The notes under the pieces were generated by a model, which searched no databases, had not been told where the DNA came from, and saw only the letters and a program-made list of their open reading frames with translations. A stretch of 64,000 nt of DNA from Mytilus californianus (lineage: Eukaryota): positions 64,356,001 to 64,420,000 of the forward strand of contig NW_026262712.1 in the NCBI RefSeq assembly GCF_021869535.1, read 5' to 3'. This document shows positions 1 to 64,000 of the stretch, in pieces (within the stretch, counting starts at the first letter, position 1; each line of letters opens with the position of its first letter). Position numbers and translations under genes: made by a program.

Positions 1-600
1 TACCGCATAACAAGCTACCAAAGGCGCCGAAATAACACAATTCCAACGATGTATACATAACTAACGGCCTGATTTATGTACAAAACAATAATAAACGAAA
101 AACAAATATGATATACAGCATCAAACGACAACCAATGAATTACAGCTCCTGACTTGAGACCAGCGCATACAGAATGTGGCGGGGTTTAACATGTTTGTGG
201 GCGCGCTTACCCTCCCCTAACGTGTGACAGTGGTGTAACATCACAACATAAGAAAATACAATAAAAATCAGTTGAAAGGGGCTTAACTTATCAGATAGAT
301 ACAAAGCACAAAAACAACAAACAATAACACAAAAGACACAAGTTACAGATCTGAGAGTACTGAAAGCTAGTTCAAGCCAACTAATAAGAAAACCATGTAT
401 CTTATACTAAAATATCAATCATTCAACTTCCAATGAATTTAGTATAAAGACGCATTGACTGTCAGACAAAAACATGCCCTAGTGCAATGCCAAAATATAG
501 GTATCGACGGATTGTACGACCGCAAATGTACATATGTGTATAACAATAATTTCTAGTTGGGATTTAATTTACTGATAAGAAAATCAATATTTATACCGAA
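1..600 (-). repeat. Copy of the abundant dispersed repeat (family A-related subfamily), truncated at the window start
   Basis: Motifs acgacaacc...gaatt.cag.tcctgacttg.gac and gtaacatcacaacata are the reverse complement of blocks in 2392-2823. Right boundary is approximate. Confidence 0.55.
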
Positions 601-2391
601 AAAAGCAGTATGCAAAGATCTAATAACAGTGATGAATTGGTAACCTTTTAGAATAAGTTTATTGGATCCTCAATGCTCTTTAACTTCGTGCTCTATTTGG
701 CACTTATAACTTTTTTTATACGCGCGTCACTGATGTGTCTTTTGTAGACAAAACGCTCGTCTGGCGTACACAATTTTAATCCTGGTATCATTGATGAGTT
801 TATTTATTTAAAGGATCGATAAGTTTACCCGGATCGTATCAAACTATACGGGCTCGGTAAATAACATCTATTCAACGTAAAAATTTGGATATGCTAATTC
901 GTTCGTAATACTTTTTCTACAGGTACAGCCAAACTTCCAAACTAACTCTATGTACCTATGAATGAATTTAGTAAAGGTTTTAAAAGAGAGGCGAAGAATG
1001 TCAAAGGGACATTCAAACTCATAAGTCGAAGTAATTTGTTGTAACGAAATCCTTAACTTAATAATTTACCATTTTTACATAGCGTTCATTGAAATTCAAA
1101 ACGTTACCACAGACACGGGCATAGCGAACGAGTTTGGATATACACATACCGTAAGATGGTGTCAAAGGAACATCACCATCCAGAATATGAACATTAACAA
1201 TAGGGAACGGAAAACAGGCCCTGTGTCTTAAATTTTTGTGTAGAGTTTCCCGTGTAAAAATTGAAATATCTAAATTTAGGAAAAGACAGTTATTGGCGTT
1301 TATATTTGATTGATTTTAAAGAAAGTTCCTTTGGGGACATTTTTGCAGTACATTTAGAGAATTCTTGATAATTTAACGGGAAAGTATCATCAACTTGAAG
1401 ATAACAGTAAGTGTTGTTGAATTTATCATTTAAATGGAATTTTTAGACGAGTCTTTACTGAGTTTGACCATAAACCTAACAGTACATGAACAAGTCTGTT
1501 ATTAAAGGAGTGCGATCGGTACTGATAGGAATACCTACTACCTATAAATTGACTTTATTTCAAAAACGCACATTACTGTTGTCAAAGACAACATTTACAG
1601 CTTTAATCATCTCATCACAGTTTACTACAATTAAAATATGAGGGGATCTTCTCAAACATCTCAAGTTAGTTAATTTTGCACCTTCTGTAGGAGCAAATAA
1701 AAATCACATCAAAATCCAGGAGAGTTTTTAAGTTTTACCTTTCAGGGTCCAGTCATGCCTTAAAATATAGCAGGTGCACATCTTAGTTTATACTCAGAAT
1801 AAAATTTGTGTTGTATACACGTTCATATTTGTCAATTCCTCATGATGAATCTTATACGGTTTGGAAAAACAAACACATGCATGGGTGTACGAAATGCATT
1901 CTAGATCACTATTAATCGAGCACACCTTTATAAATAATTGCTCTTGTCAACAGTGTTCCACATCTGGGATATTATCATAGTTATTGACATCCAGTATATT
2001 TATCAATTTGACACAGAATAATTTTATTTATGTGCGGGTTTTATATACTTGAAATTACATTAATTTGAATGTAATGGTTTATTTATTTACGGGAACGGGA
2101 AATTATTGTAACAATGTATTCACAAAGCTTCCATGTGTTTGTCATTCATTGGCGTCTTCTAACTCCACGAACAAGTCTAACTGCCACATAATCAAATCTT
2201 TTTGATATACATGATTGGTTTATACATCACGAATACAATTAAAACAATATCGTACAGTTACACTTGCAAACAAACTTCAATGCATACCATAATATTATTC
2301 TTTTAGTAACTTAATTACCTTTACATCCCCCCCCTTTTTAACACATAAATTGCAGTAGCGCATACTGCACAGTTCAAAGTAACTGAACATG

Positions 2392-2823
2392 TTTTGTTAA
2401 TATGTCTTTTGATTGAGTTAAGCCATTTCAATTGATATTCTAGAGTGTGTCTTTCTATGTTGTGATGTTACACTATTGTTTCACGTAGGCTGAAGGTTGG
2501 CGCCTATTAAAACGTTTAAACCCGCTGCATTTGTTTGCACCTGTCCAAAGTCAGGAACCTGATATTCAGTGGTTGTCGTTTGTTGATGTGGTTCATAAGT
2601 GTTTCTCGTTTCTCGTTTTTTATATAGATTAGACCGTTGGTTTTCCTGTTTGAATGGTTTTACACAAGTCATTTTTGGGGCCCTTTATATCTTGCTGTTC
2701 TGTTTTAGCCAAGGCTCCGTGTTGAAGGCCGTACTTTGACCTATAATGGTTTACTTTTACAAATTGTGACTTGGATGGAGAGTTGTCTCATTGGCACTCA
2801 TAACACATCTTCTTATATCTATT
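2392..2823 (+). mobile_element. Dispersed non-autonomous element, family A (about 430 bp)
   Basis: Closely similar copies at 40091-40520 (+) and 37666-38040 (-), and partial copies at about 6690-6865, 23160-23280, 34400-34530 and 37190-37290. The short ORFs 2481-2672 and 2736-3029 lie in or overlap this repeat. Confidence 0.8.
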
Positions 2824-3335
2824 TGCACCCTCTGCAAAATCACCGTTGTTTCGCTTTGCTAAAAAGGAAGATGGTTCAATCATATAAACATGTTGAAGGC
2901 CTCACTGTGACTTTAAGATGTAGAACAGCATTAAAAGCATTGTTCCCTTGCTTTTTGTGTGTTTTTGCATGTACTAATTTTGTGTCATGGATGGATATTT
3001 CATATCCTTTGTTTTTCTATTATAAATGATTTGTGAAACATCAAGGTTGATATTAAATAAAGTTCATGAAGTTTATGAAGAAGTTTTTATTGTTATTTCT
3101 CACCAAATAGTTACGGAAGTGAAGTCGACAAAACATAAGAACAATTACACTAAACATATTCAAGAATGCTCGCAATACTAAATGAAACCGAACTTCCTCG
3201 TTCTTTCCTACGTAGTCAAGTATCCTACCCAATTATTTATATAATCGAAGACACAACGTCTTGTTTTAAAATTATGATAAGATAGAAATCATAAAACTGT
3301 ACATTCAGCGAGTTATTTATCTTCAACACAACAGT

Positions 3336-4760
3336 ATGGATTTTCAACAACGATCAAGACATGCTAATTTTACAATATGCGATAACAACATAGAAAGACA
3401 TGGAGACGAAAACATACCCGATAATAGTTACCAAAGCCTTGTTAAAATTAACACACAAACAGAGGATAATACGTATGATATTATTCACCCTGAAGAAGCA
3501 ACTTCAAACAGTACCGAACGGAACAAATTGGAGAATGAAAACACAACTACATGGACATTTTTAGCCTTACTTTTTTGCATGAGTACCGCCATTTTAGGCG
3601 GTGCTGTGGCATACCTAAGCGCAAAAATACTATCTGTCAGAAGTGACTCGAGTTTATCTGCTGGTAAAAATCAAGAAGCAGGACTCGATCCAGACTTTAC
3701 ATGCAAATGCAAATACGGCTATTCCGGACGATGTTGTGAAATAACGCCATGTGACAGAGTTATTTGCGAGAACGGAAATTCTTGCCTTTATGACGGAAAT
3801 ATGACATTATGTGTTGTTGATTTAATTCAGGCTCCATCACTAGTTAATTGTAAGTCGTTTTGTGCTTCGTCACCCTGTAAAAATAATGGACAGTGTGAAG
3901 AAGTGGTTGGGGGATACAAGTGTATTTGTTCCTCTGAATACACCGGTCTCACTTGTAAAACTTTGATTAATCCGTGCAGTTGTTCACCTTGTAAAAACAA
4001 CGGGACTTGTACTGAAAATGGTTATGACTATAAATGCGTCTGTCCCAACGGATTTTCTGCTACTGACTGTCACGAAACTCAATGCGACAACTCTCCTTGC
4101 AAAAATCAAGGACGTTGTGAGAACATTGGCAATAGACGTACTTGTAGTTGTAAAGAAGGCTATAAAGGAAAAGATTGTGAGAAAACACCTTGTAATGGTA
4201 GTCCTTGTAAAAATGGAGGATCATGTTCAATTTTGGGAAATATCTATCAATGCACATGTCCTCTTGGTACATCTGGAACTAACTGTGAAAATATTTCGTG
4301 TGGATTTCCAGAGTATAGGCAAAATGTTCTGAAACAAAAGACATGCAGTATCTCACCGTGTCTAAAGCATTGGAGATTTAACATTGCAACATTTTCATGC
4401 TATTGGATAGACATCAGAAAAGCGAGATGGAGTTCAGCAAATATAATATGCCAATCAAAAGGGTCCAGTCTCGCTTACATTCAAACTCAGGATGAAATTA
4501 AATGGCTCGAACAATTTGTCAATGAAAACGTATGGGTAGGTGGACGTGTGGTTAACAACCAGTATCGATGGCACAGTCCAGAATATAATTACTCTATCCA
4601 CAATCTGTCTAATTTATGGACTCAGAATGAGCCCGGCACATTCAATAGGGGCCATTGCGTACAACTCTGGAAAAGAACTGAAAGTTTTCTCCTGGACGAT
4701 ACACCATGCTATGAAAAGAAGCGATTTATTTGCAAAACTACTAATCTTCCAGGAATCTAA
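3336..4760 (+). CDS. Type II transmembrane EGF-repeat / C-type lectin receptor (paralogue 1), single coding exon, 474 aa
   Basis: No N-terminal signal peptide; one hydrophobic segment (WTFLALLFCMSTAILGGAVAYL); four complete 6-Cys EGF repeats (e.g. CASSPCKNNGQC...C.C...YTGLTC) after two partial EGF-like modules; C-terminal CTLD with C..W..FSCY, W..A...C, L.YI....E..WL, WVGG, W...EPG, CVQL, DDTPC...KRFIC. Possible acceptor (cag) just before the ATG, so a 5' UTR intron is possible. Confidence 0.9.
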   Translation: MDFQQRSRHANFTICDNNIERHGDENIPDNSYQSLVKINTQTEDNTYDIIHPEEATSNSTERNKLENENTTTWTFLALLFCMSTAILGGAVAYLSAKILSVRSDSSLSAGKNQEAGLDPDFTCKCKYGYSGRCCEITPCDRVICENGNSCLYDGNMTLCVVDLIQAPSLVNCKSFCASSPCKNNGQCEEVVGGYKCICSSEYTGLTCKTLINPCSCSPCKNNGTCTENGYDYKCVCPNGFSATDCHETQCDNSPCKNQGRCENIGNRRTCSCKEGYKGKDCEKTPCNGSPCKNGGSCSILGNIYQCTCPLGTSGTNCENISCGFPEYRQNVLKQKTCSISPCLKHWRFNIATFSCYWIDIRKARWSSANIICQSKGSSLAYIQTQDEIKWLEQFVNENVWVGGRVVNNQYRWHSPEYNYSIHNLSNLWTQNEPGTFNRGHCVQLWKRTESFLLDDTPCYEKKRFICKTTNLPGI

Positions 4761-4950
4761 AACTAACGCCCTTAACCACTTATTTGGTACACCAATGGAC
4801 AAAGATAATATGCATACATATATTATGTTTCGTTCATTCGAAAGAAAAGGTTGATTAAAAAAAAAAAATAAAGATATTTTGTTCTGTTTTCGTGGTTTCT
4901 CTGATATAAATAAAATTGAGAGGCCTGCAAATTATTTAAATTTACATCTT

Positions 4951-5140
4951 ACCCTTCCGGAGAACCTGAGATCACCCCCAGTTTTTGGTGGGGTTCGTAT
5001 TGCCCAGTCTTTAGTCTTCAGTGTTGTATTTTGAGTACTGTTGTTTATCTTTTCGTCGTTTTTCGTTTTTTGCCATGACATTGTCAGTTTGTTTTCGACT
5101 TATGAGTTTGAATATCTCTTTGGTATCTTTTGCCTTCTTT
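4951..5140 (+). repeat. Fragment of an abundant retroelement-associated 3' module (cttacccttccggag..cacccc..gtttttggtggggttcg)
   Basis: The same module recurs, often reversed, at about 7940-8000, 8700-8790, 9060-9170, 28270-28440, 32800-32920, 38330-38430 and 54670-54740. Confidence 0.55.
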
Positions 5141-7839
5141 TTAAAGACTCTTCGAAGTCATATTGTAGCGGCTGTTGATTGAGAATATATATTTAATGGG
5201 AGAATGGCGGATACACGTCGTTTAACATTTCGTCCAAATAACTCAACAAATATATATAAAAGTCAGTTAGCGGGTAACATACGATCATCTTAGATAGAAA
5301 AAAGAGTCACAAAATATCAGCCATCAAGGTCCTAAATTCACAGCAACAATAATGCATCGTGCTTAAGATTTCTTTGTATCATTACGTATTACGAAGTTTA
5401 ATAGTTATTTTGGTGTTTCAGCGGGATTTATCGATTGTAAATATACTTCCTATGCATTCTTATGGAACGCGGAAAACACATTCATTATCCATTTATAGAT
5501 TAACGGCATAGAACTAGACATTGAGTAAAATCAATAACACGAAATTTATTGGCGGATTTCGGGTGCACTGGAAGAGAAGTTAAGCATTTCCTGTTCTATT
5601 ATCTATTATGTTGCTCCTAGTAATGGATCATTTACATGTTGAAACATTGCAGTTACATTTACTTTCCGTCCATATGTAAACATTATATGTTGAAACTGCC
5701 AATTTTTCATCATAATTCTAAGCTATAATTGAACCATTTGTAATGGTAAGGATTCATTAATATCTAAATTGAAAAAAAGAACAATTCCTTGTTTCCCAAC
5801 AAATCTTGTACTGGTTATCCCCTTTCCAGAAATTTAAACAATCCATAAGTAAAATTCCTCTTTGAATTGTGTCTGATTATAATGATGCATTCAATGACGT
5901 AGTTAATATTTGTTTTGGTTTATTTTTGAAAGAAAAAAATCTCCGTACTACATTAATTGACGTTGAAAATAAAAACAACCTGGCTATGTTAAAATATTAA
6001 GGCTAAAAATATTTACGAATCTTGACAATAAGTTAACAATAGAGGGAAAATCAGAGTTAAGATTCATTGATATTGAATTTCTTCCGTATGAACTAAGCAA
6101 GTGTTTTGCATTGTTTATCAGCAACTCTTCATGTGTCTTTTTAATATGTTACCGGATGGGTGACTGGGTGAACAATAGGACGTTTTCCATAATTTAAAAT
6201 ACACTTGAGATTGTGTATTCTCTTGTCATCTCATCAAAAAGATGTGGAAAGCTCAAATTGATCAGTCAAAAAGATTAGTCGTTCATGAATATCTTCAAAT
6301 AATATACTAAGTTTCATTAAATTCCTTAATTCATCTCAGAGACATTGAGCATACCTGACGAAAGACGGTATAACGTAGTATGTATCCTTGCTCCAAAGTA
6401 ATAGAATGATGACTGACTATTTAACTTTGATGCAATATCTGTCATGCATAACTCTCGACACAGAATAAGGACACCTACAGCTTACAGTTGAAATGGTGGT
6501 ATCGGATCAAAGATAACATTGCCTTTCGTGTATTCGATTTAACGAATTAGAAATTAGACTATTTTGAAAAGGAACTGGGGATATCGAGCAAACGACTATT
6601 TATGGATTTTCTCTCTATCTCTCTCAATACGCATTGAAATGTATATACCATCAAATTAGAAAAAAAATCTGCAAATCAATTCATTTTCTGTTTGAATTGT
6701 TTTACACTAGTCATATTGGAGCCCTTTATAGCTTTATGTTCGGTGTGAGCCAAGGCTCCGTGTTGAAGGCCATACTTTGACCTATAATTGTTTACTTTTT
6801 ACACATTGTGACTTGGATGGAGAGCTGTCTCTTTGGCACTCATACCACATCTTCTTATTTCTATATCCCAATCTGTTTTTTCTTACAATTATATGATAAT
6901 AAATACTTAGATGTGCTAGTCTGCCGTAAAAGACTGCGCCACCTGCAATAGAGATGAACTCGATTTTGGAATGCCCCTTTCATGTCTCTACCTTTTACCA
7001 TCACCTCGCAACAACATTGTGGAAGGTAAAATTAACGCGAATGCCCGTACGTCCGTCTGTAACACACTTGTGGCAACTGTAGAGCTAGTGTTGTGTTTCG
7101 CAATCGATCTTCATCACGTTTGATATACACCTTCGATATAGAAAAGTCTATTCACTTTAAAGGTCGAAAGACGATGTTACATATTCTTGTTTAGTTGAAA
7201 ATAAAAATCTATGAGGTAACAAGTACATTAAGGTCAAAATTAACAGACATAGAAGAAACATATGCCGCACTTGTCAATAGTCATACAACATTGTTTAATC
7301 AAACATTAAAAACTAAAATGCCGTTTTTTCCCATTTACTCAACTGTATAAGGAAAGCTAGAAGCTCATCGCAAAAAAAAAAAATAAAGAAGCCTTTCCTT
7401 TTCTTCATACTAAATTAAAAGATAAAAGTGAATTCCAATTAAAAAATGCTTGACAACCAAAACAGGAAAAATATCGTTGTGGTAGGTATAACAGACATAA
7501 AGGCAAAACGTTTTCAAGACAGTAAACTACTTGTCGTATTCATATATAGTATATACGATAACTCTACTACATGAATTTTCGACGATCATTTACATTTCGT
7601 GTTCATTTCAAAGTGTAGACAGTAATTGAAAGGTCGAACTCCCTGTTCACGAAAAGCTATTAAGCGATGTAGAAAAAGTTGTGCTTATTATGTTTATTTA
7701 TAGATTAAGGAACAGATTGATAGAAAAAAAAACAGACTATAAATCATTTTACTAATTGGCAAAAGACAATAATCCTTTTATACAAAGAAAACAGGTACAT
7801 TGGTGTATGTGTGTCCATAAAAAGGGGCAATACAAATTT

Positions 7840-8270
7840 AAAGTCGATGAATACCGAAAATAGCATGGCGCGAAAAAAAAAAGAAAAACGACGAAAAGAC
7901 AAACAACAGTTTACAAAACACCACACAAAAAACTTAATACTAGGCAACACGAGTCCCAACGAAACCCGGAGGTCATCTCCGATGCTCTGGGAGAGTGGGC
8001 AGATACAAATTCGATAATGTTACAATCCATGACAAGAGGTTGGGATTGTGCATTCGACAATTGGGACATATCTATGGTCATCTGTGTCAAATATATTCCA
8101 AAACGGTCTACCAAATCATGCATGCGTCAGTAAGAGATAACTTCCTCCTCTTTCCCACTTGAAACCCTTGGTTCAATTACTTTCTTGTAAGTAGCAACCG
8201 TCTTTTAAGAAAGCATTATAGGAAACACAAGGGGTGAACCAGTGGGCAAAGGGACATTAAAGGTAACATA
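7840..8270 (-). mobile_element. Degenerate reverse-transcriptase C-terminal remnant, probably Penelope-like
   Basis: The minus strand gives frameshifted K.LLLTRK...QGF... and HDLVDRFGIYLTQMT, followed by the module above; a homologous remnant lies at 38086-38460. Family assignment is from recall of such elements in bivalves. Confidence 0.5.
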
Positions 8271-11037
8271 ATAAATAAGTACAGGATTTATTTATTCAAC
8301 ACTCTATCTAGTGCAATATCCAAAACAACCAGTACACAATTTTACAGCATACAAACAAAAGAAACCGCGTCCGTCCGTCTACAACAATCCTTAGAAGTTT
8401 AATAATTTGATATTGCCATTGATTTTATCTTCTTACCATAGGTTTCCTTTGTCTCATTTTTTATTTTTCCTTATTTTCCTAAATTTGATAATTTCAAGGT
8501 CATTTTGAAGAACATTTAACATCAAATCATTAAGAAGTGTTCTGAACAGGGTACTTAAGAAGCTAAGGTTGTGATAAAAATCAAATATGTTTCGAGAATC
8601 AACCAAACATTACAAGTCGAAGAAAAAAAATCAAAAGTAAAAAACGTACCGACTAACAAAGTCTACAAAATACTACACAGGAAACTAAAAAATTATCATC
8701 AAGAACGCAAACAAAAACCGAAGGTGAACTCGGTTGCTGCAAAAGAGACGGCTGTTCTTGCTCCACTAGTGACGCCCAACATGTTACTCCTGTTAAAACA
8801 TTCAAGTGATTTTATTTCCAGAAAAAATATAGGTCTAGCCCGAAGACATCCTCAAATTCAGAAACCATCTGTACATGCAAGATCTCCTACCAAAATCTTG
8901 ACGGAATGTGACAAGATGAAATAAGCACGGTTTATAGGACAAAAGATAAATGTTTAACGAAAAAATAAGGAATACTGGACGACAACAGATGGTTATTACT
9001 CATAATTGCAGAAGAAAACATAAGCAGTAGTCTACAAAACACTGCATAAAGATTCAAATACTGAGCAACACGAATCCCACTAAAAACCGGGGTCATATCA
9101 AATGATTTAGAAGGGTAAGCAGATCCTGCTCCACATTTGACACCTGTCCGGTAACCCACATTGACTATTGACTGCATGTTATCAAAATCTGCATTAAACT
9201 ACACGTATTAAAGTTCAGTTTAAGTTTGAGGAAACTAATGCCGAGTTTAGGCAATTATCGACAAGACTTTGGAATGAAATTGTGGGTGTTTGTGGTCAAA
9301 TTTGAAGTTAATGTGTTCAAAAGTATAAATGAAAGCTATTTTTTGGGGTACGTGATTATGAATTTTGTAGGACAGTCTGCAGTTTTCTGGAAGATATTTC
9401 AATTTTCAAGAATGCTGTTTGATTCGAATAAATTACATCCATTTAGGTTCCATTGCTTCCAAATGATTGACAGTAATATGTACTTAATCCGTATGTTCTA
9501 TAATTTTTCAGTGGTCAGCGGGCTTAATTAATAAGCTATTAACAGTAATTCTGGCTCAATTTCGTCAAAATAAGCTAAAACAAAAACCGTTGATGTATAA
9601 GTCAATAATTCAATTCATTTAAATCCGTATTCATGCAACCTTTTATTTAACCTCTAGTGGAGATGGGTTGCGTATAAGTAAAAATGTGGTCATCATGCTC
9701 ATTCCTTAAACAGAAAAAAACGTGGTCATCATATTCATTCATTAAAAAAAGAATGTCGACATTGAAAAATGAAACAAGGGAGACATAAGGAATAACCATT
9801 ATGTTGACAGATCCTGCCAACAAATAATCTTTCTTTTGCAGGTAACCGATGATTTTCACATACTTTTACCAATAACATGAACTCAAACCGACCTAGAAAA
9901 ATCATCATTAAACGATTGCATGTGTTTGTCTGTCTACTCTGTCTATTAATGTTTATATCGGATTATATGACCGTCGGAAGTCTTCGGCGGTCATCTAGTG
10001 GATAATTAGATGGTGTCTAGTCTAAAATACTCACGAAATGCTGATACAATATAGCGAGTTCATGCATTTTCTTTCTCTACTTTTTGTAATTTAGAAATAC
10101 GTTTAAGTATTTTATAAATCAAGTATATGAGAATTTTAGTCAAATCGGTGAACAGGAGTTTAACATCCATGCCCCTTTAAAAGTTTTATGACAGCTGACA
10201 AGTGAATACAATAGCTTAAATGCCCCTTTAATGAAACTGGAAAGTATATATATAGATGGAAAATCAGATAGAAAAATCGCTTTACTCTACAATAATGGTA
10301 TAAACACGACAAAATATAGGGACAAGTAAAAAAATACCAAGTAATTGTAATGTATAATCTACTTTACAGCTTCTTCAGTGCACGCAGAGCTCAGAATAAA
10401 ACTGTTTTTCACGTCTTTGCATTCTGACATTCTATCGAATAGTGTGCTAATATCTGTTTTCATCTGTCAAAATTTGAGTTTACGACCGATATGTACACTA
10501 TTTACTAAAATCACAGATACCAGCTAGGTATTTTTATTACTCATTAGTAATTGATAACGATTAGCATTGACTACTTTATACCACGATGCGTTAGCACTCT
10601 TCTGTGTATATGATCGCCAGTTCTGTCAAAATAGCAGGGTAGTCGTTATCAAATTCTTTTTTTCTGAATTTTAATGTCATTTACTTATTTCATTTTTTTT
10701 TCGATTTTGATTATGATTTGTATATACAGTTTTTGAAACTAATAGCGTTTCTGTTGCAATTAATTTGCAATTAGTTGAAGGTAAAAATAATAATTTGATT
10801 GCACTATACGTAACAACACCGTACCCGATAATGTCATTTACCGAAGGAAACGACAAATTCTTCATTGTGTTGAAGTTAAGTACTTTACACTTCATTGACA
10901 AATATTTAGATGATCCCGGACTGTTGAACTTCGTTTATCTGTATGAGTAATAATTAGTCATATATTAACAGTTAAATACTTTAATTACAAGGAAATATTA
11001 CATCAAAAAGACGCTATTTATTTATCAACACAGCACT

Positions 11038-12453
11038 ATGGATTCTCAGCAAGAAACTGGATATGCAAATTCTACAATATCAGGTAGCAATACAGACAGA
11101 AATAGCTACGAGCTAGTACCCGATAATAATTACCTCAGCCTAATTAAAAAATATCGTACACAAAATGAGGATAATGTGTATGATGTTATTCGCAAAGAGG
11201 AAGCAACTTTACAAAATAACGAAAGGGCAATTAAAAGGAAACCAACATGGAAATTATTAGCTATACTTTTTTGCACAATTTCTGTTATTTTAAGTGTTGT
11301 AGTTATATACCTTGTCACCAACATATTGTATATTAGAAGGTACTCGTGTTTATATAACGATAAATATCAAGCAGAACACGATACTGATTTTTCTTGTAAG
11401 TGCAAAAACGGAAATTCCGGACGATGTTGTGAAATAACTCCATGTGACAGGGTTATTTGCGAAAGCGGAAAATCCTGTCTTTATTCGGGGAATATAACAT
11501 TATGTGTTGGTGATTTAACTCAGGCGTCAGGCCTCGTTGACTGTAAATCGATCTGTGACAGTTCACCTTGTGGAAATAATGGTCAATGTATAGAAGTGGT
11601 CGGAGGGTACAAGTGTGTTTGTTTTTCTGGATATACCGGTGTTCTTTGCTCAAATTTAATAAATCCTTGCAGTCGTTTACCGTGCAGAAACAATGGAACC
11701 TGTACTGAGAATGGTTACGAATACAAGTGCACGTGTACAAAAGGGTTTTCTGGATCTGACTGTGACGAAACTCCATGTTACAATTCCCCTTGTAAAAATG
11801 GTGGATTATGTGAGAATACTGATAACGGACGTAATTGCATTTGTAAAAATGGCTATAGTGGAGAAGATTGTGAAATAACTCCCTGTAGTAATGGTCCCTG
11901 TGAAAATGGAGGATCGTGTTCAATTTGGGGAAATGTCTATCATTGCACATGCCCACTTGGTACATTCGGACTGAAATGTGAAAATATGTCATGTGCATTT
12001 CCAGAGTATAGACAAAAGGTTCTTTTACAAAGGACCTGCAACATCTTACCGTGTCCAAAACACTGGATGTTCAACATCGCTACGTTTTCGTGTTATTGGA
12101 TAAGTACCTACAAAGCTAACTGGAGAACGGCATATTTAACATGCCAGCGGATGCAACCACACGCGTCCTCACTTGTTTATATTCAATCTCACAACGAAAT
12201 TAATTGGCTCAAACAGTTTATAAACGAAGACATATGGGTAGGTGGACGTGTGTTTAACAATCAGTATCGGTGGCAGAGTTCCGAGTACAATTACACTATT
12301 AACAATCTGTCTGATTTATGGGCCAGGAATGAACCAAACGTATTTACAAATGAATACTGCGTACAACTTTGGAAAACAGCTGAAGGTTTACTTCTTGACG
12401 ATACACCATGTGGTTATGAAAAACACTTTATTTGCAAAACTAATCAACTTTAA
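11038..12453 (+). CDS. Type II transmembrane EGF-repeat / C-type lectin receptor (paralogue 2), single coding exon, 471 aa
   Basis: Colinear with 3336-4760 along its whole length (shared GRCCEITPCDRVICE, FNIATFSCYWI, WVGGRV.NNQYRW, CVQLWK, LLDDTPC); TM WKLLAILFCTISVILSVVVIYLV; CTLD with EPN motif. Confidence 0.9.
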   Translation: MDSQQETGYANSTISGSNTDRNSYELVPDNNYLSLIKKYRTQNEDNVYDVIRKEEATLQNNERAIKRKPTWKLLAILFCTISVILSVVVIYLVTNILYIRRYSCLYNDKYQAEHDTDFSCKCKNGNSGRCCEITPCDRVICESGKSCLYSGNITLCVGDLTQASGLVDCKSICDSSPCGNNGQCIEVVGGYKCVCFSGYTGVLCSNLINPCSRLPCRNNGTCTENGYEYKCTCTKGFSGSDCDETPCYNSPCKNGGLCENTDNGRNCICKNGYSGEDCEITPCSNGPCENGGSCSIWGNVYHCTCPLGTFGLKCENMSCAFPEYRQKVLLQRTCNILPCPKHWMFNIATFSCYWISTYKANWRTAYLTCQRMQPHASSLVYIQSHNEINWLKQFINEDIWVGGRVFNNQYRWQSSEYNYTINNLSDLWARNEPNVFTNEYCVQLWKTAEGLLLDDTPCGYEKHFICKTNQL

Positions 12454-15046
12454 ATAATCTAGAACAATTAAGCAGTCAATACATTATTGTTCAAGCCAAA
12501 GGATAAACAGAATTTAGATGTTTTTCATTCATGCATTTTTTCTTCTTTTTTTTTCTTTTTTTACCATACCATTGTCAGTTTGTTTTCGACTTATGAATTT
12601 GGTTATTCCTTTGATATCTTTTACCTCTCTTTTGTCTCTTTTGTGATCAATTATAGTTTTTAATCGACCTAAACTGTCCATTTTCATGTGTTAGTCAAAC
12701 TATTCGTCTCATAGTCCTATATAGGTGTGTCTCGGGAGTAGTCCTATGTTTCAAGGCTGATGCGATAGACGCGATCTTCATAGTAACCTATTTTTAAACA
12801 TCTTTTATATAGCGATAACAAGTTGTACAAAAGTAGCGGTATTGTGTTTGTCTGATACAAATGAGGCAATACGTCTTAATGACGTCTAAATTATAAAGAA
12901 ACTCAAGGTTTAAACTCCCACAGGCAAAGTCGACCTTAGATGGATTTGGCTATTTTTAGGTCCTTTTTGGTCATATAGCTCTTCAACTGTTTCGGTTATT
13001 ATACATCATTGGCTTTCAAATATTCGACTTTGAAAATTCATTCAATAAGCCAGCTTGTATTTTTTTTTTTGCAAAAATCGTAAACAAAATTAAACTTATT
13101 CTGATAGTTTTATAATGTCATTGTAACTTACAGAATTCTCTTCACTGTCCTACTTTTCGTTTAATTGCCGTCATGTAAAACTGAGGAGATGTGGTATGAT
13201 TTTTAATGCGACAACCTTCCACCAATGAAGTGGTAGTAAGCAATTGTAGGTCACTGTGCGGCCTTCATCATTGAAAAAAACCACACCGGATAGTCGGCTT
13301 TAAAATGTCCAGACATGAAAAATGTGAAACAATTAAAACGAAAAAAAAACTACTTTGAAACCTATTATATTTATTTTCCCAACGATCTTCTATCATGTCT
13401 GTCGTGACTAGCAACTTTAAAACGAATATCATTTAACGACTTAAACAAACATAACAGCCAAATGCTTACAAACTTTAGAGAAATGATACATCAATGGTTC
13501 TCTTCAGACCAACAACTGATAATATGAACGAGCATCACAATGAATGATAGAAACAGTAATCTTGACAAGAAAACATAAAACAAAATATGAAACGCCCTGA
13601 AATTAATAATTGATACCAAAACTTGGGAAAGCTTCATGATCCAATTTTATTTTGATGACAAAACCGTCCAATATTACTTCAGGTAGAAAACGTAACACAC
13701 CCATTCACTACTATCCTATCAAATGTTGCAAAGTACCAAAATTTTCCAAAATGATCTCATAATAAATTCATCATAAGTGAGTTATGGTTTTTGGCATCAA
13801 CATGATCACCACCTTTTCGAAAAATGATTTTTGAAACGAATAAACAATGAATGATATAAACACTCGTTTAAGTTGTTTCACATAATTCAGACCCCCTTAT
13901 AGCTGACTATACTGTGGGAGTTTTTCTCAATTTTTAAAGATCGCATACTGACGTACAATTGTCTATATCCACGTCATTTGAACTCTGGTGGATATTTGTC
14001 TCATTGGCCTCCACATCTTCTTATTTTTATACTTTATAAATTTCGTGCGTCTTGAGCGCTTTACAGGATTTAACTTCAACAGGAACGCTAAAACCTAATA
14101 ATTTGAAAGCCAGGGATATAGGACCTATATGACCAAAAAGGACCTAAATAATAAAAGCATGGCCTGAAATGCAAAATGAGCATCTACTGATCCAGATCTT
14201 TCAATGCAAAATTCTGTGTCTGTTGTTGTCATTGACGTTTTTTTTCAAATTGAGCAATAAATAGTTTAAAATGAAATGAGTGTCCAAACCAGAACTGTGT
14301 AAATTAGAGCATAACATGCTAAAATTTGCATTTCAGCAAAAAATTCTTACATCAAAACGGGAACAAGACAAGAATGTTCATATATATATATTATCGATGT
14401 ATGTTCATCGGAAATTTATGAAAAAATATAGTTTCCAATGACTGTATTTTTCTGACTCTCCCATGACATATACATCACTCGTGCATGTTATAACAGGCCT
14501 GCCCTGTCGACGCTCCTGGACATTTTTGTTTGTCTAAAGTTTATGCGAATTCTGATTACCATTACAGTCGTCAGTTTGTACATTTTATATTAGTTTCACA
14601 TTTTTCTCTTTCTACTAAACTAAATATTATTATTTTTTTTAAATTTTAGTCATATAATAGGCAAAATCCAATAGAATCTTCAGTAATAATGACATGCCTG
14701 TTTTCGTGTGTAGAACTACTACGGGGTCTTTGGATAATATAAAGTGCTATATCATATTATTATAATGCTGAAATTTACAATTCTTGCAAAAGGTTTTTTA
14801 TTGGATTGTTCAATAATCATTGCATAGTAAATATTTTAGACACATTATTTGACACATAACACTAGTACCTAAATTCGTGTTGTTTTTTTTAATTATCATA
14901 TTTTAATCAAATAAAAATGTGTATTCTCCTGATTAATATATTTAAAGAAGCGTGTTGCAAACCCGGAAACATCATGTCACATTTCAAAAAATTTGAACCA
15001 TCATATCCTAATGAATGTTACTCATTTGTTGATAGAGATAACGCAG

Positions 15047-15723
15047 TTAAATAGAAAGAGCATCTAAAGCTTCTTCTGGTATTCTACTGACATCAGACCC
15101 ATAGAATATTTCCATGGTAATATGTGTTTGTTCTGGGTTGTAAATACCAAAAACTGGCCACAGTGGGGCCTCTTTCGGTGAAACTACTAAGTTTTTGAAG
15201 TGAGCTACTACCTTTCTACTTTTTAAATCAACAACTATCCAATGCCTTTTAGACGTATCCAGCAAAAATCCATAGTGTAATTGAGAATATGATCTGATTG
15301 ATAAGGGAATTCGATCACTAAATGGATAATGACTTAACATTTGACCATTATGCCACCCATGAAGACACACTTTTCCACAAAGGTGGCATCCACTTCCACT
15401 GATTACCCATGCAAATGGACTACGGTCGTTTCTAAAACTTTTATCGATTACGTCATTCCTTGCAAGACCAATCTCAAATAAAACTGTCCGTCGAATTAGG
15501 CGCAAAATTTTGAATTTTATAGAAATTTCCCAATAAAACAGTCCAGGTTTGTTGAAAGATCGTGTTCCAATGGTTCCCGGAAATAAACGAAGTCTTCGAG
15601 TTCCACTTTTACTTTGAGTAGAGCCATATATTTGTTTTGTCGATTTCAAAGCCATCGTAAGACTGTCACGTGAGACTTCTACTGAGGGATGAGAAACAGC
15701 TGCATCAAATGCTATGCTTATAC
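15047..15723 (-). CDS. Terminal exon (B30.2 PRY/SPRY domain) of the minus-strand Filamin-B30.2 gene
   Basis: Acceptor ttttcag|GTATAAGC at 15724/15723 extends the listed ORF upstream as GISIAFDAAVSHPSVEVSRDSLTM (PRY-like FD..AH..L.VS.D), followed by SFNKPGLFYWE, FEIGL, YGFLLD, PLWPVF (SPRY hallmarks). Roughly half the residues match the 33163-33842 exon and the phase-1 intron position is the same. Confidence 0.85.
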
Positions 15724-18117
15724 CTGAAAATGTAATGACTTATACTTAAATTATGACAACGATATTCACAACTTCTAGTTAATTTATCTTTCACAGGAGA
15801 TAAACTGGAAATATTGTTCAACAAGTATAAACATATGTTAAGAAAACAAAACAAAATCTACATTATAATCGGAACAGAAAACAGTGTGACTTAATTAAAA
15901 AACGAAAAGGAAAACAAAGTTAAGAAGATACTGTACAGAAATCTTAGGATAAAGCAGTCTGAGCACCAACGAACTCATATGCTCTATACAGGTATGCAAT
16001 GCCTTCTTCAACAATTCAACAATGCTGGTTCAACTTCTTATTTTACTTTTTTTCTTTTATTTATAAGATAATGATTTTTTTTCTAAATCCATAGAGCGGT
16101 GATGCGTGTTGAGAAATGCAACCATTTGTTCTGACGTAAAAACAATTCTTTGTAATAGAGTTTCTAAAGTTGTTTTGTTTAATCCTACAAGCAGGAAGGG
16201 CGTATCATGGACGTAACTGTCAAATAATCAAAATACAACTTAACATTTTGTTTTCCTCAACAAGTCCCGCTAAAGGAATATAAGTACAATTTATTCGACT
16301 CAATATTGAGTCATGTGAAATATTTCCTGCCATTGTTAAAGACTTACAGTTTACGTCATTATACAACAAATTCCGCTCAGTTATAGTACCAGAATATTTT
16401 CGTGGAGAAAAGTCTATAAAAAAGAAAAGGTTTGTGTCAAATGATGATAGAATGTTATGACTGTATTTCTGCAAACATGTAAAAATTAAAACATCAACAA
16501 ACCTTGATACTGTGTTTATCAACTGTTTTGTCCTTTAGATGACAATTAGAATATATAGTTATGAATAATTCACTTAGTCTGCTCAATCTTTTTAGTCATT
16601 TGAAATTGAAAATTGAAAATGTTATGCCTGAAGAGCTGCGTTAAATTTGCTTCGGATGTGTACAAAATGTAATTACATGTTACATACAAAAAAAATCATT
16701 TAATTGTAAATTATTGTAATCCTAATTATATGAAGAATTATGACTTGTCAATTAACATTTGAAGGAAAGTCCAACACCGCTAACAACTTCCCTTTATAGA
16801 AGAATATAGTAAAGCATTTATTTTTTTTATGCCCCCGCCGTCACCGGAGTGGACACATTCTCCATTTATTTCAATTTATTTAATGCATATTGATGCCAAT
16901 AATAAACAACTTTGCTAGTTAAAGATAAAATTTACTTACTATCCGTGTTAAGTTGATCTCTGGCAGAGTATATCGGTGCATCTTGCAGGGACTCATCTGC
17001 AAGTGATATGAAAAGTCTGTGCTTATGGGGTTTTAACTAAGTATAGTATGGCATATATTCTGGCACAGCCTTTGTTGTTTATTGAACAGTTGTCCTATGT
17101 CATGCTTTAAGGTGCAGACATTTGCCTTGGAAGGGTCAACTATTGAGACAAACAGACGACTGACAATAAGAATGGAAGAGATAAAATTTATTTTCCTTCT
17201 TTCAACTTCAGATTTTTTGTATGGTAAATTATAAAGTGTATGGTTTTTGATTTACATTTTGATACGATTTGTCAGCGCACTGAATCGTTATATTTCTTAT
17301 TTATTAAAATATTTATATTTACTTTTTACTGCTGTGGTGCGTCTCTCAATCCAAACAAGTCTTCAAATGTTTTATTTTGAAGTAATCACAAAGTTTTATG
17401 TTCAAATGAGCAAAGCGAAGGAGAACATTATTATTTTTATTTCTTACTATTGTAATTTTACTACAGACTGTTAACAAGATGACATAGATCACACACTTCT
17501 ACTACTGCTCCTTTGACTGTGATATCGACTTTATCAAAGACATTGTCATAACCATAGATCACATGATTGATGTGAAGTGTCTAGAGCTTTCTTAGCTTTT
17601 TTTTTAGCTATCTCTATAGAACCAGGTTTAATCCACCATTTTCTACACAAGGAAATGCCTGTACCAATTCAGGAATATTTCAGTTGTTTTCCATTCGTTT
17701 GGTGTGTTTGAGCTTTAAATTTTTGCCATTTGATAAGGGACTTTCCGTTTTGAATTTTCCTTGGAGTTCGGTATTTTTGATATTTTACTTTTTTTTTCGT
17801 TTACTGTTGATGCGCTCTGTTAACTCTATTTCAAGTTTACATTATTTCGATTTTTGCAGTTGTATGTTCATGGATGAAATTTGATTTGGGTATACTTCAA
17901 TGAGAATGTTACATGGCCACTCACTCTTCACTAGGCATCGGATCCCAACTGACGTGGCTGCATATTTATACATCCCGCACAGTCAAAAGGACGCCCCAAT
18001 TAAACAAAATTTTTACTACTGAGCGGCAATAGTCCAGAGAAGCCAATATGTCTATTCCCCATTAGTCTAACATACTGAAAGTAAATGTAATTATAACTGG
18101 ATTATTTTCAAACTTAC

Positions 18118-18159
18118 CTAAAACAGTCAGACGTGAAGGTGGTTTTGTCGCCACAACAC
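18118..18159 (-). CDS. 42-nt linker micro-exon of the minus-strand Filamin-B30.2 gene (GVVATKPPSRLTVL)
   Basis: ttttacag|GTGTTG...TTTTAG|gtaagt on the minus strand; phase 1-1, keeps the frame into the terminal exon. Confidence 0.7.
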
Positions 18160-18336
18160 CTGTAAAATTATAAGATATGTTCTTAGAGTAATTCCGATAA
18201 TATTTTCGTTTGAATTTATTACATTTGAAATTTAAAAAGAGATCAACCTGTTACCTCTCTCATTGTACAATTTCATATAAAAAAAAGTATGTTTAGAGTA
18301 AAGTGACTGTTCAACTATCAGTTGTTAACTATTTAC

Positions 18337-18375
18337 CTTTGAAAGTTCTCGGTGTCCCACGATACAAAATATCAT
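18337..18375 (-). CDS. 39-nt linker micro-exon of the minus-strand Filamin-B30.2 gene (NDILYRGTPRTFK)
   Basis: ttttactttcag|ATGATATT...TTCAAAG|gtaaat; phase 1-1, open frame. Confidence 0.65.
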
Positions 18376-18731
18376 CTGAAAGTAAAACAGGAATATCATA
18401 TATCAGTTAAACAGATATTAAAAATGAGTTATTCTTAAAATTTCTTGAAAATTAATATGATTAGGAATAACGGGTACAGTACGCATCGTATTGGTCAATT
18501 TTTTATTGCGTCAAAAACGTCATTCTTGCGCCATCATAAAATCACAAAATTTCGAGTCTTTTGGTCATTCGTGACTCTTTTTGATCTAAATGATATAAAG
18601 TCTCGTATAACATGGTGTGAAATTAATTCAATATTTCATATGTACATTTCGAAGATTTACTTCTCTTCCGTACTTCTCGGAAAGAAATATAGGATATCCT
18701 AGTTAACAAGGTGGACAGCATTACTTGATTA

Positions 18732-19801
18732 ATAATATTAGTTACATAGTGTGCTAGTGACCTAATACGGTATATATGGGGTCAGTAAATTACATATGGG
18801 GTGAGAGCGAAGCTCGAATCCCCATATGGAATTTACTGACCCCATATATACCGTATTACGTCACTAGCACACTATGTAACGAATTTATCTTACCGACTAT
18901 CTTAACGTGTGAAATTTAGACTAGTGACCTATCAAAATGAGCACGTCTTCAATACCGTTAGCATTAAGAAACTACTTCCATTGATCCTACAAAAACAGAT
19001 GCCAACAATAACAACTTGTTAGGTTTAAATGTGTTTTATGAATTTATTGCAATCTTCATCATCAATTTCTTCGTCTGTTGAAACCTTTAAGATTTTTTCT
19101 CAGTACCGTTTTGTTTTTATAAAGGGACGTAACACCCCTACTAACCGTGTATAAAATAAGCCCCGCCTCCCTACTAACCTAATATGGAATATACATGGTC
19201 TCCACGCGGACGCTTTTAAACAATCATATTCCTCGAAATGTATAGGAAAAAGATCTCTTCCTATATTATCTAACCTCCTATACTTTCTATGAATATCATT
19301 AGTGAAAGGCGACCGCGTGGAGACCCTGTACATTTAATATGGGGTTAGTAGGGCGTGGTTTATTTTAATACACGGTTAGTATTGGTGTCAAGTCCCTTTA
19401 TAAAAACAGCACGAAGTTGAGGTAAAATCTGAAACGTTTCATCCGGACAACAGATGAAGAAATTAATGATGAACGATTGAAATAAATTCAGAAAACACAT
19501 TAAGAGCTAACAGGTTGTTATTGTTGGCATTTGTTTTTGTATAGACCAATGGAAGTAGGTTCTTTATATTGAAGACTAAATCACTTTGATAGGCCACTAG
19601 TTTAAATGCCAGAGTCATGTTAAGATAGTCGGTAAGATAAATTCGTTACATAGTGTCCTAGTGACCTAATACGATATACTTATATGAGGTCAGTAAATTC
19701 CATATGGGTTGAGAGCTTCGCTTCGCTCTCACCCCATATGGAATTTACTGACATCAAATATATCGTATTAGGTCACTAGCAAAGTGTGTAACTAATATTA
19801 T
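18732..19801. mobile_element. Foldback-type element: two arms of about 490 bp in inverted orientation, 86-bp spacer, each arm with an internal hairpin of about 60 bp
   Basis: 18732-19217 aligns with the reverse complement of 19304-19801 (e.g. gaatttatcttaccgactatcttaac, atgccaacaataacaac, ggtctccacgcgg); nested stem 18741-18801/18820-18880 (59/61 paired). Confidence 0.85.
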
Positions 19802-20711
19802 AAAAGGTATACATAGACATGGAATGGTATGGGACACCTTTTTGGAATGTCAAATATATCAATCGGGTGCAATTTCGCGGAGGTAGTATGGCATAGGGTC
19901 GAAATGTATATGCTAATGGTTCATAAATTTGTATCTTCTGTTTAGTTGTCTGTGTAAGCTGTGTACTGGTCTCGTTGTTTAATAATATGAATGATCCCAT
20001 GTGGTTTACATCTAAAGGTTTCATAGATTTTATATTTCTGATAGCTTGGAAATATATCAAAAGGTTAAAACTTTCCTCAAAAAAAATGAATGAGAAGAGA
20101 TTTTCGCAAACAACAATATATGAATGGGGACCTTTTAAACCCCAGCCAGACGTCTGAACCAGCATGTTAACAAAATAAACCTTGATATCAAATTTCAGGA
20201 AACTCCGATTTGAAATTCCTGAGAAAAAAGTGAAGAGAGGGACGGACTTTGAAATTGCTTTACATCTTTCTTCCAACTAAACGTTTATCTTGTATCAATT
20301 TTAATGTTATGCCATTCTTACACAAACACACTGGCTGTCGAGACTTCCAGTCCATCAGCCGTTTTATCGATCAATGTTTAGTATCGGTAAGTACATTAGC
20401 TTTGCATTCTACGGAGATGATTTCGACAAAAACTCCTAACATTTATTGTTTAATGATCTTTGAATTCGTGTTTAATTTTCTAACGAATACCATAAAGATC
20501 AGCAAAATCTACAGTCTTATCAAATAAACGGGTGAAATATGTAGTGTTTTATTAAAGTAAAGTTTTAACCGTATATTTCTATAGCGTTCCTAGTTAAATT
20601 AAAACTTTGGCATCATGTTATTCATAATATAGAATCTGAAAATGTTTCCCAATTTTATCAGCTTGCATGGCCTACACAAATTACATTAGAGTGGTAATCA
20701 AAATATTCTTA

Positions 20712-20714
<3 letters not shown>

Positions 20715-20743
<29 letters not shown>
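20715..20743. repeat. (TA)n microsatellite
   Basis: Uninterrupted TA run. Confidence 0.95.
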
Positions 20744-20746
<3 letters not shown>

Positions 20747-21069
20747 ATATCCTAAAAAATAACAGATGCCTTAGTTAAATAAATACCTGATTTTGCGGAA
20801 CGTGATGACATCAAGGCTGAAATTCTAGGTGATGACATGGACGACAACATCCCTGACAAAATACAGAAAAAAAAGTAGAAAAATGATACCAACCGGTGTA
20901 CCTGCAGTGTTTTCTGAGCCAAAACAATAAAATGTTTAAAATAAGAATAAAAGAAAATGTTTGAAATAAGAATAAAAGTAAATCTAGAGTATATTTCGAA
21001 GAGAAACCAAGACCTATAAACCAAAAAAGTCATCTAGAGGTTGACAAATATATGGTTTTCACATTATAT

Positions 21070-21376
21070 GATGATGATTGATGACTGTTTAACATCCAGT
21101 GGCAAATTGAATTCATTTTCAGGATGATAACACGTTAATTTGATGTGAATTGAACCCTGCTTTGTACTTGACTACAAGCTTAGTAGAAATTTCAATATGC
21201 TTTTTCACAAGGTAAAAGTCCAATGAAAGACACATCACTCTACCCAGAAACAAAATCCCAACTCCGAGCTATAGTCTTTGCTCTTTCGCCATCATGCAAT
21301 GTGATTATCGAAAAATTAGCAATTACCAACTTTCAAGTCTTTGGTTTCATCCGACAGGAACTCGAACCTATGACCT
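21070..21376 (-). mobile_element. tRNA-derived SINE remnant
   Basis: The reverse complement of 21350-21376 gives aggtcataGGTTCGAGTTCC (pol III B-box-like); the body (ccgagc.a.agtctttgctct..., accaa.ttt.aagtctttggttt) resembles bivalve SINE2 cores; the tRNA head is truncated. Confidence 0.5.
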
Positions 21377-21378
21377 TT

Positions 21379-21504
21379 GGAAATTAACTACTGGCAGCCA
21401 ATAACATGTACAGAAAATAATCACTGGCAGCACGTGACATGTACGGAAATTAACTACTGGCAGCCAATGGCATGCACAGCAAATAATTACTGGCAGCCAA
21501 TGGT
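21379..21504 (+). repeat. 33-bp minisatellite, about 3.8 copies with alternating A/B variants
   Basis: Units start at 21379, 21412, 21445 and 21478 around the core aa.ta..actggcagc. Confidence 0.85.
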
Positions 21505-22230
21505 AAAGCAAACCTCAACTTTGACGGTAATAAACTATACTTTAGACTCCTATGGTGTAATAGAGAGTACCTTGGTTCTTTATTATTGTCAAGAAAAAGA
21601 TAGTTTTACAAATAAACGTGTTAATATCAGAGCATACTTCAAAACTTTATATTTGAGTCTTACATACCTGTAGTCATTCTTGAAAAGCTTCTGGAAGGCA
21701 TGTCTCCTAGTTCAAAGAGAATAGAATAGAGACTGGAAACGGGGAATATGTGTAAACAATTTATGGGCATTAGTATCTTCATTTAAAAAAAAAAACTCAA
21801 TAAGCGATAATCGTTTTTTCACTTCATAATTCCAGAATAAATGGAATAATGTTGAATGTAAATGTGTTTATAACCGGCAAATATACCATGATCATTAATG
21901 ATATTTCAAGAAGTTTAATCTAAATTTATTTTCTAACAAATTAATTGAATTCAGACTTTCATCTTTAATTGTTGACTTGCGATTTCATGAACATTTATCT
22001 TTGTTTCTTCTCACTGCTTATAATGCTAATTATTTACAATATTAGTTACCAGTATATAGTCTTGGAGAACTCCTAAAAGAATGTTTTCCTACAAAAAAGA
22101 TATGCAAAAAAAGAAATGCATGAAAGAAAGGTTTCATTCGTCCATTGAAGCTATTAATACACAAACAAATATAGGATTGATTACTAGGTGTTGTGTCGGG
22201 GGAAATATATTACGGCAAACGGGGTTCAGG

Positions 22231-22440
22231 AGCGATATTTTGTTAACATATATTATTTACTTGTATGTTAAGCTAATAAAAACATTAATAACATATAGGG
22301 TTATTGCACTAATATGGCAGAATTTTGTTCCGAGCAGTATATCATACTACACGGCTTTCGAGTGCAACATGTTATACTGCGAGGGACAGTATTCTTAAAA
22401 ATTAGTGCAATAACTATTTATAATATATAACAAAATATTT
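22231..22440. mobile_element. Small palindromic MITE-like element
   Basis: atattttgtta...ttattgcactaat at the left mirrored by attagtgcaataa...taacaaaatat at the right. Confidence 0.55.
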
Positions 22441-22771
22441 CATCAACATTCATGATACTTCATCAAATTCCTGCAACTCAGATGATAACGCAATGTCAAT
22501 TTCTGTCACGTTATTTGTCTTTCGTTTGCTAGCAAATATTGTTTTACCCGGAACCACTCAAGTGTGTGAGAAAGTACAGAATGCAATATCGATCAAGATG
22601 CAATATTTCTAACTGAACAGGAATGCTCTTTTATACTGCATAAAAAGGGTGATCAGTAAACAAATCGGAAAATATTACATTCTTATTCTACAAAGAAATC
22701 TTCTTGAAATATTTGATACTACTTCGTTTATATGTCTAGATATATTGAAACTATCTACATTGATAACTTAC

Positions 22772-22984
22772 TTTTGTTGTAAGAATATTGTCCTAAAGCA
22801 CTGAATTTGTAACCTGCTGTATTTATACATTTCCCGTTTACCAGCACATGCGCAGTATATTTCCCTGGTTTTGGAGCAATGAAGTATACTTTGTACGTCC
22901 CATCTTTGTCTGTATAATCTTCTGCGTGAGGTCGTAATATATCATTGTCTGGGTCTAATATTTCTATACTTATATCTGCAGTTG
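22772..22984 (-). CDS. Filamin-type Ig repeat exon (C-terminal part) of the minus-strand gene
   Basis: tatttatag|CAACTGCA...AACAAAA|gtaagt, 213 nt, phase 1-1; translates ATADISIEILDPDNDILRPHAEDYTDKDGTYKVYFIAPKPGKYTAHVLVNGKCINTAGYKFS (filamin DGTY.V.F.P..PG.Y...V..NG signature); homologous to exon 29383-29607. Not in the supplied ORF track. Confidence 0.85.
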
Positions 22985-23958
22985 CTATAAATAGAATTTT
23001 GAATGATCGTACTTGGTGTTGGACTGAAATATTAAGTCTTGTTTACTCTGAGTATATAGTTGAAAGGAATACATTTCGTAAATATTGCAGATGTGTTTCA
23101 AAATTACTTTATAAAATACTGAATTGGAAAAGAAGGGATATTTTTTACTATGTGGTATGGGTTTTTCTCATTGTTGAATGCCGTACGGTGACCTATAGTT
23201 GTTAACTTGTATGTCATTTGGTCTCTAGTAGAGAGTTGTCTCATTGGCAATCATACGGCATCTTCTTATTTTTATATAGGTTGGATAACATAAGACAACA
23301 TTTCCTAGCAAAAACCAAGGAACTGTGCTATTATTGTTAATTTTCATCTTGACAATTGCTGAAAGGTCAGTCTTTTTGTCTATATGCACGAATGTATTTA
23401 TGTCCCGATGTCTTTATGCTTGTATGTATGAGTGCCCGATGTCTGTGTGCATGTCTGTCTGTCTGTCTGTAATTTTGTCTATAGGTTAGTATGTGTGTTA
23501 CAATGCAGAGCGAGTTATAACTTTTCCAATTATGACCGATAGACAACTTTATCATTAACAACTAAAAATCTTTCAGAAAGAGGTAAAAACTTTTTTCAAA
23601 AAATGATCATGTATTTTAAGATTGTTTTGGTTTCCACAGCAACGGTATCTACACCATTAAAAGCATAATTCCTTGTAGGTCGAACATAAAATTGATAAAT
23701 TAAGCAATTATTAAGAAACTAAGGTTCTAAGGAAAAGTTTACCTTACATATGATTTTGGATATTCTTTTAAGGTCCCTTTTGTTCATATCGCTCCTAACG
23801 TTTCTACGTATTAGAACATTCCTGGCTATCAATTGTTTATGTTTGAGCGCTCCTCATGAAGTTTAATCAAGAAGAGCGCTTCGGGCGGACGAACATTATA
23901 AAGTGTGTTTTTTATTTAAAAATCAATGCATTTTAAAAACGTTGTTAATGAGTCTTAC

Positions 23959-24151
23959 CATCGTATATTGGGATAAGTTCATCGTTATAAAGTCTTATTG
24001 TAAGGACAATCTTTTCTTCGTCTACTGCAGCATCACTTGGCACAACAACTGTGTTTGGAATACAAATGGCTATTGATGTCGGTTTCTTGAACAAGTCTTT
24101 TGATCGTCTATCCATCTCTGTGATTGAGGATCGAAGCTTGCTTTTGTATTC
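23959..24151 (-). CDS. Exon encoding a short helix plus the N-terminal part of the filamin repeat, minus-strand gene
   Basis: acatttag|GAATAC...TACGATG|gtaaga, 193 nt, phase 0-1; EYKSKLRSSITEMDRRSKDLFKKPTSIAICIPNTVVVPSDAAVDEEKIVLTIRLYNDELIPIYD aligns loosely with paralogue exon 28536-28716 (IP..V...D...D.E...I...LYN). Confidence 0.75.
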
Positions 24152-24746
24152 CTAAATGTTTTGATATAAACTATATTAAAATGTTTTGGTGTTGTAGTCA
24201 ATTAAGTAAAGCCATCTTCCGTAAAGTTAACCATTGTTCCTTTTTTTATTTTCAGATACGTGTATATAGTAAGGATTTAGAGTTCAAGATAATTGTGCGG
24301 ATATTGAGTATATATAACACCAGTGTTTTGATATAAATATCTATTCTATAAAGCATTATGTGTATTGATTGTTATAGCTAGCCTTTATAAAAAGAACTAA
24401 TAATGGAGTCAGTTAGCATGTCCAGGCGTTGTCGTAAAGGACAAAACTGAAAGGGTATGCCAAACATGAGCTGGTAGAACTTTCCGTACAACAACAAAAT
24501 AATGAATTGTCACAACCTTTTATCGAACTATATATTCTCTCAGTCGTATTACATTTGCGCCAATTTGAAAGAAAAAATCCAAAGTTGCATTTGCACCAAT
24601 GTTGAAGTACCCAGGTAAGGTTACCTTTTACCATTAAAGAGTTAATTGGTGAACAACGGGTAAAACCATTATGAATGTAGAAGCGTCTCTGTGTTCCCTT
24701 TGAAGACTATTGATACTTCAAACTTATACATATCTTTTTGCGTTAC

Positions 24747-24782
24747 TTGCTTCAGTTTTGGTGAAGCCTTGCTGTTGGTAAA
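24747..24782 (-). CDS. Candidate 36-nt coding exon (FTNSKASPKLKQ) of the minus-strand gene
   Basis: gtttccttatag|TTTACC...AAGCAA|gtaacg, phase 0-0, in frame with the flanking exons; no homology support. Confidence 0.4.
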
Positions 24783-24902
24783 CTATAAGGAAACAAAAAC
24801 AATAGCCTTGAATCATTAAATTACATTTTATTTAAAGTTTTAGTCCTGTTTTACATGTGGATGTAAATAGTTTAGATGGATAAACAAATTTTACGAACTT
24901 AC

Positions 24903-24911
24903 CCTGTACAT
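24903..24911 (-). CDS. Candidate start (ATG TAC AGG, MYR) of the minus-strand gene
   Basis: ATGTACAGG|gtaagt with a strong donor. The chain 9+36+193+213+39+42+677 = 1209 nt is fully in frame (402 aa). An alternative start is the Met in MDRRSK within exon 23959-24151. Confidence 0.35.
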
Positions 24912-26091
24912 ATAAATTTCGTCCTGAAATTCATGTGTCAGTTATAGGGAAATATATTGTAGCAAAGAATTTTCTGCAAAAAATGAACCGAGATGAACTG
25001 GAGACATATTTTGAATGTTTATTTATTTTCTAGAACTTTGTATGCTTAAATTATATTTAAATTTTCGCATTTAAAGAAAACAAATTCATACTTTTTTTAT
25101 ATTAATTGAAATTGTCATAAACTTTAATTGCTATTTATGTTCAACGTGTTTTTTTTTTCCGAATCAATTAATTACCAGTTAAACATCAATAATAAAAAAG
25201 TAATTTATCTAAAAACACACCGATAATGAAATTAAACATACCCCGATAAGATGGCAAGCAATGGGTAAAATTTCTTCTGATTGAAAATTCTGATTCTCCC
25301 CTTTCAGTGTATCACTCTTTGCTTTAAAAACAAAGCATATTGAAATCAATACACAATAAAACTTTTTAAGGTATTATTTAAAACCAAGATAATCAACAAA
25401 GCTCCCAAATACCTTCACTTTTTGTTGGGTTGTTTTTAGGCGTGAAGGTATAGTTTGTGATTCCTTTCAGCATAACAATAAGCTTAATAGCAACGTGTAA
25501 TTGATACATGGAAATCGAACTCGAAAAGTCAAACAACAAATTTTTGGCAGATAATCTAGATCGGCATTTATTAGTACAGAACTCTTTTCAAAGGTAGGTA
25601 ATTTTGAAAGTGCATATACGTCCGTTATTTACAAAAAAAATGTGTTACTGCTAATTATTTATTTTCTTTATTACGTATGAAATGAATAGACAGAAAAATA
25701 AAAGATACATTTATTTTGATTGCATTAATAGAAAATTTTAAAAGGCAGCAAATGTCTATAATTTTCATTTCTAACACTCAATGACGCCATTTTATCTGCT
25801 ATTTCTTAATGCCTGCTTAGTTTGATTACACGCATAGATTTTGATTGGATTTATATAATTTTTTTCGAAACAAATTCAAACTCCCTCTGAGGCAAATTTG
25901 ACCTAAGAAGATATGTTGTTACTTATAGGTAATTTTGATTATAGCCTCTCGTGTCAGAGTATTTGAACTTCTTTGCATTTTGGCTTTTAAAACAGATTGT
26001 GTTTTACTTTTTAATTTGATATTTTTTTCCTTCTAAAGGTCAAAATGTCAACAGCAACTATTTGATATTTTTTTTCCTTCTAAAGGTCAAA

Positions 26092-27183
26092 ATGTCAACA
26101 GCAACTTACCATCCGGTGATGACACAACCATTTCGCGTACAAAGTAAAACTTCCATCCGGCCGCAAATAGAGCATGTCCGGCAGAAGTTCCTTGAATGCT
26201 ATGTCTGTAATGAGGATTTCAATGAGACTGACCATGTACCTAGAACTCTGCCATGCCTTCATTGTGTTTGTGAAGTTTGCATGGAGTCTCTGAAAACACG
26301 TGATTCAGTAGTGTGTCCAGAATGCAACGAATCGCACCCGGTTCCAAATGGAGATGTGAAGAATTTTGAAAAAGATGGTTGCAGAGGATATCTTGTTAAT
26401 TATTTACAGGTACAAGCGAACGAAACTGCAATAACATGCGATGAATGCACGAATAAGCGACGCGGGACTCATCGATGTAAAGAGTGTTCACAATTTCTCT
26501 GCAATGATTGTACCGATGCCCACATGAAAACAAAAGTCACCAAGAGGCATGAAATAACCAATGTTAACGATCTCAAAGACTGCACGATAGAAGAACTGCA
26601 AGCAATTCAACGTTGTTCGGTCAAAGGTCATGAAGATCAACAGTTCCAATATTACTGTGTTTCGAACAGTTGTGATAAACCGGTCTGTGCTCTTTGCGCT
26701 GTCCAGTTCCATTCCGAAAGTAAGGGACATAAGCTACGAACTCTAATGGACGTATATCTGGAAACAAAAAGAACTGTAGACACTTTGGTATCAGAGGTTA
26801 AACACAAGCAACTGACAGCTGAGGACACGTTGAATATTGTAGATGGAATAATCTCCAACCTTGACGACGTTCAAGAAAAAATGGTCGAAGATATTGAAGT
26901 TGCTTTCGGTAAATGTCAAAAGAAATTAGAAGAAAGGAAAGAAGAAGTAAAAAACGAGCTGTTGAATGCAGTAAGCGTAAAGAAAAAAAGACTTCAAGAT
27001 CAGTTAAGCTCTCTCAATTTTCACAAAGGAAACCTAGACGACTCCAACGAATTTGCAACATGCGTGTCAACATATGCAACCCCTTCAGAGTTTATGAACT
27101 TCAAAGACAAAGTAATCGATAGGTTAAAAGACATGAACACTCGCCATTTTGATGTAAATCCACATGATAATGCTGATGTTCAG
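26092..27183 (+). CDS. TRIM protein, first coding exon: RING, B-box1, B-box2, coiled coil
   Basis: C3HC4 RING (CYVC...LPCLHCVCEVC...CPEC), B-box1 (CDEC...CKECSQFLCNDC..AH...H), B-box2 (CSVKGH...YYC..CDKPVCALC..H..H), then a heptad-rich region; acceptor ttctaaag|GTC at 26085/26086; donor CAG|gtaaag at 27183 (phase 0). The ORF-track start at 26062 is intronic or duplicated sequence. Confidence 0.92.
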
Positions 27184-28535
27184 GTAAAGGAATTTTCATA
27201 CAGTCTATGCATGTGTCGAATTTAGTTCGATTCCAAACAAACAATTGTTGTCGGCGTAGTCATTTATTTTTCTACTTATTTTGTATTTTATTATGCATGC
27301 ATTATCAATTAGAATATTGATTTTATTTCTTTTGTGGAATGTCTTTTACAAAACAAAATGGTATATTCGTTCTCATCTCTTTTATAAATTCTATATCTTT
27401 TTTAATCCCTCTACAGTTTTGATCTGGTCCACTGTTGCATGATATATTTAAATGTGAGAGTAATATTTCAAGTCTTGTCCTTTACGTTGATTCGAGTTGT
27501 AAGATCAAAGCCACATTTTGGGGTTAACCACAATATAATGATGCACGATGCAGTAAAATTTCAAATAACGAATTTGAAACATGTGTTTCAACATGTTCAA
27601 CTTTTCAGAGAAAATAAAATGGATATAATTTCAGTTCCCAAATTTTCCTGCCACTTTCTATCTGTTACTGAAGCGCCTTCTGAGATCAGATAACAACAGG
27701 AGAAGGAACTAACTTTGTATTAACATTTCTCCAACATAAAGTGAAAGAGTTATGCCGCTTATTATGTATTATTTCAATTTCATGCAATTCGGGTGTGAAA
27801 AAAGAATGTGTTGGGTATGCTGTATGTGTCAATGAGACACAGAAAAAACATTTACCTCAATGTAAAACCAACCAAACGACACAAAAGAACCAAACTACAT
27901 CAAGAGATCAACATACGATCTTCAAGAATAATCGATTGTCTATTCAGTGTGTATCTTTCCACAAAAGACAAAAACACACATTGAGATACAATAAGAGGCA
28001 ACAAAAGACGAGGTGCCTAACTACTAGATGTTGCATACAAGCCTTCCAGGGCATGTTATTTTACATTCAGGAGGATGATTATATGCATTACCTATTGTCT
28101 GGTTCAGACAAATAAGTTATTTTATGAGACATATTTTATTTTATGAGACACATTTCATTTTAAAATGATAAAGTTTATTTTAGTTTTGATTGTGTATACT
28201 TGTTGAACAGTAATTCAATAACTGTTGTAAAGACGTTCAATAAAATTTCCTATTATGCTTATTAGAAACAAATGAAGATGCTAAGGGTGCAACCAAAATC
28301 TCTTAGTCGAATACAGACAGAAATAGACAACATTCCACAAACAGTACACAGAAAAATAAGGATTCGAAAACATTAGAGGACTTGTAATATTGGGTACTCC
28401 GGATGGATCAGCAGACCATGTCCACTTGATGACACCGTTTACGGAAAATAATTGCTAAGACTTCTTTGGTATCTTTCGCCTCTCTTTTTCTTTCAAGTAA
28501 TTTAAATCTTGATTAAATTTCAATTTAAATTACAG

Positions 28536-28716
28536 TTTCACCAGGACAATATGGGAGAAGATTTCAAGCATTTTGCCAACAATGTTGGAAAGATATGGTC
28601 TTCTTCACTATATATACCCAAAACAAATGTGACATTGAATGACATTCCAGCTGACGTAGAGGACGTTCCAATTACCATCTTTCTATACAATATTGACGGT
28701 GATCCTCAAGTAGAAG
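28536..28716 (+). CDS. TRIM exon: linker plus N-terminal part of the filamin repeat
   Basis: aattacag|TTTCAC...GAAG|gtaaaa, 181 nt, phase 0-1; FHQDNMGEDFKHFANNVGKIWSSSLYIPKTNV...ITIFLYNIDGDPQVE. Confidence 0.85.
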
Positions 28717-29382
28717 GTAAAAGTAAACTATTTTAGTCATTGTACGTTATTCATATGTTATTAAGAAGAAAAATAGTTGTTTTTTCTTATAAAATATGCG
28801 TTAGTTTTCGATGTTATGTAATGCTATGGTATTTATCTCGACAATGATATCTCGACAATTTTGTGGTTTTGTATGTAATATTTGCTTTAAGAGGTAATTG
28901 AGTGACAAAAATCCATCCCGGTAAAATTGAATCCCAAATTCCCGCTGAAATAATGTGTCCGTTCTCGCATCACCATATAATTAAATCCCGAATTCCCGAC
29001 GATTTAACTGGCTATTCCCAAATTCCCGCGAATTAAACGTCTCAATCCCGACGTCCAGAAAAAGGTCCTTCTGCCCCTCTTATGTAGACGAAAAAACGTC
29101 TGGCGTTCCAAGTATCTTTGATAAAGTTTTTTTTTTTATAAATCTAAGGTTCCAACTCCTTCAGGGAAAGATGACCTCAAACGGTTTCAACTATTCTGTC
29201 TCGGTCTTCAGAATCCGAATGTTTAGGTGTAATAGACTCCCTTAACTTTATTCACTAGCGGTATTTGTTGCAAATTAATTCAAAAAGAGATTCAAGTGCC
29301 ATTGAAAAGTACTTTTAAGTTTGCATTTCTCATGAAAATAGTATCTAACGATTTACATGTGTATGTTATTTTTAAAACCAAG

Positions 29383-29607
29383 GTGGTGTCGACATTCGAG
29401 TTGAAATTGAAGATCCAAATGGAAAGATTCACCGACCTACAGTTGAAGATTTTACTGCAAAGCAAGGATGTTATAAGGTGTACTTCATGTCTCAAAAACA
29501 TGGGAAACACAAGGCAACAGTTTTAATCAACGGTGACAGTATAAATCCTGATGGGTACAGATTCAATGTCATCCACCATGGTGCTGATAGACAATCTCTT
29601 ACTTACA
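29383..29607 (+). CDS. TRIM exon: C-terminal part of the filamin repeat
   Basis: aaccaag|GTGGTG...TTACA|gtaagt, 225 nt, phase 1-1; GGVDIRVEIEDPNGKIHRPTVEDFTAKQGCYKVYFMSQKHGKHKATVLINGDSINPDGYRFNV matches the filamin Ig-fold consensus. Confidence 0.85.
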
Positions 29608-29658
29608 GTAAGTCTGTATTAAGTGTATATTTTCAAACAACTTCGGCCAATATCTTAA

Positions 29659-29885
29659 AGGTGGTCTCATTGGGGTCTAAGCGTGACCCGGGATTGCCGA
29701 TTTTTTGTAAGCGTGACACGTGAAAGTCAAATTATTGTGCCGTGAAAACGGGAAATGAAGTCTAGCGGGACACGGGAAATTACAAAAAAATGAGAATTGC
29801 TTACGTACATAGTGTAAGCGGGATACGGGAATCTGACAAAACAGTAAGCGGGATCCGGGATCAGAACCCCCCAATGAGATCCCCT
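29659..29885. mobile_element. MITE of about 230 bp with imperfect TIRs
   Basis: Left aggtggtctcattgggg versus right ccccaatgagatcccct, in a TTAA-like context; internal cggga repeats. Confidence 0.65.
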
Positions 29886-30173
29886 TAAAGAAACCATCGA
29901 TTAGTTGTGGGAAGATAAATCTAATTTCCTTAATTTTAAATAATCAAACGTATAAAGGAAATTTTGCAGCATTTTCTTTCACTACATACCTCTCTTTGAC
30001 GTTATGAACTCATTCTCAATAACTTTTACAATTAAATGAATTTACGTTTTCTTTAGACTTTACAAATTAACCATGATGTTCACTATTATCGCATAGTTTT
30101 TTTTAAATTTTCTATGATATTCCAAATGTAAATTATGTGTCCATGTCTTCATGTCTTTCTTCTTGATTATCAG

Positions 30174-30233
30174 GGTCGGCAAGAATCCCAGATACACCTC
30201 AACCTAGAAATATTGTGTCACCTACAAACTCTG
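30174..30233 (+). CDS. TRIM 60-nt Pro/Ser-rich linker exon (RSARIPDTPQPRNIVSPTNS)
   Basis: cttgattatcag|GGTCGG...CTCTG|gtaagt, phase 1-1, open. Confidence 0.75.
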
Positions 30234-30317
30234 GTAAGTTTTATTTTACTCAAACACTTTTATTAAAGCGTATAAAAAATGGTAGTCGATACCAAAGGGC
30301 AATCTAAAACAACCAAA

Positions 30318-30780
30318 AACAAGAATGTGTCCATAGTACACGGATGCCCCACTCGCACTATCATTTTCTATGTTCAGTGGACCGTGAAATTGGGGTCAAA
30401 ATTCTAATTTGGCATTAGAATTTGAAAGATCATATCATAGGGAACATGTGTACTAAGTTTCAAGTTGATTGGACTTCAACTTCATCAAAAAAGGCTGTTT
30501 CACACAATCCCATTTTCATGTTCAATGAACCGTAAAATTTGGACCAAAACCCAAATTTGCCATACTTTTTAGAAAGTTCTAATCATAATGACTATGTATG
30601 CAAGTTACAAGTGGATGCAACTATAACTTCATCATAAACCACCTTGACCAAAAACTTTAACCTGACACCGGACAGACGGACGAACGGACGGACGAACGAA
30701 CGAACGAACGAACAAACGAATGGACGCACAGACCAGAAAACATAATGCCCCTACTACTATCGTAGGCGGGGCATAAAAAA
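30318..30780 (-). mobile_element. pearl/DINE-1-like non-autonomous element
   Basis: (ACGG/ACGA)n microsatellite next to the terminal tgcccc...ggggcataaaaa hairpin; the other end is acaagaatgtgtccatagtacacggatgcccc; same subfamily as 47877-48100. Confidence 0.75.
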
Positions 30781-32363
30781 TAGACAACACTTCTGCTCTA
30801 TGAAATTCGAACGACACTCCGCAATGCACTTTGAATGAAACCAAAGATTAAGTAACAAAAACCGCTGCACTAACCGGGGTAACTCATGTTTTCTAGTAGG
30901 GTAATACGTTAATTGATCATAGCGGATTGGTAAATGTCTCATGTTCAACCATCTAAGACGTCCCAAACTTCACAAACCATCCTTACATTTAATTTGTTTA
31001 ATCCTGTCACTTGATCGATCGTGAATGTTAGAAATAAAAACACGGGTGTCTGTACAAAAAAGAGTAAACGGTAAACATTACAAAAACAACAAGAAAATAA
31101 AATAATACAACAAACAACAAACAAAAACCAAACAAAAAGAGACACTTATTCCTTTCTATAAAACTAGAGATGAATTGAGGTGCTTCAGTCGGAAAGCAGT
31201 TCCAGCTTCTCTAATGATACCCGCGTGGCATCTAGTAACGTCAACCTAATCATGATACATGTATATAATTAAGAACACATGACTTGATAACTTTCTTACA
31301 AGCAACAAGCAACTATTAAAGAAACCATGATAGGAAACGCAATTCATGGAATATCATATCAACTTTGAGATTTATACATATGGGTTCTGTTGGAATGTAG
31401 CTTAAGAGAAATTGAATGTTCACAATGAGAAATTCGGAATTGTCTCTTTGTCTTAAGGCATCTCAACCGACTCTCAACGTCAATTTCTATATATAATTAA
31501 ACATATAAACCAGACTTAACTGTACCCAAAGTATCCTTATTTCATTTAAACTCTTATCTTTAGTTAATTTTCCAAGAAAACATCATAAAGACCTATAATT
31601 GTCAAGGATTTCCTATTTAATAAATGTTTAATAGTGGAAGTATTTGTTGCAATTCTGAGTAAATTATCAACACCTACTTGCCTTATCATCAGTTTATAAC
31701 AAATTTAAAAGTGTTATTTTCCTATTACTTAGTATAGAAAGTTATTTACACATTAAGAATAGTATATGTGATAGACAACAATACGTTTGTCATTTAGATA
31801 ATGCTGGTACAAGATACATGTAGTATGAGTGTTCATAAACCCGTAACATGTATCAATTCTGAACATATCAACATCCTCATAGCCTTAACCCTTCAGGAAA
31901 TAGCGTCTACGTCTTTTTTTCACGTTTTGTTTATTGTTTGGCATAATCCTCTCATCTACATAATATTTTCAATTTTGCTTTCAGTTTATTGATTAATGTT
32001 TTGGTATTTCTTAAAGAAGTTTTGTTGGCAATGTTACGGTTGTCAGTTATAAAGCGTGGCCAGCAGGATTATAGATGCAACTTGTACATGCTCAATCAAA
32101 AGGTTAAAACTGGAAGTTTTTGGTGTTGAGATCCTCAAAAACGTGCTTTTGGCAGAGTAAATTTGTAAAATGAATCGTTTTTACGCGTCATTGTTTTCAA
32201 TGCCAAAGTTTCTGTTTGTCATAAGATGTATTATAGTTCTTATAAAGCTGTGTCTAATCTTAAATGGACGCTTTCTAAACTGTATATAAAAATAAGAGCA
32301 GATATTCAATGTAGCAGATAAAAATGCTGCAAAATTATTCATTAATCTATTTTTGAATTACAG

Positions 32364-32420
32364 ATGTTACCATTGTGGGTCGTATTACTCCTAGAGATAT
32401 TATGCATGGAGATGTTAACT
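32364..32420 (+). CDS. TRIM 57-nt linker exon (DVTIVGRITPRDIMHGDVN)
   Basis: gaattacag|ATGTTA...TAACT|gtaagt, phase 1-1, open. Confidence 0.75.
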
Positions 32421-33162
32421 GTAAGTATTCGATTCAGATCCCGATACATTGTATATAATACTATATAGTATTAGTTTTTGTCATTGTTGAAGAACATACG
32501 GTGGCATGTAATTGTTCACATTTTTGTCTGTTGGTCATTAATGAATAGTTTTCTCATTGATTTGTTTATTCTAATTTAATTTGTTAACCAAAAACTTGTT
32601 TGTGCATTAATTATTTGATTATTTTATCTTTTTTAGCTCAGTGTTAATTCTTTTTCAATGTTGACTAAGGTATACAAATACGGTAATCAATCAATGGACT
32701 TCTCCAATCTGGCAGTAAAACCCTCGTCCGTTTAGGTGTGGGGGGTGTATAAATGCGCAGCCACGTTAGCCCGTAAAAATGGCGAGATACAAACACAACA
32801 AAGAAAAAAAAATCAAGGAACACGAATCCCGTCAGAAACTGGAGATTAATGTAGATGTTTCAGAAGGATCAGCAGGTTCTGTTCTATATAGTGACACTCC
32901 CCTCGTGACGCGAGACAAAAATGCGGTGACAATATATAATATACTGTATGTTTGGAGAAATGCCTGATAAATTTTGCTGAAAGGAGAAGAGTGAAAATTA
33001 CAAAAAATATATACTTCTTCATAAACGCGTTATGTGCTATTATATATAGTCGCGTTAAATGTGTTTCTCTTTCTCATAATAAAATAACTTGAAAGTATTG
33101 AACTTTAATATTCAAATCCAAACTCAAAATAAAAGTTTTAATATTTTTATCCATATTTGAAG

Positions 33163-33842
33163 GTGTCGACATTTCCTTTGATTCATCTGTTGCCCATACA
33201 TCAATGGACGTATCCGGCGATGAAAAAGTGATGAAAGTGAAGACAATGAAACAGCGACATGGAATTAGCTTCAGGGAACCAGAGGCAGGACATTTCAGAA
33301 ATTATAAAGGAACGATTGCAACTAAATCTTTCAACAAGCCTGGCCTGTTTTACTGGGAAGTTGTAGTCCAGTACAAAATTTTGCGCTTAATCCGACAGAC
33401 AATGCTTTTCGAAATGGGCCTTTCGAGAATTGATTGCGTTGATAAGCGTTACACTGTGGATGCATTTCCGTACGCATGGGCAGTTAGTGCACGTGGGTGT
33501 CATATATGCGGAAAGGTATGCCTACAGACATGGCATAACGGCCAACTAATGACACATAATCCTTTGTCAAATCGCACACCAACGCCTCCAACTATGGTAG
33601 TTAGGCTTCATTATGGATTTCTTCTTGATTCAACCAAACGTCATTGGATAGTCGTCGACCTGAAAACAAAAAAAGTCATCTTCCATTTTAAAAACTTGGT
33701 TATCTCCGAGATGTCTGATCCTCTGTTCCCAGTATTTGCCATATACAACCCAGAACAGGTTCAAGCTTCGTTGGAACTTTTGTCTGGAATGAATATTACT
33801 GGAATCCCAGAAGAAGCCTTAGATGCTATAGTTATTACGTAG
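33163..33842 (+). CDS. TRIM terminal exon: B30.2 (PRY/SPRY) domain
   Basis: atatttgaag|GTGTCG gives CVDISFDSSVAHTSMDVSGD (PRY) continuing into the listed ORF with FNKPGLFYWEV, FEMGL, YGFLLD, PLFPVF. Spliced CDS 1092+181+225+60+57+680 = 2295 nt = 764 aa, in frame. Confidence 0.88.
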
Positions 33843-34944
33843 TTATTTCTATTGGAGTGTAGTAGATTATTACTGACTTGTTTCTGAAATGATAATTAGT
33901 AGTCTACTCAACGAATTAGAAAAGTGTGACTGATCGATTGTATTTACTTTTTCAAAATGTACATTATTTTTCATATTAAGTAGAGCAAAATTTATTTGTA
34001 AAATAGTTTTTTCATTAAAAATATCATAACAAACCGCTACTTTGAGTCTGTAACCACGATACGAAACCATCAATCATATTTTATCATCCAGTTAGATATA
34101 TGAATGAAATTAGATGTGGGGTATACTTCAGTGAGGTAATCTAACATACATCACAGTCACAACAACTACTTAACTTGTGAAAATCATATACATAATAGAA
34201 AAACAAAGGGCATGGGATATCCATCCATGACACAAAATCAGTACATTCACAGCAAAAAACACACAAAAAGAAAAGGAACAGCGCTTTTATTGCTGTTCTT
34301 CATCTCATGGCTATTTTCCCACATAAGCCGTTTTCTAAATTGAGTTTGGTCTGCTATAGTAGCTATAAACATGTAATTCCATTGCAATATCTGGTTAATA
34401 TAAAAAAAGAAGATGTGGTATGATTGCAAATGAGACAACTCTCCACAAGAGACCAAATGACACAGAAATTAACAACTATAGGTCACCGTACGGCCTTCAA
34501 CAATGAGCAAAGCCCATACCGCATAGTAAAGTCTGCTTTTGATGTAAAACTATCAGGGCCAAGAACTTAGTTAGAAAGACTTTTTTTAGTTTAGAATATA
34601 TCATGATACATGTATTCATATGTATAGAATTTCAGTTAATTAATCCATGGTCAAATTCACCATATGATTGTGCTGATCGTAGAGTATCTATGACTCTTTT
34701 TTAAAAAAATCTTGTTTTCAACGAAATAAAATAATGAAAATTGAAAGAAAAAATTATTTTAAATCGGTTCTATTATTATTGTGTTATTTACACATTACAG
34801 CTTTGTTCTTATAATATAAAAATAAGGAGATGTGGTATGATTGCCAATGAGACAACTATCCATCAAAGTTCAAATGAAGTGGATGTAAGCAATTATAGGC
34901 AACCGTACGGCCTCCAACAATGAGAAAAACCCATACCGTATAGT

Positions 34945-35016
34945 ATGTTGTGTTGTTACACCACTTTCCAAAGAGTTTTCATGTTGTGTTGTTACACCAC
35001 TTCCCAAAGAGTTTTC
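34945..35016 (+). repeat. 36-bp tandem duplication
   Basis: atgttgtgttgttacaccactt(t/c)ccaaagagttttc twice, 1 mismatch. Confidence 0.9.
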
Positions 35017-37665
35017 ACAAACATATTTAACGCCTTGCCGCATTCACAAATAGGTAAAATATTTCTACATAATTTTTGAGGGCTTTCGTAAATCTTTCAA
35101 ATTTTTAAATTGTATGGTCTCCTTGTATGAGTTACTAGAAATCATTATATACAAGGCCTCTTGAACTTATAGGGAAGTTATCGTTGAGTAAGGTTTCCGT
35201 TTTCCAAACTGATTAAAACATGCACTTAAATATACGGATATACAAATCTTTTAAGGAAAATAAGACAAACGATATTCTGAAAAATTAAAACTTTTTTCTT
35301 ATTTCAAATACAAACATACAAACTTATCATACAGAAATGTTCTTATTATCGAAAGGTCACACCAGAGACGTCCGGTGGTGCAACACGATTTATACATAAT
35401 TTATACTTTACATAAGTACAAAAATGGCAACTAACAATTACTCCAGGTAATATATGTTCCATTCGCCGATGACAAATGCACTATATGAGGGTCTGGATGG
35501 GGCTTATCAATTCTGTATTTTTTTTCATTTTTTAAGCCATTTTCTCTATTCTTTATATTTTTTACCCCTTATTCTTCTATATTTTTTTTTCTTATTTTTC
35601 TCTATCCTTTTTTTATTTACCTTATTTTTTCTATTCTGTATTTTTTTTGTTTGCCCTTTATTCTGCACTTTTTGTCCATTTTCTCTATTCTGTAAACCCC
35701 ACCCAAACCCTCCTGTGTGTATATCTGATAAGTCCGTTACTTAAGTAAAGTATAACTTATCTCTCTTGTCCGGTGGTCTCTATTAATATTACGAATTTGT
35801 ATGTTGCAACTATAATAATAAATGTTTTTTTTTCTGTAATGAATAGGATAAATATGCAAAATATGCCTAATGGAACTAAAAATAGGTTATCAAATCAGTG
35901 ACAATATATTTATTGGACAATAGAGGCTATCGGTGGTTAACGAAATTTCTGTTTGGCCAACTTTTGTGACCAACTGTGCTCTTGAACAAACAAATGCATT
36001 CCAGTATTATTATGAATCACTGTTTATGTCAAACTCTGAAACATGACATTATATGTTCACTCTAGATAAATTGTGGTCCGTGCTCCTTGTCCTACGAGTA
36101 CCTGCTAGGAAGTTATTTAAAACATTATTGGTCGTTTTGTGTCATTTATTTTAGATGTGCCGTTGATTAAAATATTATCATCCTTAGATTTTTCAAAATT
36201 GGTTTCGCTGTAATTCTGCTTAAAACAAAACCCGTAAGCGAGTCACGACAGATCTTAATTTAAATCAGATTGTTGTAGTCTTTGTCGTCCGTCTGTCCGT
36301 AGACGCATTTGTATTTTTACATCAACTTCCGCAATTTAATTAACAGGTCTTTGCAAATAGGAAAGTTTAAAAGACTGTTCCTTGTCACAAAAGAATGAAT
36401 GGTAATGAAGTTTTGTGATGGTGGTCTCATTCTAGAAGATCCCCAAAAGTTCCGAAATAGGTGTTGGTACTTTTTTAATTTTTTAATGTTTGACCGGCAT
36501 TTATTTTTTATCATATCTAGGTTTCACCCCTTTGTTTTTTTTCTGTAGAATGCCATTAAACTTACGGTAGCATCAAAGGTCCCTGAGATATGTAGGTCAA
36601 TTAAAATTCATTTAGGGTGCTGGTTTTCTTTGAATTCCATATGAAAGTTCGTTCCTGAAATCAAATCGTGTTTCTCAAGTGTGATTCCGATAAAACTCAC
36701 AATATCCAAATAGTTGTTCAAGTATATTTATGTCTAAATGAACGACGTCTTTTATATAAGTCGTCTTAAGTGTCAAATAGTACTATGGTGGTTTCTTATT
36801 CAGACCTCCTATAAAAAGAACGAAAAGAAGTAGGTTATCCTTTAACTTCACGTTGTGCTATATAAATGAAACCCTGGAATTTATTAATGCTTTGGTGGCT
36901 ATGCTGATTGCATCGACCACACAACCTAAAGTAAAGGATTCTCAGATACAGTTTAGTCTGCTCCAATGTTGACTCGACTTACATCGAGAAATTGACATGA
37001 GGGTATGTTTGGAACTTATATTCAGTGAACATTTTATTAGTTGAAATTGCACGAACCTTGCACTAGCTTTTCAGTAACTACGAGTATTCTTAGATCGGTT
37101 CTTTGTATCTTTTATCGTTTTGTTATTTACACATGATTTTAACAGCATGGTTTTTATGTTGTGTCGTAAAGGAAGGAAGGAACGAGTTTCCACAACACGT
37201 TTACGGTGACCTATAGTTGCTAACTTAGGCGTCATTTGGTATTTGGCGGGTAGTCTCATTAGCAATCATACCACATCTTCTTATATTTATATTAACACAG
37301 CGTCACATTTTGTATTTGCCTGTGCCAAGCCAGGGGACTGTAAATCAATGGTTGTCGTTGGTTGCTGTTATCCTTGGTTGTTTTTCGTGTTTTGTTGAAG
37401 AATAAATCAGGCCATTGGGTTTCTCTTTCGAATTGTCTCATATTTTGTTGTCTCGGGCCTTTTAGAGCTTATTATCAAGTATCGATTTTTCTCATTGTTG
37501 AAGGCCCGATGGTCACCTATAATATTCACACGTTGAACCTTAGTATTTAATAGATATATGTCTCGTTAGCATTCGTACAACATCTTACTTTAATATTTAA
37601 AAAGATGACTCCCATTTCTCCACTGCGAACTTTCCATTTTTATTTAGAAAAGTCCCTGCATATAG

Positions 37666-38040
37666 ATAGATATAAGAAGTTGTGGTATGAGTGCCAATGA
37701 GACAACTCTCCATCCAAGTCAAAATTTATAAAATTAAACCATTATAGGTCAAAGTACGGTCTTCAACACGGAGCCTTGGCTCACACCGAACAGTAAGCTA
37801 TAAAGGGCCCCAAAAATTACTAGTGTAAAACCATTCAAACGGGAAAACCAACGGTCTAATCTATATAAAAAACGAGAAAGGAGAAACACTTATGAACCAC
37901 ATCAACAAACGACAACTACTGAACATCAGATTCCTGACTTAGGACAGATGCAAACAAATGCAGCGGGTTTAAACGTTTTAATGGTACCAAACATTCACCC
38001 TTTTTCTGAAACAAAAGTGTAACATCACAACATAGAAAGA
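37666..38040 (-). mobile_element. Family A element, reverse copy
   Basis: Reverse complement of 2440-2823. Confidence 0.8.
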
Positions 38041-38085
38041 GTATATATCTTCCAATTAATATATATGAGATTCCATGGCTTGCGT

Positions 38086-38460
38086 TTACTATCATGATTT
38101 TCTTTATTAATGTTTGTTGCTTATTCAATGAATCTTTCGAACCAAGAATTCTTAAAAGTGATGTAATCTCTTCGTCTTCGAAAGTTTTACAGACGCCATC
38201 ATGATTAAGTTGGCCGTTATGCATTCTATGTCACATATGACTGCGGATAAGTTCCATGTTAGAACCCAGCTGTTCTCCTATCCTTATTACCAAAACCTTC
38301 GATGTCATCGGCGTTTTACTTGTCATGAGCAACAGGCTGGATGCCTCTAGTAGAGAAGGAACTGCTTCCGTACCTTCGGAAGTACATAAGTTCAGTCCCT
38401 GTTTTTTGTGGAGTTCATGTTACTTAATTTTAATTTTCTTAAGATGCTGACCATCCGATT
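38086..38460 (+). mobile_element. Degenerate RT C-terminal remnant (Penelope-like) with 3' module
   Basis: Translates with stops as NQEFLKVM*SLRLRKFYRRHHD*VGRY, homologous to the 7840-8270 remnant. Confidence 0.5.
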
Positions 38461-40090
38461 TTGCCGACGGAAAAGTGTGATCATCAACGACTGTAAAGTC
38501 CGTGTTATTTTTTTAAAAGTGATCGAAATTAATTTTTGGAAATTAAGAAAAATCTTTCTGTAATCAATTATTCTTTTTAATCACATGGAACATAAATATA
38601 TAATTTTTATTTTTTCAAAGTTTTCCCAAATATAATTTTATTCCATAAGAGTCATGTTTTGTAATAAGTTTCAGTATCTTCATACATTGGCTCAGTTCTA
38701 TTGCGATTTCGTATAGATGAGACAAAATTTTATATTAAATTCTAAGAAAAAACACCTTTTTTCAAAATCACTAATACACCATACAAGGTTTGTTCATGTG
38801 GGCTTGTTAAGAAAGCCTTTAATATATATCATACAAAAAAGCAAGTGAATTAATGGCAAACATTTTCAATGCATTTATCCGTTTGAATAGCGAAGAATAA
38901 CTAAATAATCCGCAGCGAAATATTCCGAATCTTGTCATGCATTTGTGTCCGATGACCAAATTCACAAACGGTGCAATGAACAATTTTGCAGACAAATATT
39001 TTCCACAAACGAACGCATGACATAAATACCTGAAAAGCCATATTCTAGTTTAAAAATTAAATTTGACAAACATGAATGAAACATTAAAATTATAAGAAAT
39101 TGAAATTACGCTAAGTTGGATATCTGTCTATGCTGGCACATATGCATAGCATTCACAGTACATTTAGTTAGCAGAGTGCTAGATAACACCAATAAGATAT
39201 TGAGTTATGTCGCTTTGGACTAACGTACATTGTATCACCAAAATAGCAAATACTCAAAAGCACAAAAACTTGGCTATAAAAATATCAGAGAACAAATTAC
39301 CGTTAACTCGGATGAGCCCAAGACCTGTAAAATTCATACGGAATTTCACCTTCCAGTCGACTTGTAGAATTCAACTTGCAGTTGTTTTCATACGTCGGTG
39401 TCAAATATTTCATAACAATATGACGACATTGGGACTTGGAACCCGAATTCTTTTTATTAGTACGTTTTCGTTTCGAGACTGATTTGATTTTTCGTTTATG
39501 TTGCCAGTAAACGTGCATTGAATATTTGATATACCAGAAGTGTTGTACATTTTTTCTTACTATAAATAAACCATGTTTTCTATATATGATAATCTTGCTT
39601 TATTCTCAATAAACCATACTCTTTTCTTAATGTCTTGATATATGATAACACAATTTGATATGAATATACCATGCACAAGCCCCTGATAATAATACTTGAT
39701 CGAATGATGATATGTAACATGTATTAACATTCATCCTCACGCATAATAAATTCCGTTTATATCTGATGTAATTAATTTTTTTTTTTTTCAACAATGTATA
39801 CCATGAAGTTTAATCTGTAGCAGAAGAAAAATCAATTAGTGAATAGTAAGTCATGCTTCGTAGCAAATAAAACATCGTGAATTCGTGAAATAGAGCGATA
39901 GATTTTCGCATGAGTAAGGTTTCATGTTTTCTAGGTTGTAAACGTGTTTTAAAATACCAAAGAAAAGAAGTGCAATATTCCTCGTTGATACCATAACTTC
40001 GGATTTCCTCACTGACATCATTCGTAAAAAGGATGTGTTTAAAAACATTGTGTCATAGATCAAATTTATTCGTTCAGTGTATGTTCACTT

Positions 40091-40520
40091 GTTTTTGTTA
40101 ATATGTCTTTTGATTAAGTTAAGCCATTTCAATTGATATTTTATAGTGTGTCTTTCTATGTTGTGATGTTACATTATTGTTTCAGGTAGGGTGAAGGTTG
40201 GCGCATATTAAAACGTTTAATCCCGCTGCATTTGTTCGCACCTGTCCTAAGTCAGGAACCTGATGTTCAGTGGTTGTCGTTTGTTGATGTGGTTCATAAG
40301 TGTCTCGTTTCTCGTTTTTAATATAGATTAGACCGTTGGTTTTCCTGTTTGAATGGTTTTACACTAGTCATTTTGGGGCCCTTTATAGCTTGCTGTTCGG
40401 TGTGATCCAAGGCTCCGTGTTCATGGCCTTACTTTGACCTATAATGGTTTACATTTACAAATTGTTACTTGGATGGAGAGTTGTCTCATTGGCACTCATA
40501 CCACAACTTCTTATATCTAA
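40091..40520 (+). mobile_element. Family A element, full copy
   Basis: Colinear with 2392-2823 from ttgttaatatgtcttttgatt to cttcttatatcta. Confidence 0.85.
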
Positions 40521-43125
40521 TAAATGGAAATACATGTTTCGTATATTTATTTAAGGACAGTTTTGAAATGATACATCAAAACTAAAGCACATGTATAACA
40601 ATCGGACCAGTAAACATAGTCAGAGTAAAATGGGAACTTTCCAACAAACCTGGTAGTGTATACACACCTTATTCAATATTGTACTTTGATAGTAGTTTTC
40701 AAAGTTGAAACAAAATACCGGTAGTAGATTCTAAGCAAATACTATATGTGAAGGACAAAATATCTTAAAGTATCAATTATTGATGTCATCAAAAAAGAAA
40801 GCAAAGCTTATTAATCTTTGCAAATTTATTAAAATTACAAATAATCTGTGCGTACTCCAGGCGTAATTTAGTGTGAAGCCATCCAAATTTTTCGTTGATA
40901 AAATGTCTTGTTCTAATTGTGTTTTATTAATTATTGTATATATTGTACACTAATTATGTATTTCTCAATACCTTGTCAAAATGATGGTTTATTGAGAATA
41001 AAGAAAGATAATCATATATAGAAAACATGGTTTATTTATAGTACGAATTGGTATTAAATTAGCTTTCAGTAACTACGAGTACACTAAGATCGCCGGTACT
41101 TTGTTTTTCATCTTTTATTTCATTTTTTGGGGTTGGGTCTGGGTTATCTATTGTCTTCGTCTTCGACTAATGGATATCGCATGCCCTTGGTATTTTCACC
41201 TTTTGAAAAACATAAACCGTTTTTTTACATAGTGGAAACGTGTTATTTAATGATATTTTTGCCTGTTTAGATAGATAAAAGAAGATGTGGAATGATTGTC
41301 AATGGTACAAGCATCCACCATAGACCAAATAACGTGGACATCTATTCACCAGATATCCCAAGACACTATCTCTGCTTTAAAATTAAAAGAGACAATCTAA
41401 ATTATTTCAGCCATAATTTGGTCCAGCAGGTATCTATCACAAATTACTGATTTTTTTAAAGGTTTTTGTCTAAAGAACTAAATCAATGGAAAACATGAAA
41501 TAAAAAAAACACTTTATTAGACATTAAAAGGCTAATACTGTATAAAAACGAAATCATCTCGTTAAAATAGGTAGAGTATATAAAATTTCGTTTGGTCAAG
41601 GTTTTGTCGCGCGTCAATTAATACATAATGTTCCAACTAGAATAAACATCCTCATTTATTATTTTTGGCAGGAAAAGCAATATTATATAATTTATATAAG
41701 ATGCACTTTAAAACGATACTTAAGACACTCTAATAGCAATTGGAATGCTGTGATACCACTGTTCCAGGTTATGGGAGGCTTGCACACTGACAACTGACAT
41801 GTTTAACCTCGCCATATTTTTTTTTTATATTATTGTGTTTTCCATAATAAAGTCAAACATGAGTAGAAACAAAAAGGTTTACGCCGACAACAACTGCATA
41901 TTTGAAATCGGACTACATTCGATACAATTGAGTATATGCACGGACTTCATTTGAACTCTGGTGGATAATTGTCTAATTGGCAATCATGCCACATCTCTTT
42001 ATTCTTATATTCTTTTTATCCGCTTAAGTTATCAGTAAAAAAATTGTTGGAAATATTTCAATTAAAGATGAACTTATTAAAAATAAATGTAGCGGTGACA
42101 TTTCTTTCAGATTATGCACAAAGTACAGAAATTAACGAAATAATTACCGTAATATTAAAGCCTTATTATTTTCTTGCAATAGAATAATAATTGAAAAAGA
42201 GTGAATCACCCTATAGGACGGGAGGGAGCTGAACTTGTTTGTGACATGTTAGAAAATTTCGATATAATTAATTCCAAATCATAAGTTTTAAGATTTGACT
42301 ATTACCGGCTTAATTCCAATTAAACATCGGGTACTTGCTTGGCGTTACTATATAGAGTCCTATAGAATTTGCAACCGTGATCAGTAGTTTGTTTTGAATG
42401 GCGCTGGAGATCAAGATGGACATTTCTGTAGGGTTTTACTCTTCGTTGAATTAAATAAATCCTTTTAAAAAGCAAGTCGATTTGTATTTCATACTTTTAA
42501 ATCATGCTATAATCGGAACTTTATGCTTCATCAAATCAAAACGACTGCCATGCGAACCGGCGTGTCTTATATAGGTCCGCTTCGAGCGAAAAAGTTTAAT
42601 TGTTTTCTATTCAGTATCGAAATAATTATTTCATATCATGCTCTACTGTATGTTCATTTCAACTTGGTAGGTTCTTGGCATTATATTGCAAATATTTTGA
42701 CCTCGCTTACCTCGTACTGTGCAGTTACGGTAAAATTGTCGGTATCGGTGTTATTCACAAGTGGTTATTCAAAGGATATTTACACAATGCCTTCCCATGT
42801 AGAATGCGCATAGAGCATGACAACGCTCGGTCTAGATATATTTACAAATAGTATGCCAACCCCTAGGCTTCATTTTAAGATCAAGAAGAGTATCGGAGAG
42901 TATAACCTGAAAAAAAAATTCTTAAATATATATATGTGTGTTTAGGCCTATTATATATTTTATTTCAGTATCCATCTTTATTTCAGTCTCAGTTCGTTAT
43001 TTTTTTAAGAAACTAATATGATTCTAATAGTGTATATAGTTTATCATAACATTTCATTTGATGAGTTATATTATCATGATTATTAAAAGTATTTTCCCTT
43101 CTGAAACAGAAAACTACCGAGGTTT

Positions 43126-43758
43126 TTTGGCGCAAAATGCAAATTCCTTTAATAGTCATTGTGTCTGATTGGATGTTATTTTGGCCAACTTTCTACACAT
43201 GTTTCTATGACGTCATGGTTGAGAACCTGATGGGAAATTCTTTGACTAATTTCAAAGCCACATTTTCGTATTCAATATCATTTATTCTTTTGTTATCGTC
43301 AATTAATTTAATATATTTTTATGAACGTCATATATCTTAAAATAATAAAAGTTTCAATTTTAGTGATAATTTGTGCATTACAATGTAAACAAAAATCAAA
43401 TTCAAAACTATATAATTTATCGGAATCGAAATGAGAATCCCCGACGTCTCATCAACATGAATTCGACTTGATCCCCCGAAAGCATTACGGAATGAATTAA
43501 CGAAAAATGGCTATATTGAGACATATTTCGGGGAAGAGAACTACATGATTTTACTTTTTAATCTTTTATGACAAGGGGGAAACAAACAGACTGATAATTT
43601 TAGTGAAAAGAGGGTTACTTTCTGCTTCAAACGGAACAAAACAAGCACTGGAATACCAATGTATCGACAACAAAAATCTGATCTTCTTTGTTGATGTCAT
43701 TAAAAGTGGGCACATATACCATCAGGTGCTCAAATAACTGGATTTATATTCAGGAAAG
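43126..43758 (+). promoter_or_regulatory. Candidate HIPK promoter and non-coding first exon
   Basis: CpG-retaining stretch, E2F-like TTTGGCGC at 43126, strong donor GAAAG|gtaagg at 43758/43759; HIPK needs an upstream UTR exon. The assignment is inference only. Confidence 0.3.
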
Positions 43759-44445
43759 GTAAGGTTTGTGTAAAATTAAGATAACATATGAATATAAGGA
43801 TTTAAAGATGAACATATGCGGGATAAACCGTTGCAATGTGCGGTTAATTTCCGCCTTGTTTATCGGGGTCACATTTCAAGTCAAGGTTACATTCGTCATG
43901 TTTACGTTAATGGTAACCAGTGTTATGTCTTGTAAACTGTTTTCTTAATACATCTATTACAAGATTAAAAAATATACTTATGAAAATGTAATCATTTTGA
44001 ATGTGATAATGTGAAGAAAGTTGCTTGATTAAATCTTGATCATATATTTTTTTGGAATGTGTTCATGCTCAGGTATATTGCACATGTACAGTAGGAGTGT
44101 TTACATTGTAGACGTGTGCCACAATATCCCCAATTGGGTTTAATTATAGTAGAACAGAATCCAGGTTATTTTGTTGAAGGATGAAAAATAGTCTAGTATT
44201 GGAAGTCTAGTTCATTATTGTTTCTTGTTCCCTATTTTGTAAATTCCACCTTTATCGAAAAACCACTTCATTCAGATACAGAAGCACTAGAAACAGGTTG
44301 GACACAACCAGCCAAATAGGTAACTATAAAATTAGTAATAATCCATCAATTGAGTAAAAACTAGATATTGTTGAAAATGGATCCTTTGAGGTGAGTTTTT
44401 ACTGAAAATGGAACCAAAAGAACTGTCTTATTATTTTTGGTTTAA

Positions 44446-45125
44446 CCCTTTCGCCGACGAATCCCGGTTTACTGGGATTCACACTTCAGACAGCTGACGA
44501 TGAGTCCAGGTTTACAGGGATCGGAATAACTCCTTTATATTTTCCGCTGACAAACATTGCCAAGACGAGTTATCTTTCTTTATTGAATCCCCGGATGAAA
44601 GTGTAAACATGGTGCTTCTGTTTGGTGAAAACCGTGTCAAAATCAAATGAAATTTACGGATTTTACTGGAATTTGAAATAAGGGAACATTTTTTTTTAAA
44701 GAATTTGGAATTGAAGCCAGACTAGTATACTTTTTGACATAAAATGTCGTTTTATGTACAATAACAATTGGAATGGACATCGTTCAGTGTAAGGAACTTG
44801 TACAACTTCGTTAAAATTTTCAAACTTTTGCCGTTTTAGGTTTGAAATTTACGATTTTGGGTCTAAAAGAGTAAAAGTCGAATTCCGTGAACTTCGTCTA
44901 TTTTAATGCCGAAAATTAGCAAATTTGATTTTTTTCTGACAAAAAATATTATCAAAACATTAACAAACCTGTGTCCATTGTGTAAGTGAATAAAATAAAG
45001 ACCTAAATAACTACAGACAAGTTTTTATTGATATTTAATATGAGGATCTCCCACTTGTGTCACAATAGCCAGGGAAGCCATCATCTCAAGAGTAGCTTCT
45101 GTCAGGGTGGCTATCAGTGAAAGGG
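44446..45125. mobile_element. piggyBac-type non-autonomous element (680 bp)
   Basis: TTAA at 44442-44445 and 45126-45129; TIR CCCTTTCrCyGA at both ends; duplicated subterminal motif gacga..cc.ggttta..gggat; no transposase ORF. Confidence 0.8.
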
Positions 45126-46532
45126 TTAACATGGTTAAAGAAGTAACAAAGTTATTATCTGGAAAATTGTCAATGTTTAGAAATTTTTAATGGCTGGTAA
45201 CATCTTAGCAAATCAGTCAAGAAGTATTCATCTTTTTGAAAAGTTGCTGCATTTTTCATGAAAATTTGCCATTTCCAGACTTCTCAAAATTTCTTAAAAG
45301 ACTGCTGGACATTTGGTCATACAAACAGCGATACTGGGAAAATTGCTGGCTATTAACTGAAACCAGTTCTAACTTACACTCAGTACTTGGCATTTTGCAC
45401 ATGTTTGGTAGAAAAAAAAACAAGCAACACAATTTGATAGATGCTTGTGAACATGTGAATTACAATATAGATACATTGTAGGTCACAATAGGGTAATAAC
45501 ACACATTTATTTACATTTTACTGTGACTTTTTCCCCACAAGATGGTACATTGAACATGTACTCTGAATAAATAGTGGGGGCTCCTGATGAAATGATACAG
45601 GGTTGGAATTATTTTTGCAGCGCATAGTTCGTTTGTAATGGGTTTGTTATGATGTTTTTTATACAATATACTGCTGACGTTGCTCTTTTAATGTTGTCCT
45701 GATGGAAGTTACCCATTTGTTTGTAAATGTTATTGTTTGAAAATAGATGAAGAATCATTTTAATTATCTCCATTGTAAATTCAGATAATAAAACAAAAAT
45801 AAGTAAAGAAATAAATTTTATTCATTATCACGATTTACTTTGTAAATGTAGCATACATTTCATAACAAAACATTTATATATTTAAACAATAAACTAGACA
45901 AAGACGATGAAAGTGATGCCCCTGCACTCCACTCTGAAGTAACTGTATTATAAAGTCAATGTAGGACTTTCTTTGAGATATTATTGTGTCAGCTGGGAAA
46001 CACAAATGAAGCCCCCACAGATGCAGTGTTATTTTAAAATACACTTAGTTGATCATGGGTGCACATAGTTCTATGGTTCACTATCTGGAAACGCTATGCA
46101 TCTCTTAGTCTTATGCAAGTATATACTCTAAGAAATGACAAAGTTCAACTATCTCCCAAAAGAGCAAATATTAATAATAATCAAAAACCCTAACTACATG
46201 AACACCTTTAATATAAGTTCCTACATGTATATGTGGAATAGCTATATACCCATAATGGGAAGGACAGGCAGGGGTAAAACAATATGCTCCCTTGGGACTT
46301 TCAGTTGTGGGGGCATAAATATATCTAATCATCTTTCAATAATTTAAAGCACAAGAGTCTTTTTCCATGAAGGGTCAACACTAGACAGGTGATGCTGTAA
46401 AACATGTAGGACCCACAATCATGTCATTGTCAGTTTCTGTGTTGGGTTTTGTAACACACTGGAGCAGTCTACTATTAACCATCTGATCACTATTTTATTA
46501 CATTTGTAGTATGGCTTCACCCAAGCTGGACA

Positions 46533-47148
46533 CAGGCCATAATCTTGCTGGCGTAATGACGATTTAAGTCGCCAAAGAATTTTGAAAATCGCTATATCTC
46601 GCCGGCCAACTGACTTCATAGCGAAGTCAAATCGCTATCAAAATTGGTAAAAGGGAGACAACTTGTGATTTACAAGTCGCACAGGTGAAAAAAAATGGCG
46701 ACTAACAAGGAAAATCGAGATTTTCGAAACAACCCAGGACTAATACTGTCGACGATCAAATTAAATAAATACAACGGCGACTTTGAACATCCTCGGATAT
46801 AAGATTCAAAACTATTTAAACGGAAAACTGACCGTCTGTTTAAGTTATCATTTTATTTAGACTTAAATTCAAGTTGACAGTACAAATGGTATCAATAAAT
46901 AAATAACAACTATATTGTCTAAACCTTTTTATTAAGAACTTTATATACATTTTGTACAATAACATGAAAAAACTGCAAGTATATTTTTTATTGCATCTAA
47001 AACAATTTCCTTAGTGATAATCACGAAAACACGATGCAACCGAAACGGTAATGGAATCTCACTTCTCCAAGAAACTGACCACTTCTCCCTTCTCTCTCAT
47101 GGAAGGAGAAGTCACTTCTCCCTCTCCAAAATCCTAGATTAGGCCCTG
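46533..47148. mobile_element. hAT-type non-autonomous element (616 bp)
   Basis: Perfect 8-bp TSD gctggaca (46525-46532 and 47149-47156); imperfect TIRs CAGGCCATAATCT / AGATTAGGCCCTG. Confidence 0.85.
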
Positions 47149-47572
47149 GCTGGACATCGAGAAATTTGAAAGTGAATTTCTCAAGTCTAGTATCAGTTTT
47201 CTAATCATATCCTAATTGTTTTCAAATGGTAAAATTCATTACTATAGTATTGCTGAATAAACAATTATTAGTTCAATTAGATGATAATTAATATTTCAAA
47301 GACTTGCACATTGAGGCCAATTTGGTCGCTGTTTAACAAGTTCGTAAAACAAGTTTGTGAGTGTTGTCGGTAAATGCGGTCAATTTATTTCATCTTGTTC
47401 CATTCATATTTGCTTCTTTATATTCTTTTTAATTCCAAAAAAATGGATGATAATGTTAATTTCTTCGTTTATTTTGATGTTTCAAACACACCATTTTGTA
47501 AAATTTATCAAACTGGTCCCGCAATGTTACTTGATCCAATGCAAATAACACATTCAAAAATAGTAAACCTGA

Positions 47573-47760
47573 CGATCACGTGATCGAAGTAAAAGATAAG
47601 CGAAAAATTTAAAAAAAATTTGTTTTTAAAATTATGGCGACGCGATTGAAATGGATAGCGCTGCGGTCAGTTCAATAGAACAGGGAAAATTGCCATAGCG
47701 CTGAATACCACAGCACGTAAACAGCATGGGGAGAGCACTGTCAGTGAAATTCATTGTTTT
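47573..47760 (+). promoter_or_regulatory. Second promoter-like CpG-rich patch in the HIPK 5' region
   Basis: 14-bp perfect palindrome cgatcacgtgatcg (E-box TCACGTGA) at 47573-47586, and YY1-like ATGGCG at about 47634 within a CpG-rich stretch. Confidence 0.3.
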
Positions 47761-47876
47761 AACTAATGATCCGTTTAAAATTTGTCCTTCCCACTTAGTG
47801 CAGATATTAGAGGCTCGTTAATCCATTAGAACTGCATTTTACTTTAGGTCAACCTTTTCTGATTGAGCTTATACCT

Positions 47877-48100
47877 TTTTATGGCCCCACTTGCGTAGTA
47901 GTATATATTAGTAGTAGGGGCATTATGTTTTCTGGTCTGTGCGTCAGTTCGTCCGTCCGTGTCCCGCTTCAGTAGTTTTTAGATATGATCTTTCTAATTT
48001 TAATGCCAAATTAGAGTTTTGACCCCCATTTTCACGGTCCACTGAACATAGAAAATGATAGTGCAAGTGGGGCATCCATGTACTATGGACACATTCTTTT
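47877..48100 (+). mobile_element. pearl/DINE-1-like element, internally deleted
   Basis: ttttatggcccc...ggggcatt, gtccgtcc microsatellite, end ggggcatccatgtactatggacacattc; reverse-complement match to 30318-30780. Confidence 0.7.
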
Positions 48101-50750
48101 TTTTTTTTGCTGTAATAAAACACTCACATTTCTAGTTACAGTTATATTACTGCTACCCATTTTTTGTTAGTTTATTTTCAAGAAATTAAAATTTGAACAC
48201 CCGATGGAAAATGCATTGAAAATAATTGCTTTCTAAGTCTCTTGTAACCACTTGTATCAGCCCATAAACTTTTGAATCTACAGGTCCGAAGCTGAATTTT
48301 ACAAACATTTTAGTTACATGTACATGTAGATTCTATTGACCTGTAGAGAATGATTTTTACAGGCCCTACAGCATTTTACAAGCTTGGGCTGGAGGGCCTG
48401 TGGTTGAGCATGAAGACTGCCATGTACATTTGTAGTAGACAATACAGATGTTTAACACTCATACGGTGAGCAAAACAGGTGCAGATGACCTACTACAGAC
48501 AGAACAATAGTGAAACTGAAAATACTCCTACAAATCAATGTGACATAATTGTGAAGGATTTGTAGTTTCCATTGTACATTGTAAATGTATTAACATCTGT
48601 ACATCATAAACAGTGTATTCATGGTAGATTGTATAAGTGCATATTTTGTAAATTGTGTTGTTTCATTGCTTGAAATGATTATTTTTTGTTGCAGCAGGTG
48701 TTTTAAAAAGTACATTTGTAGTTCATATTTTGAGCTGTAGTCATGGTCGTTCAGTTGTTTCAACTAACGGTAGTTAAATTGTAGGCATTACAAAATGTAT
48801 GTTAAAACAAGACTAGTGTGAAGGGTTACTGCATTTAGGTAAAAAACACTTCTCTCTTGAGTCAATAAAAATTTCACAATTTTTTCGCTGAGATTCAGAT
48901 TTGTTCTGAGTATCTTTCAGCAAAACCTAGATCACTATGATTCGAGCCTACAGTTTTTGTTCCCACAATTGCTGAAAGCTAATTATTCTTTTTGGTAAAC
49001 CCTGTAGTGTTTCCTATAGGAGGTTTTTGGTGTGGTATGACGCCCTGTCGTGTTTTCTTGATGTCTCTGCCCTTTTTAGGAAAATAATTTGGCGCCATGC
49101 CCCTTTTCTGTCGTAATTTAGAACGCCTCACCTTAATTTAATATCGGTTCTTTAATTCATCTTTTAACAAGACCATTTCAAGTTATTTACCTTGGGACGA
49201 AATCAAAATTTAAATGGCCGACATTTTATTGAATTTCGTAATTATGTTTGAACTGTTTTGAAGCAAAAGAGTACAAATATGGTTCATGATTGAATCTTAT
49301 AGGCACAACATCGATTTGTACCTCTACGAATTTAAAATGTAGACAATTTTAAAGGGAACCAGGAGATCGTTTGAGTTATAATTTAACGATGCATTGGATG
49401 AACATTACCTATTACATAAACAATCCGATGTTTGTTTATTGTTTCTATTTATATTATTCGGTCGATCTAGACGTCGGATTGGGTGTGAATTTACGACGGC
49501 TTTTATACTAAATGAAATTATATTTAAGAATATATCTGATATAGTTTTGAATTGTAAGAAAAATCAACAACATTTCATTAAAAAAAAACTTAAAAAAACA
49601 GTGTTAGACTGAAAAAAAGATAAATAGCACAAGAATATGTATAGTACATGTAAGTCTTGCTATACAAATCCTTAAATAGCCTAAAACTATTTGTACAGTT
49701 ATGAGCCAAATGCAAGGTAGCTTTTAATTGGTATAAACATGTGAGACCCAAAAGTATTTGGCACCTCTTTTGTGCATCTAAAAAGCAATGCAATGCATAT
49801 GATCTTGGTCATGCAAAGTCCACTTTCACAATACATCCTTAGACAATCAGTCTTAGTGATCCAGTATTAATCAGGGTTCTCGTTAAGACGTGTATACGTG
49901 CTAAGAGTGCCCTCTGAGAAAAAACTTACCCTGCCGTTTTCAAAAGCTGCAGGAAACACTACCCAGATTTTAGATCTCAACCAATTTTATACTCGAGGCC
50001 AGTCAAGAGCTTTAAAAAAAATTCCACCAACAAGTTATCACTGAATATTGCCCCTATTCCCAAAGCAAAAAAGGCTGTTTTTATCCCCTTTTCTTTTTAT
50101 AAGCAAATTATGTTTTAGAATGGTAATCTACTTAAGCTACATGTAAAAATAATGTTTTGGTATATGCTTCGATAAATTTAGTAACTTTAGTAACTGACCA
50201 TGTATAATACAATGTAACTGTTCCTTGAATGGCTTCTGGTTCATTGTGAGCAAAAGAAAGAAGGGCACCATTACACATGTAAATGTGTCAACATGATAAT
50301 AAATGCTGATCATTTTACAACATCATGACGCTTATTGGCATTTCACTGTTTTGACTATTTTTAAATAAAACAGGTTGCAGCAAATATTACATCAACACGA
50401 GATGTACATGTTAGTAAGAAAAAGGAAGTTTTTTCATATCTGAAAAAAATTTTGATTCCTCATTTCTAACCTTTATAGTGAAAAACATACGCAACTGCCA
50501 TTAGGTAGGTCTTACTTATATAGAGGTAAGAGAGATTCTCACTGAATCATGATTAGAAACTCAATGACACTATACATGTACTTCAGCGATAACTAAATGT
50601 TGTCTTTCAGAACCTCCGTGTTTTGCTAATTACTTTCCCAGAGTTGTGTACAAGTTTACTAACAATATTCATCTTTGTTAGAGGGGAGGCAATTTTTGTA
50701 AATAAATTGATTCTCAATTTCTGTCAAATAAGATATACAAAATGCACATT

Positions 50751-50875
50751 CAGTCTTCACGATATAATTTGAAAATTTTGATAAGATTCAGTTTGCCGGT
50801 AGAGACGATTTTTACAGGCCCGAAAGCAAATTTACAAGCCTGGGCTGGTGGGCCTGTGGTTGAGTGTGAAGACTG
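50751..50875. mobile_element. 125-bp MITE with 10-bp TIR
   Basis: CAGTCTTCAC...GTGAAGACTG with cacatt on both flanks; the right half is repeated at about 48350-48419. Confidence 0.65.
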
Positions 50876-51216
50876 CACATTATAATCCCTTGATTTTCAT
50901 TTAAACCTTAATGAATCCAGAAAATCTGGTTAAAGACAAGCTGTAATCATGATTCATGGTAATGCTTCCGTAATATTTAAGTCTGGAATAATAAATCTCC
51001 TTATATAATATGTTGGATGTTTGTACATTTTGTATTATATACATGAGTGTAGGTTAAACATAAGACATGAAAGACAAGGAGGAAACCAAAAAAATTTTAA
51101 TACATGGCTGTTAATTATATATATAAATGCAGGCATTCATTATTAATTATTTCTGTCAAACTTCAAAGTTTATGTTTTATTTGTTTTATCTTTATTGTGT
51201 TTTTTTTGCAGACTAA

Positions 51217-52191
<975 letters not shown>

Positions 52192-52457
52192 TAAGGTCCT
52201 AATTGGCAACTATTATGACTGTTAGTTACATGTAGGATGCTTCAGTATAATGGGTAAGCATACATGACTGAAGTATGCTTATATCATTCACAAAATGGAA
52301 ATTACTTTAGGTTACATAGTACATGTACATGTATGCTTATATGTATCATTCACAAAATGGAAATTACTTTATGTAATACACAGAAGACTTGGTACTTGAG
52401 AAAAAATGCTTCAAGGGAAATGTAAATGATCCTGAATTCCAAAAATAACAATATAAT

Positions 52458-52677
52458 CAGGGGTCGACTTTAGCACTGGCCCGTTGGCCCAAGGCCAGAA
52501 GAATTTCGATAGGGCCAGTTGAACATAAAGACTTCTGGTCCCATTGGCCATTACATTTGACTATATTTTCACTTAGATAGTATTATTAGGGCAAATTTTA
52601 ATTGAGTTGGGCCAGTAAATTTACGCTCTAACTGGCCCTATTGGCCATACATTTAAATTTTATCAAGTCGACCTCTG
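52458..52677. mobile_element. 220-bp hAT-like MITE
   Basis: TIR CAGGGGTCGACTT / AAGTCGACCTCTG; flanks atataa on both sides (imperfect TSD); internal tggccc repeats. Confidence 0.65.
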
Positions 52678-55140
52678 ATATAAACTTGACTAAGTAGTCA
52701 ACAAATACATGTACTAGTACAATGTAAAAAATGTTTATGCAAGAAGTAAAAACATGTATGTACTCATAGGTCAAGGACTAGCCAATTTCAGTAAAAACAT
52801 ATCTTAATGAGGTTGAAGCTAATACAGTGCGCTTCAATTTTGTAGAAATAGGCTAACCATTGACTCAATAAAGCTAAAGTTTTCTGGCAAGCAAAAAGTT
52901 GTCACTGGTCCAGGATACAGAAATTGTGATTTCATTTCACCAAAGACCATACGAGCAGTTTATCTGATTGTTTTTCGCTAACTTAATTCACACATGTACA
53001 TAAGATTGAGAATGGAAATGGGGAACATGTCAAAAACATGTACACTGAGCAAATGACCAGACTATTCTGACTGATAACAGAATTTTGGTATATTTGTACA
53101 TATGGCATCCAAGCTTCATCTTATGAAAAATTTAATCTATCCTGAGAAATAAATTTTCCTATAGCCTTAATGTTATCATGCTGACTGCTAATTTTGTTGC
53201 ACATGTGTATTACTCTACACCATGGCATGTGGTAAAGAAAATAAATTAGAAAAAAATGAAACCACTTTGTTTGATTAAACTTGTCTTTAACGTTTAAAGA
53301 ATTTCTTTATCCAGAATGGCAAGTTTACGTTTCAGAGCTGAGCATGTGATCATGTAATCACCAGAGGGAATATATGTTGTTTATTTTTTTTGTAATGCCA
53401 TTTCAACAGCATTTGGATTTTACTTTATTTAATAAGCCACACAGAAGAAACATAATTAAATGAGAAATTTAATTAAATTTGTATGATGACTTCAAGTCAC
53501 TTAATGACATGTTTACAAGACTCACACAGTCTGCATATATACATTGAAGGTGTATATCTGAAATGTAATTATATATTTAGTAATAAGGAATTCATCAGGA
53601 ATTGATTAAACAATCTACTTAGTATGCAAAATGACTGATTATTTCATTCAAATTTTATATCTGACTTTGTACATACATTGTGATGTGCTTGTGCAATAAA
53701 TGTAAAACCCCTAGGATTGTTTGGAAATAAAATCTGTTTTATTACAATATTGTCAGTAGTCTTGAACATTTATCAGTGATAATCAGTGACCGATAACCGG
53801 CTTTGCTGGCGACACACAGTGTGGATTAAAAGCCCAATTGACATTTATGAAAAAGGCTCAAGAAATTGGAAACCTTTATCGATTCAATCTAAAGGAGTGC
53901 AATTTACAGATATTTAAATCTTTCAATCTTCAGATTTTATTAGCAAGCTTGTCAATGGCCAAGTTAAGTATAAAGGGTTTCATCCTGTGGGGAATTTTTG
54001 TAAAAGTTTTGTTAAAGAATCCAACAGATCTGTATACCTGGATACTTTCTGTGCACAAGATGTTGGACACATCATCAATACGTGAAGTTAAAATTATGAA
54101 GTTAAAATTATGCCTTATCTTTATAAGCTTAAGGTCACTTTTATAACCATGGGGAAGGGACAATGTATTTCTATAACATGAAATTTTGAGTCGAAATTAA
54201 ATATCTTGCATGTATTATGTACAATGTATACAATACACTTTTAGTGTGAATAGAAGATGATGTTAGGTACATGTATGTATAAGCAATCAAAACAGCTATA
54301 TATTGTTACTGTCACACTGAGTATCCAACAACATAATCATACAAGAACACACACCAAGAGGTCAAGGTCTTTAATCATAAATAAGTGTCTATATCAGATA
54401 GAAGCTCTATAAAGCATTAGATCACAAAGATTCAGCTATACAAATCCTATTCTTTAAAGGACAAATATAAAACATAGATATATCAGAACATTGACTTCCA
54501 GTGATGTGTTTCCTGATTTTATACTGGTACACATGAATATTTATACATTTGTACATGTAGCAGGGTTTCACAAGTTTGGATTTCATATGCCCTACCTATA
54601 ACTGAGATAGTAGAAAGAAGAGGCAAAAGACACCATAGGGACAATAAAAAATTATAAGTTATATGTAAAAGGCAAACAAAAGTCATCAAAACACTACATA
54701 GAAAACAAAAGACTTGGCAACACGAACCCCACCTTAAACGGGCGCAAATTATTTTCCTGCCTGTGTCTTTTTGTCTGACTGTTTGTCCGTCCCTTTTCAG
54801 GTTAAAGTTATGATTTAATGTAGTTTACCATGAAGTTGCGGTCACATCAACTGGAAACTAAGTACCCGTAACACATGTTTGTGTTGAAATTTTTAAAAGA
54901 ATATGTTAAATAAGGGTATGATCCAGTTTTTTTGGTTCACTGAATATGGAAATGTGATAATATAAAATCAGTCCATTCTCAGTTTAAAGTTTTTTTCCAT
55001 AAAGTCATGGTCACATCAACTTGGAAACTTAGTACACATGCTCATTATGAAGTGAACTTTCTAAAATACATGTATATGCTTAATTTAAGTTTTGACCAAT
55101 AGTGGGTCATGGTGTCAAATGAGGGTGTACATGTGTGAAT

Positions 55141-55898
55141 TTATGCCCCCACTGTAGCGGAGGGGGCATTAAGTTTTACCCTTGTCCGTCTGTATGTCTG
55201 TATGTCTGTATGTCCGTCCGTACGCCCCAAAATTGGTTTCCGTTCTCTAACTTTAGTTTGCCCCAACCAAACTATGAAACTTATACACAATGCTGATTAC
55301 CACAAAACACAGATCAAGTTTGAATATTAGTGGCTTCACTTTTACCGTTCTAGAGTAATGCCCCTTTACAAATGAAAAAATTGCTGAATTTTTTGTTTCA
55401 GTTCTCTAACTTTAGTTTGCCTCAACCAAATGTTATGAATCTTATACACAATGCTAATTACCACAAAACACAGATCCAGTTTGAATTTTTACATTTTTAG
55501 AGTTATTCCCCTTTACAAATGAAAAAATTCAGCGTTTCCGTTCTCTAACTTTAGTTTGCCTCAACCAAACATTATGAAACTTATGCACAATGCTGATTAC
55601 CATAAAACACAGATAAAGTGTGAATTTTGGTGGTGTCACTTTTACCGTTCTAGAGCTGTGCCCCTTTACAAATGGAAAAATGCTGAATTTTTCGTTTCCG
55701 TTCTCTTAACTTAAGTTTGCCTCAACCAAATGTTATGAAACTTATATACACAATGCTTAAGCTTATTACCACAAAACTCAGATCAAGTACAAATTTGGGT
55801 AGCGTCACTTTTACTGTTCTTGAGTTATGTTTCTTTATAACGTTATACATGTATGCAAGCAGGGGCATCTGTGTCCCATGGAGACATTCCCCATTTAT
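55141..55898 (+). mobile_element. pearl/MgE/DINE-1-like element with about four tandem core repeats of 140-160 bp
   Basis: 5' ttatgccccc..gggggcat hairpin, (GTAT/GTCC) microsatellite, core gttctctaactttagtttgcc at about 55242, 55401, 55540 and 55700, 3' ggggcat..gtcccatgga.a.attcccc. Confidence 0.85.
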
Positions 55899-58325
55899 TT
55901 GGTTTTTGTCTTGTCAAGAAATTAATTAAACATTCTTGGAAGGAAAGCATATATATACATATATCTGTTTGAAGTTACAATGCTACATGTACAATGTATT
56001 CAAATGTAAATCTACAAAATATGCTAAATAACTGTGTGCATTATTTGACCTCTGCTGGCAGCTAGAGTTCCAGCTGGCAGTTTTGTTATATTAAAACTTG
56101 TATGCATCTGTGGTTTTCTAAAGTGCTTCACCAAAATTTTGCTTTTCAATACTACAATGTATAGACCCCAAAAAGAGGTACTTTGATTTTATAAGACTTC
56201 TGAAAATTTAAAGGAAATTTATAAGTGTAAAATGAAGAGATAAATACTAATATGGAAACAAAAAAAATCAAAAAAAGACATGCAGAATGAATGTACATAG
56301 TATACATTGGACATGTACATTTGGATTTATACAAGTTCAGTCATTTAAATTTTGTACATGTTCAAGTATACATCAGATATATTTGTAAATTTAAAAGTAG
56401 GTCCTTCTTTCATGGTAGAACATTATTTGCGGTGTTGTTTAATGTTAGGATTTATGTGATTATCCAAGGAAGAGGGAAATGTATTTAACATGTAACTATA
56501 CTTAAGTCAAAAAATACTTCAAAGCAAACTGAATTAAGATGTAAGATTTATGACAAGCTTAAAAATTATTTAATGAAGATGGATTGGTTTTTGGCATTGT
56601 AGTCCTAGCTTAATCATTGCAAAACTAACCAAGAACTTGACAACCACCACTTTTTAATTATGATTTTTTTATTACGCCATATGTGAATACATGTAGATAC
56701 ATGTACCTTGCAATTAATATATTACCATGCAATGCCTTTTCCTACAATGTAATGTACAGATCTGTATCTTAAGATTCAATGTCAGCTTTTCTTGATAGTG
56801 TACATGTTAACTTCTATGTCAGATCTCCAGTGGAGAGTTGTCTCATTACTATTTTAGGGAAAATGTGTTCAGCCTGCCCCCACCCCCTTCAAATAGAAAT
56901 CTTGATAAAAAATCTTAAAACTTGATCATCACTAAGAAATTTACTTGTAAACTATGTTTAAAACAGGTAAAAGTCACATATAGATACATTTGTTTACTTG
57001 TGAGGTTAATGAAGAGTACACAATGTAGTTAGTGGTATGTTTTCTGTTTACATTATGTATATTTAATCATATCTAGAGGTTATTAAAACCTTGACCTTAT
57101 AAACATTCTTATGTATAAGAAAGAATTGTATACTCCAACATAAACCTACAGTGAAATGGCTTTGTTAGGTTAGGCTCTGTATAATAAAATTTAAATGTTT
57201 GTCAAATGTAAACAATATGTATAAGATATTTTGTGGTTAGAGAGAATAAATTTTAATTGTTGTTGAGGTTTAAATGATACTTCAGTACATGTAGAAATGA
57301 TTTTAATGATGCTTTATTGAACAAAATGTAAATTAGATAGGCTTTTACTATATGAATGTGTTAAACATACAAGTTTGAGTTTACCTTGATTTTTTATGAA
57401 TTTTTATGCCCCTGCCGTAGCTGAGGGGACATTAAGTTTTACCCATGTCCATCTGTACGTCCGTACGTACGTCCCAAAATTGGTTTCCTTTCTTTTATAA
57501 TTGCAAATTTATACATGTATGCATGTTTCCTTTAAGTATTTTATAAATATGAATTGAGGAAGAAAAAAATAATATGAATTATGAAGAAAATAGTACAATC
57601 ATCCTATGTGAGCTTCGATTTTCAATGTAAAGAATTTACTGAATAATGACATTTCTACAGTGTGAATTCTTTGAACATCTAGAATGTTTCTACTGTATGT
57701 ATATCTTCCATGAAACACACATTTAAAACAATAACTGTGAATGTGATTTAGTCTTTACATCTTCATGGAATTGAATATGGCTATTAGTATTTGCCTAGCT
57801 CCTCCTATGTAACATGTAGGTACAAGTACACAGTGAAGTTTTACCCTGATTCTATCAGTTTTGAATTCCTCCAAGTATTTATTTAGCATCATTTGATATA
57901 CCCTGAAGCATTGAATGTTAGCTATTTATAGCAACAAGATGCTATTGAAAATTTTCTCCAGGCCAGGTTGTTATTTGAAATTTCATGGTAGATCACTGGC
58001 TGTATGCAGTTATTTTTCTGTCATTGGCATCACTAATAGAAGTAACTTACTGGAAACTTTCAATGCATCTATAGGTGATTGTTCTAATTTATTTTTCTCA
58101 AATTATCCATTGTTAATTATTTCATTCATGGTCATGATGTACAATGTATGGTTTGATGTACATGTATGTAAAACAAGAGGTTGTTTTTTTCATTGGCCAG
58201 CTGTATCTTACAAAACATAAGTGACAAAATGTGAATGCTAACAATACATAATTTATGTATAGATTATAAACTTGGTCTTAAAAATATGTAAATCTGTGAT
58301 TTTATTTATTGCATGTTACTCATAG

Positions 58326-58472
<147 letters not shown>

Positions 58473-59011
58473 TGATAATATATTCATCAAGAACAAATAA
58501 AGGAAAATATAGATCATGTTAAAATTTGTTTATAAGAATAAAATGCAGTTAATATGAAAATTTATGATTTTCAAAACTTCTCTTTCTTTTATAAAATTTA
58601 GTTACTGAGTTTGTCAAACCATTGTCAGATTTTAAAGAAAAAAATACTGAATTTTAAAATAAACACAGTGTTTCCAGGATGTAAGTTTTTTTTTTCAATT
58701 TAAAACGTGCAGAGAAATCCAATACTCTTGATTCATTATTATTCGTGGGATACCGTTTTTCGTTGCTTTCGTGGGTATATGTGAATTATGAATTTAAATT
58801 TTCATTGAAGTACCAAATTTCTATAGGCTTGTGTGCACACTTTTGTAAAACCAAGAAATCAAGTATCCACGAAAATACAATCATTCCTGAATCCACGAAA
58901 ATCTGTACCCACGAAAACAAATGAATCCACAGTCTGTGCATAGAATGTTTCATTATAAACATCCATGAATGAAACACTCCAAAAGCTATAGTAAGAGTAT
59001 TTTTGTCTTAA

Positions 59012-59296
<285 letters not shown>

Positions 59297-61933
59297 TAGG
59301 CCGTTAATTTTTATTCGATTTTTTTTACATTTATCATTTCAAAGTCTTTTAATTCTGGTGGATAATTGTCTTAATGGCTATTAATACCACATCCCAATTT
59401 TTATAATAATTCATGATGTGAATTTGGAGGTTAAAAATAAGGATAAGATATGAAACATTTGTAATGTAAGTGATATTTTACATATGCCTTATTTCATTGT
59501 AGTAACTCAAGTTCATGGTTAGTCAGTTGTGATAATCTTTGCTAAAATCATTGATAAAGAAAACAGGAACATGTTAATAAATGATTGATAAATTTATCTG
59601 ATCACATCCAGACATTTACATATAGTATTGTATAGATGAAAGAAAGACCTCCTTTCCCCCTCTACCACACAATGGCTTGCTCTAATGCGATTACATAAGA
59701 ACAGAACATGATGAATGTATTTAAGGAAGAATGAGAAAAACACATGTTTTAGCCCATTATTATATCACATGACTTTATATAGCTTCCTGATCACAATTAT
59801 TTTAACATTATTGGCTATATTTGAAAGATGAAATCTATATATATATACATGTATGTTCTAAAATTCATTCTTATGAACATAAAAGTGTATGTTGCATTGA
59901 TAAGAAATTTGAGAATGGTGTGTTTTAGAAATTTTCTGTAAAATTCCCTTGGTCTTCACAATATTATAAAAAAAAAGTCTATTATTTCTGTAGATCTCTA
60001 TAGCTAGCTGGCAATCATTTGAAAATTCCTGAAATAAATCTGAAAGCTTCTATCATGTATATAGAAATCTCCTCCCAGCAGTGTTATTATTGTTTTGTAA
60101 CTTGTTTACATTAATGGCATGACAGTTGTTTTGATGAAAGAACTTGCTGTTGCTATAACACAAATGTCAGTTTCATGTACATACTAAAATAGTTTTCCTT
60201 GAAGAGGTAGTGTTTATTTGACATTTGCTGTTAAACAGCAGGTGTATGCCATTCATGAAAATACATTACCATAAATGAAATGGTCTTGATGTTTCTGTGA
60301 CATTAATTCTGTACATTATTGTACAGTCATGAACTCATTAGGGCCAGGAATTCATTATTGATGAAATAGAAATCAATACAGATTACAGTATAATCATCTA
60401 CATATAAATGTACAGGAAAGGTGGAATCCAATCTAACTGACAAATGTTTTAGTTGCCCCAGGGCATTCTACGTTCTGTAGGCGTGTTGAAATTAAATGCT
60501 TGTCTAGGCACAAGATGTTATAGCCTGTAAAATCAATTTCCAATAAGGTCTTTCTTCTTGCTTCACTTTCTTGAAGCACTTCAAAACATCTTTCACATTA
60601 AAAGGGAAAAATTGATTTTCGTTTGGCAAGGTTTCTGTTTAGGAAATTGAGATTTGTTCTTTTTTGGTCGGTCTCAAGATATTTGCTAAATGTCAAACCA
60701 ATTTCCAATAAGATGAAATTAAACTCAGATTGTTGTTTGTTAGATTAGAAAAATCATACAATTTAAGTGAAAACACTATATGTTTATGTTCCTTGAAGGA
60801 TAAAGTTGCAACTACAGAAGACTTGAGATTTTAGCAAAATCCTAGCTTGATAAATTTTATGCCACCCTTTCACCTTTTGTATGTATTGTAATAGAAAGTT
60901 TGCTAAATGGGACTTGACTCGCACTCAACTTTCTGCACAGTCTGGTTTCCGCAACAAATTATAGGGGGATCACCACTGTAAGGGTAATTATAAGGAGTCC
61001 TCTGCCCTTGATTCTAAGCACCACCTGAACCTTCCAATAAACTTGATTTTCACAGCATAAATTTTGAAATTTTGAGATGATATAAGATAAGTTTGGAAAA
61101 TAATTCTTTATCAGTATAATTTTGAAGGACTAGATTAAAGTGTTTTAATCCCCCCCCCCCCTCCATTACAATATAGATGCATACATGTACACATACATAT
61201 TTTTACACTCATATATATATGTATGTATTGAGAGGATGGCAAAGGGTACAAAAATGTATAGAATATAAATATTTACCAACGGTGTAAATATTATTATTTT
61301 ATTAGCTTTGCCTATGAAAATTTTTCTATGTTGATTCCTGTTATATATTTACATTGTACATTTGTAAAGTTCTGTCAATGTTGTTCCTGTGTCAGCTGAA
61401 ATTTTGCCAAGTCCAAAAAAAAGATTGGTTCATATTTGTAAGGTTATCCTTTATATAATAAAACAAGCTGAAAGGTCTTCATTATTGAACAAATTAACAT
61501 TATTTGTATGATGCTTAAAGGATTGACAGAATATTGAAAGGAAAGGAAAATGAATGTTTCATCGATTCTATTCATTATGAGATGCATTCAAGCCTTAAAG
61601 ACAACAGAATCGTTTCTTTCATCAACTTCTGAAAATAATATCGTAAATGTTACAAGGATGAAGCATAAACATACAGTAGGAATACAAAGTTAGAATTACC
61701 AAACAAAAAGTCTCTGATTCCTGTAGTGTAGATGCTCAGTTGATCAATGATTATTAGCTCAATGTTTCATAATTTTAGTAACCAATATCTAATAATTAAT
61801 TGAATTTCTCCAAGGTTATGTTGACTTAGTTCTTCAGTCCAGATGTAATTTATAGAACTATATTGACTGCAGTGATCTTGTTTACTTTGGAATTGAAATT
61901 GACATATGTTAACACAGTCATTCTGCTCACATT

Positions 61934-62365
61934 TTTATGCCCCCGCCGTAGCGGAGGGGACATTAAGTTTTACCCTTGTCCGTCTGTACGCATGTACGTC
62001 ACAAAATTGGTTTCCGATCTCTAACTTTAGTTTACCTCAACCAAATGTTATGAAACTTATACACAATGCTTATTACCACAAAACACATATCAAGTTTGAA
62101 TTTTGGTGGCGTCACTTTTACCGTTCTAGAGTTATACCCCTTTACAAATGTAAAAATTGCTGAATTTTTCATTTCCATTCTCTAACTTAAATTTGCCTCA
62201 ACTAAATGTTATGAAACTTAAAAACAATGCTTATAACAACAAAACTCAGATCAAGTAAAAATTTGGGTAGCGTCACTTTTTTACAGTTCTTGAGTTGTGT
62301 CCCTTTAAAATGTTATATGCAAGCGGGGGCATCATCCGTGTCCCATGGACATATTCCCCATTTTC
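61934..62365 (+). mobile_element. pearl/MgE/DINE-1-like element with about two cores (same subfamily as 55141-55898)
   Basis: Same termini and core sequence; a 5'-only fragment also lies at 57405-57493. Confidence 0.85.
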
Positions 62366-63573
62366 TGTTTCAAAAAAATTTAAAACAAAAAAAAAGACAA
62401 TCCATTATTGGATTAAAATGTACAGGGTTTTTAACATTTCCTATTAATTATCTAGCTAGCCACATGAAATAAAATGTTATAAAGAAATGTCTTATTTGAC
62501 ATGAAAAACCTCCAACTTGATTCTATTTTAAGGGTCACCTAATACAGGTGTTTTAGGCTATATGGTATTATTTGTGAATGTACATGTTCAAACTAAAAAC
62601 AGCTGTAGGAAATAACATGCAAGGTACATGTATCTGATATAGCATACTGTTAACATGATATACATGCAAATAGAGGTTGTTAAATTTAGTCCCTATACAT
62701 ATGGCCTGAATATAATGTGACAGAACGGCTACCGAATCTGTCTTGTATTGATTTTTTATCAGCGTTGACAAGTAGATTATTGATGCTGTGAAATACGAAG
62801 TGGGTGTCTGGTATGGGCTTACACAACTCGTCAGGAAAATCCATATACAGACCGTTGAACTGCCCGTTATTGTTGAGTAAAACCATCCCTGACGTAATCC
62901 TTGTATTGTACAATGAAAACAATTCTGACATAATGTACAATGGTAGTGTAGATCTATGTTATGTAAAGGAAACTATATCTCTGCCAAAATGCTGACAGCT
63001 GATTAAAATGTAAAGAAATAAGTGGTCCACATTTATTGCTGACAACTGATTTAATATGTAAAATATGAAATACAGCAGGTTATATAACAATGTACTTGTA
63101 TGTAAAATTGATTCAATATTTCTGGCTTATTGAAATACTATATAGCAATATAAGTGATTCCTCATAATGAAAATCTAACATCTGCTTGGGGGTAAAAGTA
63201 ATGGGAAAGAAAGGTTGTGTTGATCTTGCATATAAATGTGTTCTGCAGGAAGAAAAATGCCAAATGCTTAATGAATTCATCATCCATTTCATACAGATTA
63301 TCAGGCTTGTAGCCAGGATGTCTCTGAGGGTTATTTGGGGTCAAGATGCTCTAGCTTTATTAGTCTAACTTCAGTATGATTGTTGACTTGATAATCTTTA
63401 AATAATATTTTAGTTTTTCTTATTTTTCTCAAGGGTGATTGATTATCCAAACCCCCTAGAAACAAGTATCATTATAAACTGAATTTTGTTTATAATGAAG
63501 ACAATTAAACTTATATTTTCTTTTGTATGTAATAACCTTAAAGATACTTCTATGAAAACCTGATCCAAAATGA

Positions 63574-63918
<345 letters not shown>

Positions 63919-64000
63919 TGAGTAGTTTCTTCTAACTGGTAGGAAAATACCATCGAATATCATTTAATTAAGTTTGAGTTGAAGTAAAAAATGCACTGTG

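Follow-up and report, generated by a model that had tools for sequence, protein, structure and literature searches.

A transcribed, RBCC-less TRIM-like gene head-to-head with a filamin-B30.2 TRIM gene in Mytilus californianus

Introduction

TRIM repertoires of bivalves are very large and poorly understood, and they are thought to serve innate immunity. In the 64-kb window of Mytilus californianus DNA studied here (the term denotes the whole stretch analysed), a TRIM gene on the plus strand (26092-33842) is arranged head-to-head with a paralogue on the minus strand (24911-15047), which is without the RING/B-box/coiled-coil (RBCC) module. The locus raises the question whether the short gene is a genuine gene in its own right, how it arose, and whether it acts together with the ligase gene next to it.

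Results

Structure of the plus-strand TRIM gene

The TRIM gene consists of 6 exons encoding 764 aa in the order RING/B-box/B-box/coiled-coil–filamin–PRY/SPRY. The entire RBCC module is located on exon 1 (26082..27183, CDS from 26092; 364 codons, phase-0 donor), for which RNA contigs start at 26082 and splice from 27183 to 28536. An orthologous exon exists in M. edulis. The RING shows C3HC4 spacing (C-x2-C-x14-C-x-H-x2-C-x2-C-x11-C-x2-C at residues 35-79) and is matched by several Pfam RING models at E values of 1e-4 to 2e-3, all under the gathering scores; a relative from Solemya clears Pfam zf-C3HC4. The two B-box stretches (residues ~115-155 and 173-217) are supported by Pfam zf-B_box (26.7 bits, cut-off 24.1), and the putative coiled-coil region (residues ~225-364) appears charged and heptad-like by eye.

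Exon 2 (28536..28716) encodes the first half of the filamin/Ig domain and ends in phase 1. Its GT..AG joint was found in three RNA runs, and it can be aligned to TRIMs of Solemya, Argopecten and unionids. The second half of the filamin repeat is encoded by exon 3 (29383..29607; Pfam Filamin E 7.6e-5, with a PF00630 score of 23.9 bits that lies under the cut-off of 26.9), into which an RNA contig with a loose end at 28718 continues. Two linker micro-exons follow, both phase 1 to 1. The first (30174..30233, 60 nt) was predicted by a scan for splice sites and frame; its AG/GT is kept in M. edulis, and its inclusion yields the annotated 764 aa. The second (32364..32420, 57 nt) is homologous to the small exon 16413-16348 of the short gene. 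The last exon (33163..33842) carries the PRY/SPRY (B30.2) domain and the stop codon.

Structure and transcription of the minus-strand gene

The short gene comprises 11 coding exons for a protein of 479 aa. RefSeq XP_052064750.1 ("uncharacterized protein LOC127704656", M. californianus) agrees with our exon model at 100% of positions, and RefSeq models of the gene exist in five Mytilus species. The gene is accordingly not undescribed, although a sequence-only reading had named the pair as the best candidate for an undescribed system. The gene is transcribed and spliced. Contigs covering it were obtained from RNA runs X1 and X3, every joint being GT..AG on the minus strand, and a separate mRNA contig of 1928 nt (L013) spans all 12 of its exons.

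Exon 1 (25242..25379) is non-coding and is present in L013 as well as in contigs of X1 and X3 (joint 25242/24973, GT..AG). The RNA-supported exon 2 (24903..24973) contains 5' UTR with in-frame stops, followed by ATG 24911 and a phase-0 donor; its 3' end reads ATG TAC AGG|GT (Met-Tyr-Arg). Because this exon is backed by RNA and in-frame stops precede the ATG in two independent mRNA contigs, ATG 24911, until then a candidate, is the real start of the gene. Exon 3 (23959..24151, RNA joints) encodes a short N-terminal segment and the first filamin half, exon 4 (22772..22984, RNA joint) the second half. Exon 4 scored 29.0 bits with Pfam Filamin (cut-off 26.9); on P0133:1-145 PF00630 reached 28.4 bits, again over the cut-off, with a match spanning profile positions 40-88 only.

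Seven small linker exons, all of phase 1, lie between 16348 and 22088 (22088-22050, 21706-21668, 20852-20787, 18375-18337, 18159-18118, 16996-16940 and 16413-16348; 39, 39, 66, 39, 42, 57 and 66 nt). They were mapped from the M. edulis model, each with AG/GT, and all seven were found in L013; the first is also backed by a loose end at 22771. The phase-1 type of these micro-exons had been recognized correctly, their number had not, as only two had been described and five small exons missed. The last exon (15047..15723) encodes the PRY/SPRY (B30.2) domain and the stop codon, with a 3' UTR reaching to about 14481 in L013.

The protein accordingly consists of a brief N-terminal segment, one filamin-type Ig domain, a Ser/Arg/Pro-rich linker of ~116 residues that is predicted to be disordered, and PRY/SPRY. 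AlphaFold2 (AF2) modelling of the full-length protein placed the Ig domain at 36-130, disorder at 132-252 and the B30.2 domain at 255-479. The strands predicted over 36-130 have pLDDT values of 60-83, a moderate confidence.

Relationship of the two genes

All parts of the TRIM downstream of the RBCC exon have homologues in the minus-strand gene, as had been proposed. By tblastn, identity was 38% over 42 aa for the first filamin exons, i.e. TRIM exon 2 and short-gene exon 3 (28599-28724 vs 24076-23951, E 2.5e-4), 46% over 80 aa for the second ones (29388-29627 vs 22979-22758, E 2e-18) and 56% over 16 aa for the last micro-exons (32378-32425 vs 16390-16343). For the terminal exons the B30.2 identity, put at roughly 50% by eye, was measured as 54% over 227 aa (33156-33836 on the plus vs 15730-15050 on the minus strand, E 1e-88) and as 55% over 202 aa by BLASTP. 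The introns of the two genes also agree in position and phase, with phase 1 after each filamin exon and before the last exon. At the DNA level, likeness is confined to the last exon (65%) and one shared short repeat, and no duplication breakpoints are recoverable.

The Pfam PRY and SPRY models gave no match to the last exons of either gene; among more remote family members, one or the other model does find a match. A family profile compared with PDB sequences matched the B30.2 domain of MID1 over its full length (E 2.7e-9), and also BTN3A1 and TRIM21. For the last exon of the short gene, AF2 gave a model with a pLDDT of 90.8, whose top Foldseek matches were all PRY-SPRY domains (among them TRIM25, TRIM65, TRIM21 and TRIM7; probability 1.00, TM 0.6-0.78). 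The identification of the last exons as B30.2-coding is thus based on the profile search and the predicted fold rather than on Pfam.

A six-frame search of the complete 64-kb window with an RBCC profile HMM gave a single match, TRIM exon 1 (26092-27183). A search for a remnant of an RBCC exon in 24152-26091 found none. The two ATGs are consequently separated by 1.18 kb free of RBCC coding, as had been stated, but this interval is not empty, since the two 5' exons of the short gene lie inside it. As the mRNAs start with non-coding exons, stops precede the ATG and no RBCC match is present on the minus strand of the window, the short gene is a TRIM-like relative by descent and not a TRIM.

Age, conservation and selection

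In a tree of B30.2 exons, short-type and TRIM-type sequences form separate, well-supported clades, which makes the duplication an old one. The short-type clade (support 100/100) includes relatives of ~72% identity from other samples and has a stem of 0.53, compared with 0.13 for the TRIM-type stem. Nineteen fixed B30.2 differences distinguish the two types; 11 of them are derived in the short and two in the TRIM lineage. In M. edulis the TRIM (764 aa) and the short gene (480 aa) are likewise annotated head-to-head, followed by the same EGF/lectin neighbour. Conservation of the pairing could in this way be followed within the genus Mytilus; the nearest relatives of both types outside it are on genomic contigs of 1-3 kb. 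Sequences related to the RBCC exon at 64-80% identity come from contigs of about 2-2.5 kb, and the contigs of more distant short-type relatives are too short to display RBCC state or pairing. Family members outside the duplication, found on large ENA contigs (L002-L005), are ordinary compact TRIMs; the 4-7 kb retrieved upstream of the RBCC exon contained no partner gene.

Compared with M. edulis (dS about 0.3), the short gene had a dN/dS of 0.072 and the TRIM one of 0.058, both far from the value near 1 that would speak against maintenance; gene-wide fast evolution was seen in neither gene in this comparison. Judged by these ratios, both genes are under strong purifying selection. The idea of an old inverted partial duplication without RBCC that was kept by selection is borne out by the transcription and splicing of the short gene, the separate B30.2 clade, the low dN/dS and the layout in M. 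edulis. Ratios between the two paralogues, or against relatives of 72-81% identity, were discarded as dS is saturated; for the short-type gene and its 72-73% identical relatives dN is 0.14-0.19.

Two further explanations of the short gene were weighed. The RBCC-less model might be an artefact, the RBCC exon being located elsewhere or the short form being a minor isoform of a full TRIM, and truncated 5' ends, which can occur in transcript contigs, as well as the N-terminally longer M. coruscus model (544 aa) might be taken to point in this direction. However, the M. coruscus extension is a 5' UTR read-through and not Cys/His-rich, RefSeq models of 465-483 aa lack the RBCC part in four Mytilus species, two independent mRNA contigs have in-frame stops ahead of the ATG, and the single RBCC match of the window is on the opposite strand. 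The fear that the transcript splices to a RING/B-box exon elsewhere is likewise not supported, with contigs beginning in non-coding 5' exons and no other RBCC in the 64 kb. We regard an artefact as very improbable. The minus-strand copy might also be a decaying, non-functional duplicate that still happens to be transcribed. The long stem branch of the short-type clade would fit decay, and so would the failure of Pfam to recognize its B30.2 domain, but Pfam misses that of the TRIM, too. Against decay stand the intact frame of 479 codons, the conservation of 20 of 20 splice sites in M. edulis, the low dN/dS, which amounts to 0.084 even across the linker exons, the confidently predicted B30.2 fold, and two relatives of 72-73% identity with intact last exons and the same intron position. 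Together these observations make decay hardly credible.

Shared interval and expression of the pair

The 5' ends of the transcript contigs, 25379 on the minus and 26082 on the plus strand, are divergent and 702 bp apart, which lies within the limit of <1 kb for divergent pairs. Being contig ends and not mapped transcription start sites, they make 702 bp an upper bound on the distance of the starts. The interval between them (25380..26081) is a candidate bidirectional promoter region. Runs X1 and X3, both from a single study, contained transcripts of the two genes at comparable depth. In run X5 of another study the TRIM was represented by a contig at a depth of 16.6 and the short gene by none, contigs showing presence rather than absence. 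In raw RNA reads of X21, of which about 6% of the run was sampled, there was coverage of neither gene.

Discussion

Origin and possible function of the short gene

The explanation that in our opinion probably accounts best for the data is an RBCC-less duplicate that acts as a stand-alone, non-catalytic binder. In an inverted duplication of the TRIM, the single RBCC exon would have been left out or lost early on. The short copy may then have taken on two new 5' exons in the interval beside the TRIM promoter, its linker may have grown from two to seven small symmetric exons, and it would have fixed its own B30.2 substitutions before coming under strong purifying selection. The resulting protein presumably holds its ligand by the B30.2 domain and perhaps also by the Ig domain. 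TRIMs dimerise via their coiled-coil. Lacking a RING, the short protein should be unable to transfer ubiquitin, and without B-boxes and coiled-coil it should be unable to join the antiparallel TRIM dimer or a higher-order lattice. Filamin-type Ig domains can dimerise, and a contact between the filamin domains of the short protein and the TRIM may therefore exist.

Whom the short protein serves is a separate matter. The sequence-only reading took the two genes for one functional module, an effector plus a decoy or sensor transcribed from a common bidirectional promoter. In such a model the TRIM is the E3 effector, and its RBCC-less paralogue would compete for the targets of the TRIM, or present them, as a decoy, a sensor or a dominant-negative. 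Several observations agree with it: the divergent contig ends no more than 702 bp apart, the similar transcript depth in X1 and X3, the layout common to M. californianus and M. edulis at a dS of about 0.3, purifying selection on both genes, and a filamin and B30.2 recognition part common to both. On the other hand, the short protein has neither coiled-coil nor B-box for co-assembly with the TRIM. The B30.2 domains are just 54% identical, and their conserved type-specific residues are mostly derived in the short copy, which points to changed rather than shared specificity. The rapid evolution common in decoy/sensor pairs is not apparent at a gene-wide dN/dS of 0.06-0.07, and no partner is seen for L002-L005 in the about 4-7 kb upstream. 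The lone TRIM contig in X5 is a weak argument in the same direction, given what contigs can show. We therefore consider such a module unlikely.

Of the possible roles, that of serving a partner of its own is ranked the likelier one and is slightly favoured by us, because the binding domain of the short protein diverged from that of the TRIM and then froze; regulation or mimicry of the neighbouring TRIM seems rather improbable. With a partner of its own, the head-to-head layout would mainly be a relic of copying, possibly with shared regulatory DNA. More speculatively, the pair might be retained head-to-head across Mytilus and perhaps other mytilids and might cooperate, with the short protein, by its phosphorylatable disordered linker and diverged B30.2 domain, gating or redirecting ubiquitination by the ligase. 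This is a doubtful proposal; if true, such gating would give animals a counterpart to paired immune receptors.

Comparison with known systems

A described class of TRIM-like proteins goes back to TRIM genes that were duplicated and lost parts of the RBCC module; it includes FSD1/FSD1L/FSD2, relatives of MID/class I TRIMs, as well as Brat and NHLRC1/Malin (Marín 2012, PMC3503706). The short gene fits this kind. Like those proteins it derives from a canonical TRIM by duplication, with the C-terminal recognition domains retained and RING and B-boxes lost, and like FSD1 it has an Ig-like module (FN3 in FSD1) followed by B30.2. In contrast to FSD1, which retains the coiled-coil, the mussel gene is without the entire RBCC part. 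It differs from the class in retaining filamin plus B30.2, in staying head-to-head with its parent and in having gained a disordered linker of seven exons.

The primate RFPL (ret finger protein-like) genes encode B30.2 proteins related to TRIM27/RFP without B-box and coiled-coil. They resemble the short gene as stand-alone PRY/SPRY proteins from the TRIM lineage, and a fold match is confirmed by PDB 2fbe, a PRY-SPRY domain from an RFPL1-like protein, which was among the structural matches of the short gene's B30.2. RFPLs, however, have their own N-terminal RDM motif and no filamin, and there is no relation by descent to the mussel gene. In plant NLR pairs of sensor and helper (RGA4/RGA5, RRS1/RPS4) neither partner has lost the signalling core, and an integrated decoy domain is part of the sensor. 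The mussel pair likewise consists of divergent paralogues at a short shared interval, but one partner lacks the entire catalytic and assembly core and nothing foreign is integrated.

For now, the locus is a well-ordered instance of an evolutionary route that is already known, with a gene that is already annotated; our literature search found no paper on LOC127704656, filamin–B30.2 TRIMs or Mytilus TRIM pairs. Its value is that of a clean, dated example of the TRIM family yielding non-catalytic offshoots. Since the RBCC module sits in a single exon, partial duplication easily gives a recognition-only protein, and the short copy seems to have been kept, remodelled (5' exons, growth of the small-exon linker, changed B30.2 surface) and then constrained. 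If the neighbours were shown to act together, they would be a useful model for the regulation of E3 ligases by RING-less TRIM relatives.

The TRIM gene itself shares with TRIM45 (RBCC–filamin, class X) and TRIM2/3/71 (RBCC–filamin–NHL, class VII) the succession of RING, two B-boxes, coiled-coil region and a single filamin repeat, and its Argopecten relative was named "TRIM45-like" by NCBI. It differs from them by a PRY/SPRY after the filamin, where they have nothing or NHL repeats. The combination RBCC–filamin–PRY/SPRY is not known as one of the vertebrate classes C-I to C-XI. In bivalves it is widespread, occurring in Solemya, Argopecten and the unionids Potamilus and Sinanodonta.

Structure of the TRIM and of the short gene

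The minus-strand neighbour of the TRIM (26092-33842, plus strand), referred to here as the short gene (24911-15047), is a real, expressed and conserved descendant of this TRIM, lacking RING, B-boxes and coiled-coil. In the AT-rich animal DNA of the window, a RING, canonical in its C3HC4 spacing, and two B-boxes (Pfam) are encoded by a single long plus-strand ORF (26092-27183). ORF pieces located 3' of this first TRIM exon are similar to minus-strand pieces within 15047-24151. The last exons (33156-33836, plus, and 15730-15050, minus) match at 54% over 227 aa (E 1e-88), the second filamin exons (29388-29627, plus, and 22979-22758, minus) at 46% over 80 aa (E 2e-18), the first filamin exons (28599-28724, plus, and 24076-23951, minus) at 38% over 42 aa (E 2.5e-4) and the last micro-exons (32378-32425, plus, and 16390-16343, minus) at 56% over 16 aa. 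Intron positions and phases, read from the splice sites, are identical in the two genes. This agrees with the sequence-only reading, according to which the minus-strand gene is an in-frame paralogue of the post-RBCC exons. At DNA level only the last exons (65%) and one common short repeat could be aligned, indicating that the duplication is old.

A profile search for post-RBCC relatives led to a 480-aa "uncharacterized protein" of M. edulis with the N-terminus MYREYK. Its 11 coding exons were placed exactly on the M. edulis locus and then carried over to the window, where they give 11 coding exons, all with AG/GT borders, whose reading frame stays open for 479 codons. The 479-aa product is 100% identical to XP_052064750.1 (LOC127704656, Mytilus californianus); thus the short gene is already a RefSeq model, annotated as an uncharacterised protein. 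Annotated orthologues of 465-483 aa exist in M. trossulus, M. galloprovincialis and M. edulis, besides a longer model in M. coruscus (544 aa) and a shorter one in M. galloprovincialis (368 aa).

The TRIM has two micro-exons (60 and 57 nt), and the model including both encodes 764 aa, the same as the M. edulis annotation. Micro-exons had been noticed in the short gene as well, but there are seven of them (39, 39, 66, 39, 42, 57 and 66 nt, phase 1 throughout) and not two. With such corrections the head-to-head pair of a TRIM and an RBCC-less gene is confirmed. Translated together, the seven micro-exons form a linker of about 116 residues rich in Ser, Arg and Pro. Each of these linker exons (16348-22088, minus strand) is symmetric (phase 1 to 1), with lengths of 39-66 nt, and a Ser-x-Arg / Ser-Pro-Arg-like motif recurs in them, which suggests that the linker grew via exon duplication. 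M. trossulus has two isoforms, of which X2 is devoid of a 39-nt exon, the counterpart of 18375-18337, so at least one linker exon is a cassette exon. For the full-length short protein AlphaFold predicts a beta-sandwich (36-130), followed by an unstructured part (132-252) and the B30.2 domain (255-479).

Transcripts and absence of a second RBCC module

Public RNA runs were compared with window positions 22730-28729, runs X1 and X3 coming from one study and X5 from another. In X1 and in X3 the short gene is represented by one spliced contig (1761 and 1786 nt) with the minus-strand exons 25379/25340-25242, 24973-24903, 24151-23959 and 22984-22772, all joints being GT..AG; a loose end reads on into 22087-22058, the beginning of the next small exon. 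TRIM contigs were present in X1, X3 and X5, covering exon 1 and the joints 27183 to 28536 to 29383, and those of X3 and X5 reached the 5' end at 26082. The 5' contig ends of the two genes are 702 bp apart. In X5 the TRIM contig had a depth of 16.6 and a contig of the short gene was absent. The sampled raw reads of a further run, X21, covered neither gene. An independent mRNA contig of 1928 nt (L013, SRR13891812) contains all 12 exons of the short gene and a stop upstream of the ATG.

Some exons of L013 are 99-100% identical to the window, others 93-94%, and about 175 bp directly past the stop codon (15034-14859) are missing from it. The mismatches and the skip may mean that the contig stems from a divergent allele or from a closely related species, or they may reflect a 3' UTR intron or an indel. 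One intron of the short gene contains a short interspersed repeat, some 130 bp in length (23144-23277), with further copies in and after the TRIM (34398-34530, 34814-34945 and 32459-32559; 74-90% identical). It draws RNA contig and read depth in the thousands from other genome sites, which could be misread as expression at this locus.

For the RBCC module a profile HMM was built from this TRIM and nine relatives and run with filters off against all stop-to-stop pieces in six frames of the whole 64 kb. It matched 26092-27183 alone (E 3e-184); a second module was not found in these frames, the runner-up having an E of 2. Furthermore, the minus transcript contains several stops upstream of ATG 24911 in its own frame, so the short protein begins with Met-Tyr-Arg and enters the filamin exon directly. 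The search and the stops bear out the earlier statement that RING and B-boxes are absent from the short gene, and they rule out that it is a mis-modelled TRIM.

Conservation and divergence

The window and the corresponding locus of M. edulis are collinear: in the latter a 764-aa TRIM and the 480-aa gene lie head-to-head, followed by the same EGF/C-type-lectin neighbour, and introns are about 70-80% identical. The pairing is thus kept in a related species. Against M. edulis, dN/dS is 0.058 for the whole TRIM (dS 0.32) and 0.072 for the whole short gene (dS 0.30), which is not near 1; within the latter it amounts to 0.044 for the filamin part (dS 0.28), 0.084 for the linker exons (dS 0.30) and 0.082 for the B30.2 exon (dS 0.32). 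The short gene, expressed and conserved, is not a pseudogene.

Other samples contain two more last exons of the short type, with an unchanged intron acceptor and 72-73% identity; TRIM-type last exons show 79-81% identity, and one of these shares its run series with a short-type sequence. In a maximum-likelihood tree the two types form sister groups (99/96), with firm support for the short type (100/100) and less firm support for the TRIM type (92/91). The short-type stem is the longer one (0.53 vs 0.13), and 11 of 19 type-specific fixed positions are derived in the short lineage compared to 2 of 19 in the TRIM lineage. Hence the duplication was followed by marked change in the short copy and then by its conservation. 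DNA divergence, dN/dS and tree together support the evolutionary part of the earlier interpretation, an old duplication kept under selection.

The B30.2 domain and the wider family

Pfam made no SPRY call on the last exons, but their assignment to this domain is backed by three other kinds of evidence. The family profile matches the MID1 B30.2 domain along its entire length (E 2.7e-9), with further matches to BTN3A1 and TRIM21. The AlphaFold model of the last exon (pLDDT 90.8) had as top Foldseek matches exclusively PRY-SPRY domains (TRIM25, TRIM65, TRIM21, TRIM7; TM 0.6-0.78). A search of the short-gene last exon against 1.84 billion representative proteins yielded 90 matches in all. The long proteins among them, of 730-880 aa, are from bivalves and combine RING, B-box and filamin with the same C-terminal domain; they belong to Solemya velum, Argopecten irradians ("TRIM45-like") and the unionids Potamilus and Sinanodonta. 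Judged from these sequences, RBCC–filamin–B30.2 is an uncharacterised TRIM type that extends across bivalves. This divergent form of B30.2 is also part of further architectures, e.g. in a 1258-aa RING–B-box protein of M. edulis (XP_071163921.1; Pfam SPRY at 680-810, query-type domain at 1055-1252) and, with an N-terminal CARD, in a 417-aa Haliotis protein.

Origin and possible function

"TRIM-like" genes originate from TRIM duplication and subsequent loss of RBCC parts, examples being FSD1, Brat and Malin (Marín 2012, PMC3503706). The short gene is a new, bivalve-specific case, differing from those genes in that it has additionally lost the coiled-coil, retains filamin plus B30.2 and is still head-to-head with its parent. 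Because the RBCC sits in one exon, a recognition-only copy could have arisen if the duplication broke within intron 1 or if exon 1 was lost later; this copy would then have gained 5' exons next to the promoter of the parent TRIM.

Without a RING the short protein should be incapable of ubiquitination, and without coiled-coil or B-boxes it should be unable to join the dimers or lattices of TRIMs. This makes a classical dominant-negative effect through co-assembly unlikely. The role remaining for it would be ligand binding. We lean slightly towards an adaptor with a partner of its own, since the B30.2 domain diverged yet is conserved, the linker is lineage-specific, dN/dS is low and X5 contains the TRIM only. 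On the other view, the idea of the sequence-only reading, which had taken the pair for an effector plus decoy/sensor, the short protein would compete with the adjacent TRIM or modify its action. Support for this view is confined to the proximity of the two genes, the joint presence of both transcripts in one study and a layout conserved within one genus, and we consider it rather improbable. The functional effector/decoy part of that interpretation thus appears somewhat disfavoured, and the likeness to paired plant NLRs is positional only.

Neighbouring ORFs

Two intronless plus-strand ORFs, 3336-4760 (474 aa) and 11038-12453 (471 aa), encode several EGF repeats each. A C-terminal C-type lectin domain was matched by Pfam in the former, and no Lectin_C match at E 0.01 or better was found in the latter. 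The examined M. edulis stretch ends within one such EGF gene, at the corresponding position. A protein kinase domain (Pfam Pkinase, E 2e-31) is represented by its N-terminal two thirds in the plus-strand ORF 51226-52194 (322 aa), which is presumably a single exon from a kinase gene.
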